From the NCBI GenBank assembly GCA_016182495.1, contig JACPGK010000022.1, forward strand, positions 11,092 through 75,091: a DNA stretch of 64,000 nucleotides, in the 5' to 3' direction. The notes beneath the pieces were generated by a model, which saw nothing but the letters and a program-made list of their open reading frames with translations, did no database searches and was not told the origin of the DNA. The translations under genes and the position numbers were made by a program. The stretch is from Candidatus Kerfeldbacteria bacterium (lineage in GTDB: Bacteria; Patescibacteriota; Patescibacteriia; UBA9570). This document shows, piece after piece, positions 1 to 64,000 of this stretch; within the stretch, counting starts at the first letter, position 1; every line of letters starts with the position of its first letter.

Positions 1-347
1 ACGTTACATATCCGGCCGCTGGCAATGGTTTACCAGTCCGTAACGATGAAGTGTTTCGAGAGTTGAGTGCTATTGTGCCAATGAGTCATTTAATTGAAGT
101 GTCGCCCAATCGGCAATATTATTTAGAGGCCCAGCAGTATCAATTAACCTGGCATAACACTACCACTATTACAGTGCCTAGTAGCACTAGGCATGTTATT
201 ATTATGCTTCAAACTATTCCGCCACAGCAATTACCCCAAGGTATCCTATTAGAACGCCGCTCGGCCAACTATGGTCAAACCTACTATGTCGGAGTAATGA
301 CTGGACCATTCTCTTTATTCAATTACACGGTGACGTATGAACCTTGA
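1..347 (+). CDS. 3' end of an upstream gene (open at window edge); hypothetical protein fragment
   Basis: The frame is open from base 3 to the stop at 345-347 (the track lists only its M-start part, 51..347). Its 3' end overlaps the lepA start by 11 nt. No recognisable domain. Confidence 0.3.
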   Translation, partial: VTYPAAGNGLPVRNDEVFRELSAIVPMSHLIEVSPNRQYYLEAQQYQLTWHNTTTITVPSSTRHVIIMLQTIPPQQLPQGILLERRSANYGQTYYVGVMTGPFSLFNYTVTYEP

Positions 348-2118
348 TCGGATTCGAAATTTTTGCATCATTGCCCATATTGACCATGGTAAAAGCACCT
401 TGGCTGATCGTTTGTTAGAAATTACCGGTACCGTATCAACTCGTGAACTAAAAGCCCAAATGTTAGATACCATGGATTTAGAACGGGAACGTGGCATTAC
501 CATTAAACTGCAGCCGGTTCGGATGAACTACCAAGGCTATATCTTGAACTTAATTGATACACCCGGACATGTTGATTTTACCTACGAAGTGTCACGCTCA
601 TTAGCCTGTTGTGAAGGAGCCTTATTAATAGTTGACGCCACTCAAGGTATTCAAGCGCAAACCTTGGCGAATTTATATTTAGCCGTTGAACAAAATTTAG
701 AGATTATACCGGTGATTAACAAAATCGATTTGCCAGCTGCGAATGTGTCGGCTGTGCGTGAAGAAATAAAAAAAATTCTCGGTAGTAAAGATGAAGAAAT
801 TATCGCGGTATCAGCTAAAACCGGTGAGAATATAACGGCGGTATTGCAGGCGGTGATTAATCGGGTGCCACCTCCAACGGTGTCAGCCGATACTACCCAA
901 GCGTTAATTTTTGATTCCACCTTTGATGATTATCGTGGGGTAGTGGCCTATGTGCGCCTAATGCAAGGTACCATCAAGCGCTTTGATCAACTCACCTTTA
1001 TGGCTACTCATAAACAATCCGAGGCTTTAGAAGTAGGGTTTTTTTCACCGAAATATCTTGCTCAACCGCAACTGCTCCCCGGCGAAATTGGTTATGTCAT
1101 TACCGGTTTTAAAGAAGTGGCCGATTGTAAAGTAGGCGATACCATTACCTTAACAAAAACTCCAGCCACCAAGCCTTTGCCAGGATACACTGAAGTAAAG
1201 CCGATGGTGTATGCCAGTTTATTTTGTAAAGAAGGGGATGATTACCCCCAGCTGCGCGAAGCTTTGGGTAAATTAAAATTAAGTGATGCTGCTTTAGCCT
1301 TTGAACCGGAAAATTCCAAAGCCCTAGGTTATGGTTTTCGCTGTGGTTTTTTAGGATTACTGCATTTAGAAATTGTCCAAGAACGCTTAAAGCGTGAACA
1401 CGAACTTGATGTCATCGTTACTGCTCCTTCGGTAGCTTATCGAGTCACCCAGCGCGCTGGCCAAGTGATCATGGTATCATCACCGTTAGATTGGCCCGAT
1501 CCTACCGTCATCGAATTAGTAGAAGAACCGGTCATGCAGGTTGATGTACTTACTCCGAGTCAATATATTGGTGGTACTATCAGTTTACTGCAAGATAAAC
1601 ATGGTCAACCGACCGCTTCTGAAATTGAATATCTCGATGCCAATCGGGTGATTATTCATTACCTGGTACCATTAGCTGGTATTATTGTTGACTTTTATGA
1701 TAAATTAAAAAATGTATCCTCGGGATATGCTTCAATGAATTATGAGTTTAAAGGCTATATTCCTTGCCAGGTTCGACGCATGGATATTCTGGTGGCTGGC
1801 GACCAGGTTGAAGCTTTAGCCACCATTGTGTATCAAGCCGAAGCCATTAGTGCTGGCCGTAAGATTGTGGAAGAGTTAAAAAAAATCTTACCCCGTCAAT
1901 TATTTGAAGTGCGGCTACAAGCGGCTTTAAACGGCAAAGTGGTTGCTTCAGAACATATTCCGGCGATGCGTAAAGATGTCACCGCCAAGTTGTATGGTGG
2001 CGATGTCACTCGCAAACGTAAATTATTAGAAAAACAAAAAAAAGGTAAAGCCCGCATGAAATCAATTGGTAAAGTGGATATTCCCAAAGATGCTTTTTTA
2101 GCAGTGTTAAAACGATAA
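337..2118 (+). CDS. lepA: Elongation factor 4 (LepA), translational GTPase
   Basis: N-terminus IRNFCIIAHIDHGKSTLADRLL carries the G1 motif, with DTPGHVDF and NKID following. At 593 aa the length and the C-terminal LepA-specific domain match EF4. Confidence 0.95.
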   Translation: MNLDRIRNFCIIAHIDHGKSTLADRLLEITGTVSTRELKAQMLDTMDLERERGITIKLQPVRMNYQGYILNLIDTPGHVDFTYEVSRSLACCEGALLIVDATQGIQAQTLANLYLAVEQNLEIIPVINKIDLPAANVSAVREEIKKILGSKDEEIIAVSAKTGENITAVLQAVINRVPPPTVSADTTQALIFDSTFDDYRGVVAYVRLMQGTIKRFDQLTFMATHKQSEALEVGFFSPKYLAQPQLLPGEIGYVITGFKEVADCKVGDTITLTKTPATKPLPGYTEVKPMVYASLFCKEGDDYPQLREALGKLKLSDAALAFEPENSKALGYGFRCGFLGLLHLEIVQERLKREHELDVIVTAPSVAYRVTQRAGQVIMVSSPLDWPDPTVIELVEEPVMQVDVLTPSQYIGGTISLLQDKHGQPTASEIEYLDANRVIIHYLVPLAGIIVDFYDKLKNVSSGYASMNYEFKGYIPCQVRRMDILVAGDQVEALATIVYQAEAISAGRKIVEELKKILPRQLFEVRLQAALNGKVVASEHIPAMRKDVTAKLYGGDVTRKRKLLEKQKKGKARMKSIGKVDIPKDAFLAVLKR

Positions 2119-2123
2119 ACCAA

Positions 2124-3248
2124 ATGAAACGTAACTGGCATGAACCAAATTATACTCTGATCGGTACTATTATTTTGTTGATAATCTTTGGTTTAATCAT
2201 GCTGTCATCGGCTAGCTCTGTAGAGGGCTTTGAAAAATTTTCTGATCCGAACTATTTCGTCAAACATCAGTTACTGTATGGTGTGTGTTTGGGATTGCCG
2301 ATGATGTGGTTATTAACGCGATTAGATTATCACATTTGGAAACAGCTAGCTTTCCCCATGATGGCGGTTAGCGTGGTATTGTTGCTATTAGTATTGGTGC
2401 CTGGTATCGGTGTAGAATTACTTGGTGCCAAACGTTGGATCGGATTCGGTGGGATTATTTTTCAACCATCTGAAATTGTTAAGCTCACTTTTTTAATTTA
2501 TTTGGCAGTATGGCTAGAAGCCAAAGAGAAAGCTATTCATGATTGGTCTACCGGGTTAGCCCCTTTCAGTATCATGATAGGATTTTTAGTGTTCATGATT
2601 GCGTTAGTACAAAAGGATCTCGGCACCATGATTGTGATTGGGATAATTGCCATGGCCGCTTATTTTGTGGCCGGTGCTCCCTGGAAACATTTATTGGTCT
2701 TAGGTGGCAGTGGCCTGGCCGTTATACTTTTTTTTGTAAAAGTGTTACCACTGATTATTCCCTCATTCAGTTATCGCGCTCATCGCTTGACGGTATTTTT
2801 GAATCCCGATTTAGACCCTCTTGGCATTGGCTATCATATCAACCAAGCTTTATTGGCGATTGGTTCGGGTGGTTTATTAGGGGTTGGTTTAGGTCGATCA
2901 CGTCAAAAATTTAACTATTTGCCTGAAGCCAGTAACGATTCAATTTTTGCCGTGGTAGCCGAAGAAATGGGTTTTATCATCTCCGTCGGTTTAGTGATAT
3001 TGTATATGGTATTCATGGTGCAAGGCTATCGCGTCGCCAAAACTGCTCCGGATACCTATGGCAAAATTTTAGCAGCTGGCATTACCACTTGGATAATTTT
3101 TCAGGCCATTGTTAACATTATGGCGATGTTGGCTTTGGTGCCACTCACTGGTATTCCACTGCCACTGGTGAGTTATGGTAGCACTTCGTTGGTAATGTTA
3201 TTAGCTGCTTTGGGGATTTTGATTAATATTTCAAGACAAACGAAATAG
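2124..3248 (+). CDS. ftsW: SEDS-family peptidoglycan glycosyltransferase FtsW (FtsW/RodA family)
   Basis: It is a polytopic membrane protein of 374 aa with FtsW/RodA conserved blocks (GAKRWIGFGG, FQPSE, LPEASNDSIFAVVAEE..G). It sits immediately upstream of murG, as in dcw clusters. Confidence 0.85.
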   Translation: MKRNWHEPNYTLIGTIILLIIFGLIMLSSASSVEGFEKFSDPNYFVKHQLLYGVCLGLPMMWLLTRLDYHIWKQLAFPMMAVSVVLLLLVLVPGIGVELLGAKRWIGFGGIIFQPSEIVKLTFLIYLAVWLEAKEKAIHDWSTGLAPFSIMIGFLVFMIALVQKDLGTMIVIGIIAMAAYFVAGAPWKHLLVLGGSGLAVILFFVKVLPLIIPSFSYRAHRLTVFLNPDLDPLGIGYHINQALLAIGSGGLLGVGLGRSRQKFNYLPEASNDSIFAVVAEEMGFIISVGLVILYMVFMVQGYRVAKTAPDTYGKILAAGITTWIIFQAIVNIMAMLALVPLTGIPLPLVSYGSTSLVMLLAALGILINISRQTK

Positions 3249-3252
3249 AATC

Positions 3253-4335
3253 ATGAATCATGAATTAAGAATTAAGGAGCATGAATCAAGGAATTACGAT
3301 AATTCATTATTCTTAATTCATGATTCTAAAATCGTACTCACTGGTGGCGGCACAGCTGGATCAGTCACGCCTTTGCTGGCTGTAGCGGAACACTTGCCAA
3401 AGCAACAATTATTTTTTTTTGGCAGCCGCCGGGGCATTGAACGTCAACTGATTCCACCAATCATTCGGTACCAACCAATCTTGGCTGGTAAGTTTCGGCG
3501 GTATTGGTCGTGGCGGCATCTGTCTGATCCAATCATTATTCTGGCAGCTTTTTGGCAGTCTTTGTATCTGTTATTGAAACTGCGTCCACAGGTAGTAGTG
3601 TCGGCTGGTAGTTTTGTATCCGTACCAGTAGTATGGGCCGCTTGGTGTTGTGGGATTCCTACCATAGTACATCAACCCGATGTAACGGTTGGTCTAGCTG
3701 TGCGTTTAATGGCTCCGTTTGCTAGTCGCCTCACTAAAGCCTTGGTCGACACTCATTTACGCGGGGCTGATTGGATTGGTAATCCGGTACGTAACTTAAC
3801 CCCAACTACACAACAATTAATCATTGATGCTAGTTATCCCACGGTATTCATTTTTGGCGGCAGTACCGGCGCTCAAGGATTAAATACTTTAGTCACCACA
3901 GCAATTTGTGCTGAAGCAAATGTGATTCATGTTACCGGAAAAAATAAGTTGCCCAAAACTATCTCACCGCATCCACGGTATCAGCAATTTGAACTTTTGG
4001 CTGAACCGATGAAAGAAGCTTTACATCAGGCCGATGTGATAGTATGTCGGGCGGGGATAGGTACCCTGGCCGAGTTAGGAGCTTTAGCCAAAGCAGCTAT
4101 CATCATACCATTACCTCATAGTCATCAAGAAAAGAATGCTGCTCTGTTGATCAAACACCAAGCGGCCATAGTGCTAGATCAAACCAAGTTAACCCCTGAA
4201 CAGTTGACGCGTTTGATTCAGGATGTGTTGCATGATGCCTCCCGTCGTAGTCAATTAGGCCAAGCCATTCAGCAATTATTTCCTCCGGCGGCGGCCAACA
4301 CCTTAGCTGACTACATCGTTCAGCTAACCCAATGA
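3253..4335 (+). CDS. murG: UDP-N-acetylglucosamine--N-acetylmuramyl-(pentapeptide) pyrophosphoryl-undecaprenol N-acetylglucosamine transferase MurG
   Basis: The N-terminal glycosyltransferase motif VLTGGGTAGSVTPLLAVAE, the second Rossmann motif IFGGSTGAQGLN and the length fit GT28 MurG. The start is uncertain because no in-frame ATG lies closer to the GGGT motif. Confidence 0.85.
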   Translation: MNHELRIKEHESRNYDNSLFLIHDSKIVLTGGGTAGSVTPLLAVAEHLPKQQLFFFGSRRGIERQLIPPIIRYQPILAGKFRRYWSWRHLSDPIIILAAFWQSLYLLLKLRPQVVVSAGSFVSVPVVWAAWCCGIPTIVHQPDVTVGLAVRLMAPFASRLTKALVDTHLRGADWIGNPVRNLTPTTQQLIIDASYPTVFIFGGSTGAQGLNTLVTTAICAEANVIHVTGKNKLPKTISPHPRYQQFELLAEPMKEALHQADVIVCRAGIGTLAELGALAKAAIIIPLPHSHQEKNAALLIKHQAAIVLDQTKLTPEQLTRLIQDVLHDASRRSQLGQAIQQLFPPAAANTLADYIVQLTQ

Positions 4336-5549
4336 AGTTTATCAACTTCAGCCAAGTTGAACGGTATCTACAGCGACAAGATCAGCACCGAGATGATTAT
4401 TACCAATTGCAACGGATGCAAACCGCCGTTAACCGATTACAGCATCCCGAACTGCGGTATCAAGTGATTCAGGTTGGCGGCACATCGGGTAAGGGTTCTA
4501 CCTGTGCTATGATCGCTGCTATTGTGCAACAAGCCAGCTGGCGCGTTGGGCTCTATTCATCACCAGCTCTGCCAACAACGTTGCACCGTATCATGGTGAA
4601 TCAGCGGCCAGTGGCTGCTGGCACGGTAGTACGCTTAATGAATACAATACAATCCCGTTTAACAACTTGTCACCTCACCAGCTTTGAATGGTGGACAATC
4701 CTAGCCTTTCAATATTTTGCTGAACAGCAGGTTGATTACGCCATAGTAGAAGTAGGCGTTGGCGGTCGCTACGATGCTACCACTGTAGTACAACCAACGG
4801 TCGCAATTGTAACCGACATTGGTTTAGATCATACCGAAATACTGGGTAAAACCAAAACTGCTATTGCTCAACACAAAGCCGCTATTATCAAACCAGGTGT
4901 AGTGGGTTTTACTGGTTCACGCTTGGTTAAGCGCGGTCGATACGTTAATTTGAATGGTGCGAGCATACATCACGCTAGTCTACGCGGCACGACCTTTTCC
5001 TATAAACAGTGGCATCATATTACTTTAGGTGTACCGGGTGTATTTCAAGTACGCAACGCTATTTTGGCCCTCACCGTGGCTAATCACTTATCCATTCCAG
5101 TAACAGTCGTGCGTCGAGCTTTAGCCCATCTAACATTACCGGCTCGTTTTCAAATACTGCAACGCCAACCATTAATCATTGCCGATGGCGCTCACAATCC
5201 TCAAAAAATGGCTGCCTTTATTGATTCGTTTCAACAGCTGGTGCCGCGTAAACTTGACCAGCGGGTGATTGTATTGTTATCCATCAAGTATACCAAAGAT
5301 CTTTACCATACCTTGCAGCCAATTATGGCAGTGGCCGACGAGGTCATCATCACAGCTTTCTCTGATAGTGCCCCACTGGGCGATATTAAAACAGTGCTGC
5401 AACAGTTTAAACCAACCTTACCAATACAGCTGATGCCAAATAGCCAGCAAGCCTATCAACAGTTGCAACATCGTTTGACAAGACGCGATGTTGGTGTTAT
5501 TACGGGTTCGTTGTATTTGTTAGCCGACCTCTATTCTGTGATATACTAG
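4332..5549 (+). CDS. folC: Mur-ligase family protein, FolC-like folylpolyglutamate synthase/dihydrofolate synthase
   Basis: It has the P-loop VGGTSGKGST, the DGAHNP motif and Mur-ligase central and C-terminal domains. It overlaps the murG stop by 4 nt. Confidence 0.7.
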   Translation: MKFINFSQVERYLQRQDQHRDDYYQLQRMQTAVNRLQHPELRYQVIQVGGTSGKGSTCAMIAAIVQQASWRVGLYSSPALPTTLHRIMVNQRPVAAGTVVRLMNTIQSRLTTCHLTSFEWWTILAFQYFAEQQVDYAIVEVGVGGRYDATTVVQPTVAIVTDIGLDHTEILGKTKTAIAQHKAAIIKPGVVGFTGSRLVKRGRYVNLNGASIHHASLRGTTFSYKQWHHITLGVPGVFQVRNAILALTVANHLSIPVTVVRRALAHLTLPARFQILQRQPLIIADGAHNPQKMAAFIDSFQQLVPRKLDQRVIVLLSIKYTKDLYHTLQPIMAVADEVIITAFSDSAPLGDIKTVLQQFKPTLPIQLMPNSQQAYQQLQHRLTRRDVGVITGSLYLLADLYSVIY

Positions 5550-5558
5550 CGCTAGGGT

Positions 5559-6926
5559 ATGGATATGAAACTCGTGCAATCAATTTATTGCATTGGCATT
5601 GCCGGAGCTGGTATGTCAGGTTTGGCGCGACTACTAAAATTACGTGGTAAACAAGTCAGTGGATCAGATTTAGTTGATAGCCCAATAACCCAAGCATTGC
5701 AGGCTGAAGGGATTATGGTGCATGTATTACAACAGGCCAATCACGTACCGCTGGATTGTGATTTGTATGTCTATTCCGATGCTGTACCAGAAACAAATCC
5801 AGAACGAGCTGTTTTAATTCAGCGTGGGTTAGGTGATAAAACAGTCAGCTATTTTACGGCGGTTGGCGCTTTGATGAAACAGTATACACACCGCATCGCT
5901 ATTTCTGGCACGCATGGCAAAACCACTACTACGGCTATGCTCACTATGGTGTTACAAGAAGCTGGCCTAGATCCCACCGCTATCATGGGCAGTATGCTCA
6001 AGGAACTACATAGTAATGTGCGCGTGGGCGCTAACCAAGATGTTTTTATTATCGAAGCCTGTGAATACAAAGCGCACATGCTGCAGCTGCATCCCACCAC
6101 GATCATTGTGAGCAATATTGAAGAAGACCATTTAGATTATTATCGGGATATTGATCATATCCAAATGACCTTCCAGCAATTTGTGAATATGTTGCCGGCT
6201 GATGGGTTATTTATCCGCAACGCCGACGATTCTGAAAGTCGGGAACTCGGTTTTGATGGTACCACTGTTTCGTATGGCTTAGTTGAACCAGCCGATGTGA
6301 TGGCTATCGATATTAAAAAAGATGGTCAAAAGCAATCATTCAAAGTAGGGGACACGCGGTATACGTTATCCGTGCCAGGCGATTTTAATATTTATAATGC
6401 TCTAGCGGTAATTGCCTATGCTCGGCATTTAGGTATTGCTGGTAAAATTATTCAAGCCGCTTTGAGAAAGTTTACTGGTACTTGGCGTCGCTTTGAAGTG
6501 GTCGGAGAATATCGCCAAGCTACCATTATTTCTGACTACGCCCATCATCCTACGGCTGTCACCGCCACTATTAAGGCGGCTAAAGAATGTTATCCGCAAC
6601 GCCGCATCGTAGTGGTATTTCAACCCCATCAGCATAATCGCACTCGGCGTTTATTCAAAAAATTTGTCACCGCCTTCGACGCGGCTGATTTAGTCATTAT
6701 TCAAGAAATTTATGATGTGGCTGGCCGCGAAGCCAAAGAGGATCAAACTGTGTCATCACATGATATCGTGAATACGATTGAACAAACCGGTAAATTAGTA
6801 TTGTATTCGCCGGATGGCACAAAAACAAAAAAACTTTTGGCCGAACATATTGAACCAAACGATGTTGTATTGATTATTGGAGCGGGAGATATTTATCGAG
6901 TAGCTGAAGAATTAAGCAATGTTTGA
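5559..6926 (+). CDS. murC: UDP-N-acetylmuramate--L-alanine ligase MurC
   Basis: MurC-specific N-terminus IYCIGIAGAGMSGLARLL..G..VSGSD, Mur ligase P-loop GTHGKTTTT, length 455 aa. Confidence 0.9.
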   Translation: MDMKLVQSIYCIGIAGAGMSGLARLLKLRGKQVSGSDLVDSPITQALQAEGIMVHVLQQANHVPLDCDLYVYSDAVPETNPERAVLIQRGLGDKTVSYFTAVGALMKQYTHRIAISGTHGKTTTTAMLTMVLQEAGLDPTAIMGSMLKELHSNVRVGANQDVFIIEACEYKAHMLQLHPTTIIVSNIEEDHLDYYRDIDHIQMTFQQFVNMLPADGLFIRNADDSESRELGFDGTTVSYGLVEPADVMAIDIKKDGQKQSFKVGDTRYTLSVPGDFNIYNALAVIAYARHLGIAGKIIQAALRKFTGTWRRFEVVGEYRQATIISDYAHHPTAVTATIKAAKECYPQRRIVVVFQPHQHNRTRRLFKKFVTAFDAADLVIIQEIYDVAGREAKEDQTVSSHDIVNTIEQTGKLVLYSPDGTKTKKLLAEHIEPNDVVLIIGAGDIYRVAEELSNV

Positions 6927-7788
6927 AGGTTTGCCGATCGAGCAGCAGGTGCCATTAGCTCCGTTCACCACATTCAAAATTGGTGGACCAGCTAAATATT
7001 TTTTACGAGCCAAAACGCTAGCCGAATTATTACAAGCCTTGACCATGGCTCAATCCAGCAACATGGCGGTGTATATTTTAGGAGGGGGTAGTAATGTGCT
7101 CGTTCATGACCGCGGGTTTGATGGGTTGGTCATCAAGATGGAATTGCATGATATCAGTATTACCACTACCAGGCTTACGGCTGGAGCCGGTGTATTATTA
7201 AACACTGCCATTCGTTTAGCTGTGAACGCTGGCTTGGCTGGTTTGGAATTTGCCACTGGCGTACCGGCTTCGGTTGGGGGAGCGGTGTGGGCTAATCTCG
7301 GTTGTCGTGGCTCTGATATTAGTCAGATAGTCGAATCGGTTGTAGCGTGCGATCGTCAGGGTAATCAAAAAATATTTACTCGGGCCGATTGCCAGTTTCA
7401 GTATCGCGACAGTATGTTTAAACATCAGCCGTGGATTATTCTCCAAGCCAGTTTTCAGCTTCACTTTGGCGACAACACTGCTCTGCGCCAACGGATGGTA
7501 GCATTAACGAAGCTCAAGAAGAATGAACAAAATGTCGGTGAAGATACCGCCGGTTGTGCCTTTCGTAATCCAATAAACAGTACTGCCTCGCAATTAATCG
7601 ATCAATTAGGTTTAAAGGGTTTTCAAATTGGTGGCGCTAAAGTATCCGAACGACACGCTAATTTCATTATCAATACTGGTCAGGCTACCGCTGATCAGGT
7701 TGTGCAATTGATTTCTTATATTAAACAACAAGTCCGCGATCAGCTGGGGGTGCAACTGCAGGAAGAGATTGAATACGTTGGATTTTAG
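6919..7788 (+). CDS. murB: UDP-N-acetylenolpyruvoylglucosamine reductase MurB
   Basis: It has an FAD-binding PCMH-type N-terminus (PLAPFTTFKIGGPAKYF, GGGSNVL) and a MurB C-terminal domain. It overlaps murC by 8 nt. Confidence 0.9.
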   Translation: MFEGLPIEQQVPLAPFTTFKIGGPAKYFLRAKTLAELLQALTMAQSSNMAVYILGGGSNVLVHDRGFDGLVIKMELHDISITTTRLTAGAGVLLNTAIRLAVNAGLAGLEFATGVPASVGGAVWANLGCRGSDISQIVESVVACDRQGNQKIFTRADCQFQYRDSMFKHQPWIILQASFQLHFGDNTALRQRMVALTKLKKNEQNVGEDTAGCAFRNPINSTASQLIDQLGLKGFQIGGAKVSERHANFIINTGQATADQVVQLISYIKQQVRDQLGVQLQEEIEYVGF

Positions 7789-7829
7789 TGCTATACTAGA
7801 TCCGCTTAATTATTAGGTGTTTCTTAACC

Positions 7830-8186
7830 ATGAACTTCAACCTTGCCGGGAAAAATTTAGATTTAACCCCTGCCTTGAAAGCCTATAGCGAAGAAAAAAT
7901 TGGCGGTTTAAGTAAATTCGATGATCAAATTATTGAATTACGGGTTACCATTGAATCATTACGCGAACAACATGCCGAATCATTTCGAGTGACTGCTCAA
8001 TTGCATGTATCGCATGATGTGTTATATACCGAAGAAGTAGCCGCCACCGCCTATGCCGCTATTGATATTGTAAAAGATGAACTCGAACGCCAGCTGCGTG
8101 ATCGTAAAGAACGTTATCAAGCCAAGCAACGTAAAGCCGCTTCCACCCAGCGTGCTCTCAAATCAACCCTGGCTACTGAAGAGTAA
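7830..8186 (+). CDS. hpf: Ribosome hibernation promoting factor / RaiA (short HPF)
   Basis: [28 protein letters not shown]...RVTIE matches the YfiA/HPF fold signature. The hpf-secA adjacency is common. Confidence 0.8.
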
Positions 8187-8191
8187 TTGTC

Positions 8192-10885
8192 ATGGCACTG
8201 CTCACAAAATTATTTGGCGATCCTAGCGCCAAAGCAATTAAACAGTTGCAGCCAGTAGTGCAACGCATTACGGCCCTAGAAGCACAGTTTCAGTCATTGA
8301 GCGATGATGAACTGAAAGCTAAAACTGTCGAATTCAAACAACGGCTAAGCCAACATGAAACCCTTGAGCAACTTCTGCCAGAAGCTTTTGCCACAGTTCG
8401 AGAAGCTTCGCGCCGAGTGTTAGGGCAACGTCATTACGATGTGCAATTGCTTGGCGGCATGGTGTTACATCATGGTAAAATTGCCGAAATGAAAACTGGT
8501 GAAGGCAAAACGCTTACTGCTACTCTGCCAGTGTATTTGAATGCCTTAACTGGTCGAGGCGTACATGTGGTGACAGTGAATGATTATTTAGCTCGCCGTG
8601 ACGTTGATTGGATGGGGCGGTTATATCATTGGTTAAATTTGAGTGTTGGGTGCATTCAAAACCAAGGGGTGAGTTATCTATTTGATCCCGATTATCAAAA
8701 GCGGGCTGATACCACTGACCAAAGTACCGTCACCGATACCGAATTGGCCTTTAAAGTAGACATGGATAATTTACGAGCCGTTGATCGTACAACAGCCTAT
8801 CAAGCCGATATCACCTATGGCACCAATAACGAATTTGGTTTTGATTATTTGCGTGATAATATGGTGCAAACCATTGATCAGCGCGTGCAACGAGGCTGGT
8901 TATCTTATGCCATTGTCGATGAAGTCGATAGTATCTTAATCGATGAAGCCCGCACCCCATTAATTATTTCCGGGCAAGCCGAGGCAGCTACCAAGCAGTA
9001 TTATCGGTTTAGTCAGTTGGTGGAGCAATTGGTGGAAAATGACGATTATAACATTGATGAAAAAATGCGCGTGGCTACCTTAACCGATGGTGGCATTGCC
9101 AAAATGGAACAGTGGTTGGATGTGGTCAACATTTACGAAGCTGGCGGCGTAACTTTAGTACATCATATTGAGCAAGCCTTAAAAGCCCAAACCTTGTTCA
9201 AGCGCGATCGTGATTATGTCGTCAAAGATGGCGAGGTGATTATTGTCGATGAATTCACCGGTCGTTTAATGCCCGGACGTCGTTACAGTGAAGGATTACA
9301 TCAGGCCATTGAAGCGAAAGAACGCTTAGAAATTAAGCGCGAATCACGCACTCTGGCTACCATTACCTTTCAAAACTTGTTCCGGTTGTATGAAAAATTA
9401 GCCGGTATGACCGGTACAGCCGAGACAGAAAAAGAAGAATTTTACAAAATTTATAAATTAGATGTCGTTGTCATTCCAACCAATCAACCAATGGTGCGAC
9501 GCGATGGTTCAGATGCTATTTATCGTACCGAACGAGGCAAGTTTAAAGCCGTCGTCAACAAGGTTAGTGAGTTGCATCAGCAAGGGGTGCCAGTATTGGT
9601 TGGAACAATTTCAATTGAAAAAAATGAAATTCTGTCACAGTTATTAAACCAAGCTGGCGTGCCACACCAAGTGTTGAATGCTAAACAGCACGAACGCGAA
9701 GCCGAGATTATCGCGCAAGCTGGTCAGTCTGGAGCGGTCACCATTGCCACCAATATGGCTGGGCGAGGGGTAGATATCATCTTAGGCGGCAATCCGCCCG
9801 ATACTGTCCAGGCCGAGATCGTTCGCAGTGTTGGTGGTTTATTTGTGCTTGGTACCGAGCGTCACGAAGCCAGGCGAATTGATAATCAGTTACGTGGTCG
9901 ATCTGGTCGGCAGGGTGATCCCGGCAAGACGCAATTTTTTGTATCAATGGAAGATGACTTAATGCGTATTTTTGCCACCGATCGGATTAAAAAAATTATG
10001 GGTACACTGAATTGGCCCGAAGATATGCCCATTGAGAATGCCATTGTCAGCCGATCAATTGAAACTGCTCAAAAGAAGGTTGAGGGACATAATTTTGATA
10101 TTCGTGAACATCTCGTTAAATACGATGATGTCATGAATAAACATCGAGAGGTGATTTATCGAAAACGCAATGAAATTTTAAAATCCCCACCTGAAGATAT
10201 TAGTACACTGATCATGGAATTGGTTGAAAACGAAATTGAACAAATTGTATCATTTCATACCAATTTAGAAAATGAACATCAATGGAACATTCAAGAAATT
10301 TACGAATCAATCCGATCAATCTTTCCGGTGGATGAGCAGGTATTGGCTGATATAAAAGCTAAACAGCAGCAAGCCGGTAACAAACTGCAAGATGCCCAAG
10401 CACGTACTAGCCTGGTAGAATATTTGGTACGATTAGCTACTAACCGCTATCAAGCGATGGTGGCCGAAGTTGATAACGCCGAAGTGGTCTATAAAATTGA
10501 ACAAGGCTTTTATCTGCGCGCCATTGATACGTTATGGATCGAACATCTCGATCAAATGAGTTATTTACGTGAAGGCATTAGCTTGCGTGGTTATGGCCAG
10601 CGCGATCCATTAGTAGAGTATAAAAAAGAAGCCTACAGCATGTTTAGCGAATTAATCGCCAACATCCAAAAGCAAGTAGTGTACAGTATTTTCAAAATGG
10701 CCGATGCGTATTCGTTAGCACCATCGGAAATGAAGCAAGTGAAACAAGAGCTACACGGTGCTAAAAAAACGATGGGAAATGATCAAGCCGACTCGCCGAA
10801 CGACTTAGCAAAAGTAGGACGCAACGATCCTTGCCCCTGTGGCTCGGGGAAGAAGTATAAAAAGTGCCATCTCATTGGGAACTAA
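8192..10885 (+). CDS. secA: Preprotein translocase ATPase SecA
   Basis: It has the DEAD motor motifs ([38 protein letters not shown]) and the C-terminal zinc-binding tail [13 protein letters not shown]. Length 897 aa. Confidence 0.97.
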
Positions 10886-10989
10886 TTCTGCCCAAAAGCC
10901 ATAGTAAATTTGATGATTGCTGAGTTAGCAACTACCTAAAATAGGGGATGGGTTTGCAAAATAGGTAAGAAGGCTAACTTGACATCTAG

Positions 10990-11018
10990 TTGACACTTGT
11001 CAAGTAAAACATTATTAT
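10990..11018 (+). promoter_or_regulatory. Near-consensus sigma70 promoter for fic-1
   Basis: TTGACA (10990-95), a 17-nt spacer, TATTAT (11013-18). The -10 ends about 10 nt before the ATG at 11029 with no SD, so the transcript would be leaderless or nearly so. Confidence 0.45.
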
Positions 11019-11028
11019 ATTGACATCT

Positions 11029-12171
11029 ATGGAGAACGTAAAATTAGGAAAATTCGTCAATCAACCTACCGGTTATAAGGCCTTTATTCCTGCAAAGTTT
11101 CCTCCAAGCCAGGCAATTCCTTTTACTGTATTAACGGCCCGGCTTGACGCTAAGGCGACATTAGCCGTTGGCAAGCTTGATGGCATTACCCAACTTTTAC
11201 CAGATCTGGACTTTTTCATCTTCATGTATGTGCGTAAGGAAGCAGCACTGTCGAGTGAGATTGAAGGAACCAAGGCAACGATGAGCGACTCCATCCGGGC
11301 CGAGATTGAAATGACAAAAGATATTCCAGAAGATGTGGATCGAATTTTGCATTATATTAAAGCAATGAACTATGGGTTGAAACGCCTGGAGACATTGCCG
11401 TTGTCACTACGATTGATTCGAGAAGTACATAAAACCTTATTGGCAGGAACTGGTGATGCCCCGGGCAAAACACCAGGTGAGTTTCGTCGTTCGCAAAATT
11501 GGATTGGAGGCGCTTCACCGCAAACTGCCCGTTTTGTGCCACCACCGGTTTCAGAGATGGATCAGGCGTTATATGATCTTGAGAAATTTATGCATGACAC
11601 CAGCGATTTGTCTCCGCTCATCAAGACCGCTCTGTTGCACGCTCAGTTTGAAACAATCCACCCATTTTTAGATGGTAACGGACGCACTGGTCGTCTGTTA
11701 GTTACTTTCTATCTCTGCCAGCAAGGTATTTTGGAGCGACCTACTCTTTATCTCTCGGAGTTTTTCAAACGACACCGACAGCTCTACTTTGATTTGCTAG
11801 AGGGCTATCATCATCGTAATGAGATTGTGCCTTGGGTGAACTTTTTTCTTGAGGGTATTGCAGATGTGGCAGCCAAGGCAGTTGAGACTTCGAAAAAGAT
11901 TAACGTGTTACGCGAGACGGATATGGCAAAAATTCATACCCTCGGTGGCCGACGGTCTAAAACTGGTATGGCAGTCTTGAGGAATCTTTACAAGCTTCCC
12001 ATCGTGAATGTGAGTAAGATAGGGGAATGGACAGGGCTTAGTCGTCAAGGCGCTAATACACTCACCGCCGAGTTGGTAAAGATTAGCATTCTTGAACAGC
12101 GTAATCGTAAAACAACATATGGTCGGGATTTTGAATACCGCAACTATCTTCGTTTATTCACTAAAGAGTGA
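11029..12171 (+). CDS. Fic/DOC family protein (AMPylation-type Fic domain), paralog 1
   Basis: Fic motif HPFLDGNGRTGRLL. The track ORF starts at TTG 11020, but the ATG at 11029 (MENVKL) fits the promoter better. Confidence 0.88.
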   Translation: MENVKLGKFVNQPTGYKAFIPAKFPPSQAIPFTVLTARLDAKATLAVGKLDGITQLLPDLDFFIFMYVRKEAALSSEIEGTKATMSDSIRAEIEMTKDIPEDVDRILHYIKAMNYGLKRLETLPLSLRLIREVHKTLLAGTGDAPGKTPGEFRRSQNWIGGASPQTARFVPPPVSEMDQALYDLEKFMHDTSDLSPLIKTALLHAQFETIHPFLDGNGRTGRLLVTFYLCQQGILERPTLYLSEFFKRHRQLYFDLLEGYHHRNEIVPWVNFFLEGIADVAAKAVETSKKINVLRETDMAKIHTLGGRRSKTGMAVLRNLYKLPIVNVSKIGEWTGLSRQGANTLTAELVKISILEQRNRKTTYGRDFEYRNYLRLFTKE

Positions 12172-12197
12172 TTATGAAACTAGAAATGAAATTAGAC

Positions 12198-12278
12198 ATT
12201 AAAATAACACTACAGTATTACTATAGCCTCCCACTTGGTAATGTCGGCCATATCAAAAAATGCCATGGTCAATAGGAC
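12198..12278. repeat. Degenerate, split copy of the island 3' motif (ATTAAAATAACACTACAG ... TGCCATGGTCAATAGGAC)
   Basis: Both halves of the motif found after the other island genes are present, separated by about 45 bp. Confidence 0.4.
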
Positions 12279-12283
12279 TAGTC

Positions 12284-12312
12284 TGATTCAAGGTTGACAT
12301 TTGTCTAAAAAT
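12284..12312 (+). promoter_or_regulatory. Near-consensus sigma70 promoter for fic-2
   Basis: TTGACA (12284-89), a 17-nt spacer, TAATAT (12307-12). It lies about 30 nt upstream of ATG 12344. Confidence 0.45.
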
Positions 12313-12343
12313 CGTCTAATATACGTCTATACAGTATAGATTT

Positions 12344-13369
12344 ATGTTTGAACCAAAATACACAATAACGAATAAATTACTCGCCAATGTTAAAAAAATT
12401 GGTCAGTTAGTAAGTAGTTTAAATGAGCGGCGCTTTCCGCAAGTGGTGTTATTTGAAATGGAGCGCATCGCTCGAGAAGTTTCAGCTCATGCTTCAACCA
12501 GCATTGAAGGGAATCCGCTCCCACTCACTGATGTGAAGCGCTTACTGAAACAAACGCCTGCACATATCCGTGATACCGAACGAGAAGTATTGAATTACAA
12601 TGAAGCTTTATTGGAGCTGAAAAAACAAGTTGATGCTGGGGTACAGACCTTACAAGAAAAACAAATACTTTCCATCCACGGCATGGTGACGAAGGAGTTG
12701 TTGCCGGTGAGTACGTCTGGGGCATTAAGGACTGAACCTGTGTTTGTGAATGATCCAAAAACACGGCAAACTATTTTCTGGCCGCCTGATCATACTGACG
12801 TACCAAAATTACTAAATGATTTATTGGAATTCGTAAACACACAACATGGTACTGTTGACCCCTTGCTATTAGCTGGAGTTTTTCATAAACAATTTGTTCT
12901 GATTCATCCGTTTATAGATGGCAATGGTCGCACTGTACGCTTAGCCACTAAACTACTTCTAGCTGGATTAGGATTAGATACATTTCATTTATTCAGCTTT
13001 GAACGATACTACAATGCCAATGTCACCAAGTACTTTACCATCGTTGGAGAACGTGGTAGTTATTATGATCTCAAGGTAGACTCTACTGTATGGTTGGAAT
13101 ACTTTACCGATGGTATTATCGATGAACTGATTCGAGTTAAAACTGAATTAGAAAAATCAATTGCAGCACCAGCTTCAGGATTAAAAGCACATCATCGCTT
13201 AATCTTGGATTACTTACGGGAACATGGTTCAATGAATGATGCTATCTACGCTACTCTAGTGAAAAGAGCTAAACCAACCCGGGCTTTAGATTGGCGCTAC
13301 TTGCTTATTAGTGGTTTAATTGAACGACAAAACCAGGGCAAGTCTACTTATTATCGTTTAAAGCAATAA
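12344..13369 (+). CDS. Fic/DOC family protein, paralog 2
   Basis: Fic motif HPFIDGNGRTVRLATKLL. Its architecture is similar to paralog 1 but the sequence has diverged. Confidence 0.88.
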   Translation: MFEPKYTITNKLLANVKKIGQLVSSLNERRFPQVVLFEMERIAREVSAHASTSIEGNPLPLTDVKRLLKQTPAHIRDTEREVLNYNEALLELKKQVDAGVQTLQEKQILSIHGMVTKELLPVSTSGALRTEPVFVNDPKTRQTIFWPPDHTDVPKLLNDLLEFVNTQHGTVDPLLLAGVFHKQFVLIHPFIDGNGRTVRLATKLLLAGLGLDTFHLFSFERYYNANVTKYFTIVGERGSYYDLKVDSTVWLEYFTDGIIDELIRVKTELEKSIAAPASGLKAHHRLILDYLREHGSMNDAIYATLVKRAKPTRALDWRYLLISGLIERQNQGKSTYYRLKQ

Positions 13370-13379
13370 TTTTAATCCC

Positions 13380-13416
13380 ATTAAGATAACACTTCAAACG
13401 TTGCCATGGTCAGTAA
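13380..13416. repeat. Island 3' motif copy (ATTAAGATAACACTTCAAACGTTGCCATGGTCAGTAA)
   Basis: It lies 11 nt after the fic-2 stop and is identical (37/37) to the copy at 14688. Confidence 0.6.
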
Positions 13417-13478
13417 ATTTATCGATTAAGTCAATTACACCTACAGGTCGCTGTTAGGAAAAAACCAAAAGTAGACTT

Positions 13479-13922
13479 TTAGAAATTTAGCTTTAAATCG
13501 CTGTGCTTTACTAATTGTGTGGCTACGAGTTTATCCTTAAACCAAATTCTGACCTCGGCCAGCCCAGGTTGCGTATTTGGCACAACTCTTAAATCAACGG
13601 CGTGTCGTTGTGGTACGCCGGACACGGTAATTTCCAGATTATGAAAGGATATTTTTCGGTAGTTGTCGACGACGCGTTGGTCGCGCAAGGCAAAGATATC
13701 CTTACTCGATTTAAATGGTGGCTTAATGGTAAATGGTCTAAACAATGTCTGTCCGGTATGGATAGCCTGGTCTAATCTGACCCTGGGAATTTGTTTGGTA
13801 GTGGAATGTACCCAAACATTGTTGTATTGGTAAACCAGTTCTTTTAAGACCTTTCTTACTTCTTCTGGTTCAGTAATCTGTTCTTTACAGTATAATGACG
13901 ATGCGATCTTGTAGCCACTGGT
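13479..13922 (-). pseudogene. 5'-truncated hypothetical gene (remnant)
   Basis: The minus-strand frame is open from the TAG at 13922-24 to the stop at 13479. It has no ATG; only a TTG at 13745 (88-aa track ORF). Its 5' end abuts the transposase remnant. Confidence 0.35.
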
Positions 13923-13924
13923 AG

Positions 13925-14119
13925 GATCCTAGTCAGTTCAACGACCAGTTGATGGATTATCTAGTGTGGTACAATACCGAACGACCGCACTGGAGTCTAC
14001 AACTCCAGTCGCCGATCCAGTTTCTACTTAAACAGCATCCGGAGTGCAGTATGTGGTGGCCTCATACAAAAGTTTGCTTTTTAGCTTCATTAATGCTAGG
14101 GTTTATTTATGAAGTTTAA
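13925..14119 (+). pseudogene. C-terminal remnant of a DDE transposase (rve/integrase-core, IS3/IS481-like)
   Basis: The translation ..QLMDYLVWYNTERPHWSLQLQSPIQFLLK.. matches the conserved transposase C-terminus YNxxRPHxSL...P.QF. It is preceded by an in-frame TAG inside the palindrome CTAGGATCCTAG, and nothing upstream resembles a transposase. Confidence 0.55.
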
Positions 14120-14438
14120 GAATACTCTACAAAAAGGATCGGTTAGGTATGTCGTCTTTAAAGAAGGTGAGGATTGGTATGCTGTTGGTTTAGAGTTTAA
14201 TATTATTGAAAGTGGCACCACTCCTCAGGAAGCCCTTTTATTACTTTTTGAAGCCTTGCAGGGTTATGTTGAGACGGCTCAAAAAATTAAGGCTCGTCCT
14301 GCTGTTCTGAACCAAAGAGTTGATTCTGAGTATGAAAGAATGTTCGCCCCCTCTAGAGTTGTAAAAGATCAAAAAAGAGAGATTTTTACCATCGGTGAAT
14401 TTTCTTTGTCTACTGTTAAAGCACTTGCATTCGTTTAG
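14109..14438 (+). CDS. hicB: HicB-family antitoxin (UPF0150/RNase H-like fold)
   Basis: It is a small 109-aa protein with the HicB-like signature (..WYAVGLEF..ESGTTPQEALLLLFEALQGYVE). It lies immediately upstream of a HicA-like ORF with a 3-nt gap. Confidence 0.7.
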   Translation: MKFKNTLQKGSVRYVVFKEGEDWYAVGLEFNIIESGTTPQEALLLLFEALQGYVETAQKIKARPAVLNQRVDSEYERMFAPSRVVKDQKREIFTIGEFSLSTVKALAFV

Positions 14439-14441
14439 GCT

Positions 14442-14672
14442 ATGTCACGAGGACTCTTCAATTGGACCGCGGAAGAGGTTGTTCGTTTTTTAAGGGATCA
14501 TAACTTCACTCCTCATCATTCGCGAGGAAGTCATATGTATTATGTTGGCCATGCTGCGGGTTCTTTTCGTATGGTATGTGTGCCATTTCATGGTAGTAGG
14601 GCTATCAAACCGAGAACGCTTAAAGGTATTATTAGTCAATCTGGGATTTCAAAAGATGTATGGCTAGACTAG
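14442..14672 (+). CDS. hicA: HicA-family mRNA interferase toxin (YcfA-like)
   Basis: 76 aa. The motifs LRDHNF..HHSRGSHMYY and HGSRAIKPRTLKGIISQSGISKD resemble the HicA dsRBD-like fold. Confidence 0.7.
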   Translation: MSRGLFNWTAEEVVRFLRDHNFTPHHSRGSHMYYVGHAAGSFRMVCVPFHGSRAIKPRTLKGIISQSGISKDVWLD

Positions 14673-14687
14673 TATTAAATAGTTCCT

Positions 14688-14724
14688 ATTAAGATAACAC
14701 TTCAAACGTTGCCATGGTCAGTAA
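14688..14724. repeat. Island 3' motif copy (identical to 13380 copy)
   Basis: ATTAAGATAACACTTCAAACGTTGCCATGGTCAGTAA lies 16 nt after the hicA stop. Confidence 0.6.
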
Positions 14725-14749
14725 TTCATCAGTGAGGTTTGCGCGATTC

Positions 14750-14778
14750 TTGCGCGATTGGGTATTTTGATCTATACT
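14750..14778 (+). promoter_or_regulatory. Putative sigma70 promoter for fic-3
   Basis: TTGCGC, a 17-nt spacer, TATACT, which ends 11 nt before ATG 14790. A direct repeat TGCGCGATT occurs twice around the -35. Confidence 0.35.
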
Positions 14779-14789
14779 GATGGTACATT

Positions 14790-15848
14790 ATGTTTCATCC
14801 TGAATATCAATTAACTAATAAAGTTGTAGACTTGCTCACTACTATTGCTGAAGGTCGAGCAGTGATTCAACGTGCTAGACTTCTTCCCAAACAGGAGTTT
14901 AAGCTGCGTCGTCAGGCATTGGTTCGTATGACACATAGTTCAACAGCGATCGAAGGGAATAGATTAAATGTGCGTGAAGTCGAGGCATTGGTAAACAATC
15001 AGAAGGTCGATGCACCAGCGCGTGATGTGTATGAAGTAGAGAACTATCTCAAGGCTTTAAAATACATCGAGCAAGTTATCAAAGAAAAAAAGATAGTGAC
15101 CAAAAATGTTATTCTAAAAATCCATCGCCTGGTCACAACCAAAACATTATCCACTGAATCATCAGGCCGGTATAGAAAAAACATGGTCTATGTCGTCAGA
15201 CGGCATGCCGGCGGTAAGCAAGAGGTCATGTATACAGCTCCAGCAGCCACTCAGGTACCAGGTTTAATGGATGATCTGATTCATTGGGTTCAACGTAGCG
15301 CCAGCCAGGAAATTAATCCGGTAATTGTGGCAGGGATTGTCCATCAAGAAATAGCCGCCATCCATCCCTTTGCTGATGGTAATGGTCGCACTGTTCGAGC
15401 CTTGGCAACCCTAGTGCTCTATCAACGCGGTTACGATTTTCGACGTTTGTTTGCATTGGAAGATTATTATAACAATGACCGGCCGGCTTATTATGCGGCT
15501 ATTAATATTGGAAAAGATTATGTCACTCGGCGTAAAGATTTTACTCCATGGCTTGAATATTTTGTAAATGGGTTTAAAGAAGAAATTGATCAAGTGAGAC
15601 ATCAGGTCGTCAGTTTGTCCTTCAAAAAAATTGATACTGATATTAACTCACAAGTTTTTCTTGATAAAGATCAAGTGGCTATTCTAGATTTTCTTGAATC
15701 GCTTGGTAGAATCACAGTAGGCGATGTAGTGGATATTGTACATTGTCCAAAACGTACCGCTCAATTACAGTTAAAAAAACTGAAGCAGCTCAAACTGATT
15801 GTTGCCAAAGGCAAAGCTCGAGCAACATACTACATCCGTAAGCAGTAG
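14790..15848 (+). CDS. Fic/DOC family protein, paralog 3
   Basis: Fic motif HPFADGNGRTVRALATLVL, plus a C-terminal winged-helix-like region. Confidence 0.88.
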   Translation: MFHPEYQLTNKVVDLLTTIAEGRAVIQRARLLPKQEFKLRRQALVRMTHSSTAIEGNRLNVREVEALVNNQKVDAPARDVYEVENYLKALKYIEQVIKEKKIVTKNVILKIHRLVTTKTLSTESSGRYRKNMVYVVRRHAGGKQEVMYTAPAATQVPGLMDDLIHWVQRSASQEINPVIVAGIVHQEIAAIHPFADGNGRTVRALATLVLYQRGYDFRRLFALEDYYNNDRPAYYAAINIGKDYVTRRKDFTPWLEYFVNGFKEEIDQVRHQVVSLSFKKIDTDINSQVFLDKDQVAILDFLESLGRITVGDVVDIVHCPKRTAQLQLKKLKQLKLIVAKGKARATYYIRKQ

Positions 15849-15851
15849 TCC

Positions 15852-15890
15852 ATTAAAATAATACTTCAAGAAGTGTCACGGGCAATAGAC
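15852..15890. repeat. Island 3' motif copy, subtype B (ATTAAAATAATACTTCAAGAAGTGTCACGGGCAATAGAC)
   Basis: It lies 4 nt after the fic-3 stop and contains the CACTTCAAGAAGTG inverted repeat. Confidence 0.55.
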
Positions 15891-15945
15891 AGATTTCAAG
15901 ACAGGTTTTGACCGCATAATGATACTCAAGTAGAATAACATTGTC

Positions 15946-18192
15946 ATGGCAAGTCAAAAAGGAAAAACCAAAGTAATAATCATCTCGTGTAGCGTGGCGT
16001 TGGGTTTTGCAGCTCTAGTTCTCATCGGCGCGTTTATTTTTGGCATAATTATAGGTTTTAAACAGAATTTAACATCAACCGAAAAGGCAGCCGTCGTTGC
16101 GAATTTACCAAGTATAGATCCCACTACGGAATTAACCACCAACAGCGCTGGCCTCACTGTGGTAAAAAACGTTTTGGAAATTATTTGGCAGAATACAGCT
16201 ACTCCCGAACAGCAAGTTATCGCGCTGGCTTCGGTTCCTGGAGCGACGGTGCGTGGACAAGTGACAGAATTTTATTTTACTGAAATCAGCGTACCAGATG
16301 GTAGTATCGCACTGGCCTTAGCCAACCTGGCTATACAGCCCGGCGTAGCGGCAGTTACGGAAGCGTATGTTGTCGAAGACAATTATGAACCACTCGATCC
16401 TGATTATCAAGATACGGCCAAAAACTGGTGGTTGAAACAAATTGAAGCTGAACCTGCCTGGGAAATTAATCAAGGCGATCCGACTATGCTGGTAGCCGTA
16501 ATTGATGCGGGATTTGAAGTAGATCATCCCGATTTAGCGAGTGTATTTAAAACCGATCTTGGCTTTAATTACAGCTTGCGTGACTGGAATGAAAAACCCG
16601 ACCATGGTACCCATGTGACTGGTATTATTGCCATGCAGCCTAATCAAGTTGGCCTGGTTGGCATTGCTCCAAATATAAAAATTGTGCCGTACAAAATTAT
16701 CACATTTGCCCAAATGGCCGATACCATTCGGATGGCCGCTAATACTGCTAACGTGCAGGTAATCTCCATGAGCCAGGGCTTTAATTGGTGGAATACCAAT
16801 CAACAACGGGCGGCTCAGGGTCTACCGGCTGTGACGACGGCTAACATGCAAACTGCGACACAAGCCGTTGATTTAATCATGCAGCCGGCGGCGGTTTACG
16901 CAAAACAAAAAGGCGTCATCTTGGTACATTCAGCCGGCAATGATGCTCAAAGTGCGGCTTATAATACTTTAAATACCACAGATGTAGTAACAGTGGCTAA
17001 TACCGATACAGTTGATGGTTTAGCGGCTTCATCTAATTTTGGGTCACCGGTGACAATTGGTGCTCCAGGCGAAGGTATTTGGAGTACAGTGGGCGGAAAT
17101 AATTGGACCTATCTATCCGGCACATCAATGGCAACACCATTAGTGGCTGGAACTATTGCCCTAATCCGTTCGGCAAATGCCCAATTATCCTTTGCTGATA
17201 TTGTGAACATTATTCAGAAAACTGGCGAACCTAGTATTTCAATAAGCTTGGATAAGCGTATCAATGCCTGGCAAGCTTTATTGGAAGTCACTCAACAGTA
17301 TGGTGTAAAGGGAATGGTGGTTAATAAAAATGGCGATCCAATTAGCGGTGCCACGGTGCAGCCAAAAGGTTTGCCGGAGTGGGGCTCGGTGAGTGACAAG
17401 TTTGGTCAATTTACCTTAGCGGCTATTCCACGAACCGGTCCTTGGGAAATTACCGGTAAGTATGGAGAAGACATTGGCACATTGATACTAACACCCCTAC
17501 CAGCTGATCAATGGGTAGCGCGCGATGTTGTTCTGACCTTAAAGAATCCTGCCGAACCGCAACTCGACGCCGTCAACTTAGGCTTTCATGGGCAAGCCAT
17601 TAGTCAATGTAGTTATCAAGATAGTGGTTTTCAACCGGGCGATGATTTTTTTGCACTGGGTTGTGATGCAACCGGCTTGTGTACGCAAACAACCAGTTTA
17701 GATATTCGTTTTGATGGTCCAATTACTTTTGCGATGCCGAGCAGTTTGGATGGCGCGTTTACCGGCGAGTTAAGTGAGTATTGGAAACAAAATTATCGTG
17801 ATGGCGAGCTTGATAATATTACCTTTAGTGGCAGCGCCACCCAGTTGGCCAAGAATGAACACATTATTCTCGATGTGATCGGCGTGCAACATACGTATAC
17901 GAAAGATATAGATATTCATGCGGTTGTTACCGGTACCATTGTTAATATCAGTAATCAGAATGATTTGCATTATAGCTATACCATTAGAGTTGATTCGTTT
18001 ATCATTGATCCATTCAAGATTAAAGTGCAAAATCCGCATTATCAAACGCAAACGGCGACATGTACATATACGTTCGATCCCAGCACCGATCCACTGTATA
18101 TCAGTCCAACTGATGGTTATTTTCATATCAGCGCTGATTATACTTTAGGTACGATCACCAATTACGATGCGTTAGAAGGTTTAGCCAATTAA
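15946..18192 (+). CDS. Membrane-anchored subtilisin-like serine protease (peptidase S8) with C-terminal beta-rich extension
   Basis: N-terminal TM helix. The catalytic triad is in canonical D-H-S order: VIDAGFEVDHPDL, HGTHVTGIIA, GTSMATPLVAG. 748 aa. Confidence 0.88.
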   Translation: MASQKGKTKVIIISCSVALGFAALVLIGAFIFGIIIGFKQNLTSTEKAAVVANLPSIDPTTELTTNSAGLTVVKNVLEIIWQNTATPEQQVIALASVPGATVRGQVTEFYFTEISVPDGSIALALANLAIQPGVAAVTEAYVVEDNYEPLDPDYQDTAKNWWLKQIEAEPAWEINQGDPTMLVAVIDAGFEVDHPDLASVFKTDLGFNYSLRDWNEKPDHGTHVTGIIAMQPNQVGLVGIAPNIKIVPYKIITFAQMADTIRMAANTANVQVISMSQGFNWWNTNQQRAAQGLPAVTTANMQTATQAVDLIMQPAAVYAKQKGVILVHSAGNDAQSAAYNTLNTTDVVTVANTDTVDGLAASSNFGSPVTIGAPGEGIWSTVGGNNWTYLSGTSMATPLVAGTIALIRSANAQLSFADIVNIIQKTGEPSISISLDKRINAWQALLEVTQQYGVKGMVVNKNGDPISGATVQPKGLPEWGSVSDKFGQFTLAAIPRTGPWEITGKYGEDIGTLILTPLPADQWVARDVVLTLKNPAEPQLDAVNLGFHGQAISQCSYQDSGFQPGDDFFALGCDATGLCTQTTSLDIRFDGPITFAMPSSLDGAFTGELSEYWKQNYRDGELDNITFSGSATQLAKNEHIILDVIGVQHTYTKDIDIHAVVTGTIVNISNQNDLHYSYTIRVDSFIIDPFKIKVQNPHYQTQTATCTYTFDPSTDPLYISPTDGYFHISADYTLGTITNYDALEGLAN

Positions 18193-18227
18193 GATAACAC
18201 TTCAAGAAGTGCCACGGGCAATAGATT
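18188..18227. repeat. Island 3' motif copy, subtype B (ATTAAGATAACACTTCAAGAAGTGCCACGGGCAATAGAT)
   Basis: It overlaps the subtilase stop codon, because the TAA lies inside ATTAAG. Confidence 0.55.
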
Positions 18228-18258
18228 ACAAATATATTTGCTATTTTAAGTATATATA

Positions 18259-19404
18259 TTGTATACTATATACGTGAATTATATAAGAACAATTTTTGAT
18301 CAACTGTACGAAAATATAGGCAAAAAACCTATCGTAGTGTTATATGGAGCGCGACAAGTTGGCAAAACTACTTTAATAAAGTCTATTCTGGCGAAATTTT
18401 CTCACACCTTATATTTACAGGGAGATGATCCCAAAGAAGCTCTTTTACTTGAACACCGGTCAGCCAAAGAATTGGCGGAGCTTGTCTCCGGATATGAATT
18501 AGTAGTAATTGACGAAGCTCAGCGAGTGAAAGATATTGGTATTTCACTCAAGCTCATGGCAGATAACGTAGAACAGATACAAGTTATTGCTACTGGATCA
18601 TCTTCTTTTGAATTAGCTAATAAATTAAATGAGCCATTAACAGGGAGAAATCGTAAATTTTATTTGTACCCACTATCCATTAAAGAAGTAGTGGCTGCGC
18701 ATGGCCAGATAGCTATCAGTAAAGAACTGGATTCTCTAGTCACATTTGGCTTGTATCCAGCTATAGTAAATGCTCCATCCAGAGCAGATAAAGCGACTTT
18801 GATTAAAGAATTAGCCGGAGATTATTTATTTAAGGATCTATTTTTATTTGGAGATATACGCAACTCATTTGCCTTTGAAAAATTAGTAAAACTACTCGCC
18901 TTGCGCATAGGGAGTCAAATATCATATTCAGAACTGGCCAAAGAAGTTGGTATCAGTAGAGATACTATTTACAATTATATAAATCTACTTGAACAAGCGT
19001 TTATTATTTTTCGTTTAACGCCACTGTATACTAATAAAACCAAAGAGATTAATAAAAGTCACAAAATATATTTTTATGATGTCGGTATACGAAATGCCCT
19101 GATCGGTAACACTGACCCAATCGATCTGCGACCAGATAAAGGGGCAATATTTGAGAATTTTTTTATTGCCGAAAAAATAAAAGAGCGGGCTTATAATATG
19201 CGTTCAAGCGATATTCATTTTTGGAGAAATAGACAAGGATCCGAAATAGATTTTGTTGAATCAAGTAATGCGCACAAGGAAATTTTTGCTTATGAATGTA
19301 AATGGAAAGAAACTATCACTGTACCCAAAGCCTTCAAAGCAGCTTATCCGCAGAGTCAGTTTGAATGTATCACCACTGAAAATATCGTTAAGCATTTTGT
19401 ATGA
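18259..19404 (+). CDS. AAA-family ATPase with DUF4143-type C-terminal domain
   Basis: P-loop GARQVGKTTL and Walker B VVIDEAQ. The real start may be GTG 18274 (MNYIRT...), which leaves the typical ~24 aa before the P-loop. Confidence 0.75.
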   Translation: MYTIYVNYIRTIFDQLYENIGKKPIVVLYGARQVGKTTLIKSILAKFSHTLYLQGDDPKEALLLEHRSAKELAELVSGYELVVIDEAQRVKDIGISLKLMADNVEQIQVIATGSSSFELANKLNEPLTGRNRKFYLYPLSIKEVVAAHGQIAISKELDSLVTFGLYPAIVNAPSRADKATLIKELAGDYLFKDLFLFGDIRNSFAFEKLVKLLALRIGSQISYSELAKEVGISRDTIYNYINLLEQAFIIFRLTPLYTNKTKEINKSHKIYFYDVGIRNALIGNTDPIDLRPDKGAIFENFFIAEKIKERAYNMRSSDIHFWRNRQGSEIDFVESSNAHKEIFAYECKWKETITVPKAFKAAYPQSQFECITTENIVKHFV

Positions 19405-21383
19405 GAAAAGTGCATCATGACAAGCACGCTGGTCACAATACTGCATCATTCCTGACTAAATTTTGGGTGGCATCAGTCATTACCATCCCGATCTTTTTTT
19501 ATTCCGAAATGGCCATAATGATTTTTAACATCCAGGCGCCGCAGTTTTTTGGATCCCAATACGTTTTCTTACTACTGGGGAGTTTGATCTTTTTTTATTG
19601 TGGTTGGATATTTCTTGTCAGCGCCTATCGTGAATTACGCGCCAAATTGCCCGGGATGATGACACTGATTGCCATTGCTATTTCAGCAGCTTATTTGTAC
19701 AGTCTTTTTTCGATCATATCTGGCCGCAACCATGATTTGTTATTCGAACTGTCGTCCTTAATTGCTATTATGTTGTTGGGTCATTGGATAGAGATGCGTT
19801 CGGTACAGGGTGCTCAAGGTGCCTTAAAAGAGTTAGCTAAGTTGCTACCTGATCACGCCGAAGTGATTCGTGGAGATAGAACGGAAATCATACCATTACG
19901 TGAACTCAAAGAGGGAGATATCGTATTAATCAAACCCGGAGCACAGGTCCCGGCTGATGGGAAAATCATCACAGGGCGTTCGGAACTGAACGAATCAGTG
20001 ATTACCGGCGAATCTAGACCAATTGAAAAATCTGTGGGCGCGCTCGTTATTGCTGGCTCCATTAACGGTGACGGTAGTTTGAAGGTAATGATAGAAAAAA
20101 TCGGAGAGCATACCTTTTTGGCTGGTGTGATGCGTCTAGTCGCTAACGCGCAAGCTTCAAAATCGCGGTTGCAAATATTATCGGATCGAGCCGCTTTTTA
20201 TTTGACGATTATTGCTCTCGTTACTGGTAGTATTACTTTCATTACTTGGTTGCTAGTGGGTGCTGGCATTGTTATCGCCACAGAACGATTGGTGGCAGTC
20301 TTGGTCATTGCTTGTCCACATGCTCTGGGTTTAGCCGTGCCATTAGTGGCTGCAATTTCAACCACTATGGCAGCTCGCAATGGTTTGTTGGTGAAAGAGC
20401 GTCGCGCCCTCGAAGCCGCCCGTACAATTGATACGATTTTGTTTGATAAAACCGGCACACTTACGCAAGGAGCCTTTGGGATTGCAGCCATTATACCTGA
20501 AAGTAATATTGAAGAAATTCAAGTATTGCGAACAGCGGCCTCGGTGAACAATCAATCAGAACATCCTTTAGCTAAAGCGATGGTTAAAGAAGCTAACAAA
20601 AGAAATATCACATTATTAACTGTGCAAGAGTTTAGTCGCGTCGCTGGCAAAGGTGCCAAAAGTATCATTGAAAATAATGAGGTGTATGTTGGTAACGATG
20701 AGTTTTTAAAAGAAAACAATATTACCGTTTCTGCTGACTATCAATCAAAAATAGATGCATCATCCAAAGAGGGTAAAACGGTCATTCATGTCATTGCCAA
20801 TAAAAAATTGCTCGGTAGTATTGCGCTGGCAGACATTATTCGCGAAGAATCCAGAACAGCCGTGCAAACCTTAAAACAGTTGGGTATCAAAACCGCTATG
20901 ATCACTGGCGATTCAGAAGACGTGGCAGCTTGGGTAGCCAAAGAACTTGGCCTAGATGAATATTTTTCGAAAGTGATGCCCGATCAAAAAGCCGAGAAAG
21001 TAAAATTATTACAGAGTCAAGGTCGTACAGTGGCAATGGTGGGAGACGGCGTGAACGATGCCCCAGCTCTAACGCAAGCTGATTTGGGCATTGCCATTGG
21101 TGCTGGTACTAATGTAGCCATCGAATCGGCTGGGATTATTTTGGTCAGAAATGATCCCCGTGATATTCCTAAGGTAATCAAGCTATCTCAATTAACGTAT
21201 CGTAAAATGATTCAGAATTTATTTTGGGCGACTAGCTACAATGTGGTGGCTATCCCGTTAGCTGCTGGTGTATTAGCGGCGCAGGGTATAATATTACAAC
21301 CAGCCATCGCCGCTGTGTTTATGAGTGTATCTACCGTTATTGTAGCGTTCAATGCTGTTGTACTGAAGCGAAAGCAACTATAA
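19401..21383 (+). CDS. Heavy-metal P1B-type ATPase, CopB-like (CPH motif, His-rich N-terminus)
   Basis: It has the motifs TGES, CPHALGLAVPL (CPH), DKTGTLT and GDGVNDAPAL, with an N-terminus MRKVHHDKHAGHNT. It has no HMA domain. Confidence 0.88.
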   Translation: MRKVHHDKHAGHNTASFLTKFWVASVITIPIFFYSEMAIMIFNIQAPQFFGSQYVFLLLGSLIFFYCGWIFLVSAYRELRAKLPGMMTLIAIAISAAYLYSLFSIISGRNHDLLFELSSLIAIMLLGHWIEMRSVQGAQGALKELAKLLPDHAEVIRGDRTEIIPLRELKEGDIVLIKPGAQVPADGKIITGRSELNESVITGESRPIEKSVGALVIAGSINGDGSLKVMIEKIGEHTFLAGVMRLVANAQASKSRLQILSDRAAFYLTIIALVTGSITFITWLLVGAGIVIATERLVAVLVIACPHALGLAVPLVAAISTTMAARNGLLVKERRALEAARTIDTILFDKTGTLTQGAFGIAAIIPESNIEEIQVLRTAASVNNQSEHPLAKAMVKEANKRNITLLTVQEFSRVAGKGAKSIIENNEVYVGNDEFLKENNITVSADYQSKIDASSKEGKTVIHVIANKKLLGSIALADIIREESRTAVQTLKQLGIKTAMITGDSEDVAAWVAKELGLDEYFSKVMPDQKAEKVKLLQSQGRTVAMVGDGVNDAPALTQADLGIAIGAGTNVAIESAGIILVRNDPRDIPKVIKLSQLTYRKMIQNLFWATSYNVVAIPLAAGVLAAQGIILQPAIAAVFMSVSTVIVAFNAVVLKRKQL

Positions 21384-21395
21384 GGTCGTAAAAAA

Positions 21396-22502
21396 ATGAA
21401 AATTTCTCTTGCCCAAAAGAATTTATTTCACGAACCGGCTCGATTACTCATTAGCGTGAGTGGTGTTACCTTTGCAGTATTTCTCATTATGATTTTACTG
21501 GGGCTATATCGTGGTTGGTCAGAAACATTATCGGAATACATCCATAACGTAGATGCCCAGGTGTGGGTAATGCAGCAAGGTTCAATTGATATGTCCCATT
21601 CGATTTCATTATTACCAAACCAAACGGCTGATCAATTAAAACAAATCAAAGGGGTTGAAGCTGTTCATTATCTCATTGGCAATCGTATTGTTATTACACT
21701 ACACGACGATGAGGTTTCTACTCGGGTGATTGGTTTTGATACCACTGATCAAATTGGTAAGCCTGTCAGTATTGTGGCAGGCGAAGCCATTCCAGCCGAA
21801 GGCGAAATTGTAATTGATCAATTGGTGCATGATAATCATGACGTCAATATTGGTGATACGATTGATCTGAATAGCACACCATTTACAGTAATTGGAATTA
21901 GTGCTGGAGGGCCGTTATTTCAACAATCCTATATTCGGATTGAAGACGCCCGGGCGTTGTTTCACATGGAAGACGTTTCTAATTTTTTTGTGGTATCTAT
22001 TGCAGAAGAACAAACCACCACTACCGTGATGAACAGAATCGAAGATACTATTCCCGGTGTCGATGCTCAAACTGAAGCTGAATTTGCGGAAAATAATGAA
22101 CGAGAAATTATGGATAAATTTTTGCCGATTATACTAGTGTTGGTGTGTATTGGGTTTATTGTTGGCGTAGTGATTATTAGTTTGACGATTTATACAGCCA
22201 CCATTGAAAAAATACGTGAATACGGAGTGTTAAAAGCCATTGGAGCACCTAATTTCTATTTGTATCGCGTGGTGTTAACGCAATCAAGCATCGCCGGTGG
22301 TATTGGATTTATCCTGGGTACCGGGCTGACGTATTTTGGGAGCGATGTCATTAAAAAATTTGAACCATTATTTGTCACCTTAGTGAAATGGCAAGATGTA
22401 GTAGTAGTTGCCGGTATGACATTGGCGATGATTATATTGGCAGCCTATATTCCATTACGTCGGATGATAAAAATTGACCCGGCCATTGTGTTTAAGGCCT
22501 AA
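21396..22502 (+). CDS. ABC transporter permease, FtsX/MacB-like
   Basis: An N-terminal TM helix, a large extracytoplasmic domain and a C-terminal 3-TM FtsX-like bundle. It is followed by the cognate ATPase. Confidence 0.7.
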   Translation: MKISLAQKNLFHEPARLLISVSGVTFAVFLIMILLGLYRGWSETLSEYIHNVDAQVWVMQQGSIDMSHSISLLPNQTADQLKQIKGVEAVHYLIGNRIVITLHDDEVSTRVIGFDTTDQIGKPVSIVAGEAIPAEGEIVIDQLVHDNHDVNIGDTIDLNSTPFTVIGISAGGPLFQQSYIRIEDARALFHMEDVSNFFVVSIAEEQTTTTVMNRIEDTIPGVDAQTEAEFAENNEREIMDKFLPIILVLVCIGFIVGVVIISLTIYTATIEKIREYGVLKAIGAPNFYLYRVVLTQSSIAGGIGFILGTGLTYFGSDVIKKFEPLFVTLVKWQDVVVVAGMTLAMIILAAYIPLRRMIKIDPAIVFKA

Positions 22503-22506
22503 TGGT

Positions 22507-23376
22507 ATGAATATCCTAACCGTTATTAATTTAAAAAAAGTGTTTGGTAAAGGGGATACTAAGGTGACTGCGATCAATGATGTTTCTTTCAGTGTCGGCC
22601 AAGGCGAAATTGTATTAATTATGGGACCATCAGGTTCAGGTAAGACCACGTTATTAAGCATGATGGGAGGCTTACTAACCCCAACAGCGGGGGATATCAC
22701 TATTAATGAGGTAAACATTACACAAGCCAAACGGCGAGCCGTGCCACGCATTCGTTTATATGAAATTGGATTTGTCTTTCAATCCTTTAACATTTTGCAA
22801 AACCTTACGGCGCTTGAAAATGTACAAATCGTTGGAGAGTTAGCCGGTATGCCATCGTATCAAGCTAAAGAACGTGCCATGGAGTTGTTAACTAAACTCC
22901 ATATGGAGCCACGCTGGCATTATCTGCCAGTCAAGTTATCGGGTGGTCAACAACAGCGAGTAGCCATTGCTCGTGCCATAATGAATAATCCAAAACTGGT
23001 GTTAGCTGACGAACCGACTGGAAATTTAGATTCTAAGTCAGGACACGAAGTAATGATGCTGTTTCATAATATCGCTAAAGCCGATCACAAAACGGTGGTG
23101 ATTGTATCCCATGATGAGCGCATTAAAGATATTGCTGATCGGGTGCTATGGATCGAGGATGGTAAAGTTAGTACGGCTCCGCCTGAACCAGAAGTAACTG
23201 TTAAAGATCTTGTGTGTGGTATGAAAGTCGATGCCAAATATTCTCCGTTCTCTACTACTATCGAAGGTAAAAATTATACATTTTGTTCTGAAGATTGTAA
23301 AATTAAGTTTGTTGAGCATCCGTATCAGTATGTGCCGACCTTGCATTCAAGTGGTCTAGACAAAATTACTGGTTAG
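22507..23376 (+). CDS. ABC transporter ATP-binding protein (MacB/LolD-type) with C-terminal YHS/TRASH-like metal-binding domain
   Basis: Walker A GPSGSGKTTLL, signature LSGGQQQRVAIARA, Walker B LVLADEPTGNLD. The C-terminal tail VCGMKVDAKYSPFSTTIEGKNYTFCSEDCKIKF is YHS/TRASH-like. Start chosen at MNILTV (22507), 4 nt after the permease stop. Confidence 0.8.
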   Translation: MNILTVINLKKVFGKGDTKVTAINDVSFSVGQGEIVLIMGPSGSGKTTLLSMMGGLLTPTAGDITINEVNITQAKRRAVPRIRLYEIGFVFQSFNILQNLTALENVQIVGELAGMPSYQAKERAMELLTKLHMEPRWHYLPVKLSGGQQQRVAIARAIMNNPKLVLADEPTGNLDSKSGHEVMMLFHNIAKADHKTVVIVSHDERIKDIADRVLWIEDGKVSTAPPEPEVTVKDLVCGMKVDAKYSPFSTTIEGKNYTFCSEDCKIKFVEHPYQYVPTLHSSGLDKITG

Positions 23377-23407
23377 GTGTACTCTTACTACAGAACATAG
23401 TAGATCT

Positions 23408-23803
23408 ATGACCTACCAACTATTTTCCAAACGCGCCATCCAGATAATCGTAATACTCATGCTCGTATTATTTGCTTGGGTTGCTTATCATCAATTGATG
23501 AGCACCATGTCGATGGATTCGGGCGATTGTATAACATTCTGTTTTATTGCTACAAAAATCGATATCAATCATTTAACCCAGTCGCTGTATTATTCTTTTG
23601 TAGACACAATAAAAACCTTACTAGCAATGAGTGCCTTGGCATATATTGCTTTATATTATGCACGATATCATTGGTCCATCATTCATCCACTGGTGCAACG
23701 GTTAAAGCGGTATTACCATCAACAGCGTTGGAAATTCAAACTATTTCCGCTTTGGTCAAGCCTCTATCAACAAGGTATCATTGCACCGCAAATCTATTCT
23801 TAG
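23408..23803 (+). CDS. Hypothetical small membrane protein
   Basis: 131 aa with two or three hydrophobic segments. It fills the gap between the ABC genes and the HMA protein. No recognisable motif. Confidence 0.35.
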   Translation: MTYQLFSKRAIQIIVILMLVLFAWVAYHQLMSTMSMDSGDCITFCFIATKIDINHLTQSLYYSFVDTIKTLLAMSALAYIALYYARYHWSIIHPLVQRLKRYYHQQRWKFKLFPLWSSLYQQGIIAPQIYS

Positions 23804-23860
23804 GAAGGCAGTCGTTTTTTGTATCGGCTCTATTTAGTTTCCTAAGAGAAAAATGTATTT

Positions 23861-25225
23861 ATGACAGAACAATCTTTAACCCACGATCGTATTCGTATTC
23901 GAGGAATGACCTGTACCAGTTGTGAGGTCATCATTGAACGTAAATTAAAACAATTACCTGGAGTCAAGCGAGTAACGGTGAACCATGCAACTGGCTGGTG
24001 CAAGATCGAACACGATTCAACCGTACCACTATATTTGAGCGATATCAGAACCGCTCTTCAGGAGCATGGCTATCAGTTATGGTCTGAATCGGCCACAAAT
24101 AACCAACAAAAACAACAGCATCATTGGCGAGAATTCGGTGTAGTTCTCTTGATACTCTTCGTGGTCTATAAAGTACTCCAAGTTTTTGGTGTCTTTTCTC
24201 TGTCGGCGAATGTTGATGCCTCAATTAATTTAGGAGCTATCTTTGTGATCGGATTGGTGGCGGCTGTTTCAACCTGCACCGCTTTGGTGAGTGGTTTAAT
24301 ATTAAGTGTTGCTGCCAAATATAATGAAACTCATCAAGCCACTACCAAGTGGCAGCGGCTTAAACCACATCTGTTGTTTAATCTGGGTCGTTTAGTCTCG
24401 TATTTTGTTTTAGGTGGTATCATTGGGCTGATTGGTCAAGCTATTACTCCATCAACTCGCTTCACTGGCATCCTGACCATTCTTATCTCTATGGTCATGA
24501 TTCTGTTGGGTATCGATATCTTGAAATTGTTTCAAGGCAAGCGGTTTATTCCTAAAATGCCCAAGTGGTTCAGTCAAAAAATGTATCAACTAGCCGAAAG
24601 TGATCGGCCATGGGTGCCATTGATGCTAGGTGGCTTGACCTTTTTTTTGCCATGTGGGTTTACACAATCGATGCAATTGTATGCTTTAACAACCGGCAGT
24701 TTTTGGCAAGGTGGTTTGACCATGGTTGTTTTTGCTCTGGGTACACTGCCGGCTTTATTAGGCGTTGGCATGTTGGCAAGTTTCGCCAAAGGAAACTTTG
24801 CCCGTTACTTTATGAAGTTTTCCGGGGCCATGGTACTAGTGCTAGGATTGTATAACTTCAATAACGGCTTAGCCTTAGCAGATATTCAACCGGCCAATTG
24901 GTTCAGTTCTGGTGCCAGTGTGTCTGACGGTGCCGCTAGTGTTACCATCACGGGCGACAAACAAGTGGTTAGTATGGCAGTTGAAGGCATATCATATTCA
25001 CCGGCTACCATTACCATCAAACAAGGTGTGCCAGTAGAATGGCATATTGATGGATCCAATGCCCAAGGCTGTGCTCAAATCATTACTATTCCTAGTTTAG
25101 GCATTACCAAACAATTATCGGCCACGACTGATAATGTTATTACGTTTACACCAACGCAAACCGGTCGGATCAATTTTTCTTGCACCATGGGCATGGCCCG
25201 AGGAAGTTTTATCGTCGCCTCTTAA
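23861..25225 (+). CDS. HMA-domain - polytopic permease (TauE/SafE- or DsbD/CcdA-like) - C-terminal cupredoxin-like domain fusion protein
   Basis: The N-terminal HMA motif GMTCTSCEVIIERKL is followed by about 6 TM helices (FFLPCGFTQSMQ) and a C-terminal beta-domain (YSPATITIKQGVPVEWHIDG...CTMGMARGSFIV). Confidence 0.6.
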   Translation: MTEQSLTHDRIRIRGMTCTSCEVIIERKLKQLPGVKRVTVNHATGWCKIEHDSTVPLYLSDIRTALQEHGYQLWSESATNNQQKQQHHWREFGVVLLILFVVYKVLQVFGVFSLSANVDASINLGAIFVIGLVAAVSTCTALVSGLILSVAAKYNETHQATTKWQRLKPHLLFNLGRLVSYFVLGGIIGLIGQAITPSTRFTGILTILISMVMILLGIDILKLFQGKRFIPKMPKWFSQKMYQLAESDRPWVPLMLGGLTFFLPCGFTQSMQLYALTTGSFWQGGLTMVVFALGTLPALLGVGMLASFAKGNFARYFMKFSGAMVLVLGLYNFNNGLALADIQPANWFSSGASVSDGAASVTITGDKQVVSMAVEGISYSPATITIKQGVPVEWHIDGSNAQGCAQIITIPSLGITKQLSATTDNVITFTPTQTGRINFSCTMGMARGSFIVAS

Positions 25226-25244
25226 TTGATTAATCAATACTGAT

Positions 25245-25484
25245 ATGAAACAGTTATATACGTTCATGATTAACGGTATGACCTGCCATGCCTGTGAAAA
25301 ATTAATTACCATGGATTTAGCCGAGGCTGGCTATGCCACAAAATCTATTAATCATCAGTCGGGTGAGCTAACGATTGAAATTGAACCGGTCGACGTTGAT
25401 CGCGTCAAACAAGCCATTCAACAGAGTAAAACCTATATCGTCACTGATGCGTACACTGTTACCGACGTTAAGCTTGCTCACTAA
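25245..25484 (+). CDS. copZ: Copper chaperone CopZ (HMA domain)
   Basis: 79 aa with [11 protein letters not shown]. Confidence 0.8.
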
Positions 25485-25494
25485 ATATACTTCT

Positions 25495-28197
25495 ATGTTC
25501 ACAACAATTACTCTTCAGGTTAAGGGAATGACTTGTCAGTCTTGCGAAAAAATCATCACGGCAGAATGTGAGGAGTTGCCTGGTATTCAAGATATAGCCG
25601 TTGATCACACTACTGGTGTATTCACTGCTTTGATTGATGATACCCAGACAAATGTGCCAGCTGTACAAGCGGCTATTGCCAAAGCCGGGTACGAATCTAT
25701 CGTTGTATCACAAACAGCTCTTGTAGATGCCAATGTCACTAACGACGTTGCATATCAAACAAACAAGCCATTTCAAGCCGGAGTCGAAACCACTATAGTT
25801 GCTCCTGTTAGCACAACTAAGCGAGTTAACTTGTCACTGTTTGGGATGCACTGTGCTTCGTGTGCCAATATTATTGAGCGCTCGGTCAAGAAGGTACCCG
25901 GTGTCCAGCAGGCTAGTGTGAACTTTGCCGCCGAGAAAGCCTTAGTTACCTATGATGAAGCTGCTACTAATGTTCAACAACTCATAGCAGCAGTTGAACA
26001 GGCTGGGTATACAGCCCAGGAAGTGAACCCCAAAGACACTGAATTTGAAACGCGCAAACGTCAACAAGAAATTCAAAGGTATTGGAAAAAGTTTTTAATC
26101 AGCATGATATTGAGTTTGCCGATGGTGTATTTTATGCTGTTTGATTTTTTTGACTGGATGCCAGGTGCCACGCAGCTATTGCCCTATGTTGGAGTAGCGT
26201 CACTGTTACTTACTACACCGGTGCAGCTTATTATTGGCGCGGGATTCTATAAGGGGGCGTGGGCGGCGTTACGCATGAAAACGTTTAACATGGATAGTTT
26301 GATTGCCATTGGCACCTCGACGGCGTATCTATATAGTATAGTGAATTTTATTCTCTATGCCGTCAATAATCAGTCATTATTTGGGCTGAATGGCGTCAAA
26401 ATTCCAGAGTTGTATTTTGAAACCGCTGCCTTTTTAATCACCTTTGTGATTTTAGGCAAGTGGCTGGAAACGCGCACCAAAGGCAGAACATCGGATGCCA
26501 TTCGTAAATTAATGGGTCTGCAAGCCACCACCGCCCGAGTGGTGCGTGATGGCATTACCCAGGATATTCCCATTGCCGATGTGGTGCTGGGCGACCATGT
26601 CATTATTCGACCAGGTGAAAAAGTACCAGTGGATGGCAAAATAGTCACTGGGTCATCAGCGGTGGATGAGTCGATGATTACTGGCGAGAGTTTGCCAATT
26701 GAGAAACAAATGGGTGATGCCGTGATTGGCGGCACGATTAATAAAACCGGTAGCTTTGAATGTGAGGTGACTAAAGTTGGCAGCGCTACGGCCTTAGCCC
26801 AAATTATTCGTTTAATTGAAGAAGCCCAAGGTTCAAAAGCACCCATTCAAAATTTCGCCGATCGCATTTCAGCGCGATTTGTTCCCATTGTCATTGGTAT
26901 TGCTATCGTGACATTTTTGGTGTGGTATTTGTTATTGGGTGCTAGCTTAACTTTTGCATTAATGGCGTTTACGGCCGTAATTGTGATTGCTTGTCCTTGT
27001 GCATTGGGGTTAGCTACACCCACGGCTTTAATGGTTGGTACTGGTCAAGGCGCCGAACACGGTATTCTCATTAAAGGTGGGGAACCGTTGGAAGCGGCTT
27101 GTAGCATTACCACAGTCGTTTTTGACAAAACTGGCACCCTTACAAAAGGTAAACCGCAGGTCACAGAAGTGATCAGTACAGGGCTGATGGATGACAGTGA
27201 AATTTTAGCGATTACGGCCAGTGTAGAAAAATTATCGGAACATCCCTTAGCCGAAGCTATTTACAGTTACGCCCAAGAAGAAGCGGTTGTTCTAAAAAAT
27301 GTAGAACAGTTTCAGGCTATACCCGGACACGGTGTAGCAGGTACTATTGATGGAACAGGGTATTTTTTTGGCAATCGTAAATTAATCACTGAACGCCTAG
27401 GCTTATCCATTGATAAAGTGCAACGTAAATTAGTACGTTTAGAAGAACAAGGTAAAACTGCCATGATGTTAGCGACAGCGCATGAATTACTTGGTATTGT
27501 TGCCGTGGCCGATACGGTTAAAGAAACATCTCGTGACGCCATTACTCAATTGCAAAAAATGGGTATTGAAACGTACATGATTACGGGAGATAATCAACGT
27601 ACCGCTCAAGCCATTGCTCAACAGGTGGGTATTACTAACATTCTCGCGGAGGTGTTACCGGAACACAAGGCTAATGAAGTAAAAAAGTTGCAACAAGCGG
27701 GTAAGCGCGTAGCGATGGTGGGTGATGGTATTAATGATGCTCCAGCGCTAGCCCAAGCTAATTTAGGTATTGCCATGGGCTCTGGCACCGACGTAGCGAT
27801 GGAAACAGGCGGAATTATTTTGATGAAGAGCGATTTGAATGATGTGGTGACGGCTTTTCAACTAGCCAAAGAAACCATGGGTAAAATTAAACAGAATCTA
27901 TTCTTTGCCCTGTTCTATAATGTGATTGGCATTCCAATTGCGGCCAGAGTTTTTGCTGGGGTTGGTTTAGTACTAAAACCAGAATTAGCCGGTTTGGCCA
28001 TGGCTTTTAGTTCAATTTCGGTGGTCGGCAATGCCTTGTTACTACGCTGGTTCAAACCAAAGCAGAAAAATTATATATCCATGATTGCACCGCTGATCTT
28101 AGCGTTGGTGTTTACTGGAGTCTTTATAGAATTTGCCCGATTAAGCAGTGGTATGGAAGATGAATCGGTCAATCAGAGTCTATCAGTTGCACAATAG
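25495..28197 (+). CDS. copA: Copper-translocating P1B-1 ATPase CopA with two N-terminal HMA domains
   Basis: HMA motifs [10 protein letters not shown] and [10 protein letters not shown], then [31 protein letters not shown]. Start chosen at MFTTIT (25495), after the copZ stop. Confidence 0.93.
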
Positions 28198-28215
28198 CAA
28201 GGCGAGTGGTAACAT

Positions 28216-29016
28216 ATGATTATGGTAGTTTTTTTACTGGCTTTAACCTTAGCAACTGTTCAGGCCGATGCCACCATCGTGGCTAGTCCTGCTTCAACCA
28301 GCCTAACCAAAGTCACTGGTGTAGCGGTAACTGACATCACTACCACCACTGCCGAAATCACCTGGAAAAAACAAGCAACGGCTTTGCAGTATCAAGTGCG
28401 AGTACGAGCTGGTGACGATACTGTTGTGAAAAAGAAAAAAACAGAGCGACGACGATTGACTGTGAGCGAGCTTGAACCAAACACAACCTATACTGTGCAA
28501 GTGCGAGCTATGCGCAAAGCCAAGACCGGGGCATGGTCAAAGGCCATTGCATTTACCACAGTAGCTGAAGAGACAACCTTGTACGATGAGTATAAAGCGG
28601 TGGCTGGTACATCCACTGGTCAGTGGCAGAATTTAACCTATGGTACCAGTGGTGATGCTACCACAGTGGTGGAGATCGATCCGGATGGCCGCGCCGCCTT
28701 TACCCTCGATTTAGGCGGCCTCGTTTTTGAGTTGATTGATCCCGATCCAAAAACTTACGAATCTACCTACGATGAAACGGGTGTAGTATTTACGGCCGAA
28801 GATGATGATCTATTCGGTGATGTGACTATTACGATCGTTGCGAACGGCAACGATACCGCTCAAATTACCTTTACCGGGCTTGATGTTCCCGTGGCTGGCA
28901 TTAGTTCCATTGCCGCCGAGGGTACCTTGTATGACGATGCCGTTGATTTGGATTATACCATTACCTTTACAGATAGTTTAACAGCGGCCGGAGTGATGAA
29001 CCTGACAAAACTGTGA
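28216..29016 (+). CDS. Secreted protein with fibronectin type III-like domain
   Basis: It has a signal peptide and an FN3-like stretch (AEITWKKQATALQYQVRVRAG...LEPNTTYTVQVRAM). Confidence 0.5.
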   Translation: MIMVVFLLALTLATVQADATIVASPASTSLTKVTGVAVTDITTTTAEITWKKQATALQYQVRVRAGDDTVVKKKKTERRRLTVSELEPNTTYTVQVRAMRKAKTGAWSKAIAFTTVAEETTLYDEYKAVAGTSTGQWQNLTYGTSGDATTVVEIDPDGRAAFTLDLGGLVFELIDPDPKTYESTYDETGVVFTAEDDDLFGDVTITIVANGNDTAQITFTGLDVPVAGISSIAAEGTLYDDAVDLDYTITFTDSLTAAGVMNLTKL

Positions 29017-29666
29017 TGCAAACAAAATTTTTATTAGCTGGTCCACTCGCTGCCAGCTTAACTATGTTATTATTGTTTACCGGTGCCAGTTGTATACCAG
29101 TCGAGCCGACTGTTACTACTAATTCAACCACAAATGTAATCACCACACCAAAGGTCACTCAACCAACTTGGAGTACGTTTACCAGCCCACTAATGCACTA
29201 CACTATTGAGTATCCAGCTACTTGGAACACTTGGTCTGGTTCAGATTCGTTTACAGATATGCAGGAGGCTGAATCTGATGCTGATTACTTTAGTATTTTA
29301 CCACCTGAAGATTCATTCACCATTGCGCCGGATCAAATTTTTATTGTTATCGATTTAGATACCAAACAGCCTCTGGTGCCAGGTGAAACTGCTATTGAAT
29401 CTTTCAACGATGTCATAGCCGCAAATTCAAAGGGAGAAAATGTTTCCAATGTTCAAGCCCTGGTAGTTGATGGAAACCTTCCTGCTGTTCAACAAGTCGA
29501 ACAAGATCCAGATGATACTATTGGCGAGTACGGTTATAAGGTCGTTACCTATGTCGATGCTGGTACCAGTGTCTATACAATTCATGTGACCGCCGCTTCG
29601 GCTGCAGATTATGCACGGTATACGGACATTATTCAAAGGATGATTGCATCGTTTGATCGGCAATAA
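29013..29666 (+). CDS. Secreted/lipoprotein-like hypothetical protein
   Basis: N-terminal hydrophobic signal with a Cys at position 27 (LFTGASC). Thr/Ser-rich linker. Overlaps the upstream gene by 4 nt. Confidence 0.45.
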   Translation: MMQTKFLLAGPLAASLTMLLLFTGASCIPVEPTVTTNSTTNVITTPKVTQPTWSTFTSPLMHYTIEYPATWNTWSGSDSFTDMQEAESDADYFSILPPEDSFTIAPDQIFIVIDLDTKQPLVPGETAIESFNDVIAANSKGENVSNVQALVVDGNLPAVQQVEQDPDDTIGEYGYKVVTYVDAGTSVYTIHVTAASAADYARYTDIIQRMIASFDRQ

Positions 29667-29722
29667 CCTAGCGTGTGCAACGGCAATTTCAGTGGTAAAT
29701 TAAATTATGCTATACTATACGT

Positions 29723-29845
29723 ATGAAAAAATTACTACATGATCAATCAGGTATGAGTCTAGCTACCATGATTGCTTTAGGTTTTGGGGTAGCGGTGCTG
29801 ATTGTATTTGTTATCGGGTTGATTACCTATTTAGTAAAAAGTTAG
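29723..29845 (+). CDS. Small (40 aa) single-pass membrane peptide
   Basis: ORF MKKLLHDQSGMSLATMIALGFGVAVLIVFVIGLITYLVKS is not in the track because it is under 60 aa. A TATACTATAC -10-like sequence lies upstream. Confidence 0.3.
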   Translation: MKKLLHDQSGMSLATMIALGFGVAVLIVFVIGLITYLVKS

Positions 29846-29932
29846 TTGTTCGACGGCGCTAAGAATTTGACATAACCGAATTTTTTTGGTAGTATTATAT
29901 GTAAATAAAATAAAAAAGGAAAAATTAAAATC

Positions 29933-31348
29933 ATGCAGCGGATTACTCGGAAAAATTTTTTTGCAGCTTTAACGGCTGTTTTTTTATTCAGCGCTATTCC
30001 GGTTGTTACCCAAGCTGCTAGCTATATTCGATCACCACAAGTACGTTTGTGGTCAGAAACTAGCAGTGGGTATCAATCACCCAAGCAGTTTTTTGCTTAT
30101 GATGCCAGTTTTACTGGTGGTGGCACAGTCGCAGTGGGCGATGTCGGTAAAGATAGAATTAATGAAATTATTACCGCCGCTGGGCCGGGAGGTAGTCCGC
30201 AAATTCGGATTTTTCGAGTAGATGGCTCATTCATCGGACAATTTTATGCCTACGATCAAGGGTTGCGATCCGGCGTTAATGTGGCCAGTGGCAATATTGA
30301 TAAAGACGCCTCTGGTGAAATTGTCACCGCACCAAAACAAGGTGGTGGTCCGCAGGTGCGGGTATTCACTGGCCGAGGCCAAGTGGACCAAACCGTTGGG
30401 TTTTTTGCCTACGATGAACAGTTTCATGGCGGAGTGAATGTAGCCGTTGGTGACCTCACGGGTGACGGTATTGATGAAATCATTACCGGTAATGGCATAG
30501 ATGGATCACCACACGTGCGCGTATTTTCTGGTGCTGGCCAATGGTTAGGATTAGACTTTTTTCCATTTGCCGAAACTATGCGCGGCGGTGTGAGTGTGGC
30601 TAGTGGTAATATCGATGGCGGCAATGATGAAGAAATTATTACAGCGGTGCAATCAGGCGGTCAGGCTTGGGTAAAAATTTATAAATATAATTCCGCGCGT
30701 ACAATTATAGCTGAATGGAAAGCCTGGCCAGATGATTTTACCGGCGGTATCAACGTGGCGGCTGGTGACGTTGATAATGACGACCGCGATGAAGTGATTG
30801 TGGCTATCAATGGGCGAGGTGGACCGCAAGTAAAAATATTTGAAGCCGATGGCACCGCCATTAATCCAGGCTGGTTTGTGTACGAAGAAGATTTTTATAG
30901 CGGAGTAAGTGTAGCCGTCGGGCAAATTGATCAATCCGCCCAGGCCGAAATTGTCACCTTGCCGAGCAAACTTCCACCCGATGGCCGCACCGATGTTGAT
31001 CGGTATGTGCGGGTTGATTTAAGCGAGCAACGTTTGTACGCTTACGATCATGGTTATCAAGTAAACACATTTTTAATATCGTCTGGTTTACCCCGTACTC
31101 CCACACCGCCAGGGGAATATCATATTCAACGTAAAATTTATAGCCACCTGTATTCTGGCCCGGGTTATTATTTACCAAATACACTCTACAATTTACAATT
31201 TCGCCCGCACTACTATTTACATGGCGCGTATTGGCATAACAATTTTGGTCATCCCATGAGCCACGGTTGTGTGAACATTCACTACGATAACGCTAAGTGG
31301 CTGTACGATTGGATGCAGCCAGGAGATTTAGCAATGATTGAATTATAG
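29933..31348 (+). CDS. Secreted FG-GAP/VCBS-repeat protein with C-terminal L,D-transpeptidase (YkuD) domain
   Basis: It has a signal peptide and six or more FG-GAP-like repeats (..GDVGKDRINEIITAAGPGGSPQIRIF..). The C-terminal YkuD motif is SHGCVNIHYDNAKWLYDW. Confidence 0.75.
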   Translation: MQRITRKNFFAALTAVFLFSAIPVVTQAASYIRSPQVRLWSETSSGYQSPKQFFAYDASFTGGGTVAVGDVGKDRINEIITAAGPGGSPQIRIFRVDGSFIGQFYAYDQGLRSGVNVASGNIDKDASGEIVTAPKQGGGPQVRVFTGRGQVDQTVGFFAYDEQFHGGVNVAVGDLTGDGIDEIITGNGIDGSPHVRVFSGAGQWLGLDFFPFAETMRGGVSVASGNIDGGNDEEIITAVQSGGQAWVKIYKYNSARTIIAEWKAWPDDFTGGINVAAGDVDNDDRDEVIVAINGRGGPQVKIFEADGTAINPGWFVYEEDFYSGVSVAVGQIDQSAQAEIVTLPSKLPPDGRTDVDRYVRVDLSEQRLYAYDHGYQVNTFLISSGLPRTPTPPGEYHIQRKIYSHLYSGPGYYLPNTLYNLQFRPHYYLHGAYWHNNFGHPMSHGCVNIHYDNAKWLYDWMQPGDLAMIEL

Positions 31349-31400
31349 ATTGTCAAAATAGATCGAGTCAGGTATTCTCCTAATACTCTGGAGGAGAGTG

Positions 31401-31493
31401 ATGTATCAAATAGGCACCTGTTTTAATTGTGGACGAGTTGATCGACGCCTGCGTTGTCGCAGAAGCGATGATTTGGTACGGTGTGATACTTGA
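31401..31493 (+). CDS. Candidate small Cys-rich peptide (30 aa) with strong Shine-Dalgarno
   Basis: GGAGGAG lies 5 nt upstream of the ATG. The peptide is MYQIGTCFNCGRVDRRLRCRRSDDLVRCDT (CxxC...C...C). Confidence 0.3.
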   Translation: MYQIGTCFNCGRVDRRLRCRRSDDLVRCDT

Positions 31494-31861
31494 AGGAATA
31501 GCTCATATGGCTGTTCCTTTACCATTTTTCGGGATTATTCCTAATGTACCGGCGGACGAAAAATAATTCCCGTTCAGAATGAATTATTCGTTCATAATAT
31601 CGGGATTGCCATTGAAAATGAAGTAACGGCGGATTTATATGTTTGCATAATTGATGGCAATGAATGACGCGGTAATGGACCGAATGTATTTTTTTTAACG
31701 GGCGTTCGATAATCCTAATCTGATAATCGAATTGATGAAATACGATAACGATTTTGATATTTTTTCTGCCACATAAAAAGCGCTTCCTGGTCTGGCAGCG
31801 TAAAATTTTTGTTGCAATTTCATTTGACCTAAAATCAAAATTGTTTTATTGTACATAAAAT

Positions 31862-33256
31862 ATGAAAAAAGCAATCATTGTTTCGGTGATAACAACTGCC
31901 TGCCTGCCCATAGCTGCCTTGGCAGTTGATAGCATGAATCCAGAAGTACGAGTATTCAATGCTAATTTTGAACAAACTGCCAGCTTTACTGCTCTCGATG
32001 GTAAATTTCAAGGTGGCACAGATGTGGCGGTAGCCGATATCACCGGCGACGGCCAAGCTGAAATTATTGTAGCAGCCAGCCGGGGCGGTGGACCATTAGT
32101 ACAGGTATACCAGGCTGATGGCCAGTTGTTAAATCAATTTTTTGCCTATGATCAAAATTTACGTGCTGGTGTAAAGGTAGCCGCTGGTGATTTAAACAAG
32201 GATGGCAAAGCTGAAATTATTACGGGAGTAGAAGCTGGCGGCGGTCCCCAAATACGAATTTTTAATGGCGCTGGCCAACCCCAATTTACTGGTGGTTTTT
32301 TTGCTTTTGATAGCAGTTTTCGAGGCGGGGTAGATGTGACGGTTGGTGATTTTAATGGCGATGGTACAGTAGAGATCGCCGCTGCGGCTGGCCCAGGCGG
32401 CTCACCCCATGTGCGCCTATTCAACAAAAAAGGTAATTTTATTGGTACAGAGTTTCGGCCTTTTGCCGCTGATAATCATGGTGGCGTTAGCTTAGCCACA
32501 GCCAATGTGGATGGCGGTGCCGATGATGAACTGGTCATGTCTATTCACTCGGCTGGAGAAGGCTGGGTGAAAGTATATAAAAATAATGGTCAAATTATCG
32601 GTGAGTGGAAAAATTTTCCCGGCTTGTATAGTGGAGTGGTGGTAGCAGCTGGCGATGTTGATGCTGATGGGTTTGATGAAATTGCCGTAAGCCCACGACA
32701 AAGTGCCGGGCCACAAGTGTTGTTTTTTGAAGGGCATGGTCAATTGATGAATACCGGTTTTTTTGCTTACCCCAGTGATTTTCGTGGCGGTGTTCGGATA
32801 GCTGGTGGAGATACGAATGGCGATGGAGTTGATGAATGGGTCACTGTGCCAGGTAAAAATCGTGCCCAAGGTAGAGCCGACCTAGTGCGTTATATCGAAA
32901 CTGATATTTCTGAACAAACTACTCGCGTGTACGAATACGGTGAATTGGTGCGCAAATTTAAAGTATCAACCGGCATCGTTCGCTATCCCACACCCATCGG
33001 TCAATGGCAGGTGCTACAAAAAATCTATAATAAAGATTACGAATGGACGTACGGTCCTGATCATCCGGATAATTATAATATCAAAAATGTAAAATGGAAT
33101 TTACGCTATAATGGCCCACTGTATTTACACTATGCCTATTGGCATAATAATTTTGGCTACCGCATGAGTCATGGTTGTACCAATATTGATCGTGTCAATG
33201 CCGAGTGGCTTTATAATTGGGCCCAAGTAGGCGATGTTGTCATTAATAAAGATTAG
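31862..33256 (+). CDS. Secreted FG-GAP/VCBS-repeat protein with C-terminal L,D-transpeptidase domain (paralog of 29933..31348)
   Basis: It has the same architecture. YkuD motif SHGCTNIDRVNAEWLYNW. Confidence 0.75.
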   Translation: MKKAIIVSVITTACLPIAALAVDSMNPEVRVFNANFEQTASFTALDGKFQGGTDVAVADITGDGQAEIIVAASRGGGPLVQVYQADGQLLNQFFAYDQNLRAGVKVAAGDLNKDGKAEIITGVEAGGGPQIRIFNGAGQPQFTGGFFAFDSSFRGGVDVTVGDFNGDGTVEIAAAAGPGGSPHVRLFNKKGNFIGTEFRPFAADNHGGVSLATANVDGGADDELVMSIHSAGEGWVKVYKNNGQIIGEWKNFPGLYSGVVVAAGDVDADGFDEIAVSPRQSAGPQVLFFEGHGQLMNTGFFAYPSDFRGGVRIAGGDTNGDGVDEWVTVPGKNRAQGRADLVRYIETDISEQTTRVYEYGELVRKFKVSTGIVRYPTPIGQWQVLQKIYNKDYEWTYGPDHPDNYNIKNVKWNLRYNGPLYLHYAYWHNNFGYRMSHGCTNIDRVNAEWLYNWAQVGDVVINKD

Positions 33257-33812
33257 TTTTGGATTATGGTGGTGGCTGCCGATGATGGCTATGGCTGCCA
33301 GTATTCCACAAGCTTCGGATGTGATATTAGTATATGATAATGCTAATACTGAACAACAAGGTAAGTACAATTTTCTTTTTACCGTACAGAATGATCCTAT
33401 CATCTACCCTTGTGAAGGTAATCGTTGTAGTATGGTTAACTTTCGTGCACTAGGTGAAGCTACCATCACAGTATATAAATTACCAGAAGGATTTCCGCGC
33501 GTTGCTGGCCTGCAGGATCAAGCCAAATTACAAGAGTATATTAACCAAGCAGATCAGCACTATAGGCTTACTGGTATCGCCACAAATTGGGATACTACCA
33601 GCGATGGTCGGCCGTACCAGTTAGTGTATCTATCGCCTGATGGTAGTTACCGGATAGAGGCAGAAACCTATTCTAAGCCCAGTACTAACAGTAATGTTAC
33701 CACTGCCACGGATCGTACTACTTTACCCAAGTGGTTATGGGGGCTTATTGGTATCGGCACAGTAGTGATAGTGATAGCAGGGGCATTATGGTGGCGCATT
33801 CGACGACTTTGA
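33234..33812 (+). CDS. Hypothetical secreted protein with C-terminal TM anchor
   Basis: N-terminal signal-like segment and a C-terminal hydrophobic helix followed by RRL. Overlaps the upstream gene by 23 nt, so the start is uncertain. Confidence 0.4.
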   Translation: MLSLIKISFGLWWWLPMMAMAASIPQASDVILVYDNANTEQQGKYNFLFTVQNDPIIYPCEGNRCSMVNFRALGEATITVYKLPEGFPRVAGLQDQAKLQEYINQADQHYRLTGIATNWDTTSDGRPYQLVYLSPDGSYRIEAETYSKPSTNSNVTTATDRTTLPKWLWGLIGIGTVVIVIAGALWWRIRRL

Positions 33813-33828
33813 TATATACTACGCTGCG

Positions 33829-35532
33829 ATGACCGTTCGACGCCAATTACAACTGATGGTGTTAATGATTGTCTTGCTCACTGTTGGAGCGGCTGTGGTT
33901 GATTATCCTCAAGGACCAAATATTACTTGGCGGGGTGAATTAGTGCGGGAGTTAAAAATTCATCTGGGACTCGATTTACAAGGTGGTACCTCATTGGTCT
34001 ATCAAGCCGATGTTTCACAAGTACCAGCTGATGAAGTGACCGAAGCCATGGCTGGAGTGCGCGATGTGATTGAGCGACGCATCAACGCTTTTGGTGTATC
34101 AGAAGCCGTGGTGCAAACTAATCGGGTAGGGGAGAATTGGCGAGTGATTGTTGAATTACCAGGTGTTACCGACGTTAATGCAGCGGTGAAGCAAATTGGT
34201 GAGACGCCGTTATTGGAGTTTAAGGTAGAAAAAGTTGATGCTGAATTAACCGATGAACAACGTCAATTCATCCAATCATTAAATGAACAGAGTAAACAGG
34301 AAGCCCAAACTCTGCTTGATCGTATTTTGGCTGGAGAAGATTTTGCCGAAATTGCCAAAGCCGAAAGTCAAGATGATGCCAGTGGTGGCAAAGGCGGCGA
34401 TCTGGGTTATTTTGGTCGAGGTGATATGGTAGAATCATTTGAACAAGCTGCCTTTGCTGGTACAGTGGGCGAGGTGATTCCAAATATAGTGGAATCTGAT
34501 TATGGCTATCATATTATCAAGGTGGTTGATCATACTACGGGAAATCCAAATACCCTGAACGCCGCAGATACTAATACGGCTGAAAACGATGCAGTGGCCG
34601 ATGAAGAAGTGGTGCGAGCAGCTCATATTTTAATCAAGAAAATACCAGAATCAATCGATGTGTTTGGTCCGCAATACGATAACACCGAACTGACTGGCCG
34701 TAATTTAAAACGATCCGAGGTACAGTTTGATCCCACCACCAATCAACCCGTAGTCGCTTTACAATTTGATGACGACGGGTCAAAATTATTTGAAGACATC
34801 ACCAAAAATAATGTTGGTAAAACTGTAGCGATTTATTTAGATGGTTCGCCCATTAGTACCCCGTTAGTGAACGAAGCTATTAGCGGTGGTCAAGCCGTTA
34901 TTCAAGGAGAGTTTACGCTTGATGAAGCTAAACAATTAGCTCGGCGCTTAAATGCCGGAGCCTTACCGGTTAAAATTGAATTAGTGAATCAACGCAATGT
35001 TGGGCCCACGTTAGGCGAAGATGCCATTCAACGTAGCGTCACCGCTGGTATTTTAGGTGTTATCTTACTGGCTATTTTTATGATAGCCTATTACCGTTGG
35101 CCAGGGTTGGTAGCTGTACTGGCTTTGGGTATTTACACTCTAGTGTTATTGGCAGTATTTAAATTATGGCCAGTTACCCTCACTTTGGCTGGGGTAGCTG
35201 GGTTTATTTTTTCACTAGGCGTAGCTGTTGATGCCAATGTGCTTATTTTTGAACGCTTAAAGGAAGAACTACGTCAAGGCAAAGCTTTACAAACCGCTAT
35301 TGATGATGGTTTTAAACGAGCCTGGTTATCAATTCGTGATTCCAATGTGTCATCATTAATTACCTGTTTCATTTTAAGCTGGTTTGGCACTTCTATTATT
35401 AAAGGTTTTGCCGTAACATTAGCACTTGGAATTATTATTAGTATGTTTTCCGCTATTACAGTAACACGCACCTTACTCAAAGTATTACCAGTAAAACATT
35501 CATTATGGTACGGAGTGAAACAACCGAAATAA
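33829..35532 (+). CDS. secD: Protein translocase subunit SecD carrying a parvulin (PpiC)-type PPIase domain in its periplasmic P1 head
   Basis: SecD blocks LGLDLQGGTS, VELPGVTDVNAAVKQIGETPLLEF, AIYLDGSPISTPLV..ALPVKIEL, and the C-terminal TM bundle VDANVLIFERLKEE. The inserted segment GGKGGDLGYFGRGDMVESFEQAAFAGTVGEVIPNIVESDYGYHIIKV plus AAHILIKK is parvulin-like. Confidence 0.85.
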   Translation: MTVRRQLQLMVLMIVLLTVGAAVVDYPQGPNITWRGELVRELKIHLGLDLQGGTSLVYQADVSQVPADEVTEAMAGVRDVIERRINAFGVSEAVVQTNRVGENWRVIVELPGVTDVNAAVKQIGETPLLEFKVEKVDAELTDEQRQFIQSLNEQSKQEAQTLLDRILAGEDFAEIAKAESQDDASGGKGGDLGYFGRGDMVESFEQAAFAGTVGEVIPNIVESDYGYHIIKVVDHTTGNPNTLNAADTNTAENDAVADEEVVRAAHILIKKIPESIDVFGPQYDNTELTGRNLKRSEVQFDPTTNQPVVALQFDDDGSKLFEDITKNNVGKTVAIYLDGSPISTPLVNEAISGGQAVIQGEFTLDEAKQLARRLNAGALPVKIELVNQRNVGPTLGEDAIQRSVTAGILGVILLAIFMIAYYRWPGLVAVLALGIYTLVLLAVFKLWPVTLTLAGVAGFIFSLGVAVDANVLIFERLKEELRQGKALQTAIDDGFKRAWLSIRDSNVSSLITCFILSWFGTSIIKGFAVTLALGIIISMFSAITVTRTLLKVLPVKHSLWYGVKQPK

Positions 35533-36434
35533 AATTATATAATATTTTAGGCACGCGGTACTGGTGGTATGCTATCTCCACTAGTCTGATTATTGTCAGT
35601 TTGGTGATGTATGGCCTGTATGGTTTTCGTTTAGGGATCGATTTTACCGGTGGTTCATTAATACAAGTGCACTATCAAACTAGCGTCCCTAACCCCAGTA
35701 CTATTAATGAACAACTTCAGCCAGTTAATTTAGGCGATACCATCATTCAACCAGCTGGTGATAACACCATGATCATTCGCAGTCGATTTTTAAACGATGA
35801 TGAACGACAAGCAGTACTGGCTGCTCTCGGACCCGATGTAGTGGAAGATAGTTTTGAATCGGTTGGCCCGACTGTGGGAGAAGAGCTTCAACAAAAAGCC
35901 ATTCAGGCTATCGTACTCGTTATCCTAGCCATTGTTATTTATATTACCTGGGCTTTTCGTAGTGTGGCCAAAGGTCCGGTACCATCATGGGCCTATGGTT
36001 TATCAACGATCATAGCTTTAGCACACGATGTTATTATCACAGTAGGTGTATTTGTAGTGTTGGGGCATTGGTATGGTGTTGAACTGAATGCCATGTTTAT
36101 TACTGCTTTGCTCACCATTCTTGGTTTTTCAGTGCATGATACCATCGTGGTATTCGATCGCATTCGTGAAGGTTTACGGCGTAGTGCTCAACGCACCTTT
36201 AGCGGTGTGATTAATGAAAGTATTAATTTCACTTTAATGCGTTCTCTTAATACTTCAACCACCGCCTTGATTGTATTAGCCGTACTGTTTTTATTTGGAG
36301 GGGAATCAACCCGATGGTTTGTGTTTGCTTTACTTATAGGCATTATTGTTGGAACGTACTCTTCTATTTTTATTGCCAGTCCTACACTATTACTGTGGCA
36401 GAAATTTTTACGCGGTAAAAAAGGGTCAATTTAA
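35505..36434 (+). CDS. secF: Protein translocase subunit SecF
   Basis: GIDFTGGS is followed by six TM helices. Overlaps the secD 3' end, so the start is uncertain. Confidence 0.85.
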   Translation: MVRSETTEIKLYNILGTRYWWYAISTSLIIVSLVMYGLYGFRLGIDFTGGSLIQVHYQTSVPNPSTINEQLQPVNLGDTIIQPAGDNTMIIRSRFLNDDERQAVLAALGPDVVEDSFESVGPTVGEELQQKAIQAIVLVILAIVIYITWAFRSVAKGPVPSWAYGLSTIIALAHDVIITVGVFVVLGHWYGVELNAMFITALLTILGFSVHDTIVVFDRIREGLRRSAQRTFSGVINESINFTLMRSLNTSTTALIVLAVLFLFGGESTRWFVFALLIGIIVGTYSSIFIASPTLLLWQKFLRGKKGSI

Positions 36435-36483
36435 GTTTAACCATAATATTGACAGTTTGTAAAAAAAATGCTATACTTCTGGC

Positions 36484-37560
36484 ATGCAAACTGGTTCTAT
36501 ATTAGATCGCATTATTGCTAGCAAAGAAGATCAAGCCAAACAAAATTTTGATCCAGCCGAGGTTATTGCCATTATTTTAAAAAAGCTCACCACTAAAGAG
36601 GCTGATGTTTTACAGCGCCGATTTGGTTTAAACGGGGTAGCTCAAGAAACCCTCGAAGCCATTGGTAATTCGTACCACGTCACTCGCGAACGAGTTCGTC
36701 AGATTGAAAATTTAGCGATCAAAAAGCTACAACACGATCCTAATTTTAGCAACCTGATGAAACCAATTGAACACGTTGTTATGACTGTTTTAGGTGAACA
36801 TGGTGGTATGATGAGCGAAGCCCAGCTGCTGGAAGAATTATTTTTAGGGGTGCGTTCGGCTAGCAATGATCAAGCTATTCTGTTTATTTTGTCAGAATTA
36901 GTTGATTATCGTTTCGATCAAATTGGTCCTGATGAAGAATTTCTCAAGGCTTGGAAAAATAAAACTACTGATATTGCTGCTATTGAAACAATCATTACCC
37001 AGTTAATTAATATCATCGCTGCTGCTAATCAGCCATTAAGCTTTGTGGATATTTATAATAAGATCAACGATCACACCATATCACGCTCGGCGGTAGAATC
37101 ATACTTACGTATTAGTAATCAGCTGGCTCGTAACCCTTTTGATGAATTTGGTTTGCAACAATGGGGTAGCGTGATACCGCGACGGATGAATGATAAAATT
37201 TATTTAGTATTAAAAAAGTTTGGTAAGCCGATGCATTTTGTAGACATCGCCCAAAAAATAACCGAAGTGTTTAAAAAAGAAGCCTATCCGCCAACCGTGC
37301 ATAATGAGTTGATTTTAAATAAACAGTATGTGTTAGTTGGTCGCGGCATTTATGCTTTACATGAATGGGGGTATCAACGTGGCGTAGTGGCCGATGTGGT
37401 GGCAGAAATTTTAAAAGCTAGCCCGCAACCATTAACGCGCGATGATATTGTGGCAGCGGTCTTAGAACAGCGGCTAGTGAAGCGTAATACCATTCATTTG
37501 GCGCTCACCAATAAACAACGGTTCGTGCGTTTAACGGACGGCCGTTATACTTTAGCGTAA
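36484..37560 (+). CDS. Sigma-70 region-4 (HTH) domain protein with unknown ~270-aa C-terminal region
   Basis: Residues ~30-90, KEADVLQRRFGLNGVAQETLEAIGNSYHVTRERVRQIENLAIKKLQH, match sigma70 region 4.2. It has no region 2 or 3. Confidence 0.55.
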   Translation: MQTGSILDRIIASKEDQAKQNFDPAEVIAIILKKLTTKEADVLQRRFGLNGVAQETLEAIGNSYHVTRERVRQIENLAIKKLQHDPNFSNLMKPIEHVVMTVLGEHGGMMSEAQLLEELFLGVRSASNDQAILFILSELVDYRFDQIGPDEEFLKAWKNKTTDIAAIETIITQLINIIAAANQPLSFVDIYNKINDHTISRSAVESYLRISNQLARNPFDEFGLQQWGSVIPRRMNDKIYLVLKKFGKPMHFVDIAQKITEVFKKEAYPPTVHNELILNKQYVLVGRGIYALHEWGYQRGVVADVVAEILKASPQPLTRDDIVAAVLEQRLVKRNTIHLALTNKQRFVRLTDGRYTLA

Positions 37561-37568
37561 TTTTATTT

Positions 37569-39137
37569 ATGCCCCCGTTTCTGCAAGCTCTCCTGATCGA
37601 GTACGGCTCTAATCCATTCAAGGCATTTTGGTTTTTGTTTAGCCATGGTGGGTCCTTGGTGATTATTCCGTTTATGGTGCATTACGCTTGGCGTGGTTGG
37701 ATTTTGTATATTGAAGAATTAGTCAAACATCACCGTAAATACAAAATGTATCGCATTGAAGTACCGCAAAACAACGAACAAAGTATGAAAGCGGTGGAAC
37801 AAATTTTTGTACATATTTATGGCACCAAAGATCATCCTCATAATCGAGTGCATAAGTATTGGCATGGGTTTTGGCAAGAAGAATTTAGTTTTGAACTAGT
37901 TAGTGATGGTGGTTATATCAGTTTTCATGTCCGTACCCCAGCCTACTATGGCGAATTGGTTCAAGCAGCTTTTTATGCACAATATCCTGATGCCGTATTA
38001 ACCGAGATAGAGGATTATACTAAAGAAATTACTCCAGAAATGATTATGTCTGAAAAAATCCGTTGCTGGGGATCAGAAATGGAACTAGAACAAACTGATG
38101 TGAGACCAATTAAATGTTGGCCAGCGTGGGAACATAACTTAGTCGGTCGAGCAGTTGATCCGTTAGCTTCAATTTTAGAATTTATGAGTCGCCTTCAGCC
38201 CGGTGAACGATTGTGGTATCAATTAATTTGTCAACCAGATGACCTGCCAGAATTAAAAGAACGGGCCAAAGAATTGATCGATTCAGTAGTAGAACCTGGC
38301 GGAGTGCATCATGGAGCGTCAATTCTTGACCGTATTATTGATTTCCCAATAAAGTTACTAGAATATCTTGGTATGGCTGTATTTGGTGGAGAGGCTACTC
38401 CGGTCATTCACGAAACAGGTTTAACTGAACGACAACGTCTCACCACTCCAGAACGAGAATTAGTTGAAGAAGTTGATCGTAAAGCCTCTCGCTGGCCATT
38501 TCGCTGCAAGTTACGGTTTATGTATTTTGCTTCTCCAAAACTATACGATGAAAAAAAGGGCCGTCGCGGCATGGTAGGTGGATTAAAGTTGTATCGTTTT
38601 ATTAATGCTTTTGAAGAAGGTCATCGTACGCGTACCGAAGTAGCTACCTTATGGCTTCGTTGGATTGCTCCTCATATCAGAATATTGTGGCGAGCCCGTC
38701 GCATGCTGTGGGCCTATAAATCACGTGATACCGAACGAGGAGAGCATCATGGTTTTATTTTGAGTACCGAAGAAATTGCCAGTGTATTTCATTTTCCGCA
38801 AATTGAAGTGCGGGCGCCATTTGTGGCAAAAACTGCTAGTCGGGGAGTTGAACCACCCACTCAATTACGCTATGGTGCGGTAGAAGAAGCTTTGGTTGGC
38901 GCCAGTGTTAGTATAGAACGAGATGATGTTGCAGCCAACGAGTTACCGCGGGCTAATATTGTGCCTGAAGAGGCGAATAGTCATCCAGGAGCCATTCCTC
39001 CAGGAACGCGCTTCTCTACACCAATCGTTCGGGTTGAACCAACTTCGACTGCGGTTACACCAGTAAACACTGCCCCAGCTAGTGCCAAGGCTGAACCATC
39101 AGGCCCAACCCCACCACCTAATTTACCAATTGTGTAA
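37569..39137 (+). CDS. Hypothetical membrane-associated protein, co-operonic with TraD-like ATPase
   Basis: 522 aa with two N-terminal hydrophobic helices. The gaps are 8 nt to the upstream gene and 1 nt to the downstream ATPase. Confidence 0.45.
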   Translation: MPPFLQALLIEYGSNPFKAFWFLFSHGGSLVIIPFMVHYAWRGWILYIEELVKHHRKYKMYRIEVPQNNEQSMKAVEQIFVHIYGTKDHPHNRVHKYWHGFWQEEFSFELVSDGGYISFHVRTPAYYGELVQAAFYAQYPDAVLTEIEDYTKEITPEMIMSEKIRCWGSEMELEQTDVRPIKCWPAWEHNLVGRAVDPLASILEFMSRLQPGERLWYQLICQPDDLPELKERAKELIDSVVEPGGVHHGASILDRIIDFPIKLLEYLGMAVFGGEATPVIHETGLTERQRLTTPERELVEEVDRKASRWPFRCKLRFMYFASPKLYDEKKGRRGMVGGLKLYRFINAFEEGHRTRTEVATLWLRWIAPHIRILWRARRMLWAYKSRDTERGEHHGFILSTEEIASVFHFPQIEVRAPFVAKTASRGVEPPTQLRYGAVEEALVGASVSIERDDVAANELPRANIVPEEANSHPGAIPPGTRFSTPIVRVEPTSTAVTPVNTAPASAKAEPSGPTPPPNLPIV

Positions 39138-39138
39138 T

Positions 39139-41055
39139 ATGGCCAATGAACACATAACTGTATTTGCTGCTACCAACTTCCGTAATCAACGGCGCAATTT
39201 TGGTATTAAAGTTGATGATCGTCGCCGGCACATGTATTTGGTTGGTAAAACTGGCATGGGCAAATCAACCGTGATTGAGAATACTATTATTAATGATATT
39301 CGCGCTGGTCATGGCGTGGCCTTAGTTGACCCGCACGGTGATTTGGCGGAAAAAGTATTACGATATATTCCTACCAGTCGAGTAAATGACGTGATTTATT
39401 TTAATCCGGCTGACATTAATTATCCCGTAGCTTTTAACATTTTAGAAAGTGTTGGTCCGGAATACAAACATCTGGTGGCCTATGGTTTAGTAGGAGTATT
39501 CAAAAAAATCTGGGCTGATTCCTGGGGGCCACGCATGGAATATATTTTAACCAATACCATTTTAGCTTTGCTGGATTATCCCGGTAGTTCATTATTAGGC
39601 GTCATGCGCATGTTGGTAGATAAAGCCTATCGTAAAAAAGTAGTTTCTAAAGTGACCGATCCAGTGGTCAAAACATTTTGGACGGATGAATTCGCCAATT
39701 ATTCAGAAAAGTTTCGTTCCGAAGCCATTGCTCCAATTCAAAACAAAGTTGGACAATTTTTAGCTTCATCGATTATTCGTAATATCGTTGGTCAATCCAA
39801 AAGCACTATTGAAATGCGCGAAATCATGGATAATCAAAAAATTCTCATCATGAATTTATCAAAAGGCCGGGTAGGCGAAGAGAGTTCTGCCTTGCTTGGA
39901 GCCATGATGATTACGAAATTACAAATTGCCGCCATGAGCCGAGTAGATATTCCGGAAGAAGACCGCAAAGATTTTTATCTCTATGTTGATGAATTTCAAA
40001 ATTTTGCCACGGATAGTTTTGCTGGAATACTATCGGAAGCTCGTAAATACCGCCTCTGTTTAATTATGGCGCATCAATATTTAGAACAATTGGGAGATGT
40101 GGTGAAAGCAGCCGTGTTTGGTAACGTTGGTACTATAGTAGTGTTTCGAGTAGGTGCCACTGATGCCACAGAGATGGAGCCAGAATTCGCTCCCCAGTTT
40201 ACCGCGCAAGATTTAGTGAATTTAAAAAAATATACTTTTTGTTTACGTTTAATGATTGATGGAGTAGCCACCGAACCGTTTTCAGGCATTGGTTTACCAC
40301 CAGTCACCGGCGAAACCGATGTGTTTGATAAAATTATTCGAGTGTCGAGAGAACGCTATGCTCGCCCTCGCGCCATGGTTGAGGAGCGGATATTGCGCTG
40401 GAGTGGAGTGGAAATCACCGGTGCCATTAAACCGGCTGGTGAAGAAGCTAATACTGAAGCGAGCGATGAGGATACCACTGACGATACCACAATGGATATT
40501 CCTGCTGCTGTGGAAACTAATCAACCAGCGACTGGCTCGGTGGTAAGTTTAATACCAGAAGAACCCGACCTGCCAATAACTGTATCAACCAGTCCAGAGG
40601 TAAAGCCAATTCGTCCGAAGATTAATTTTGTTCGTTTGGAACTACCAGATGATGACATCAAGCCAGCTGTTCCGAATCCAGTAACCGTTGAAGCAGTTCA
40701 GCCCAGTACACCAGTCCCACCGTCTAAACCAATAGTTATTCCAGCTCATACTGTGTCCTTGTCAGATTTGCGCCAAGGCAATGTTGAGCGCGTTAGTTTT
40801 TCTGGCAGTCAAAACCGATCACCTCAACAACCACAGCTTCAACCACAGCCATCGACCATGGCAGAAGACCCTGTACGTAAAAAACGCCACCGCCGTCGCA
40901 ATAAAAAACCAAGCCAAGATCAATGGCAAAATACAACACCTGTACAGCCACCAATCCAACCAGTTCGTCCGCCTGCACCCAAGCCAGTGCCACCACCAGC
41001 CAACAATCAAACGATTGATCCAACCAAGGTATCATTGAATGATTTGTTTAATTAA
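39139..41055 (+). CDS. FtsK/HerA/TraD-superfamily P-loop NTPase (VirD4/TraD coupling-protein-like, TraG-D_C type) with Pro-rich C-terminal tail
   Basis: Walker A LVGKTGMGKST, VDPHGDL, Walker B-like LYVDEFQNF. The C-terminal 200 aa are low-complexity P/Q-rich. Start chosen at MANEH (39139). Confidence 0.7.
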   Translation: MANEHITVFAATNFRNQRRNFGIKVDDRRRHMYLVGKTGMGKSTVIENTIINDIRAGHGVALVDPHGDLAEKVLRYIPTSRVNDVIYFNPADINYPVAFNILESVGPEYKHLVAYGLVGVFKKIWADSWGPRMEYILTNTILALLDYPGSSLLGVMRMLVDKAYRKKVVSKVTDPVVKTFWTDEFANYSEKFRSEAIAPIQNKVGQFLASSIIRNIVGQSKSTIEMREIMDNQKILIMNLSKGRVGEESSALLGAMMITKLQIAAMSRVDIPEEDRKDFYLYVDEFQNFATDSFAGILSEARKYRLCLIMAHQYLEQLGDVVKAAVFGNVGTIVVFRVGATDATEMEPEFAPQFTAQDLVNLKKYTFCLRLMIDGVATEPFSGIGLPPVTGETDVFDKIIRVSRERYARPRAMVEERILRWSGVEITGAIKPAGEEANTEASDEDTTDDTTMDIPAAVETNQPATGSVVSLIPEEPDLPITVSTSPEVKPIRPKINFVRLELPDDDIKPAVPNPVTVEAVQPSTPVPPSKPIVIPAHTVSLSDLRQGNVERVSFSGSQNRSPQQPQLQPQPSTMAEDPVRKKRHRRRNKKPSQDQWQNTTPVQPPIQPVRPPAPKPVPPPANNQTIDPTKVSLNDLFN

Positions 41056-41058
41056 GTC

Positions 41059-42651
41059 ATGCAACGCGCTTGCGTTCAGTGTCATCAATCCTTCGCAGTG
41101 TTTGAGCGCGATCAAATATATTATCAACAGCTCGGCGTACCTACTCCAACCAAGTGTCCACAATGTCGCTTTCAATTACGCCTGTCGTTTCGGAATGAGC
41201 GTTTTTTGTATCAACGCAACTGCCAGCTTTGCCATCAACCAACGTTATCTCAATATGCAACAGATAAACCATATACAATATATTGTCGCCAGTGTTGGTG
41301 GTCTGATCAATGGGATCCGCTAGATTTTGGCCAAGTGATTGATTGGAACCGATCGTTTTTTGAACAATTCGCAGAGGTAAAACTACAGGTGCCGCGCTTG
41401 GGGTTACTCAATGATGCGGACAGTGAAAATAGTGATTTTTGCAACCGCGTAAACAAACTGAAAAATTGCTATATGATTTTTGACGCCGTTGCTAATGAGA
41501 GCTGCATTTACGGTTCCGGCATGTATGGCAATAAAGATAGTGTTGATTGTGATTATTGTGATCGCGTTGAGCTGTGTTATGACTGTAGCTATTGCACAGA
41601 CAGTTATGGTTTACGTTATAGCCGCGACAGCGTGAATTGTCGTGATAGTGCGCTATTAGTTGATTGTGTGGGCGTTTCCAATAGTTTGATGTGTGTCGGT
41701 TTACGCAATGTCCAATATTGTTATAAAAACAAACAACTAACCCAAGCCGAATTCCAAACCGTTTGGAATAATTCTAATTTTGATAAAATTGAATTTGAGC
41801 AATTTGCCCTAACAATTCCGCGGCGGTATTACCAAGGCGTTCACAATGACGATAGTAGTGGCGATCATTTAGTGAACACCCATGCCGTCCTAAATTCATT
41901 TCAAGTACGTGATAGTGAAAATTGTGGGTACTGCTATGGAGTACATCATGCTAAGGATTCCTATGACTATACGATTTGGGGTGAACAGGCTGAATTAATG
42001 TATGAAGATCATGCTTGCGGCGGGCAATGTTCAAAAATTTGGTTTGGAAACGTGGTGTGGTACGGCCATGATACTTTGTATTGCGACCATTGTTTAAACG
42101 GGGCAATTAATTGTTTTGGTTGTGTTGGTCTTAAGAATCAGCAAAATTGTATTTTAAACAAACAATACTCACCAGACGAGTATCAGCAATTAAGCCAACG
42201 TTTGATTGAGCAGATGCGTTTAACCGGAGAATATGGTCATTTTTTTCCAGCCAGCTTGAGCGATTTTTGTTATAATGAAACTATGGCCCAGGAATTTTTT
42301 CCCTTAACCAAACAACAAGCCTTGGCCAGTGGTTGGCAATGGCAAGATCATTTACCTGGTAGTTACGGCCAGGCTGATTTGGCGAAGCAGATTTATACTT
42401 GTGCAGCATGCACTAAAAATTTTCGTTTAATTGCTCCTGAATTAAAATTTTATCAGCAGCAAGGCATTCCCTTGCCAATCCGTTGCCCAGATTGTCGCCA
42501 TGCCGAGCGCATGAAATATCGTTCACCGTATCAATTATATAATCGTCAGTGTATGAAACCAGGTTGCCCGAATCATTTCCAAACAGCCTATGGTCCAGAT
42601 CGGCCGGAAATTATATATTGCGAGGACTGTTATCAGAAAGAGATGTATTAA
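41059..42651 (+). CDS. Cys-rich zinc-ribbon repeat protein, array member P1 (unknown family)
   Basis: 530 aa. N-terminal module CVQCHQSF..PTKCPQCRFQLRL, central CxxC-rich repeats (FGCVGLKNQQNCILNKQYS), the GEYGHFFPASLSDFCYNETMAQEFFPLT motif, and a C-terminal module CAACTKNFRLIAPELKFY..PIRCPDCRH. It starts 3 nt after the ATPase stop. Confidence 0.75.
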   Translation: MQRACVQCHQSFAVFERDQIYYQQLGVPTPTKCPQCRFQLRLSFRNERFLYQRNCQLCHQPTLSQYATDKPYTIYCRQCWWSDQWDPLDFGQVIDWNRSFFEQFAEVKLQVPRLGLLNDADSENSDFCNRVNKLKNCYMIFDAVANESCIYGSGMYGNKDSVDCDYCDRVELCYDCSYCTDSYGLRYSRDSVNCRDSALLVDCVGVSNSLMCVGLRNVQYCYKNKQLTQAEFQTVWNNSNFDKIEFEQFALTIPRRYYQGVHNDDSSGDHLVNTHAVLNSFQVRDSENCGYCYGVHHAKDSYDYTIWGEQAELMYEDHACGGQCSKIWFGNVVWYGHDTLYCDHCLNGAINCFGCVGLKNQQNCILNKQYSPDEYQQLSQRLIEQMRLTGEYGHFFPASLSDFCYNETMAQEFFPLTKQQALASGWQWQDHLPGSYGQADLAKQIYTCAACTKNFRLIAPELKFYQQQGIPLPIRCPDCRHAERMKYRSPYQLYNRQCMKPGCPNHFQTAYGPDRPEIIYCEDCYQKEMY

Positions 42652-42652
42652 T

Positions 42653-44092
42653 ATGATCAAGCAATGTGCCCAGTGCAGTAAAACCTTCCAGATTGATAGC
42701 AGTGATCAGGATTTTTATAAACGAATGCAGGTGCCAGTCCCAAAGCTGTGTCCGAATTGTCGTCAACAACGGCGCCTAGCTTGGCGCAATGAACGTAGTT
42801 TGTATCCAGGAACTTGCCAGCATTGTCGTAAGCCTCTGATTTCACTGTATTCACCGAACAAACCGTATACAATTTATTGTCAGGATTGTTGGTTATCTGA
42901 TCAGTGGGATCCTTTTGATTACGCTCGAGATTATAACCCCAAACAATCTTTTTTTGAGCAAGTCAGGGAATTGCAATTGGTTGTTCCGCGCATGGCTATC
43001 ACTATCCGAAATTGTGAAAACAGGATTGCATGGATTTTATCATGCCGTATCAATGTCAATTATGCTACGAAGTGATTGAATGCAGCGATTGTTACCACTG
43101 TTTATTTTCCCAGCGCTGTGCCAATTGCCGAGATTGCTATTTTTCCTATAATTGTCGTAGTTGCCATGATTGTTTTGGTTGCATCAATTTGCGTAATAAG
43201 CAATATTGTTGGTTTAATCAACAACTCACCGAGGCTGAATATAAAGGCCGATTACAAAACATAGCATGGACTCACCAAACCATTGCCGACTATCGTTTAC
43301 AATTCGCTCAATTAAAATTGACTCAACCACATCTGGCCAGTGAACAAATTCATTGCGAAGCTAGTACTGGCGATTTAATGAAAGGATGTAATCATACCGA
43401 GTATGGTTTTGATGTTTACGATCAAGAACACACATCATATGTCTTTGATGTTCGCGAGACCAAAGATAGCCATGATTTATTCATCGGCGGATTTGGTAAT
43501 GAATTAACCTATGAATGTCATAGTGCCTTGCAAACGCAACACGGTGTCAGTTTGAATGTTTGCTGGGATGGTAATTATAATCTGTATTATTGCGATCACT
43601 GTTTTACCTCACATGATTTATTTGGTTGTATTGGATTACGTCAGCAGCAGTTTTGTATTTTAAATACACAGTATAGTGCAGTTGACTATAAAAAAATTAC
43701 ACGACAAATCATCGCCGATATGACACAAACGGGGGAGTGGGGAGAATTTTTTCCAATCTCTTTATCACCATTTGCCTACAATGAAACAGTAGCGCAAGAA
43801 TATTTTTCATTAACTGAAGCAGCCATTAAGGCCAATGGGTGGCAATGGCAGTCAATGTCGAAAAAATTATCGAATTGTGCCAACTGAACTGGCATATTAT
43901 CGGCAATTTGGTGTACCAATTCCACAACTGTGTCCACAGTGCCGACACTTGGCGAGAATGAAAATGCGTAATCCGCGACAGTTGTGGCAACGTCATTGTG
44001 CCAAATGTGCTGCCATGGTTACAACAACCTATGCACCTGATCGGCCGGAAATTATATATTGTCAAGATTGTTATCAGCAGGCGGTGTATTAG
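42653..44092 (+). pseudogene. Frameshifted member P2 of the Cys-rich family (three frame segments)
   Basis: The N-terminal module (42653..43075), central part (43030..43887) and C-terminal module (43835..44092) are homologous to intact paralogs but lie in three different frames. Confidence 0.7.
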
Positions 44093-44127
44093 ATCTCATC
44101 CCCCGCCCCTCATTTTATTCGGGACAC

Positions 44128-44151
44128 CCCCTTCTCTTGCAAGAGAAGGGG
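44128..44151. repeat. Perfect 24-bp GC-rich palindrome CCCCTTCTCTTGCAAGAGAAGGGG
   Basis: Seen directly. It belongs to a three-member family in the array and has no downstream T-run. Confidence 0.6.
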
Positions 44152-44258
44152 CTATGGTAACAATAATTACTGTCTAAGACGCGTCTATTGCCAAAGGAAG
44201 GTTTCCATGCTACGCTTGTTTAGCGTCCTAGTTTGGGCGCATTTTATTTATTATAAAA

Positions 44259-44669
44259 ATGTTAGCGAAAAATAAGATACCCCCAGAGATTAATTTTCAA
44301 AAGAAATTACATTATATTTCTCGTAAATTACGCGCTCACTCAACCGCAGCAGAGAAATATTTGTGGCAATTTTTACGAAGGAAACAAATATTAGGTTTAA
44401 GGTTTTTACGGCAACATCCAATTGATCGCTTTATAGTCGATTTTGTTTGTTATCGTTTTAAGATTATTATAGAAGTAGATGGTCCAATACATTTAATTCA
44501 TCAAGGCAGAGACAAACAACGAGACGAAAGGTTACAGCAATATGGTTATGTAATATTGCGTTTTAGTAATGATCAAGTTTTACATGAAATTAATAGCGTA
44601 TTAGCTATAATTAAACAACAAACCCTCTCTTCCCTTGTAAGGGAAGAGAGCAGGAGAGATGGGATCTAA
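44259..44669 (+). CDS. DUF559 / Vsr-like endonuclease-domain protein
   Basis: The motifs IVDFVCYRFKIIIEVDGPIH...RDERLQQYGYVILRF match the restriction-endonuclease-like DUF559 fold. GC-rich palindromes lie on both sides. Confidence 0.65.
   Translation: MLAKNKIPPEINFQKKLHYISRKLRAHSTAAEKYLWQFLRRKQILGLRFLRQHPIDRFIVDFVCYRFKIIIEVDGPIHLIHQGRDKQRDERLQQYGYVILRFSNDQVLHEINSVLAIIKQQTLSSLVREESRRDGI
44625..44650. repeat. GC-rich palindrome CTCTCTTCCCTTGTAAGGGAAGAGAG
   Basis: Seen directly. It overlaps the 3' end of the DUF559 ORF. Confidence 0.55.
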
Positions 44670-44798
44670 AGTAGTATCTAAATTAAGTTTACATCTCATC
44701 TATTTTTTTTGGCTAACATTAGATTCAATATTAAGCTCAAACAATAAAAATCTAAAACACTTTGACTACGTTTGGCGGTGAAGTATACTAATGTTTAT

Positions 44799-46508
44799 AT
44801 GACAAAACAATGTAAACAGTGCAGCAAGACATTTCAAATTAGTAGTGATGATCAAACGTTTTATCAAAAAATATCAGTGCCTGAACCAACTTTATGTCCT
44901 GATTGTCGATCACAACGGCGGTTAGTGTGGCGCAATGAACGTAGTTTATACTCCCGACAATGTGATTTGTGTCATAAACCTATCATCTCACTCTACCGTG
45001 CTAACAGCCCTTACACAGTGTACTGTTATGCTTGTTGGTATTCTGATCAATGGAATGGATCCGACTACGCTCGCGAGATCGATTGGCAGAGATCGTTTTT
45101 TGATCAGTTTAAAGAATTACAGTTACGGGTACCGCGCCTATCTGCTTTTATGGTAAACAACGAAAATTGCGAATATACCAACGGCACACTGGGTTGTAAA
45201 GATTGTTACATGATTTTTGCTAGCGATCATAATGAAAACTGTATGTATTCATACGGTATTTTTAGCAGTGTGACTACACTAGATGTATTAAGCGGAAAAA
45301 ATTGTGAATTATGTTATGACTGTATTGGTTGCACTAATTGTTTTAATGTACGGTATTCTGAAGATGCCAGTAACTGTAATACTGCTTATTTTTTGTTGGA
45401 TTGTAAAGGTTGTGGTGATTGTTTTATGTCGTATGGTTTACACAACCGTAATTATGTTTGGAAAAATGAACAATTAACAGAGGCTGAATATAAAGAACGC
45501 TTAGCCAAAACTCAACTAGGTAGCACGCAAACCATTAAACGTTTAAAAGCAGATTTTAAAGAATTAAAAAAGAAACATACTTTTAAATATTATCACGGTC
45601 AAAATAATGATAATTTTTCCGGAGATTACTTAGAGCGCTGCCATAATACCTGGCAATCATTTGAATGTTACGAGATTGATAACTGTAAATTTATTACGCA
45701 TGGCAATCAAATTAAAGATTGCTACGATGGTTATATGAACGTCGATCAGTGTGAGCTTGGTTATGAATTAGTCGGTTCGGTTGGGGCCTACAACACTAAA
45801 TTTGCTGCTGCCTGCTATACCGGCTCATATTCCTATTACATTGATTCCTGTAAACAAGTGAAAAATGTGTTTGGGTGCATTGGTTTGCAAAATCAGCAAT
45901 ATTGTATCTTGAATAAACAATATTCTGAACAAGAGTATTGTATTACGCGCGATAAATTAATTAAGCAGATGTCCGCAATCGGTGAGTATGGTGAATTTTT
46001 TCCGGTCAGCTGCTCGCCTTTTACCTATAATGAAACTGCCGCTATGGATTCATTTCCGTTAAGTCAAACCGATGTAGTCAATCGAGGTTGGAATTGGCAC
46101 ACACCACCTGATAAACAACAGCGTTTCAGCAGCTATCGTTTGCCAGATACGATTGATAAAGTGGAAGATGATGTATTGGAAAATTTTCTCACCTGCGAAC
46201 AGTGTCAAACTTTTTATAAAATTATTCCAGCAGAATTACGCTTGTATCGCGAGCACATCATCCCCGTCCCACGGCAGTGTTTTAATTGTCGCCACGCTGG
46301 CCGATTGCAACAACATACTCAACGGTCTTTATGGCAACGCCAATGTATGTGTACCCGCCCGCCAGGGCAAGCCGCAGGCGTTGCGGGCGCGGCCCAACCC
46401 GAACATGGCCATGGTGGTTTGTGTCAGAACAATTTTGAAACGGCCTATAGCACTGATAGTATTACTATCGTATACTGTGAGGATTGTTATAATAAGACTA
46501 TAGTATAA
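44799..46508 (+). CDS. Cys-rich zinc-ribbon repeat protein, array member P3
   Basis: N-terminus MTKQCKQCSKTFQISSDDQTFYQKISVPEPTLCPDCRSQRRLVWRNERSLY. It carries a GC-rich insertion (RPPGQAAGVAGAAQPEHGHGG) in the C-terminal module. The track ORF uses TTG 44772. Confidence 0.75.
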   Translation: MTKQCKQCSKTFQISSDDQTFYQKISVPEPTLCPDCRSQRRLVWRNERSLYSRQCDLCHKPIISLYRANSPYTVYCYACWYSDQWNGSDYAREIDWQRSFFDQFKELQLRVPRLSAFMVNNENCEYTNGTLGCKDCYMIFASDHNENCMYSYGIFSSVTTLDVLSGKNCELCYDCIGCTNCFNVRYSEDASNCNTAYFLLDCKGCGDCFMSYGLHNRNYVWKNEQLTEAEYKERLAKTQLGSTQTIKRLKADFKELKKKHTFKYYHGQNNDNFSGDYLERCHNTWQSFECYEIDNCKFITHGNQIKDCYDGYMNVDQCELGYELVGSVGAYNTKFAAACYTGSYSYYIDSCKQVKNVFGCIGLQNQQYCILNKQYSEQEYCITRDKLIKQMSAIGEYGEFFPVSCSPFTYNETAAMDSFPLSQTDVVNRGWNWHTPPDKQQRFSSYRLPDTIDKVEDDVLENFLTCEQCQTFYKIIPAELRLYREHIIPVPRQCFNCRHAGRLQQHTQRSLWQRQCMCTRPPGQAAGVAGAAQPEHGHGGLCQNNFETAYSTDSITIVYCEDCYNKTIV

Positions 46509-46531
46509 TTTGCAATGATCAATTTAACTCT

Positions 46532-48112
46532 ATGTCTATTTGTCAAACCTGCCAAACCAATTTTACCATCACCAGTAATGATCAGCTATTTTATGACAAA
46601 GTAAAAGCACCGTTACCAGTACAATGTCCGCAATGCCGCTTGCAGAAACGCTTAGCGTATCGTAATGAACGCAGCTTGTTTAGCAGCATTTGCGGTTTGT
46701 GTCATAAAAATATTTTGTCATTATATAATCCAGCTGATCAGTTCACCGTGTATTGCAACGATTGTTGGTGGTCAGATAAATGGGAACCAACCAATTATGG
46801 CCGCGCCATTGATTGGTCGCGTTCCCTGATTGAGCAGTGGAATGAAGTACGCCGAGCGGTACCGCGTTTAGCTTTGGTGAGCTTGAATAGTGAAAACTCT
46901 GATTACACGAACATGTCATCGGATAATAAAAATTGTTATTTATTATTCGCGGCCGAAAATAATGAAAATTGTTCCTATGGTAAATTAGTGCAAAAATGCA
47001 AGGATTGTTTCGATTGTAGTTTTATTTACGATTCTGAATTGTGTTACGGCTGTGTGAATATTCGTAATTGTTATCACAGTATTTATTTGCAAGATTGTCA
47101 GGATTCGCGGGATTGCGGTTTTTCGATTGGTTTGCGCGGTTGCAGTAATGTTTGGTTCAGTGCAAATTTGCACAATAAAGAATATTATATTGCTAATCAG
47201 TCGGTGCCACCAGCTGAATTCCAGCAACGGGTGCAAGTTTTAACAGCTGATGCCGTCGCGTTAAAAAAAAGTTATCAAACTTGGCGAGAATTAAATAAAG
47301 ACAGGATTGTAAAATATGCTCACAACATTAAAAGTGACGGCTGTACCGGCGATAGTTTAACCGACTGTAAACGTATCTATGACAGTTTTGATGTTACCGG
47401 CGGTCAGGACTGTGCGTATATGACCGATGCCTTAGAGTCGCGAGATTGTTATGATGCATCGTTTATTTATTATAAGCCAGAATTAGTGTACGATAGTTTG
47501 AGTATGTTGCAGTGTTATAATGTGCAATATTCCGTGTTTACGTTTTATACATCAGACAGCCAGTATTGCGATCAAGTGCACAATTCAAAAAATATCATGT
47601 TGTCATCCTGTTTACGTAATAAACAATTTGTAATTCTAAATAAACAATACAGCCAAGCAGAATATGAAGTCCTGCTGCCAAAAGTGATTGCCGCCATGAC
47701 TACAGTAAGTGATTATGGTCAACTACCACCAGCTGAACATAGTTTATTTGCCTACAATGATACTGTAGCCCAAGAATATTTTCCGTTAACCAAACAACAA
47801 GCACTGGCGGCTGGGTATCGTTGGAATAATGCCGCGGATGAACGAATACACAAACCATTTAAGCTTACTCAATCAGAATCAGTTTTTTATCAAACCATGA
47901 ATTTACCAGAACCAACTGAACATCCTGAATTACGTCATCGGGCGCGCATGGCTTTACGCAATCCTCGTCAGTTGTGGCAACGACCATGCCAGTGTACCCA
48001 AACAAATCATAATCATGCTACTACTTGCCCAGAAGTGTTTTTAACTAGTTATAGTACTGATCGTCCTGAACAGGTGTATTGTGAGCGGTGTTATCAACAA
48101 ACCGTCATTTAA
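46532..48112 (+). CDS. Cys-rich zinc-ribbon repeat protein, array member P4 (C-terminal ribbon cysteines lost)
   Basis: The N-terminal module is intact. In the C-terminal module the CxxC..CPxC positions are replaced (HKPFKLTQSESVFY..PEPTEHPELRHRAR). Confidence 0.72.
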   Translation: MSICQTCQTNFTITSNDQLFYDKVKAPLPVQCPQCRLQKRLAYRNERSLFSSICGLCHKNILSLYNPADQFTVYCNDCWWSDKWEPTNYGRAIDWSRSLIEQWNEVRRAVPRLALVSLNSENSDYTNMSSDNKNCYLLFAAENNENCSYGKLVQKCKDCFDCSFIYDSELCYGCVNIRNCYHSIYLQDCQDSRDCGFSIGLRGCSNVWFSANLHNKEYYIANQSVPPAEFQQRVQVLTADAVALKKSYQTWRELNKDRIVKYAHNIKSDGCTGDSLTDCKRIYDSFDVTGGQDCAYMTDALESRDCYDASFIYYKPELVYDSLSMLQCYNVQYSVFTFYTSDSQYCDQVHNSKNIMLSSCLRNKQFVILNKQYSQAEYEVLLPKVIAAMTTVSDYGQLPPAEHSLFAYNDTVAQEYFPLTKQQALAAGYRWNNAADERIHKPFKLTQSESVFYQTMNLPEPTEHPELRHRARMALRNPRQLWQRPCQCTQTNHNHATTCPEVFLTSYSTDRPEQVYCERCYQQTVI

Positions 48113-48239
48113 TTTTCAAAGCCCACCTTAGAGGCTGATCATTACTTTGTAGTATAAATCAGGTTGACATCTTTGCATTTTTTTATTACCTTACCTTAGC
48201 CTAAATAATAACTTTTCAACAGTAAAAATATAAGGTCGT

Positions 48240-49052
48240 TTGACCACGGTACGCAATACACTTATGCTTACTACGAAATTAAAGAAAGATCTTTTACAAC
48301 TTGGTTTAAGTGACAACGAGATTAAATTCTATGTGGCTGGTTTAGAACTGGGCTTAGCCACTGTCCCACAAATTGCCCAGCGTGCTGGTTTATCACGCAT
48401 GAGCGGTTACAATATTTATAAAAGTTTGAATCAGCAAGGCTTAGCCGAAATGGACGTGCGCAATTACGGCCAAAAATGCAAAGTCGCCAAACCGGCAAAA
48501 TTATTGACGCTGTATGAGCAAAAAACCCGCCAACTTGATAAACTGGCTACTGACTTGCCGAATTTAATTGGAGAGCTCAATGTGCTGTATGCTAGTGTGC
48601 CGGAAGATTTAGAGATTCATTATTATCGCAGCAAAGATGCCATTATGAAAGTGTGGGATGAAGCACTCACCAACACTAAGAAAGGCGATGATATTTTGAC
48701 GATTGCAGCAGTTGATTTTGCGCCCACGCTCGGTGCACATTTTGTTGAGTATATAGAAGAATTAGCGTTACGCTGTCAAGAAAAAGGCATTCATCATAAG
48801 TTGATTCTTGAACAAACCGGTTCTTATTCCTATGATCGTAAACTATTGCAAAAAATATTTCCAAAATCAATCATGATGAAGTTAGGGGCGACGGTTGAAC
48901 AGATGGTCTATGCTGATTACGCCGCTTTCATTTTTCCCGGCAAAGAATTATTCGCTATCACTATTCATAGCAAAGAATTAGCCAATCACTTTTCAAGAAT
49001 ATTTTATACCCTGTGGAATACGGTACATGCAACGACAATGCGTACAATGTAG
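48240..49052 (+). CDS. TrmB-family HTH transcriptional regulator
   Basis: The N-terminal winged helix LGLSDNEIKFYVAGLELGLATVPQIAQRAGLSRMSGYNIYKSLNQQGLAE and a C-terminal TrmB-like domain. TTG start. Overlaps the P5 start by 26 nt. Confidence 0.6.
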   Translation: MTTVRNTLMLTTKLKKDLLQLGLSDNEIKFYVAGLELGLATVPQIAQRAGLSRMSGYNIYKSLNQQGLAEMDVRNYGQKCKVAKPAKLLTLYEQKTRQLDKLATDLPNLIGELNVLYASVPEDLEIHYYRSKDAIMKVWDEALTNTKKGDDILTIAAVDFAPTLGAHFVEYIEELALRCQEKGIHHKLILEQTGSYSYDRKLLQKIFPKSIMMKLGATVEQMVYADYAAFIFPGKELFAITIHSKELANHFSRIFYTLWNTVHATTMRTM

Positions 49053-50688
49053 CAAAACGTTTCGGATCGAAGATCAAGATCTTGAGTTTTATGAAAAAAT
49101 ATCTGTACCACCACCCACGTTATGTCCGGATTGTCGCCAGCAACGCCGCTTAGCTTGGCGCAATGAGCGCAACTTATATGAGCGAACATGTAGTCTATGT
49201 CACCAAACTATTATTTCAATGTATCGGCCAGACACACCGTACACTATCTATTGCCAACCGTGCTGGTGGAGTGATCGTTGGGAATCCACCGATTACGCTC
49301 AAGCATATAATCCTCAAGGTAGTTTTTTTGAACAATTTTCTGAATTACAACGTCAGGTACCACGAGTTGCCTTGGCAAATAATAATTCCGAAAATTCACC
49401 CTATTGTAATTTTGGAGATGGTAACAAAAATTGCTATTTAGTCACCAGTTGTAATTACAATGAAGATTGTTTTTATGGTTTTTGGATGGTCAACAATAGT
49501 GATTGTGGAGATTTAGCCTATGCCATGGATAATCGGATGTGTTATGAACTAGTGGATTGCAATAACTGCAATCAAGTACGTTACAGTCAGGATTGTCGCG
49601 ATTGTAATGAAGCTTGGTTATTGTATGACTGTGCTGGCTGTTCGAATTGTTTTGGTTGTACCAATTTACGGATGAAACAATATTATATTTTTAATAAACC
49701 GTATGCGCCGGATGCATATACTAAGCTCGTACAACAGTACACTCAAGATCGAGCTCATTTCAATGAAGCGCTTAAGCAATTTTCTGATTTAAAGAAAAAA
49801 TCAATTCAAAAATATACCAAAGGTACTAATAATAGTAACGTTACCGGCGGTGGTATTAGAAATTCGCATAATGCTAAATACTGTTTTGAAGTGGTTGAAG
49901 TAGTTGATAGCGCCTATGTCTTCGATGGTTTGCGCGCTAAAGATTGCTATGATTTAGCTTTTTTTGATGAAACAGAATTATGCTATGAATGCCACAGCGT
50001 GATTGGTTATAACATGCAGTTTAGTACCATGTGTCGGACATCACCTGATACGCAATATTCTGATAGCTGTCATAATTGCAAAAATGTATTCGGTTGCGTT
50101 GGCTTGCGTAATAAACAATTTCATATTTTGAATAAAGCGTATTCTAAATCAGCCTATCAAAAATTACGTGCCAGTATTATTAATGATATGACAATAGCTG
50201 GTGAGTATGGTGAATTTTTCCCAGTCAACTACTCTTTCTTTAGTTATAATGAAACACTAGCACAAGATTTTTATCCATTAACAAAAAAGCATGCCGCGGT
50301 ATTCGGATGGAACTGGTTTGATGCACTTACCAAAGTCATCACCGAACCTATTAGTGTAGTTCCAGATGATATTAGGCTCGTGTCTGATGATGTTGTTCAA
50401 GCAGTGTTTACTTGTAAGCAATGTCAACGACGTTTTAAAATTATTCCACAGGAGTTATCACTCTATCGCCGCTTAGGTGTACAATTACCGCAATATTGTT
50501 TTGTTTGTCGGCAACAACAGCGTGAGCAACTGCGTAATCCGTGGAAATTATTCAGGCGTCAATGTATGTGCACGCAGACCAGCCATGGTCATCAAGGGCG
50601 CTGTGTAACCGAATTTGAAACCAACTATGCACCATCGAGTACAGCCATTATTTATTGTGAGCATTGTTACCAAAAAGAGATATTTTAA
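49027..50688 (+). CDS. Cys-rich zinc-ribbon repeat protein, array member P5
   Basis: 553 aa with about 45 Cys. It has both terminal modules and both central CxxC blocks. Confidence 0.78.
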   Translation: MQRQCVQCSKTFRIEDQDLEFYEKISVPPPTLCPDCRQQRRLAWRNERNLYERTCSLCHQTIISMYRPDTPYTIYCQPCWWSDRWESTDYAQAYNPQGSFFEQFSELQRQVPRVALANNNSENSPYCNFGDGNKNCYLVTSCNYNEDCFYGFWMVNNSDCGDLAYAMDNRMCYELVDCNNCNQVRYSQDCRDCNEAWLLYDCAGCSNCFGCTNLRMKQYYIFNKPYAPDAYTKLVQQYTQDRAHFNEALKQFSDLKKKSIQKYTKGTNNSNVTGGGIRNSHNAKYCFEVVEVVDSAYVFDGLRAKDCYDLAFFDETELCYECHSVIGYNMQFSTMCRTSPDTQYSDSCHNCKNVFGCVGLRNKQFHILNKAYSKSAYQKLRASIINDMTIAGEYGEFFPVNYSFFSYNETLAQDFYPLTKKHAAVFGWNWFDALTKVITEPISVVPDDIRLVSDDVVQAVFTCKQCQRRFKIIPQELSLYRRLGVQLPQYCFVCRQQQREQLRNPWKLFRRQCMCTQTSHGHQGRCVTEFETNYAPSSTAIIYCEHCYQKEIF

Positions 50689-50697
50689 TTTAGATTC

Positions 50698-50719
50698 CTC
50701 CCCAACCCCTCCCTTGCAA
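50698..50719. repeat. Perfect 22-bp GC-rich palindrome CCCCTCCCTTGCAAGGGAGGGG
   Basis: Seen directly, 10 nt after the P5 stop. Confidence 0.6.
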
Positions 50720-50748
50720 GGGAGGGGCGAAGGGGAGAGATCAAAAGT

Positions 50749-52425
50749 ATGACCAAGCAATGCGTCCTCTGTAGTAAAACCTTCGTCATCGAACCAGATG
50801 ATCAGGTGTTTTACGATAAAATTCAAGTACCAGCGCCAAAACTGTGCCCAGATTGTCGATTACAGCGTAGATTAGCGTGGCGGAACGAGCGCAGTTTATA
50901 TCTCCGGCAGTGCGATTTGTGTCATAAAAACATCTTGGCATTATATCCAACCAATTCTCCTTACACCGTATATTGTCACGATTGTTATTGGGGAGATCAT
51001 TGGTCGAGCTTCGATTATGGTCGAGCGATTGATTGGTCACGGCCGTTTTTTGATCAATTTGTTGAGCTCTATAGCAGTGCACCGCATGCGGCTGCTTACA
51101 ATGATAATCCAGAAAATAGTGATTACGTTAATTATTGTTATCAAGCGAAAAATGATTATTTAGTGTTTGGTTCAAATTTTACGGAGAATTGTTACTATTG
51201 TTATCATTTAGATAGTTGTAATCAGTGTGTTGATTGTTTAAACTCGGACCACTTGGAATTATGTAGCAGTTGTGTGGATTGTTCACACTGTTATAACACG
51301 CATTATGCACAGGAATGTCATAATATGCGTGATAGTTATTTCTGTTTTGATTGCCGTACTAGTGCTGATTGTTTTGGCTCAACTGGCTTGCGGAATAAAC
51401 AATATGTCTTGTTTAATAAACAACTGGATGCGACTACCTATCATAAACAATTAGAATACTATTTAGCAAAAAATTCGTCAGAACAATTAGCTGATCTGGC
51501 GAGGCAGTTACGCTATAAAGTACCACAGCGCCCGGCCATGATTACCAAATGTGAACAGTCATCCGGTGATCATTTACAAAATTGTTCTAACGCTCAATAT
51601 TGTTTTGATTCTGCTGAACTCACCAATTGTAAATATATTATTCATTGTACCCCCAAAGCGTTTGATTCAATGGATGTGTATGGTGGCGGCGTGAATATTG
51701 AACGTTGTTATGAATTTTTGACTGGCTATGGTCAGAATTTACGTTTTAGTATGCTGTGCTGGAAATCTGTATCAAACTTGGATTATTGTATGTTGACGAA
51801 TTTTGCTCATGATTGTTTTGGCTGTTTCTCTTTGAGAAACGGACAATATTTTATTTTAAATACAGCCTATAACCAGTCAGATTATCAAAAATTACGTCAG
51901 CGTTTAATTAAACATATGCAGAATACAGGTGAATATGGTGAATTTTTTCCAATTGATCGATCAATCTTTGCTTATAATGAAACTGCGGCACAATTAGATT
52001 TTCCATTATCGTCCAAAGATGTGATCGCACAGCAGTGGTCATGGACTGAAGCTGTTGCTATGATCACAGGTCAACAAACAGCCGACATTACGTCATATCC
52101 ACAACTCGCTAGGCAAACCTCAGCTGGTTTGGCTGGAGAAATTTTTCAATGTCAGCAATGTCAACGTAATTACAAAATAATTTCTCAAGAGTTGGATTTC
52201 TATAAAAAGCAAAATGTATTTTTACCGCGGCAATGCTCTAATTGTCGATTTCATAATTTATATAAACTGAGATCGGGTTATCACATTTGGCAGCGTCAGT
52301 GCATGTGCACACAGACCGGCCATGGCCATCATGGTTTGTGCATGACTAAATTTGAAACTACCTACTCCCCGAATCGTAAAGAAATAGTGTATTGTGAAAG
52401 TTGTTACCAAAAAGAGATTTATTAA
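50749..52425 (+). CDS. Cys-rich zinc-ribbon repeat protein, array member P6
   Basis: 558 aa. Its C-terminus YCESCYQKEIY and the downstream junction TAATATG are nearly identical to the P1/P2 junction. Confidence 0.78.
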   Translation: MTKQCVLCSKTFVIEPDDQVFYDKIQVPAPKLCPDCRLQRRLAWRNERSLYLRQCDLCHKNILALYPTNSPYTVYCHDCYWGDHWSSFDYGRAIDWSRPFFDQFVELYSSAPHAAAYNDNPENSDYVNYCYQAKNDYLVFGSNFTENCYYCYHLDSCNQCVDCLNSDHLELCSSCVDCSHCYNTHYAQECHNMRDSYFCFDCRTSADCFGSTGLRNKQYVLFNKQLDATTYHKQLEYYLAKNSSEQLADLARQLRYKVPQRPAMITKCEQSSGDHLQNCSNAQYCFDSAELTNCKYIIHCTPKAFDSMDVYGGGVNIERCYEFLTGYGQNLRFSMLCWKSVSNLDYCMLTNFAHDCFGCFSLRNGQYFILNTAYNQSDYQKLRQRLIKHMQNTGEYGEFFPIDRSIFAYNETAAQLDFPLSSKDVIAQQWSWTEAVAMITGQQTADITSYPQLARQTSAGLAGEIFQCQQCQRNYKIISQELDFYKKQNVFLPRQCSNCRFHNLYKLRSGYHIWQRQCMCTQTGHGHHGLCMTKFETTYSPNRKEIVYCESCYQKEIY

Positions 52426-52426
52426 T

Positions 52427-54106
52427 ATGACCAAGCAATGTACCCAGTGCAGTAAAACCTTCCACATTGATAGCAGTGATCAAGCCTTTTATGATCGCAT
52501 CAATGTTCCAGCACCAACCTTTTGTCCAAGTTGTCGATTACAGCGACGGTTATCATTTCGAGTTGAACGTAATATTTATCAGCGCACGTGTGACTTAACC
52601 GGCAAACCAATATTATCGGTTTACAATACTACTCGGCCATATCCGGTGTACGATATCGCTGCTTGGTGGACCGATCGCTGGTCACCTTTAACATACGGGC
52701 GAGATTTTGATTTTAAGCGGCTTTTCTTTGATCAATTTTCCGAATTACAAGTGGTGGTGCCCCGTCTGGCTTTGATTCAACAGCAGCCGATGGAAAATAG
52801 TGCCTACTGTAATGCCGCCAGTCGTAATAAAAATTGCTATTTGGTATTTTCCACCAATCAATGCGAAGATTGCTACTATGGCTCGTGGGTTAACAGTTCC
52901 AAAAATTGTGTCGATAATTATAGTATACTGCGCTGTGAATTATGTTATCAGTGCATTGATTGCAAAGATTGTTACCACTGTTGGTATGCTCAAGATAGTC
53001 GCAATTGTACAGACAGTTATTTCATTAAAAGTTGCATCGGCTGCCGCAATATCGCATTTTGTACAAATTTAGTCAACGCTGAATATTGTTTGTTCAACCA
53101 AGCGGTGACTAAACAGGTATTTGAAGAATTTGTGCAGCAATTGCGTGCCGCTACCTCTGAACAGTGGAATATATATCAACAACAGTATATGGACTTGCGT
53201 AAGAAAATGTTCATGCGTTACTACCAAGGAGTGAATAATGAAGCCAGCACCGGTCACCACATTAATAATTGTAAAAATTGTCGCGATTGTTTTTTAGTTG
53301 ATGCTTCTGAAAATATTCGCTATGGTGTCCATTTAGAATTTGTCAAAGATGCCATGGACTATAGTTACTGGGGCCAACAAGCTGAACAATTGTATGAAGT
53401 ACAAGCTTCTGGCTATAACATTACCAATCTAAAATTTTGCAATTTATGTTGGTCGGGCTGTGAAAATTTGGAATACTGCGATCATTCATTTTCATCCAAA
53501 AACTGTTTTGGCTGTGTGGGCTTAAAGAAAAATGAATATTGCATTTTAAACAAACAATATACAGCCACAGAATACGAACGATTGGTAGATAAAATAAAGC
53601 AGTACATGCGTACCACTAAGGAATATGGTGAATTTTTTCCGATGCAGTTAAGCCCGTTTGATTATAATGAAACCTTAGCCCAAGAGTTTTTTCCACTCAC
53701 AGAAACAGATGTACAGCAACGTGGCTGGCGCTGGAAAAATAAAGATCAAACTGATTATCAAGCGCAAACATATCAGCTACCAGATCGAATTGAACAGGTC
53801 AATGATGATATTTTGCAAGCAACGCTAGCTTGCCGACAATGTACTAAGAATTATCGCATTGTGGCGCAGGAACTGGTTTTTTATCGGCAGGAAAAATTGC
53901 TCATTCCAAGGTTGTGTCCGAATTGCCGACACTTGGATCGGCTAGCTCAACGACCAAAGTACGATACTTGGACACGGCAATGTATGTGTACGCAACCAGA
54001 GCATAATCATAATAATCGTTGTGTTAAAGAATTTGTGACACCATATTCACCGAATCAACCAGAGTTAATTTATTGCGAGGATTGCTATAAAAAGCAGGTA
54101 TATTAA
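52427..54106 (+). CDS. Cys-rich zinc-ribbon repeat protein, array member P7 (second N-terminal zinc knuckle degenerate)
   Basis: Its first ~50 codons are about 90% nt-identical to the P2 pseudogene start. It has CDLTGKPIL in place of CxLCHK and VYDIAAWW in place of YCxxCWW. Starts 1 nt after the P6 stop. Confidence 0.75.
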   Translation: MTKQCTQCSKTFHIDSSDQAFYDRINVPAPTFCPSCRLQRRLSFRVERNIYQRTCDLTGKPILSVYNTTRPYPVYDIAAWWTDRWSPLTYGRDFDFKRLFFDQFSELQVVVPRLALIQQQPMENSAYCNAASRNKNCYLVFSTNQCEDCYYGSWVNSSKNCVDNYSILRCELCYQCIDCKDCYHCWYAQDSRNCTDSYFIKSCIGCRNIAFCTNLVNAEYCLFNQAVTKQVFEEFVQQLRAATSEQWNIYQQQYMDLRKKMFMRYYQGVNNEASTGHHINNCKNCRDCFLVDASENIRYGVHLEFVKDAMDYSYWGQQAEQLYEVQASGYNITNLKFCNLCWSGCENLEYCDHSFSSKNCFGCVGLKKNEYCILNKQYTATEYERLVDKIKQYMRTTKEYGEFFPMQLSPFDYNETLAQEFFPLTETDVQQRGWRWKNKDQTDYQAQTYQLPDRIEQVNDDILQATLACRQCTKNYRIVAQELVFYRQEKLLIPRLCPNCRHLDRLAQRPKYDTWTRQCMCTQPEHNHNNRCVKEFVTPYSPNQPELIYCEDCYKKQVY

Positions 54107-54128
54107 TTTATAGTGAGTTTGTCGAACT

Positions 54129-55714
54129 ATGATTAAACAGTGTGTGCAAAGATTATCGTACCCCAACCAACTTTATGTCCGGATTGTCGGCAACAGCGCC
54201 GCTTAGCTTGGCGCAATGAGCGCAATTTATATCGCGATCAATGCGATTTATGTCACCAGGATATTATCTCGCTCTACCAGGCTGATTCACCCTATATAGT
54301 ATATTGTCAGGATTGTTGGTGGAGTGATCGTTGGGATCCCATCAGTTATGGTCGGGATTATAATCCCCAGCAGTCATTTTTTGAGCAAATGCACACGTTG
54401 CAATTACAAGTGCCTCGGTTAGCGCTGTTCAATTTGCATAGTACCAATAGCGAGTACACTAATCATGCTAGTCACAATAAAAATTGTTACATGGGAGTTG
54501 CGCTGGGCCAATGTGAGGATTGTTTATATGGTTTTTGGGTACTGCAATCGAAAAATTGTGTTGATAATTTATATTGTGAACAATGCGAATTGTGTTATGA
54601 ATGTTCTTATTGTCAAAACTGTTATCAAACCTATTGGTCACAGTATGGTCAAAATTTGCGCGATTGTTTGTTCTGCTTTGAATGCCGTGACAGCAGTAAT
54701 TGTATCGGCTGTGCCCAGTTACAACACAAACAATATTATATTTTGAACAAACCAGTCACGCCAGAAAAATTTGAGCAGGTTAAACAATTATTATTGTGTG
54801 ACCTAAGTGAGCGTCAAAAAATGATTACAGCCTGGGAAGAATTAAAACTGAAGGCACCACGTCGATTTAATCTTCAACAACAATGCGAGTCTAGTACGGG
54901 AGATGATTTATATAATTGTCATAACGCTGTACATTGTTTCAATTGTCACAATTTGGAAAATTGTAAATATATGTATGACCTGGGCAACAATAAAGATGGC
55001 ATGGATTGCTATGAGCATGGTTGGATGGTGCCGAGTGAGCTATGCTATGAAACACATGCCGGTATGGCTGGTTTCAATTTTAAATTTTGTAATATTTGCG
55101 TTGAGAGTCGTGATTTAACCTATTGCGATTTGTGTCAGCAGAATTGCGCCAATTTATTTGGTTGTGTGGCCTTACGTAAAGCCAGTTATTGTATTTTGAA
55201 TCGCCAATACAATGCTACTGATTATCAGGTATTGGTTAAAAAAATGATTAGCGACATGATTAAAACAGGGGAATATGGTGAATTTTTTCCGATGCAGTTA
55301 TCGCCCTTTGCATATAATGAATCCACTGCTCAAGAATATTTTCCGTTGCAGCGCGATCAAGTATTGGCTTCTGGTTGCCAGTGGTATGAAGATAATAGTC
55401 AATTATCCGCCGTCAATGCCCAGCCAGATGTACAGCTGTGCCAACAATGCCACAGATCATTTCGTTTAGTGGCTGCAGAACTGAAATTTTATCAAGAAAC
55501 AGGGATTCCACAACCAGCCTATTGTGCTGATTGCCGTCATCAGCGCCGTATGCAATTACGCAATCCACGCCAATTGTGGCAGCGGCAATGTATGTGCACC
55601 CAGACAGATCATAAACACTCTGGCCGTTGTACGACAGAATTTGAAACGACTTATTCGCCCGACCGAAAAGAATTAGTATATTGCCAAAAATGTTATAATA
55701 AAGCAGTGTATTAA
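54129..55714 (+). pseudogene. Array member P8 with N-terminal deletion/frameshift (possibly still expressed from GTG 54140)
   Basis: ATG 54129 encodes MIKQCVQ, then about 50 nt of the first zinc knuckle are missing and the frame shifts. The track ORF resumes at GTG 54140 (MCAKIIVPQPTLCPDCRQQRRLAWRNERNLY...). Confidence 0.6.
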
Positions 55715-55870
55715 TTCTGTTCACCAACGTTCTAAGAAATCTAAAAAATAATTCTAATATAAATACTTCCAAGTAGTGGATAAATTATTGCGGTTGAAAA
55801 AAATTGAACGAATCGGGTTAGGAAGAACTACCATACAATAACGGACTGATCTTCAGCGCCTAAGTGAAAT

Positions 55871-56617
55871 CTATGATAGTGGACTTTTTATGTTTTTAAG
55901 CTTTGGATTTGTAACATGGGTATACTGTTGGGTGGTTCTAATATTCTGATGGCCAAGCAACTCTTGAACATAACGAATATCAACACCGTTTTCTAATAAG
56001 TGAGTAGCAAAGCTATGTCTTAAGCTATGAAAGGTGGCATTTTTTTGGATCCCAGATTTTTTTAAAGAATTTTCAAAAATTTTTTGAGCACTTCTCGTTG
56101 TTAAGTTTCCGCCCCGCTCACTTGCAAAGATAAAATCATCATGATTTTTTCCGCTGCACAAATTTTTAAGATCAGCTACCAATTTTTCTGGCAATATACT
56201 CATTCTATCTTTTTGCCCCTTAGCTTGTTTGATATGAATGGTTAGTTCAGCAAGATCAATATCTTTTACCTTTAGTGCAACCACTTCACTCACTCTAAGT
56301 CCTGCGCCATAAGAAAGTGACAATAAAATTTTGTGTTTTGTATTTTTGGTTGTCTCTAAAATTTTTTCAATTTCTATTCTTGATAATACTATAGGCAAAC
56401 TTTTTGGTTTTTTAGCAGATTGGATATCAATTTTTTGGTTATTTTTCACTACATCTCGATAATAAAACTTAATTGCATTTAGAAATAAATTTCTGCTTTG
56501 CGCAGAGGTATTCTTTTGTTTGCACTCTAATAAAAAGTCTTTGATATTATCTGGCTGTACTATTTCAAAGTTTTGTTTTTTAAAGCAAAAGTATTTTTGT
56601 AAGCCATAAAGGTACAT
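55871..56617 (-). CDS. Tyrosine site-specific recombinase (XerC/D-like phage-integrase family), possibly N-terminally truncated
   Basis: The catalytic residues are in canonical order: R (AGLRVSE), HxxR (HSLRHSFATHLL), Y (RTTQQYTHV). At 248 aa only about 60 aa of the core-binding domain are present. Confidence 0.8.
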   Translation of the reverse strand: MYLYGLQKYFCFKKQNFEIVQPDNIKDFLLECKQKNTSAQSRNLFLNAIKFYYRDVVKNNQKIDIQSAKKPKSLPIVLSRIEIEKILETTKNTKHKILLSLSYGAGLRVSEVVALKVKDIDLAELTIHIKQAKGQKDRMSILPEKLVADLKNLCSGKNHDDFIFASERGGNLTTRSAQKIFENSLKKSGIQKNATFHSLRHSFATHLLENGVDIRYVQELLGHQNIRTTQQYTHVTNPKLKNIKSPLS

Positions 56618-56647
56618 TTTTACAGTTTTTGGACTATAATTTCTGAT

Positions 56648-56700
56648 GTTCAGTTCTCGTTCAGTTCTCGTTCAGTTCTCGTTCAGTTCTCGTTCAGTTC
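56648..56700. repeat. Tandem 11-bp direct repeat (GTTCAGTTCTC) x4.8
   Basis: Seen directly, 31 nt upstream of the recombinase start codon, between the recombinase and the cassette region. Confidence 0.9.
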
Positions 56701-56714
56701 GATTTAGTTGTTTT

Positions 56715-56743
56715 TGCATAATTGTTTGAAATGTTGTATAATA
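56715..56743 (+). promoter_or_regulatory. Consensus-like sigma70 promoter directed into the cassette region
   Basis: TTGCAT (56715-20), a 17-nt spacer, TATAAT (56738-43). Confidence 0.45.
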
Positions 56744-56825
56744 AAAAAGTTTTATTACGAAACAAATAATACCATCTATTCATATAATATACAATAAAAT
56801 AATTATTTTTAAATTTTTATTCGTA

Positions 56826-56980
56826 TAATAACTAGTTGTGCAAAATCGCTCCGCTCTTTGCACAACGCCTCGCGGTTCCCGCTGTTGCACTCGTCGCTCC
56901 GCGACATCGCACAACAGCGGCTAGACTCCATGTCGATCTGAACACTGCGTGTTCATCTTGCCACGGCGCCTAGCCGCGAG
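56826..56980. repeat. GC-rich structured repeat element copy A (attC-like / MITE-like)
   Basis: About 155 bp with outer inverted repeats AACGCCTCGCGG / CCGCGAGGCGTT. Nested stems are TTGTGCAAA..TTTGCACAA, CCGCTGTTG..CAACAGCGG and TGAACACtgcGTGTTCA. It ends in GTTAGGC. Confidence 0.6.
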
Positions 56981-57125
56981 GCGTTAGGCGACATATTTTT
57001 GAAAATTTGTTTTTAAAAGAGGGTGATTATAAAGTGTTTTCTTCACTTCGTTACGAAAACTATTTAAATATTAGCGGAAATTTTTATATAATGATTACAA
57101 CTTTTAATTTATAAAGAGAAAAAAT

Positions 57126-57578
57126 ATGAAAGAGAAATTTTATGAAAAATATGCTTGGGTAATTTTTCTTGTTATCGGTCTTATGGTTTTAGTAGGGGGA
57201 ATGCCCCATATGTTAGGGGTTAATACAGACCCAGCTTTAGTTGAAACCATTAGCGGACAAACAATAGATGAACTTAAATCATCAAGTCCGATGTTCTTTG
57301 ACTTATATAATTTTTATTTTAGTGGGGGAGGTTTGTCTGATGTGGGGGTTGCTTTTTTCCTGTTAGTCATTTCCATATTTGCCTATAGAACAGGTCAAAA
57401 ATGGGCTTGGTATGCTTTTTGGTTTGTCCCGGTTTACTTTTTATTTTGGATAGCCCTCAGTTCAGCCCTGCCATCCGCATCACAATCGTTGCTACTTTCG
57501 CCATTAATAGTGATTATAGTTTTAAGTCTCGCGGGATTACTCTTGCCTTTTAGAAAGTTTTTTCCAAAAAAACAATAG
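57126..57578 (+). CDS. Hypothetical 4-TM membrane protein (cassette ORF)
   Basis: 150 aa, hydrophobic, AT-rich codon usage distinct from the upstream chromosome. Confidence 0.5.
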   Translation: MKEKFYEKYAWVIFLVIGLMVLVGGMPHMLGVNTDPALVETISGQTIDELKSSSPMFFDLYNFYFSGGGLSDVGVAFFLLVISIFAYRTGQKWAWYAFWFVPVYFLFWIALSSALPSASQSLLLSPLIVIIVLSLAGLLLPFRKFFPKKQ

Positions 57579-57899
57579 ATTCGATCCAATCGCAGGAGAG
57601 ATTATCTAATATTAACCTCAAATTATGCGTTACTAAAAAAAATCAAATTACCAAAAAATTTTATAACAAATAATTTATAATTAAAAGAGATACTACCATG
57701 AAAAACATAAATAAAAAACCCACAAAAAACGAAAATAATATGGATAAATTTTTCAAAAATACGCAAGGCACGTTGCACTCTCACTCCGCTATCGCTCCGT
57801 TCGGCTCGCCTAACACAGTATATGCGATTCGCTCGTTGCACTTCGCTCTCCCATATTTTTCTCCGTTTCACTCCGCAAAACATCGCATATACTGAAACG

Positions 57900-58050
57900 T
57901 TGTGTAAAATCGCTCCGCTCTTTGCACAACGCCTCGCGGTTCCCGCTGTTGCACTCGTCGCTGCGCGACATCGCACAACAGCGGCTAGACTCCATGTCGA
58001 TCTGAACACTGCGTGTTCATCTCGCCACGGCGCCTAGCCGCGAGGCGTTA
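57900..58050. repeat. GC-rich structured repeat element copy B
   Basis: Over 95% identical to copy A, with degenerate fragments in the preceding ~140 bp. It ends in GCGTTAT immediately before ATG 58052. Confidence 0.6.
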
Positions 58051-58051
58051 T

Positions 58052-58573
58052 ATGCCATTAGCAAAAAAAATGAAGCATCCGGTACCAAATCAACATCTAA
58101 TCCATATCGGTGACGTCGTCGTCTCTTTTGCACTATTAGAACTAGCGATCCAAAGTCTAATAGGATCATTAATATTCGAACATCAAAGGGTAGGCCAAAT
58201 TATCACAGCGGAACTTTCATTTAAAAATCTACGCGCACTTGCAATTAGTCTTTACCTTGATAGGCATGGTGAAGATAGCGACTATTCAAAATTGAAACCA
58301 TTGATGAACGAGGCTGGCAAAATTGAGGAGACACGAAACAATATAATTCACTCCATTTGGGCCGCAGGCAAGGATAAAGACCATATCACCAGAATCAAAA
58401 CAACCGCAAAAGAGAAAAAAGGGTTAGCATTTTGCTTTGAAGAATTATCAGTAAGCGACTTAGAAAGTTTCGCTGGGAAAATACAGCAATGTGCTGGAAG
58501 TGTTCAAAGTTTCAATTTTGAATTAATTAAGACCAAGAAGGCTATTAATAATCCTATTCTGAAGTTGTGGTAG
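58052..58573 (+). CDS. Hypothetical protein with Rx4H (HEPN-like) motif (cassette ORF)
   Basis: Start chosen at MPLAKKMKHPV, directly after repeat B; the track start at 58013 lies inside the repeat. It contains the motif ETRNNIIHSIW. Confidence 0.45.
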   Translation: MPLAKKMKHPVPNQHLIHIGDVVVSFALLELAIQSLIGSLIFEHQRVGQIITAELSFKNLRALAISLYLDRHGEDSDYSKLKPLMNEAGKIEETRNNIIHSIWAAGKDKDHITRIKTTAKEKKGLAFCFEELSVSDLESFAGKIQQCAGSVQSFNFELIKTKKAINNPILKLW

Positions 58574-58697
58574 TTTTTTTGCTAACAGCATATAACAGCG
58601 TGTATACAGCTTGTTCACTTCCTGCGTGCGTTCACTCGCCCAAATTTGACTTATTTTTTATTTAGTGATAAATTAGAAGCATAAAATTACTAAACAT

Positions 58698-58919
58698 ATG
58701 CGCAAAATAGACCTCAAATCAGTGGTATGGAAAGAGGGTGATTATTACGTCTCCCAATCTTTAGATGTTGATGTTTCCAGTTTTGGCAAAACAAAAAAAG
58801 AGGCCCTGACAATGCTGCAAGATGCTTTGGCGTTATACTTTGAAGATGTTCCACTACCAATAAAGACAGAGCGTGTGAAAGAACCGTCTATTGCTTCGGT
58901 TACTCTGCAGCATGCCTAA
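58698..58919 (+). CDS. hicB: HicB-family antitoxin (second copy)
   Basis: 73 aa (..WKEGDYYVSQSLDVDVSSFGKTKKEALTMLQDALALYFE). Overlaps the HicA start by 8 nt (ATGCCTAA). Confidence 0.65.
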   Translation: MRKIDLKSVVWKEGDYYVSQSLDVDVSSFGKTKKEALTMLQDALALYFEDVPLPIKTERVKEPSIASVTLQHA

Positions 58920-59127
58920 ACCATATCCACTTCGACTTGTCATTAAAGTCCTTGAAAACAAGGGCTTCTTTTTTGTTTCTCAAACTGGCTCACACGCCAA
59001 ATATCGCAAAGCAGGGATTCAAACACTGACCGCCATTGTGCCAATTCATGGTAAAGAAATCCGTTATGGTACTTTTCGGTCTATTTTGCGACAAACAAAA
59101 TTAAAAGAGGAGGATTTTCAAGATTAA
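58912..59127 (+). CDS. hicA: HicA-family toxin (second copy)
   Basis: MPKPYPLRLVIKVLENKGFFFVSQTGSHAKYRK...IPIHGKEIRYGTFRSILRQTKL matches the HicA/YcfA signature. Confidence 0.7.
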   Translation: MPKPYPLRLVIKVLENKGFFFVSQTGSHAKYRKAGIQTLTAIVPIHGKEIRYGTFRSILRQTKLKEEDFQD

Positions 59128-59151
59128 AAAAATAAGTCAAACTTTGCATAC

Positions 59152-59215
59152 ACCATGTCGATCTGAACACTGCGTGTTCATCTTGCCACGGCGCCTAGCC
59201 GCGAGGCGTTAGGCG
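59152..59215. repeat. GC-rich structured repeat element, 3' half only (copy C)
   Basis: It matches the last ~65 bp of copies A and B, including TGAACACTGCGTGTTCA and the terminal CCGCGAGGCGTTAGGCG. Confidence 0.55.
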
Positions 59216-59281
59216 AAATAATTCTTGAAAATTCCCTATTGAAATGAAATTTTTATTTCCCTTTCCAAAAATTAAGTCCTT

Positions 59282-60196
59282 ATGATGAAAATAGAAAAAG
59301 AAATTGCCGAACGTATCTACAATTACGAAAATCCAAAAAAAATTGCTCTTTCCAGAAAATATCCATTTCTAAAAAAGCCAATTATTTTTTTGCGTCATTT
59401 ATTTCGAGATATACAAAATTTTTTTGATTTTAGGATTAAATATGAAAGAAAAAATGATTTTTTCGACTGTATTATAGCAAGGCATCAATCAGTATTAAGA
59501 CGCAAGCTCGGAGATAGTAATCCAAAGCTACAAGAACAAAAGATTGTTAATCTTAAACAAGCTATTCAACGATTAAATGGCATAGTTATACAACCAAATC
59601 ATGTCTTTTCGCTTTGGAATATTATCGGTAAGCCAAAATATGAAAACGGATATGTTGATGGAATGCTACTGTCAAACGGCAAAGTTGTAGAGGGAATCGG
59701 TGGCGGACTTTGCCAATTATCCAATTTTCTTTACTGGATTTTTCTACATGCCCCAATTGAGACGACTGAGAGGTATCATCACTCTATGGATGTTTTTCCG
59801 GATTCTGGCAGAACTTTGCCGTTTGGCGGAGGAGCAACAATTTTATACAATTTCATTGATCTAAAAGTAAAAAACATATCAATATATCCGTTTCAGTTAA
59901 AAATATGGCTTACCGATAATCATTTGAAGGGTCAAATACTATCTCCTCGCCCCATAGCACAAAAATTTCATATTTTTGAAAAAAATCATTTTTTCGTTAA
60001 AAGAGGTAAAAAATATTTTCGATATAATGAAATTTACAAAGAAACTAAAATTGGTGGGAAAGTAGAAAAAATCGAAAAAATTACCACAAATTTTGCACCA
60101 GCGCTTTACAAGGTGACAGATGAATATCTGCAAAAAAATAATTTTAGGATTTTGGATTTTACGAACAGGGAAATAAAAATTTTAAATAAGGAATGA
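59282..60196 (+). CDS. VanW-like domain protein (cassette ORF)
   Basis: The motif GIGGGLCQLSNFLYW resembles the VanW family GGGVCQ core. 304 aa. Confidence 0.5.
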   Translation: MMKIEKEIAERIYNYENPKKIALSRKYPFLKKPIIFLRHLFRDIQNFFDFRIKYERKNDFFDCIIARHQSVLRRKLGDSNPKLQEQKIVNLKQAIQRLNGIVIQPNHVFSLWNIIGKPKYENGYVDGMLLSNGKVVEGIGGGLCQLSNFLYWIFLHAPIETTERYHHSMDVFPDSGRTLPFGGGATILYNFIDLKVKNISIYPFQLKIWLTDNHLKGQILSPRPIAQKFHIFEKNHFFVKRGKKYFRYNEIYKETKIGGKVEKIEKITTNFAPALYKVTDEYLQKNNFRILDFTNREIKILNKE

Positions 60197-60211
60197 ATTT
60201 TCAAGAATTAC

Positions 60212-60241
60212 AACGCCTCGCGGTTCCCGCGAGGCGTTAGC
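60212..60241. repeat. Solo hairpin formed by the element's terminal inverted repeats (AACGCCTCGCGG ttc CCGCGAGGCGTT)
   Basis: A perfect 12-bp stem with a 3-nt loop, followed by AGCTGAAAT as at copy E. Confidence 0.6.
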
Positions 60242-60259
60242 TGAAATTCATTTCAAAAT

Positions 60260-60730
60260 ATGAACATAAATAAACATCTCAAAAATCTATCTCCTTATGG
60301 CATGGGCAAGAAAGATTTTGAAATAGAAAAAAATGAACTTGAAAAAAAATTTGGCCAACAGCCAACTGATCAAGATGTGTTGTATTCACTTTTTAATAAA
60401 CTAGTTGTTCAAACAAGTGATTTTCAAGATTTAAAATCTATTTATTATTCAATGGCACTTTTTTTAAATGAAGAAGGACATGACAGTCTAAATGCTAATA
60501 GATCAAGCGCAAAAATGGGACTAGCAGCGTTAAAAAATTTTGGAGTAAAAAAAGTAGAAATTCTTGTTAATTCAGGTTGTGAAGAATGTCAGAAATTAGC
60601 AGGCCAAATTTTTGACATAGATAAAGCAATGACTGATTTGCCCATACCAAACCAGGCGTGCAAATACGATTTGAATAATAATGATAAGCCACTTTGCCGA
60701 TGTGAATATTTACCTGTTATTGATGATTGA
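60260..60730 (+). CDS. Hypothetical protein with C-terminal Cys cluster (cassette ORF)
   Basis: 156 aa with SGCEECQ...ACKYD...LCRCE. No family recognised. Confidence 0.4.
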   Translation: MNINKHLKNLSPYGMGKKDFEIEKNELEKKFGQQPTDQDVLYSLFNKLVVQTSDFQDLKSIYYSMALFLNEEGHDSLNANRSSAKMGLAALKNFGVKKVEILVNSGCEECQKLAGQIFDIDKAMTDLPIPNQACKYDLNNNDKPLCRCEYLPVIDD

Positions 60731-60782
60731 AATGAACTTCACCTAACACGGGCTAGTCGCTTCGCTCACTAATTTTTTTTCA

Positions 60783-61118
60783 ATGCAACAAAAAATTGAA
60801 TTGCAAGAATTTTCCATCAAACTAACAAATTTATATCCCCGGCTCAGAATTTGGACAGACGGTCGAGTATATGAAATTAAAGAGTTAGTTGGACAAAAAA
60901 ATAGTCTCAAATTTTACATTTATCCTGAAGACCATAATCCACCCCATTTTCATGTTATTAGCCAAAATGGTGACGTAGACGTCAGTTTTAAGATTGAAGA
61001 TGGAAAATTCTTACGAGGAAAGGCTAAACGAAAATTTGACCTAAAGAAAATTCAATATTTTTATGATCAATACAGGCCAGAGTTACAAAGTAAATGGAAT
61101 GCATTTCAAAAAAATTAG
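60783..61118 (+). CDS. DUF4160-family protein
   Basis: It has the motif HNPPHFHV, characteristic of DUF4160. 111 aa. Confidence 0.6.
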   Translation: MQQKIELQEFSIKLTNLYPRLRIWTDGRVYEIKELVGQKNSLKFYIYPEDHNPPHFHVISQNGDVDVSFKIEDGKFLRGKAKRKFDLKKIQYFYDQYRPELQSKWNAFQKN

Positions 61119-61119
61119 T

Positions 61120-61215
61120 TCGTTCACTCAAATTGCTTCCTGTCGGCTGTGATGATAAGATCATATTACAGCCACAGTCAGCAACTTCGGCTAGCCTGAA
61201 ACGTTAGCTGAAATA
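61120..61215. repeat. Divergent attC-like element (copy E)
   Basis: Imperfect inverted repeat CGGCTGTGAT..ATTACAGCCACAG, then TTCGGCTAGCCTG, ending GAAACGTTAGCTGAAAT. It shares the 3' end with copy D. Confidence 0.4.
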
Positions 61216-61359
61216 TTCCTTTTCTTTTTTGGGCTTCGCCCGAGTGTTTACAAAAATTATCAAATTTCTTTCCCTCTCATCATTAAGTAGGGGAAATTTC
61301 AGTATTAATTTAATTGAATTGACATTACGTTTCATATCTGATACACTATTGTCATAATT

Positions 61360-61977
61360 ATGAAAAGCAGGAAAAACCTTTTAGAACAACTTAAAAACTT
61401 ACCTTATTTCAGTAAAAGTACTGTGTATCAGCTTGGGACACAGTTAGGGCTCAAGAATACCTCGGTTGATACTTATATCAGTCGCTTCTTGAAATCCAAA
61501 GAAATTTTCCAGTTAAAAAGGGCTTTATACGTATCCTCAGATTTCTATAACAGAAATAAGGATGATATTTCCTGTTCGTTTTATCTTGCCAATGTTATTC
61601 GTACTCCATCATATGTAAGTTCATGGGCGGCACTTCAGTACTATAATCTCACAACGGAAGCTATTCATTCTGTAACCTCGGTAACGCCCAAGGTTACAAG
61701 ACAGTACCAGACAAAGGCTGGAAACTTTGCCTATCAGTCCATCAAGAAGGAGTTATTTTCAGGATTCTCATTGGTTAAGGGTAGATTTGATTTCTTCATC
61801 GCTTCACCCTCAAAGGCACTATTTGATCTCCTGTATTTCAAGACTCGACAACTTCGTAGCATGAGTCAGGAAAACATTAATATGCTGATAGAGGAACTAA
61901 GAGTAGATATTAATGAGATGGAAACCCAGGAGCGAGAAAAGTTTTATACCATGATTAATAAACACGTTCATGAGTGA
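61360..61977 (+). CDS. AbiEi-like type IV toxin-antitoxin antitoxin (wHTH)
   Basis: 205 aa upstream of an AbiEii-like nucleotidyltransferase, overlapping it by 8 nt. N-terminal winged-helix-like region. Confidence 0.5.
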   Translation: MKSRKNLLEQLKNLPYFSKSTVYQLGTQLGLKNTSVDTYISRFLKSKEIFQLKRALYVSSDFYNRNKDDISCSFYLANVIRTPSYVSSWAALQYYNLTTEAIHSVTSVTPKVTRQYQTKAGNFAYQSIKKELFSGFSLVKGRFDFFIASPSKALFDLLYFKTRQLRSMSQENINMLIEELRVDINEMETQEREKFYTMINKHVHE

Positions 61978-63253
61978 ACAAATATTAATTATTCTTAAAA
62001 GAGAGCTTGATGAGCTCTCTCTGTATGGCGATCTTGATGCCGAAACCCGTAGAAACAAGCTTAAAGAGGCTTTGCAGTATTACATTCTCAATTTCATTTA
62101 TCACCATCCTGAATATAGCAAATGGGTGATGTATGGAGGTTCGGCACTTCGAATCATTCACGGTCTTGATCGAATGTCAGTGGATCTGGATTTTGAAGTA
62201 TCACACACTGTAACAGGAATCTTTTTAGAGGAGCTAAAAAAGGAACTTGAGGATCACTATAAAAATACGTATGGGGTGGGTTCTAATTTCCTGACAATAA
62301 AAATAACGACAGGCAGAGGACTCCTTCTAAAATTCCATGTTGGCGAAGCATTAGGTTTTGGCCACACTTCCAATCAAGTTCATGTAAAAATAGACCTCAA
62401 CCATTTCGTCGCTCCTAAAACTGTTACTGAGCGTCGGCCGATGAACCGTGATCAGCTTTCTTTTGTTATTTCGACCTACAATATGTCTGCTTTGATGGCA
62501 AGTAAGATAGCCGCCATTTTTTTGCGTGGGACTCGCGGTGTGGGTGAAGCTGTGTACAAGGAAAAGGGACGGGATATTTACGACCTTCTTTGGTATATGA
62601 ATAAAAAAGTGGTTCCTGATATTGATTATCTTGTTGCCAAAGGTATTGATGTAAACGATCCACGGGCGATTTTTGACAAGCTCACACTGCAGATGAATAA
62701 AGTGAGCGATGAAAATCTCAAGCAGGACCTTATGCCGCTTTTTACAAATCGCATATACGTTGAGAACTGGCTTCAGAATTGGCGAGAAAGCTATCTGCGA
62801 CTGCTTGATGATTACAAAATACGCACTGTTACAGAAATAGAGCATATCAGAGTGCACCACGACTTAATGCCAGATAATTTCTATTTCATTTATACCTATA
62901 AAACAGAAGATAGCGGGTTTGTTCGCGTTATGTATTCGATGAGCGATTACTGGATTGATTTTAACGAAGGTAATTTGCCAACCAAAGAAAGCGAGAAAAT
63001 AAAAGATAAGGTTGAATTTACAAGCAATGGAGCGACAAGTCATCCGCCGTCTGAAGATAAATTGAGACAGTATGCCACGCTTTTTTATCAGAAGACGGAA
63101 GATTATTTCAAGAAAACTAACCGAATCATGTTCGGTGATACGATCACAACAAAGCTTATACGCATGACGTCAGATAAACTAAATCCAAAAGAGCAGATCG
63201 TGCTTAATAAGTCGGCATTACTCTCTTGTGAGCTTGATGATTTATTGAAATGA
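61970..63253 (+). CDS. AbiEii/AbiGii-family nucleotidyltransferase toxin (DUF1814)
   Basis: The motif VMYGGSALRIIHGLDRMSVDLDFEV matches the GG[ST]AL...R.S.DlDF signature. Confidence 0.65.
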   Translation: MSEQILIILKRELDELSLYGDLDAETRRNKLKEALQYYILNFIYHHPEYSKWVMYGGSALRIIHGLDRMSVDLDFEVSHTVTGIFLEELKKELEDHYKNTYGVGSNFLTIKITTGRGLLLKFHVGEALGFGHTSNQVHVKIDLNHFVAPKTVTERRPMNRDQLSFVISTYNMSALMASKIAAIFLRGTRGVGEAVYKEKGRDIYDLLWYMNKKVVPDIDYLVAKGIDVNDPRAIFDKLTLQMNKVSDENLKQDLMPLFTNRIYVENWLQNWRESYLRLLDDYKIRTVTEIEHIRVHHDLMPDNFYFIYTYKTEDSGFVRVMYSMSDYWIDFNEGNLPTKESEKIKDKVEFTSNGATSHPPSEDKLRQYATLFYQKTEDYFKKTNRIMFGDTITTKLIRMTSDKLNPKEQIVLNKSALLSCELDDLLK

Positions 63254-63795
63254 AGGCGAAAAGAAATTTGATAATTTTTGCTCGCCTCTCTTGCTATTTA
63301 GATGACCACTCAGACGAAATACCTGAAGAAAGAGTGATGGGTGCCGGAAGTTTCAAAGTGAGGGCAATTGGTTTCAGGGCGCTCTGAGTAACACTGAATT
63401 TGCTCTCCGTACGTATTGCAACAATCCAGAGCTATTATATGATTGAGGGGCGCGCGGTGTTTTCGCAGCGTAGCTGAGAAAACAATTTTTAAAATACACC
63501 CTATCAAAAAAGAACACGCCGTTTGTGGTTGGCGACGTAATAGCTTACAAACGAAACGGTAAATTGTTTAACAGGGCATTCGGCAGAATTGAAAAAGTCA
63601 ACACACTTGACGAAGGTTGATCGTACGAAGTATTTACCGTGTCGGGTGGTCAGGTGTTTACGGAAAAAGTCATGCACGATTGGATCTTTGCCAGAAATTA
63701 AACATTTTAGTAAACGCCCATAAAAATTCAACATTTTAGTTAAAACCCACTTTTTGATGTTACTATATCAGTATAGTGACATAGTAAGTGCAATC

Positions 63796-63824
63796 TTGAC
63801 TAGACTACCTTAATTGGCTATAAT
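63796..63824 (+). promoter_or_regulatory. Consensus-like sigma70 promoter upstream of the partial gene at window end
   Basis: TTGACT, a 17-nt spacer, TATAAT, then a GGATAT..ATATCC hairpin and ATG 63856. Confidence 0.4.
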
Positions 63825-63855
63825 TGGATATAGTTAAAATATCCAATTTGAATAT

Positions 63856-64000
63856 ATGCCTAAGATTAGCCAAAAAAATACAGAAAAACATGAGATTTTT
63901 GACAATTTTGTCAAACGAATTGAACAAATCCCTTTTAACATTGTTTCCAAAATCGCTAAAATTGACGAATTAAAAGGGCAGTGGATAACTGGGGCACGCC
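63856..64000 (+). CDS. 5' end of a gene continuing beyond the window (hypothetical; possibly Fic-like N-terminus)
   Basis: The frame is open for 48 codons from the ATG to the window edge (MPKISQKNTEKHEIFDNFVKRIEQIPFNIVSKIAKIDELKGQWITGAR). Confidence 0.3.
   Translation, partial: MPKISQKNTEKHEIFDNFVKRIEQIPFNIVSKIAKIDELKGQWITGAR

Follow-up and report, generated by a model that had tools for sequence, protein, structure and literature searches.

Bacterial paralogs are known to undergo concerted evolution by short-tract gene conversion, as in tufA/tufB of Salmonella and at the conserved 5' and 3' ends of the outer-membrane paralogs babA/babB of Helicobacter pylori. A comparable case lies in a tandem array of zinc-finger genes from a Candidatus Kerfeldbacteria bacterium (Patescibacteria/CPR), where a patch of ~40-75 nt, comprising the P6/P7 boundary and the start of P7, has very probably been copied onto the P1/P2 boundary by short gene conversion inside an ancient eight-gene array. 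As in tufA/tufB and babA/babB, a short patch would have passed non-reciprocally between diverged paralogs of one chromosome, anchored in their most conserved segments, and here too the conversion is detected as local phylogenetic incongruence.

The array occupies positions 41059-55714 of the window, by which we mean the whole 64,000-nt stretch of DNA analysed, part of a short-read metagenome assembly (MAG contig). Its eight paralogs, P1 to P8, lie on the same strand and encode products of ~530-570 aa each with ~7% cysteine, composed of an N-terminal treble-clef zinc-finger module and a homologous C-terminal module that enclose a repetitive core of two lobes. Of the eight copies, six are intact full ORFs with their own starts, P2 and P8 being damaged by deletions, and a recognisable Shine-Dalgarno sequence is absent from most genes in the window. 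The features of the region are:

39139-41055, + strand: VirD4/TrwB-like coupling-protein ATPase gene (Pfam TrwB_AAD_bind, TraG-D_C, DUF87; NCBIfam TraD/VirD4-like)
41059-42651, + strand: P1, intact, 530 aa; orthologs L011_1507 (65%) and L008_9998 (62%)
42653-44092, + strand: P2, pseudogene; intact orthologs L008_11677 (76%) and L011_3098 (75%)
44259-44669, + strand: DUF559 endonuclease-like gene, inserted in the array
44799-46508, + strand: P3, intact, 569 aa; ortholog L011_10001 (58%)
46532-48112, + strand: P4, intact, 526 aa; ortholog L011_8500 (64%)
48240-49052, + strand: TrmB-like HTH regulator gene, within the array and directly upstream of P5
49027-50688, + strand: P5, intact, 553 aa; ortholog L002_13486 (55%)
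50689-50748, + strand: P5/P6 spacer, 60 nt, with a perfect palindrome CCCCTCCCTTGC/GCAAGGGAGGGG at 50706-50727
50749-52425, + strand: P6, intact, 558 aa; ortholog L002_8260 (59%)
52427-54106, + strand: P7, intact, 559 aa; orthologs L005_3751 (79%), L006_2128 (70%) and L002_10001 (65%)
54130-55714, + strand: P8; ortholog L002_6584 (61%)

The ATPase gene ends 3 nt upstream of P1, and the order SecD-SecF-sigma-like-unknown-ATPase-array is kept in genomes L008 and L016. Compared to its intact orthologs, P2 has lost 103 nt after 43023 and 53 nt after 43853; the independent Logan contig L001 shows the same pseudogene sequence. P8 retains an intact body, its N-terminal zinc knuckle being gone via a frame-shifting deletion just after ATGATTAAACAGTGTGTGCAA, and its longest ORF starts with GTG at 54140. 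Two G+C-rich palindromes, at 44128-44151 and 44625-44650, flank the DUF559 gene, a homolog of which likewise lies within the L011 array, and the TrmB-like HTH gene precedes P5 in the same order in L011 and L002.

At the protein level, the 'probable treble clef' models zf_Tbcl (PF13451) and zf_Tbcl_2 (PF23477) match both terminal modules of the paralogs, covering only ~45 aa at each end. P1 (34.7 bits), P3 (27.1 bits) and P8 (27.7 bits) score above the PF13451 gathering cut-off of 24 bits, P4 (23.2 bits) and P5 (18.0 bits) fall below it, and P6 and P7 gave no match in this profile search. In a family alignment of 47 members, 13 match zf_Tbcl and 26 match zf_Tbcl_2. No relative of the ~400-aa core was found in Pfam, NCBIfam, PADLOC or PDB, and no mention of the two domains in the literature searched. 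Read directly from the sequences, the paralog N-termini carry no signal-peptide-like segment, the CxxC zinc knuckle beginning from residue 5.

A sequence-only reading of this region had reported ~90% nucleotide identity between the P1/P2 and P6/P7 junctions, the 1-nt stop-start spacer included, and had taken it as a trace of a recent segmental duplication. The similarity itself was borne out. A blastn search of the array against itself aligns 42628-42718 with 52402-52492 at 90.1% identity over 91 nt, the top off-diagonal match in the array, and an ungapped dot-plot gives the same diagonal with 142 nt at 78%. Moreover, TATTAATATGAnCAAGCAATGT has just two occurrences in the window, at 42646 and 52420 (0 expected from shuffles). 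Both junctions have the same layout:

42649-42655, + strand: junction 1, P1 stop, 1-nt spacer and P2 start (TAA-T-ATG)
52423-52429, + strand: junction 2, P6 stop, 1-nt spacer and P7 start (TAA-T-ATG)

The two sides of the junction differ in how far the match exceeds expectation. Downstream, the best 16-codon window of P2 and P7 shares 46/48 nt, a value matched in 0/20000 codon-column shuffles (background 55%), and over the 54 nt from the first Cys codon the pair is 90.7% identical, rank 2 of 3003 family gene pairs from 20+ genomes and ~4 sd above their mean of 55.7% (sd 8.1%). Upstream, the last 24 nt of P1 and P6 agree at 21/24, which ranks 277 of 3160 pairs and is family background; in fact, the P5 3' end is nearer to P6 (22/24) than P1 is. 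The above-background similarity is thus confined to the downstream genes P2 and P7, and the notion of a duplicated gene pair fails for the ~25 nt that the upstream gene contributes to the match.

It also fails for the gene bodies. A recent duplication of P1 and P2 into P6 and P7, with the junction as its best-preserved remnant, would account for the two TAATATG motifs and their ~90% identical flanks, but high identity across both genes was not found: it drops to background (~50-55% nt) outside -25 to +60 nt around the start codon. At 39% aa for P1 versus P6 and 44% aa for P2 versus P7, the supposed copies are no closer than other array pairs, all 28 pairs in the window showing 35-46% aa and 49-56% nt identity. 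Nor are they each other's closest relatives, since other Patescibacteria contain a closer ortholog of every paralog (55-79%; P1 65%, P2 76%, P6 59%, P7 79%). In a neighbour-joining tree the window genes cluster with genes of other genomes and not together, P1, P2, P6 and P7 falling into four separate clades. Gene order is partly shared with L011, L008 and L002; L011 and L008 keep P1 next to P2, and L002 keeps P6 next to P7, its L002_8260 preceding the P7 ortholog. Because closer orthologs exist in other genomes and the adjacencies recur, the array is ancient, and neither P1/P6 nor P2/P7 arose by recent duplication. A segmental duplication therefore has hardly any likelihood. Of the proposal that duplication or conversion postdates the divergence of the gene bodies, the part that stands is a local gene conversion, which is much younger than the genes themselves.

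The shared junction architecture, although identical in both copies, does not discriminate. A stop codon, a T and an ATG follow one another at 13/55 junctions within the arrays of 7 genomes, among them the orthologous P1/P2 junction of L011 (TGA-T-ATG), and 9 further junctions have stop-to-start distances of -14 to +4 nt. The TAATATG motif is hence an inherited feature of the family and says nothing on recency, contrary to its earlier use as a mark of recent duplication. Judged from the spacing, the 1-nt distance may reflect translational coupling of neighbouring paralogs by termination-reinitiation. In coupled operon junctions of the UGAUG type (E. coli trpE-trpD and trpB-trpA), stop and start are likewise only a few nt apart on one strand, an arrangement that recurs in orthologs, whereas the array spacer is a fixed single T in 13/13 cases and recognisable Shine-Dalgarno sequences are mostly lacking in the window.

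What sets the P1/P2 junction apart is the composition of P2. The segments involved are:

42634-42708, + strand: converted tract in the recipient, maximal extent
52408-52482, + strand: donor copy (P6 3' tip, junction and first 16-18 P7 codons)

Over its first 48 nt, P2 matches P7 at 45/48 positions and the P7 ortholog of L005 at 39/48, but its own orthologs at only 24/48 and 22/48; these encode another head, M-[TE]-K-T-C-R-Q-C-Q-x-x-F-x-I-T-T, and represent one lineage, the sister taxa L008 and L011 (L032 having the same sequence as L011), on which the ancestral state of the P2 head rests. From nt 49 to 60, in contrast, P2 agrees with its own orthologs at 12/12 positions, and from nt 109 to 240 it is 75-80% identical to them and 49% to P7. 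The informative sites follow suit, with 18 P7-type sites (to nt 47) succeeded by 12 ortholog-type sites (from nt 57) and zero interleaving, an order whose chance probability is 1/C(30,12) = 1.2e-8. Identical degenerate amino acids in the P2 and P7 tracts use the same codon in 16/17 cases, compared to an array-wide rate of 0.54. The mosaicism between head and body that the sequence-only reading had suggested looking for is thus present in P2, with the tract grouping with the paralog P7 and the flank with P2's own orthologs. Informative sites demonstrate the tract over 42661-42699, inside the first 16 P2 codons, and place its 3' breakpoint between 42699 and 42709; that it extends across the stop/start junction into P1 is suggested by a single informative site, the C at 42634. 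In the P7 orthologs L005_3751 and L002_10001 the 5' sequence is of the same type as the P7 head, and the direction is from P7 type to P2. The donor P7 has kept its own type of head, as expected for a non-reciprocal event.

The same sites bear on whether recombination is needed at all. Purifying selection on the N-terminal zinc-finger motif together with shared codon preference, or a nucleotide or RNA signal at coupled starts, might produce similar heads: many paralogs and genomes share the motif C-x-Q-C-S-K-T-F and codons like AGTAAAACCTTC, and the junction of the unrelated genome L012 is nearly alike over ~46 nt (~41/46, counted by eye). However, P2's orthologs encode a different head that shares only 22-24/48 nt with P2, the P2-P7 value lies far above the family-wide distribution for this segment, and the informative sites switch abruptly. 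Selection on the P2 head is, in addition, unlikely now that P2 is a pseudogene, and the junction RNAs are no more structured than shuffled sequences (z +0.35 and +0.77). We consider an origin free of recombination very unlikely.

The three differences between the P2 and P7 tracts (3/48) are informative about the source. At two of them P2 has the state of the P7 ortholog in L005, which fits a copy from P7 to P2 followed by later change in P7. These two sites might instead point to homologous recombination with another strain or species (horizontal transfer), the P2 head then deriving from a foreign donor instead of P7, which lies 9.8 kb away. Yet substitutions that arose later in P7 account equally well for the two ortholog-like states, no known sequence is closer than the resident P7 (45/48 versus 39/48 for L005), and an intragenomic source is simpler; a foreign donor is extremely improbable. 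The differences also weigh against a short chimeric join that placed P7-type sequence at the P2 head, since the tract is not a copy of P7 reads. Such an artefact could be suspected in a MAG contig, and the Logan assembly L001, which agrees with the window at every position for 11007 nt (tract included), begins at 42643 inside the shared segment and may come from the same sample, so that a population polymorphism or an assembly problem there is possible. The two sites, however, share no exact match longer than 22 nt, a length below that of typical assembly k-mers, and a second assembler yields the same sequence over the 3' breakpoint of the tract and 11 kb further, making an artefact highly improbable.

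Under gene conversion, the patch would have replaced the first 16 codons of P2 and left the rest as an ordinary ortholog of Kerfeldbacteria P2-type genes. The tract may have been anchored by short conserved stretches, the junction ...TGTTAYCARAAAGAGATnTATTAATATGA... upstream and AGTGATCA downstream. Homology at the flanks of the tract is very short for RecA-type recombination, and anchors of this size may point to template switching or short-patch recombination. Conversion probably concentrates at gene boundaries because, in paralogs this diverged, only the terminal zinc-finger modules seem to retain enough nucleotide identity. In the related genome L002, three paralog pairs (42-47% aa) are 86-97% identical along stretches of 155-256 nt with the gene boundary at their centre, non-coding spacer included; these conversion tracts are longer than that of P2 and clearly span gene boundaries. 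The array holds one further candidate:

49105-49179, + strand: possible second short tract, P5 versus P8 (54158-54232), at the CPDCRQQRRLAWRNER motif, 89% over 75 nt

P5 and P8 agree here at 64/75 positions, compared to 53/75 and 58/75 with their own orthologs; a second conversion is possible, but since all differences are synonymous the evidence is not decisive. Conversions are rare, with one or two in this array and none detected in L008 or L011.

The P2 event is of modest import, a clean and well-supported example of a known process acting between ancient paralogs. As a side observation, the VirD4-like coupling ATPase beside the array is an orphan, and the position of the array directly downstream of it is conserved. 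Drawing on the junction architecture, on synteny across 3 genomes and on a nearby ATPase in 4 others, one could imagine that stop-T-ATG junctions, conversion at boundaries and ATPase proximity form one CPR-wide system, in which ancient zinc-rich paralogs with a repetitive core would be co-translated in fixed proportions (as a hetero-oligomer or as cargo of the ATPase) and their treble-clef heads would be exchangeable and kept compatible by recurrent conversion; we regard this as quite unlikely.

Among known systems, the array resembles the cassette loci of antigenic variation (Neisseria pilE/pilS, Borrelia vlsE, Anaplasma msp2) in being a one-strand array of relatives subject to segmental conversion. 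Cassette-type antigenic or phase variation was nevertheless rejected. A single expression site with silent promoterless cassettes is not what we find, as 6/8 copies are full ORFs, and P2 and P8 are deletion-damaged genes and not designed cassettes. A secreted or surface product was likewise dismissed, since the proteins begin with a zinc finger instead of a signal peptide and nothing points to surface exposure. Unlike in pilE/pilS, vlsE and msp2, the converted segment is the conserved head and not a variable region, and conversions are rare. The closest parallels remain tufA/tufB and babA/babB, from which the array differs in its tract of ~40-75 nt, its tiny flanking homology and its far more diverged paralogs (~55% nt), and in a recipient, P2, that is a pseudogene, with no antigenic or adhesin switching implied.

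The array consists of eight paralogous genes, all on one strand according to the ORF map and translations, with two unrelated genes inside it. Their protein products are 524–570 aa long, contain 6–9% cysteine and carry 8–18 CxxC motifs; from the cysteine pattern, several Zn per chain would be expected. P7 matches a protein from a Candidatus Kerfeldbacteria MAG without a difference, which assigns the window to the Patescibacteria (CPR).

Table. Genes of the array, with closest orthologs in other genomes (L-numbers denote related loci or contigs and the genes on them)
P1, 41059-42651, + strand, intact; closest ortholog L011_1507 (65%)
P2, 42653-44092, + strand, pseudogene; closest orthologs L008_11677 (76%) and L011_3098 (75%)
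DUF559 gene, 44259-44669, unrelated to the paralogs
P3, 44799-46508, + strand, intact; closest ortholog L011_10001 (58%)
P4, 46532-48112, + strand, intact; closest ortholog L011_8500 (64%)
TrmB-like regulator gene, 48240-49052, unrelated to the paralogs
P5, 49027-50688, + strand, intact; closest ortholog L002_13486 (55%)
P6, 50749-52425, + strand, intact; closest ortholog L002_8260 (59%)
P7, 52427-54106, + strand, intact; closest orthologs L005_3751 (79%), L006_2128 (70%) and L002_10001 (65%)
P8, 54130/54140-55714, + strand, N-terminus damaged; closest ortholog L002_6584 (61%)

The TrmB-like ORF (48240-49052) overlaps the P5 start at 49027 by 26 nt. Because the order of TrmB followed by a paralog is kept in L011 and L002, the regulator is probably part of the array. 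A promoter-like TTGACT-16 nt-TATACT lies at 44762-44789, about 10 nt 5' of the P3 ATG, and strings resembling TTTGAC...TA..(A/C)T are found 5' of the first array gene in L005 (~3700-3750) and of L002_18499 (~18450-18498). The closeness of these strings to the starts suggests that array genes uncoupled to an upstream paralog have very short leaders or none.

The sequence-only reading had pointed to two look-alike junctions, P1|P2 and P6|P7, sharing a 1-nt stop-start spacer and about 90% of their nucleotides, and this likeness is real. Self dot-plot and blastn agree on the top off-diagonal match of the array, which pairs 42628-42718 with 52402-52492 (90.1% over 91 nt), begins 25 nt 5' of each start codon and includes TAA-T-ATG in both copies. 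Exactly two sites, 42646 and 52420, carry the 22-mer TATTAATATGAnCAAGCAATGT, where shuffles expect none; the native junction sequence contains ...CAAAAAGAGATTTATTAATATG.... On the upstream side of the start codons, P1 and P6 agree at 21 of their last 24 nt, which ranks 277th among 3160 family 3'-end pairs. The P6 3' end is closer to P5 and to several 3' ends from unrelated genomes (22/24) than to P1, and over the last 45–90 nt the P1-P6 pair falls mid-distribution. Downstream, P2 and P7 are 90.7% identical in the 54-nt stretch that opens with the first Cys codon, the second highest value of 3003 pairs (mean 55.7%, sd 8.1%). Their best 16-codon window (46/48 nt identical) was reached in none of 20000 column shuffles, and identical degenerate residues use the same codon in 16 of 17 cases, against an array-wide rate of 0.54. 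The excess similarity is exceptional downstream of the start codons and ordinary upstream. Involvement of the upstream genes P1 and P6 was rejected, as their 3'-end likeness is ordinary for the family and a single informative site speaks in its favour.

The same reading had taken the duplicated unit to be a gene pair, copied by a recent segmental duplication. This interpretation is ruled out by the identity matrix, the NJ tree and gene order. In codon-aware alignment, every pair among the eight paralogs shows 35–46% aa and 49–56% nt identity, and P1-P6 (39% aa) and P2-P7 (44%) are unremarkable among all pairs. We fetched the related loci and annotated their family genes by HMM; in an NJ tree of the 72 complete proteins, every window paralog has its nearest relative in another genome and none in its own array. 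In L011 and L008 the orthologs of P1 and P2 are neighbours, as are those of P6 and P7 in L002. The order in L011 runs through the orthologs of P1 and P2, two extra paralogs, DUF559, the orthologs of P4 and P3, TrmB, and the orthologs of P5 and P8. Given closer orthologs elsewhere and this shared gene order, the array and both adjacencies predate the split of these lineages, and the array is older than the divergence of several Patescibacteria lineages. A genome-collection scan for a close relative of the window genome, sought to date the event at the junction, returned none, and a metagenome scan for further P2-type relatives, using a P2-type pattern, gave only L032, which is the same sequence as L011.

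The orthologs identify a P7-type patch at the head of P2. In L008 and L011 the P2 orthologs are intact and start M-[TE]-K-T-C-R-Q-C-Q-x-x-F-x-I-T-T-S-D-Q-D-F-Y, whereas the window P2 starts M-I-K-Q-C-A-Q-C-S-K-T-F-Q-I-D-S-S-D-Q-D-F-Y. Over its nt 1-48, P2 matches P7 at 45/48 and the P7 ortholog of L005 at 39/48 positions, against 24/48 and 22/48 for its own orthologs. The respective values are 9/12, 8/12, 12/12 and 12/12 over nt 49-60, and over nt 109-240 they are 49% (P7), 54% (L005) and 75-80% (own orthologs). Informative sites are those at which the two P2 orthologs share a state that P7 does not have. At these, P2 shows 18 P7 states up to nt 47 and then 12 ortholog states from nt 57 with zero interleaving, an order with a chance of 1.2e-8. 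A non-interleaved switch of this kind is what a gene-conversion tract leaves behind, and it bears out the alternative, also named in the sequence-only reading, of a conversion more recent than the divergence of the gene bodies: the patch spans ~40-75 nt, P2 being P7-type over nt 1-48 and ortholog-type over the rest.

The 3' breakpoint of the tract lies between 42699 and 42709, and since the tract is of P7-orthogroup type, the copying went from P7 to P2. P2 has the L005 ortholog's state at two of its three differences from P7 inside the tract, which argues that P7 changed after the event and that the conversion is not very recent. The sole informative site upstream of P2 is the C of the P1 CAG codon at 42634 (AAA in the orthologs, CAA in P6), and just 5' of it P1 agrees with its own orthologs. 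Depending on where its 5' end lies, the tract extends over 39 nt at minimum (42661-42699) and ~75 nt at maximum (42634-42708). The converted unit is demonstrable over the head of the downstream gene P2, but its coverage beyond that head comes down to one informative site, 42634. The Logan contig L001, which was assembled independently, agrees with the window at every position over 11007 nt, P2 lesions and tract included. It corresponds to window 42643-53649 and starts inside the tract, 10 nt 5' of the P2 ATG; this start point could be a graph branch from a population variant at the junction.

Boundary-spanning conversion tracts do occur in the family. In the 10-paralog array of L002, three pairs with 42–47% aa identity carry boundary-centred homogenised segments, far longer than the window tract: 11638-11851 and 13379-13592 (97% over 214 nt), 6468-6723 and 8144-8399 (87% over 256 nt), and 15068-15222 and 16740-16894 (86% over 155 nt). 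The first pair is identical from -50 to +50 nt, non-coding spacer and hairpin included. It is therefore plausible, though not proven, that the window tract extends across the P1|P2 junction. In blastn of the L008 and L011 arrays no such tracts were found, so the events are sporadic.

Two copies in the window are damaged. Two deletions, of 103 nt after 43023 and of 53 nt after 43853, set P2 apart from its orthologs; each shifts the frame, and P2 is a pseudogene. The window also lacks two paralogs that L011 has between P2 and the DUF559 gene. At 54130-54165, what is left of the P8 start, ATGATTAAACAGTGTGTGCAA, precedes a deletion that shifts the frame and takes out the first CxxC knuckle and ~16 codons. 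With its remaining ORF running from GTG 54140, P8 is N-terminally truncated or dead. Segments of P5 (49105-49179) and P8 (54158-54232) are 89% identical over 75 nt within the CPDCRQQRRLAWRNER motif and may represent a second short conversion tract. The P5-P8 segment scores 64/75, against 53/75 and 58/75 to their own orthologs; this is not decisive, since the differences involve synonymous sites only, in the most conserved motif. The shared segment lies directly beside the P8 deletion.

A stop-T-ATG arrangement (stop TAA, TGA or TAG) is found at 13 of 55 junctions of consecutive family genes across all loci, in 7 genomes, and another 9 of the 55 have a spacing of -14 to +4 nt. The orthologous P1|P2 junction reads TGA-T-ATG in L011, and in L008 a 59-nt hairpin-bearing spacer is inserted. 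Its recurrence across 7 genomes and at the orthologous junction marks the 1-nt spacer as an inherited family trait, which would most plausibly serve translational coupling. The idea that the junction holds a structured RNA or a regulatory element was rejected, as Rfam gave zero matches within the window and junction folding energies were no better than those of shuffles. For AAAGAGAT we make no Shine-Dalgarno claim, the majority of window genes being without an SD-like motif. Perfect palindromes rich in G+C and all of one type (CCCCTCCCTTGC/GCAAGGGAGGGG and related forms), often with CCTAACCCC just before, flank the DUF559 gene (44128-44151 and 44625-44650) and occupy the P5|P6 spacer (50706-50727). 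Similar hairpins occur in inter-paralog spacers of L002, L005 and L008, at junctions whose orthologous counterparts in other genomes show the 1-nt spacer. The palindromes resemble small elements, mobile or terminator-like, that invade junctions.

The only part of the proteins that Pfam recognizes is a 'probable treble clef' zinc finger (zf_Tbcl / zf_Tbcl_2), found at both termini, and the N-terminal module is a homolog of the C-terminal one (33% over 57 aa, E 5e-9). At the second N-terminal metal site, the P7 orthogroup (P7 52427-52680; L005_3751, L006_2128, L002_10001) has lost three cysteines out of four, the site reading C-D-L-T-G-K ... V-Y-D instead of the C-x-x-C ... Y-C-x-x-C of other paralogs, a conserved difference. 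The family is large, with more than 7500 matches among those listed and 5843 cluster representatives at 50% identity in a profile search, and as far as source names show it is confined to Patescibacteria lineages. An AlphaFold model of P7 (47 sequences; pLDDT 87.6, pTM 0.88) predicts, besides the terminal fingers, two regions with numerous short strands (residues ~115-225 and ~262-365), with helices after each. Foldseek of this model against the PDB gave no significant match (best E 0.1, TM ~0.1), the weak matches all being left-handed beta-helix enzymes. Together with the strand and helix regions, these make the modelled core look repetitive and perhaps solenoid-like. Searches for a family function in Pfam beyond the terminal fingers, NCBIfam, PADLOC and, by sequence, the PDB gave no match, and a literature search on zf_Tbcl found nothing.

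P1 starts 3 nt 3' of a VirD4/TrwB-like ATPase gene, and the order SecD-SecF-sigma-like-unknown-ATPase-array is shared with L008 and L016. This block lies directly 5' of the array (window 33829-41055; L008 2328-8837; L016 807-7578), its middle genes encoding a sigma70-region-4/HARE-HTH protein and an unknown 522-aa protein. Related ATPase genes adjoin arrays in L023 (two copies), L007, L025 and L020. The link between array and ATPase is an association only. Among 5713 VirD4-like genes counted in Patescibacteria, just 148 are near virB4 (PMC12102498), so orphan coupling-protein genes are common. Farther upstream, 29933-31348 and 31862-33256 encode two paralogous secreted proteins with FG-GAP repeats and a C-terminal YkuD L,D-transpeptidase domain.

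For annotation, these data mean that ~90% identity over two junctions is here not a sign of young duplication, and that the array copies should be handled as distinct orthogroups. For genome evolution, they provide a clean, ortholog-controlled case of very short gene conversion between paralogs of ~55% nt identity; in the window and L002, conversions are concentrated at the borders between genes, the meeting points of the conserved terminal modules. For the biology of CPR, they describe a large uncharacterised family that may merit experiments; its confident predicted fold has no significant solved-structure match, and its genes are organized in arrays that hold up to 10 tightly coupled paralogs and often lie beside an orphan VirD4-like ATPase. 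Conversion between paralogous genes is already well known, as are tight stop/start junctions; the uncharacterised family and its link to an orphan coupling ATPase are a more interesting lead than the tract.

Follow-up and report, generated by a model that had tools for sequence, protein, structure and literature searches.

The GC-rich repeats described here are very probably the recombination sites of an integron-like mobile cassette array served by an adjacent Xer-type tyrosine recombinase. They lie in a 64,000-nt stretch of a Candidatus Kerfeldbacteria MAG (the window), where a one-directional series of ~1-kb gene cassettes starts ~120 nt upstream of a divergent tyrosine recombinase gene, and the identity of the locus as a Xer-based integron-like cassette platform is well supported. 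The cassette arrangement is widespread in the CPR (Patescibacteria); we found no earlier description of it in the literature, nor any report there of integrons in CPR hosts.

The cassette array and its repeats

Each cassette runs from one G|TT to the next and ends in an imperfect palindrome of ~100 nt. The recombinase gene, its adjacent site and the array are laid out as follows:

55871-56719, minus strand: tyrosine recombinase gene, XerA-like/IntI-like, without the IntI-specific insertion (Pfam Phage_integrase, 1.6e-44)
56648-56702, no strand assigned: 11-bp tandem repeat GTTCAGTTCTC, 4-5 units, in the 5' end of the recombinase gene
56818-56846, plus strand: platform attI / dif-like site with left arm TATTCGTATAA, 7-nt spacer TAACTAG, crossover G56835|T56836 and right arm TTGTGCAAAAT
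56836-56983, plus strand: copy A, cassette c1, 148 bp, no ORF, beginning at the attI crossover
56984-57899, plus strand: cassette c2, with ORF 57126-57578, a GC module at about 57761-57803 and a type-1 site at 57804-57909
57900-58047, plus strand: copy B, cassette c3, the second copy of the cargo-less cassette, beginning exactly at the crossover of the c2 site
58048-59208, plus strand: cassette c4, with ORF 58070-58573, R''/L'' at 58590-58610, a HicB-like gene at 58698-58919 and HicA at 58891-59127
59209-60236, plus strand: cassette c5, with VanW-like ORF 59282-60196 (Pfam VanW, 2.9e-39) and copy D (60212-60238) as its site
60237-61203, plus strand: cassette c6, with ORF 60260-60730, R''/L'' at 60741-60760 and DUF4160 ORF 60783-61118 inside the site
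61204-64000, plus strand: further cassette(s), with ORF 61360-61977, an AbiEii toxin gene at 61970-63253 (Pfam AbiEii, 7.7e-22) and a Fic-family gene crossing the window end

By Pfam, the cargo of the window array comprises HicAB (HicA of c4, 2.5e-15), AbiEii, DUF4160 and VanW in ~1-kb, mostly single-gene units, and such genes are typical of cassettes; the 150-aa product of the c2 ORF had no family match. The array extends past the window end, the Fic gene being visible on contig L001, and contigs from other samples begin at 61206.

Copies A and B are a complete cassette without cargo, which is reduced to a 12-nt loop; the first sits immediately at the platform site and the second comes two cassettes later. 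From its 5' end, copy A consists of a starting arm TTGTGCAAA (56836-44), the 12-nt loop ATCGCTCCGCTC and the opposing arm TTTGCACAA (56857-65), then a GC-rich module (56867-56904) and an inner type-1-like site (56905-56986) made up of CATCGCACAAC-A-GCGGCTAG, a hairpin TGAACAC/GTGTTCA and CTAGCCGC-GAGGC-G|TT; in its 12-bp outer stem, 56864-75 is paired to 56974-85. All copies end in G|TT, and a TT(A/G)NNNNGAAAT-like sequence comes next; the outer stem of A, B and D directly adjoins AAC/GTT, without an intervening loop.

The initial annotation, made from the sequence alone, had described a GC-rich element in an AT-rich background, with A and B more than 95% identical and built of four stems, C keeping only the 3' half, and D being the outer stem on a 3-nt loop. 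This anatomy was confirmed: the element has about 60% G+C against a local background of 34-37%, A and B are 98% identical over 149 nt (95% over 163 nt), copy C (59150-59208) matches the last 59 nt of A at 98% identity, and copy D reads AACGCCTCGCGG-TTC-CCGCGAGGCGTT, sharing 21 nt on its left and at least 12 nt on its right with A and B. All four stems are present in the minimum-free-energy DNA folds, which are far better than those of shuffled sequence (z = -5.2 for the top strand, -7.6/-6.9 for the bottom strands of A/B and -6.0 for D; 0/200 shuffles folded as well). The 12-mer CCGCGAGGCGTT occurs seven times without mismatch, all within 56.8-60.3 kb, and with up to two mismatches eight times versus 2.6 expected.

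The same annotation had also viewed the copies as a recombination substrate caught in different states. The repeats are indeed sites and junctions of the array, but 'states' describes them loosely, since A and B represent an intact cassette that has no cargo, the best explanation for D is the VanW cassette site shortened by deletion between two CCGC repeats, and C, which closes the HicBA cassette, is a site's 3' part that has become fused downstream of what remains of a different site. In that cassette the HicB-like gene and HicA lie inside the site, followed by an L' remnant (59147-59154), copy C and the end G59208|TT; a HicBA-inside-site arrangement is also found in another locus (L059). The stretch upstream of copy B (57760-57899), previously taken for scrambled fragments of the element, holds instead a separate, well-formed site of another subtype preceded by a GC-rich module. 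This c2 site (R'' GCCTAAC, L'' CAGTATATGCGAT, L' ATCGCATATACTG, spacer AAAC, end G57899|TT) matches our covariance model of cassette sites over 57804-57909 at 79.6 bits (E 6e-16).

The recombinase and its platform site

The open frame of the recombinase gene covers 55871-56617, and an in-frame TGA separates it from the ancestral start ATG at 56719-56717 because of three extra units of the 11-bp tandem repeat. The 5' region translates as MQKQLNRTERELNEN-stop-TRTERELNIRNYS, against a family consensus of MQxxLxxTERELKIRNYS. The truncated window copy scores 204 with the integron integrase profile TIGR02249 (cutoff 265) and 203 with XerA_Arch (cutoff 220), while full-length CPR relatives score 216-227 and 226-232, respectively. 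Two of these relatives reach the curated XerA model end to end (P0004, 231.6; P0052, 226.1), and a third scores slightly below the cutoff (P0036, 219.7).

The IntI-specific additional domain (the I2 helix around patch III) is absent from the recombinase both in the alignment to VchIntIA (2A3V) and in the TIGR02249 profile. The former omits chain residues 180-245, with the break at query 176/198 versus chain 180/245 and about 43 residues absent, and the latter matches as two stretches that skip profile positions ~177-254, at scores of 204-227. In canonical integrons this insertion reads extrahelical bases; hairpin recognition by the CPR enzyme therefore cannot proceed as in IntI, and we found no extrahelical bases in the L box of the CPR site family, where 10-12 bp of L stem pair without interruption. 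These sites are asymmetric only in an internal loop of one unpaired nucleotide on the 5' side versus 3-5 nt on the 3' side. In attC sites, strand choice is set by extrahelical L-box bases together with an unpaired central spacer. The additional domain has defining status for integron integrases (PMC9668308).

The platform site is conserved across about 35 loci, where it precedes the recombinase gene by ~60-190 nt (mostly ~90-120); in the window it lies about 120 nt upstream of the ancestral start codon. Its consensus, AaTTCGtATAa-AAACGAG|TTATgcGAAAT, has an 11-7-11 layout, and the arms are complementary at 6.5/11 positions versus 3.3 in shuffled sequence, with a peak at spacer 7. The site thus has the two imperfect inverted arms of ~11 bp and the 6-8-bp spacer of a Xer/dif site. 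It is also placed as in an integron, adjoining the integrase gene, with variable cassettes behind it in an array transcribed away from it. The right arm TTGTGCAAAAT is part of the first cassette, and the first nucleotide of copy A is the one right after the platform crossover. Junctions read AG|TT at the platform and CG|TT at cassette sites: the nucleotide preceding the cut is retained on the left, which indicates exchange at one spacer boundary only.

Cassette sites and shuffling across CPR loci

Sites of the family share a layout that starts with R'' (..NNNN-AAC), a single unpaired A and L'' (12 nt), continues through a variable region containing two hairpins, and closes with L', 3-5 nt left unpaired and G|TT. 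When sites were picked by their 3' sequence alone, a complementary upstream arm was present in 43/108, compared with 3/49, 3/54 and 1/42 in controls. RNAalifold found compensatory changes in 12/17 pairs, including one helix outside the selection criteria, and in the model alignment 94% of cells were paired, against 68% when shuffled and 31-47% with slid partners. As in attC, structure is conserved over sequence in an R''-L''...L'-R' imperfect palindrome, with two-sided changes in 14/17 pairs and invariant AAC and GTT.

The covariance model gave 71 matches at E<=0.01 in 667 kb, 67 of which lie on the divergent side of the recombinase and in cassette sense; there were none in 31 loci with distant Xer genes. 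The sites are thus linked to this recombinase clade. The four best matches in the window all lie on the plus strand within the array and include the 3' two-thirds of A (56905-56993, 18.7 bits, E about 0.08) and B (57969-58057, 19.6 bits, E about 0.05). Copies A, B, C and D match the model weakly (E 0.05-0.08, these E-values being rough) and have no AACTTC motif, and D, which is without the left-arm-like part, may be dead. The 3' part of the c6 site (61119-61203, ending AAACG61203|TT) is matched at 61099-61213 with E about 0.2. A-type units also stand at equivalent junctions in other genomes (L072, L047 and L059) with compensated stem-1 variants, so that both further copies and covariation, by which the initial annotation could be checked, were found.

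An inner box complementary to the start of its own cassette is a hallmark of integron cassettes. In the CPR family, R'' matches its own cassette start at 5.1/6 variable positions, perfectly in 37/63 cases, versus 3.2/6 (6/67 perfect) for the physically adjacent R' and 3.1/6 for random pairs, as expected of units circularly permuted at G|TT. Cassettes c2, c4, c5 and c6 of the window agree: the 5' end of c2 pairs with its own 3' region, the start of c4 (58047-58069) is complementary to 58574-58596 at 21/23 positions, that of c6 (60236-60256) to 60727-60747 at 19/21, and that of c5 (59211-59234) pairs with 60195-60218, within 72-nt arms that are 72% complementary.

Cassettes are shuffled between strains: some have an identical recombinase and share their right flank, yet differ in the cassettes that they carry. 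Unitigs from other samples break at cassette junctions. The same PALP cassette begins at G|TTATATGAC behind the platform site in two loci (L006, L007) and behind another cassette's site in a third (L009). In a further sample of the same population (L119), the VanW cassette follows immediately upon A, with the joint at G|TT; homologous recombination across the shared 60-84-nt repeat, or assembly across it, could also produce this variant.

Mechanism, alternatives and related systems

The platform consists of the recombinase gene and its dif-like site (11-nt arm, 7-nt spacer, 11-nt arm). In the mechanism that we infer, a single-stranded cassette site would fold in vivo such that its 3' strand presents a left arm, a partly unpaired spacer and a right arm, mimicking the platform site as the hairpin of CTX phage mimics dif. 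The adjacent recombinase, the presumed catalyst, would then exchange one strand pair at the boundary of spacer and right arm, and replication would resolve the junction. Exchange between site and platform would insert a circular cassette, and exchange between two sites would excise one. The missing IntI-specific insertion, the weak model matches of A, B, C and D, the in-frame stop in the window recombinase gene and the fully paired L stems count against this explanation. Split sites, which are general, are awkward for folding, since 8/10 have arms 438-1011 nt apart.

The architecture also admits a description in terms of double-stranded dif-like sites whose orientation alternates. On this view the array would be a chromosomal string of such sites ('dif modules' or IMEX, integrative elements exploiting Xer, stacked at the chromosomal dif), shuffled by a housekeeping XerA through ordinary duplex recombination between direct or inverted sites, with hairpins as a by-product of close inverted sites. 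We consider this rather unlikely, although several observations speak for it: the full-length recombinases pass the XerA model and not the IntI model, one cassette is inverted in L005, the platform site is dif-like with the gene beside it as in xerS/difSL (PMC5357621), and cargo occupies both kinds of interval, R'..R'' and L''..L', like the C and D modules alternating around pdif sites. Toxin-antitoxin and ORF-less modules are likewise common around pdif, where adjacent module pairs excise between direct sites (PMC13141974). However, within each unit the variable arm bases of one inverted partner covary specifically with those of the other, which favours base pairing, as duplex recombination neither requires nor maintains such covariation. 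Platform and cassette spacers also differ (7 nt, AAACGAG, versus 8-9 nt, ..AAACG) and junctions always fall at one spacer boundary, fitting a single strand exchange and not a complete duplex reaction. Finally, L012 (contig fragments) has its platform about 7 kb away from dnaA, an unexpected place for a dimer-resolution site and one that speaks against a position at the terminus in that genome.

That the repeats act at the RNA level, as a structured small RNA family (a suggestion of the initial annotation) or as processing, stability or terminator hairpins between cassette genes, is very improbable. In its favour, the repeats form strongly stable, strand-specific structures, transcription probably runs through the array, and terminator-like hairpins are enriched (11 versus 3.7 expected); loop motifs are conserved on one strand only, with 14 occurrences of T(C)CGCTnCGCT(A)C in the sense direction of the array versus 0, 1 and 1 in controls. 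Yet the opposite strand folds at least equally well, boundaries fall where the DNA of different strains has its breakpoints, and no Rfam 15 family had a match anywhere in the window at gathering score. Moreover, the strongest conserved pairings join two cassette ends 0.5-3 kb apart, which makes sense for DNA recombination and not for a small RNA. The MITE-like, non-autonomous transposon also suggested at first, with the 12-bp outer stem as terminal inverted repeats, D as an excision footprint and C as a truncated copy, would account for the inverted-repeat stem, the several copies and the 'solo' form D, but is largely refuted and retains next to no probability: the copies are confined to one 3.4-kb stretch of the array beside the recombinase, and absent from the remaining 56 kb, their ends fall on the G|TT crossover common to unrelated sites and show no target-site duplications, no transposase is present, and searches gave no matches in plasmids or phages and only chance 19-mer matches in 185,579 species genomes.

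Within the preferred reading of an integron-like cassette platform, the arrangement resembles the proposed integron ancestor. Tentatively, and as a quite possible interpretation, the CPR may carry a living 'proto-integron', a single-recombinase Xer/dif module (gene plus adjacent dif-like site) that captures cassettes without an I2 domain via folded, dif-mimicking cassette sites, where cargo can sit between sites or within the hairpin loops of a site. If so, it would represent the ancestral condition proposed for integron integrases by Escudero and co-workers (PMC7790495), and would join integrons, IMEX elements and dif modules into one continuum.

The Vibrio cholerae superintegron is a sedentary chromosomal integron with ~125-bp VCR attC repeats. 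Like chromosomal integrons, the CPR locus has an integrase gene divergent from a one-directional array, with the insertion site beside the gene. Its cassettes mostly hold one promoterless gene and an imperfect-palindrome site with AAC...GTT ends and a G|TT crossover, have an inner box complementary to their own start, and can share near-identical sites within one array (A/B/C/D); toxin-antitoxin and defence cargo and ORF-less cassettes are also in common. The CPR locus differs from integrons in a recombinase that is without I2 and scores as XerA, a dif-like palindrome as insertion site, an L stem free of extrahelical bases, a GC-rich module ahead of R'', ORFs that may sit inside the site, and complementarity of cassette ends over 20-70 nt, compared with 7 nt in integrons.

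In CTX-phi and IMEX, an ssDNA hairpin of two inverted half-sites mimics dif, and one strand exchange is resolved by replication (PMC7790495, PMC5357621). The CPR system shares with these a Xer-family enzyme without I2, the proposed hairpin mimicry of dif with a partly unpaired spacer, and tandem accumulation at the site. Its units, however, are ~1-kb single-gene cassettes of dozens of kinds with one site architecture, not phages or islands, its recombinase gene is physically linked to the site, and its sites have unit-specific covarying arms.

In the dif modules of Acinetobacter Rep_3 plasmids, pdif sites alternate in orientation and the excisable unit is an adjacent module pair (PMC13141974). 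The geometry of CPR arrays fits this pattern, in that they can be read as Xer-type sites of alternating orientation, with small gene modules in both kinds of interval, including toxin-antitoxin and ORF-less ones, and with deletions and inversions between sites. In contrast to pdif modules, they are chromosomal and lie beside a single xerA-like gene, with one enzyme rather than XerC/XerD; their arms covary pairwise, platform and cassette-site spacers differ, and one interval is usually only 50-100 nt, so that its two sites form a hairpin.

Both xerS/difSL and archaeal XerA/dif resolve chromosome dimers and carry no cassette array, and the 7-nt spacer of the CPR platform sets it apart from both. 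In Thermococcales, dif has an 11-spacer-11 layout and is not beside xerA (PMC2958812), whereas the CPR site adjoins its recombinase gene. The CPR system nevertheless shares with both a single Xer recombinase, with proteins that reach the XerA model, and the 11-spacer-11 site, and its recombinase gene lies next to its site as in xerS/difSL, where gene and site form a module (PMC5357621).

GC-rich repeats beside a recombinase gene

Four related GC-rich pieces are present on the AT-rich background (34-37% G+C), as the initial annotation had described, and we are highly confident that they belong to the recombination sites of a recombinase-linked cassette array. Direct observation covers the anatomy of these sites, their crossover point, their linkage to one recombinase clade, their covariation and the shuffling of cassettes between strains. 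The recombinase gene lies directly left of the first piece, copy A:

55871-56617, minus strand: tyrosine recombinase gene (Pfam Phage_integrase, 1.6e-44)
56648-56702: 11-bp tandem repeat GTTCAGTTCTC, 4-5 units, in the 5' coding region of the recombinase gene (55871-56719, minus strand)
56836-56983, plus strand: copy A
57900-58047, plus strand: copy B, 98% identical to A over 149 nt and 95% over 163 nt
59150-59208: copy C, a 98% match to the last 59 nt of A
60212-60238: copy D, a 12-bp outer stem with loop TTC

The 12-mer CCGCGAGGCGTT occurs exactly seven times in the window, always within 56.8-60.3 kb; with a tolerance of up to two mismatches, 8 matches were observed versus 2.6 expected. Minimum-energy DNA folds recovered all four stems first proposed for the element, with z-scores of -5.2 to -7.6 and 0 of 200 shuffles folding equally well. 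An Rfam search of the full window at gathering score, suggested for the idea of a structured RNA, came out empty. The open reading frames called across 57623-58037, already suspected to be spurious, are artefacts of non-coding recombination sites.

Every copy terminates in ...G|TT followed by (A/G)NNNNGAAAT-like sequence. A begins at G56835|TT, immediately 3' of the conserved motif TTCGTATAATAACTAG, and B begins at G57899|TT, immediately 3' of a different palindromic site. Taking a cassette as the unit from one G|TT to the next, and a site of the main family ('type 1') as the boxes R'' (ending in AAC), L'', a variable two-hairpin region, L' and R' (with G|TT), A and B can each be read as a miniature complete cassette:

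Part 1: start and arm TTGTGCAAA
Part 2: 12-nt loop ATCGCTCCGCTC, at the position where cargo would be
Part 3: arm' TTTGCACAA
Part 4: GC-rich module
Part 5: divergent type-1 site CATCGCACAAC-A-GCGGCTAG...CTAGCCGC-GAGGC-G|TT

The 12-bp 'outer stem' of A and B pairs the start of the GC-rich module with L' and the spacer. C, which sits 3' of another site's L' remnant (59147-59154), is the 3' part of an A-type site. D matches A and B over 21 nt at its left end and at least 12 nt at its right, and would most simply derive from a deletion between CCGC at 56879 and CCGC at 56974; as it has no left-arm-like part, it may be inactive.

Further copies and compensatory changes were found in related contigs. 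Units homologous to A lie at equivalent junctions, directly 3' of the dif-like platform site in L072 and L047 and 3' of a type-1 site in L059, and stem 1 is compensated among them (TTGTGCAAA/TTTGCACAA, TTATGCAAAA/TTTTGCATAA, GTTGTGGCGC/GCGCCACAAC). The GTCGC/GCGAC hairpin is unchanged among these homologs, stem 3 of A is specific to the window, and the outer stem is mirrored only in part, in L072. Exact 19-mers searched in 185,579 species genomes, whose representatives evidently do not include the source MAG, gave 25 single matches that we read as chance, 24 of them in named high-G+C lineages and one in an unclassified 'bacterium' MAG, L036. Exact 20-mers had no match in JGI metagenomes, nor did blastn match the element to plasmids or phages. 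A promoter scan returned 17 sites versus 17.4 expected, leaving A and B unsupported as a promoter cassette; TTTGCA-18-TATAAT at 56713-56742 (plus strand) has a possible cassette-promoter position and is not significant.

A GC-rich module of ~40 nt (..C(A/C)CG(C/T)TGC(G/A)CTCTC..CGG..) was also seen at 57761-57803 and 56867-56904, and upstream of R'' in L006, L009 and others. It is positioned between the AT-rich cassette end arm and R'', and is kept across distant CPR lineages with no evident pairing partner. The 5' extension of A as a general mask of R'' was ruled out, since at other sites the GC module shows no complementarity to R'' or L''.

Site covariation, the platform site and cassette exchange

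A structural scan for AAC, arm, arm' and GTT counted 53 sites for the array-side sense strand and 10-11 for the far side of the recombinase. In a non-circular test, with sites chosen by the 3' sequence AC(T/A)TC-N11...GTT alone, 43 of 108 had an upstream complement with at most two mismatches (controls: 3/49, 3/54 and 1/42), and this complement was nearly always preceded by (A/C)(T/A)AAC, which was not a selection criterion. Aligning 21 sites revealed invariant AAC-A, CCCA(A/T)ATT, AAC(T/A)TC and ACGTT blocks, and RNAalifold gave the L stem and a second helix outside the selection, with 12 of 17 pairs compensatory. A covariance model run over 667 kb produced 71 hits at E<=0.01, 67 of which were on the divergent side in cassette sense, at densities of up to 9 per 10 kb; the 31 loci with recombinases only 33-38% identical gave none. 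Within the alignment fitted to this model, 94% of cells were paired, versus 68% after shuffling and 31-47% with slid partners, and two-sided changes occurred in 14 of the 17 pairs. A crude loop-motif regex yielded only 2-fold enrichment, and structural tests were used instead. The four best model hits in the window all fall within the array, every other hit having E >2.9:

57804-57909, plus strand: type-1 site, 79.6 bits
57969-58057, plus strand: 3' two-thirds of B, E ~0.05
56905-56993, plus strand: 3' two-thirds of A, E ~0.08
61099-61213, plus strand: site of the DUF4160 cassette, E ~0.2

The motif adjoining the recombinase gene has the consensus AaTTCGtATAa-AAACGAG|TTATgcGAAAT across ~35 loci. 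Its 11-nt arms, set around a 7-nt spacer, are complementary at 6.5/11 positions (9/11 at the consensus level), versus 3.3 for shuffled arms and 3.2-4.3 with spacers of 5, 6 or 8 nt. This is the layout of Xer dif sites, in which two 11-bp arms flank a short spacer (PMC2958812), and the gene adjoins its site as in the xerS/difSL module (PMC5357621). The cut is preceded by A-G at the platform and by C-G at cassette sites, and the spacer measures 7 nt at the former versus 8-9 nt at the latter, indicating that exchange always takes place at the boundary between spacer and right arm. From this sequence pattern we infer that only one strand pair is exchanged.

Loci with an identical full-length recombinase relative (P0004) and the same right flank (MurD onward) differ in their divergent-side gene sets. 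In L006 and L007, a PALP cassette starts exactly at G|TTATATGAC, 3' of the conserved motif; its start point in L009 is identical, but there it lies 3' of another cassette's palindrome. The cassette starting with TTATACGCAATTCAAAAAATATTTTT recurs in several contexts and lineages.

Cassette ends likewise point to exchange at G|TT. Among consecutive sites, R'' matched its own cassette start at 5.1 of 6 variable positions (37/63 perfect), versus 3.2 for the physically following R' (6/67 perfect) and 3.1 for random pairs. Within the window, 5' ends were compared against whole cassettes, R'' in the HicBA (c4) and DUF4160 (c6) cassettes lying ~600 nt before the cassette end. Each 5' end paired best with its own cassette's interior (diagonal scores 25, 36, 33 and 32; off-diagonal <=23); in c4 and c6 the paired stretch, of 23 and 21 nt, runs precisely from the G of G|TT to AAC, and the end arms of the VanW cassette (c5) reach ~70 nt. 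This own-end complementarity argues for circular permutation of the cassettes, with exchange at G|TT as in integrons, although the end complementarity is much longer here.

A contig from another sample (L119; SRR12113428) runs from the recombinase 5' end through the platform site and A to G|TTAGGCGAAATAATTC and VanW, and the second cassette, B and the HicBA cassette (56984-59208) are therefore missing there. Among other-sample unitigs, L118 and L120 break off 22 nt short of G|TT, and L001 and L002 begin 2 nt past it. These breakpoints fit rearrangement at the level of whole cassettes. Homologous recombination or assembly effects could also account for the L119 variant, as the 60-84-nt repeat common to A and C could mediate homologous recombination or misassembly.

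Several loci depart from the common arrangement. In L012 (intervals 1186-2583 and 7280-7472), the platform is only ~7 kb from dnaA, not the expected place for a dimer-resolution site. One L012 site (7280-7472, reverse strand) has non-complementary L'' (CGGCATATACGG) and L' (CGCATATACTG), suggesting a hybrid formed by recombination between two sites. A site in L005 (2754-2857) is oriented opposite to the rest of its array, and in L083, whose recombinase is 45% identical, sites at 5502-5598, 9480-9575 and 13500-13587 are on the strand of the recombinase gene; these orientations suggest inversions or a differently organised sub-family.

The recombinase and its relation to integron integrases

An exact protein match places the window in a Candidatus Kerfeldbacteria (Patescibacteria/CPR) MAG. 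The recombinase is a member of a very large clade, whose proteins of ~270 aa share 70-78% identity across many CPR lineages. Among solved structures, the Vibrio integron integrase 2A3V comes nearest (E 2e-46). Chain residues 180-245 are left out of the alignment, and the recombinase therefore lacks the IntI-specific insertion; this insertion is IntI's defining feature in the literature (PMC9668308). Archaeal XerA (4A8E) aligns end to end (E 1.6e-45). Full-length relatives narrowly passed the NCBI XerA model (226-232 bits; cutoff 220) and fell below the cutoff of the integron-integrase model (216-227; cutoff 265). An AlphaFold2 model from a shallow alignment of 15 sequences had a mean pLDDT of 62 and pTM of 0.37, with a poor catalytic domain.

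Three extra units of the 11-bp repeat (33 bp) keep the frame of the window gene, duplicate 'TERELN' and create an in-frame TGA: its 5' translation reads MQKQLNRTERELNEN*TRTERELNIRNYS, where the family consensus is MQxxLxxTERELKIRNYS. The gene is thus either inactivated or restarts at Met 56617, and the repeat could act on the recombinase as a contingency (phase-variable) switch. L119 also breaks within this repeat.

As to how the sites would be used, we lean slightly towards a mechanism acting on folded single strands. The main rival, a purely duplex mechanism like that of dif modules, seems unlikely to us. The CPR array can equally be described as alternately oriented dif-like sites with genes in either interval, a geometry known from Acinetobacter dif modules (PMC13141974). 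Under the folded single-strand mechanism, the single-stranded site would fold and its 3' strand (AC(T/A)TCG.ATAT, 8-9 nt, TT..GAAAT) would present left arm, spacer and right arm, the spacer being partly unpaired. The folded cassette site would thereby mimic the platform site, for which the CTX-phi hairpin, a mimic of dif, offers a model (PMC7790495). A single strand pair would be exchanged at the spacer/right-arm boundary, and replication would then resolve the junction. A circularised A or B cassette would join head to tail as ...CCGCGAGGCG|TTGTGCAAAA.

Integron integrases are thought to derive from Xer-like enzymes through gain of the I2 helix, which enables recombination of folded single strands; to our knowledge, no natural intermediate between the two is known. 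In a published scenario, a Xer-like ancestor was hijacked by single-stranded IMEX elements (PMC7790495). From our analysis, the CPR system looks like the postulated Xer-like ancestral state: its recombinase clade is without I2, scores as XerA and adjoins a dif-like site, beyond which lie arrays in which hairpin-bounded cassettes, up to nine or more, are reshuffled from strain to strain. Provided that the enzyme does use these sites, the origin of integrons would become experimentally testable in a natural system. CPR bacteria have tiny genomes, and little is known of their gene exchange; integron finders that require IntI would, if this reading is true, score such platforms as integrase-less and miss a major CPR gene-exchange platform. 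A full-text literature search, with most subscription journals outside its scope, found no prior description of such arrays in CPR/Patescibacteria, and the IntegronFinder 2.0 and archaeal-integron publications do not mention CPR. The arrays would also provide a chromosomal counterpart to the Acinetobacter dif modules, whose single-module mobility lacks explanation.

Cassette cargo and genes inside sites

To the right of A follow ~1-kb units, all on the plus strand, with one gene or gene pair each. They carry, in order, a 150-aa protein, a 167-aa protein, HicB/HicA, a VanW-like protein, a 156-aa protein, DUF4160 and a pair ending in an AbiEii toxin, and these genes are typical cassette cargo. 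The distal cassettes carry genes of defence or addiction:

61360-64000, continued in L001: AbiEii toxin, its upstream 205-aa partner, then a Fic-domain gene

L011 and L012 likewise have a Fic-like gene, there as the first cassette. CPR arrays may be stores of defence and toxin-antitoxin genes, a role that has also been proposed for sedentary integrons.

Some genes are embedded within sites. HicBA, with its own 13-nt inverted arms TGACTTATTTTTT/AAAAAATAAGTCA, is placed within 58590-59155, between R''-L'' (58590-58610) and an AACTTTG-L' remnant (59141-59154), corresponding to hairpin 2 of other sites. L059, from a different CPR genome, has the HicBA unit and its arms embedded likewise (reverse strand, ~1060-1800), between L'' and L' sequences that are unlike those of the window yet mutually complementary. 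DUF4160 lies inside hairpin 1 of the site at 60741-61203, between L'' (60749-60760) and L' (61190-61198). Its open reading frame has 18-nt inverted arms (TAATTTTTTTTCAATGCA/TGCATTTCAAAAAAATTA), and a 9-nt direct repeat (TTCGCTCAC, 60761-60769; TTCGTTCAC, 61119-61127) stands on either side of it; the repeat resembles a duplication generated upon insertion, or else a second point of exchange.

Searching for split sites of this kind yielded 10 convincing examples along the array sense strand (controls 0-2; shuffled arms ~1). Exactly complementary 10-nt arms stand 438-1011 nt apart in 8 of the 10, and the other two are ~160 nt apart; L040, L043, L051, L060 and others, on the array side, have canonical flanks and an ORF-sized gap. 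'Empty' hairpins, with varying stems and the conserved loop T(C)CGCTnCGCT(A)C, numbered 14 on the array sense strand (controls 0, 1 and 1), in the window at 56845-56856 and 57786-57796 and in L006, L009, L039, L040, L047, L061, L066, L067, L072 and L078. They occupy positions that hold ORFs or cargo in other cassettes, and their loop motif may serve for protein binding or cargo loading. If true, genes inside sites and empty hairpins at cargo positions bear on how cassettes acquire genes.

A conserved element close to the 5' end recurs in several unrelated cassettes (57013-57075 in the window; similar in L005, L009, L059, L067 and L078). It consists of a Shine-Dalgarno-like AGAGGG(T/G)GAT, ~8 nt, (A/G)TG and a GTTTTC-loop-GAAAAC hairpin whose loop bears the T(C)CGCTnCGCT(A)C motif, and may be a short leader ORF or translational element common to cassettes. 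Separately, Logan contig L003 starts (positions 1-19) with AGATGTGTATAAGAGACAG, which we take to be a Nextera transposase adapter left untrimmed in the public assembly.
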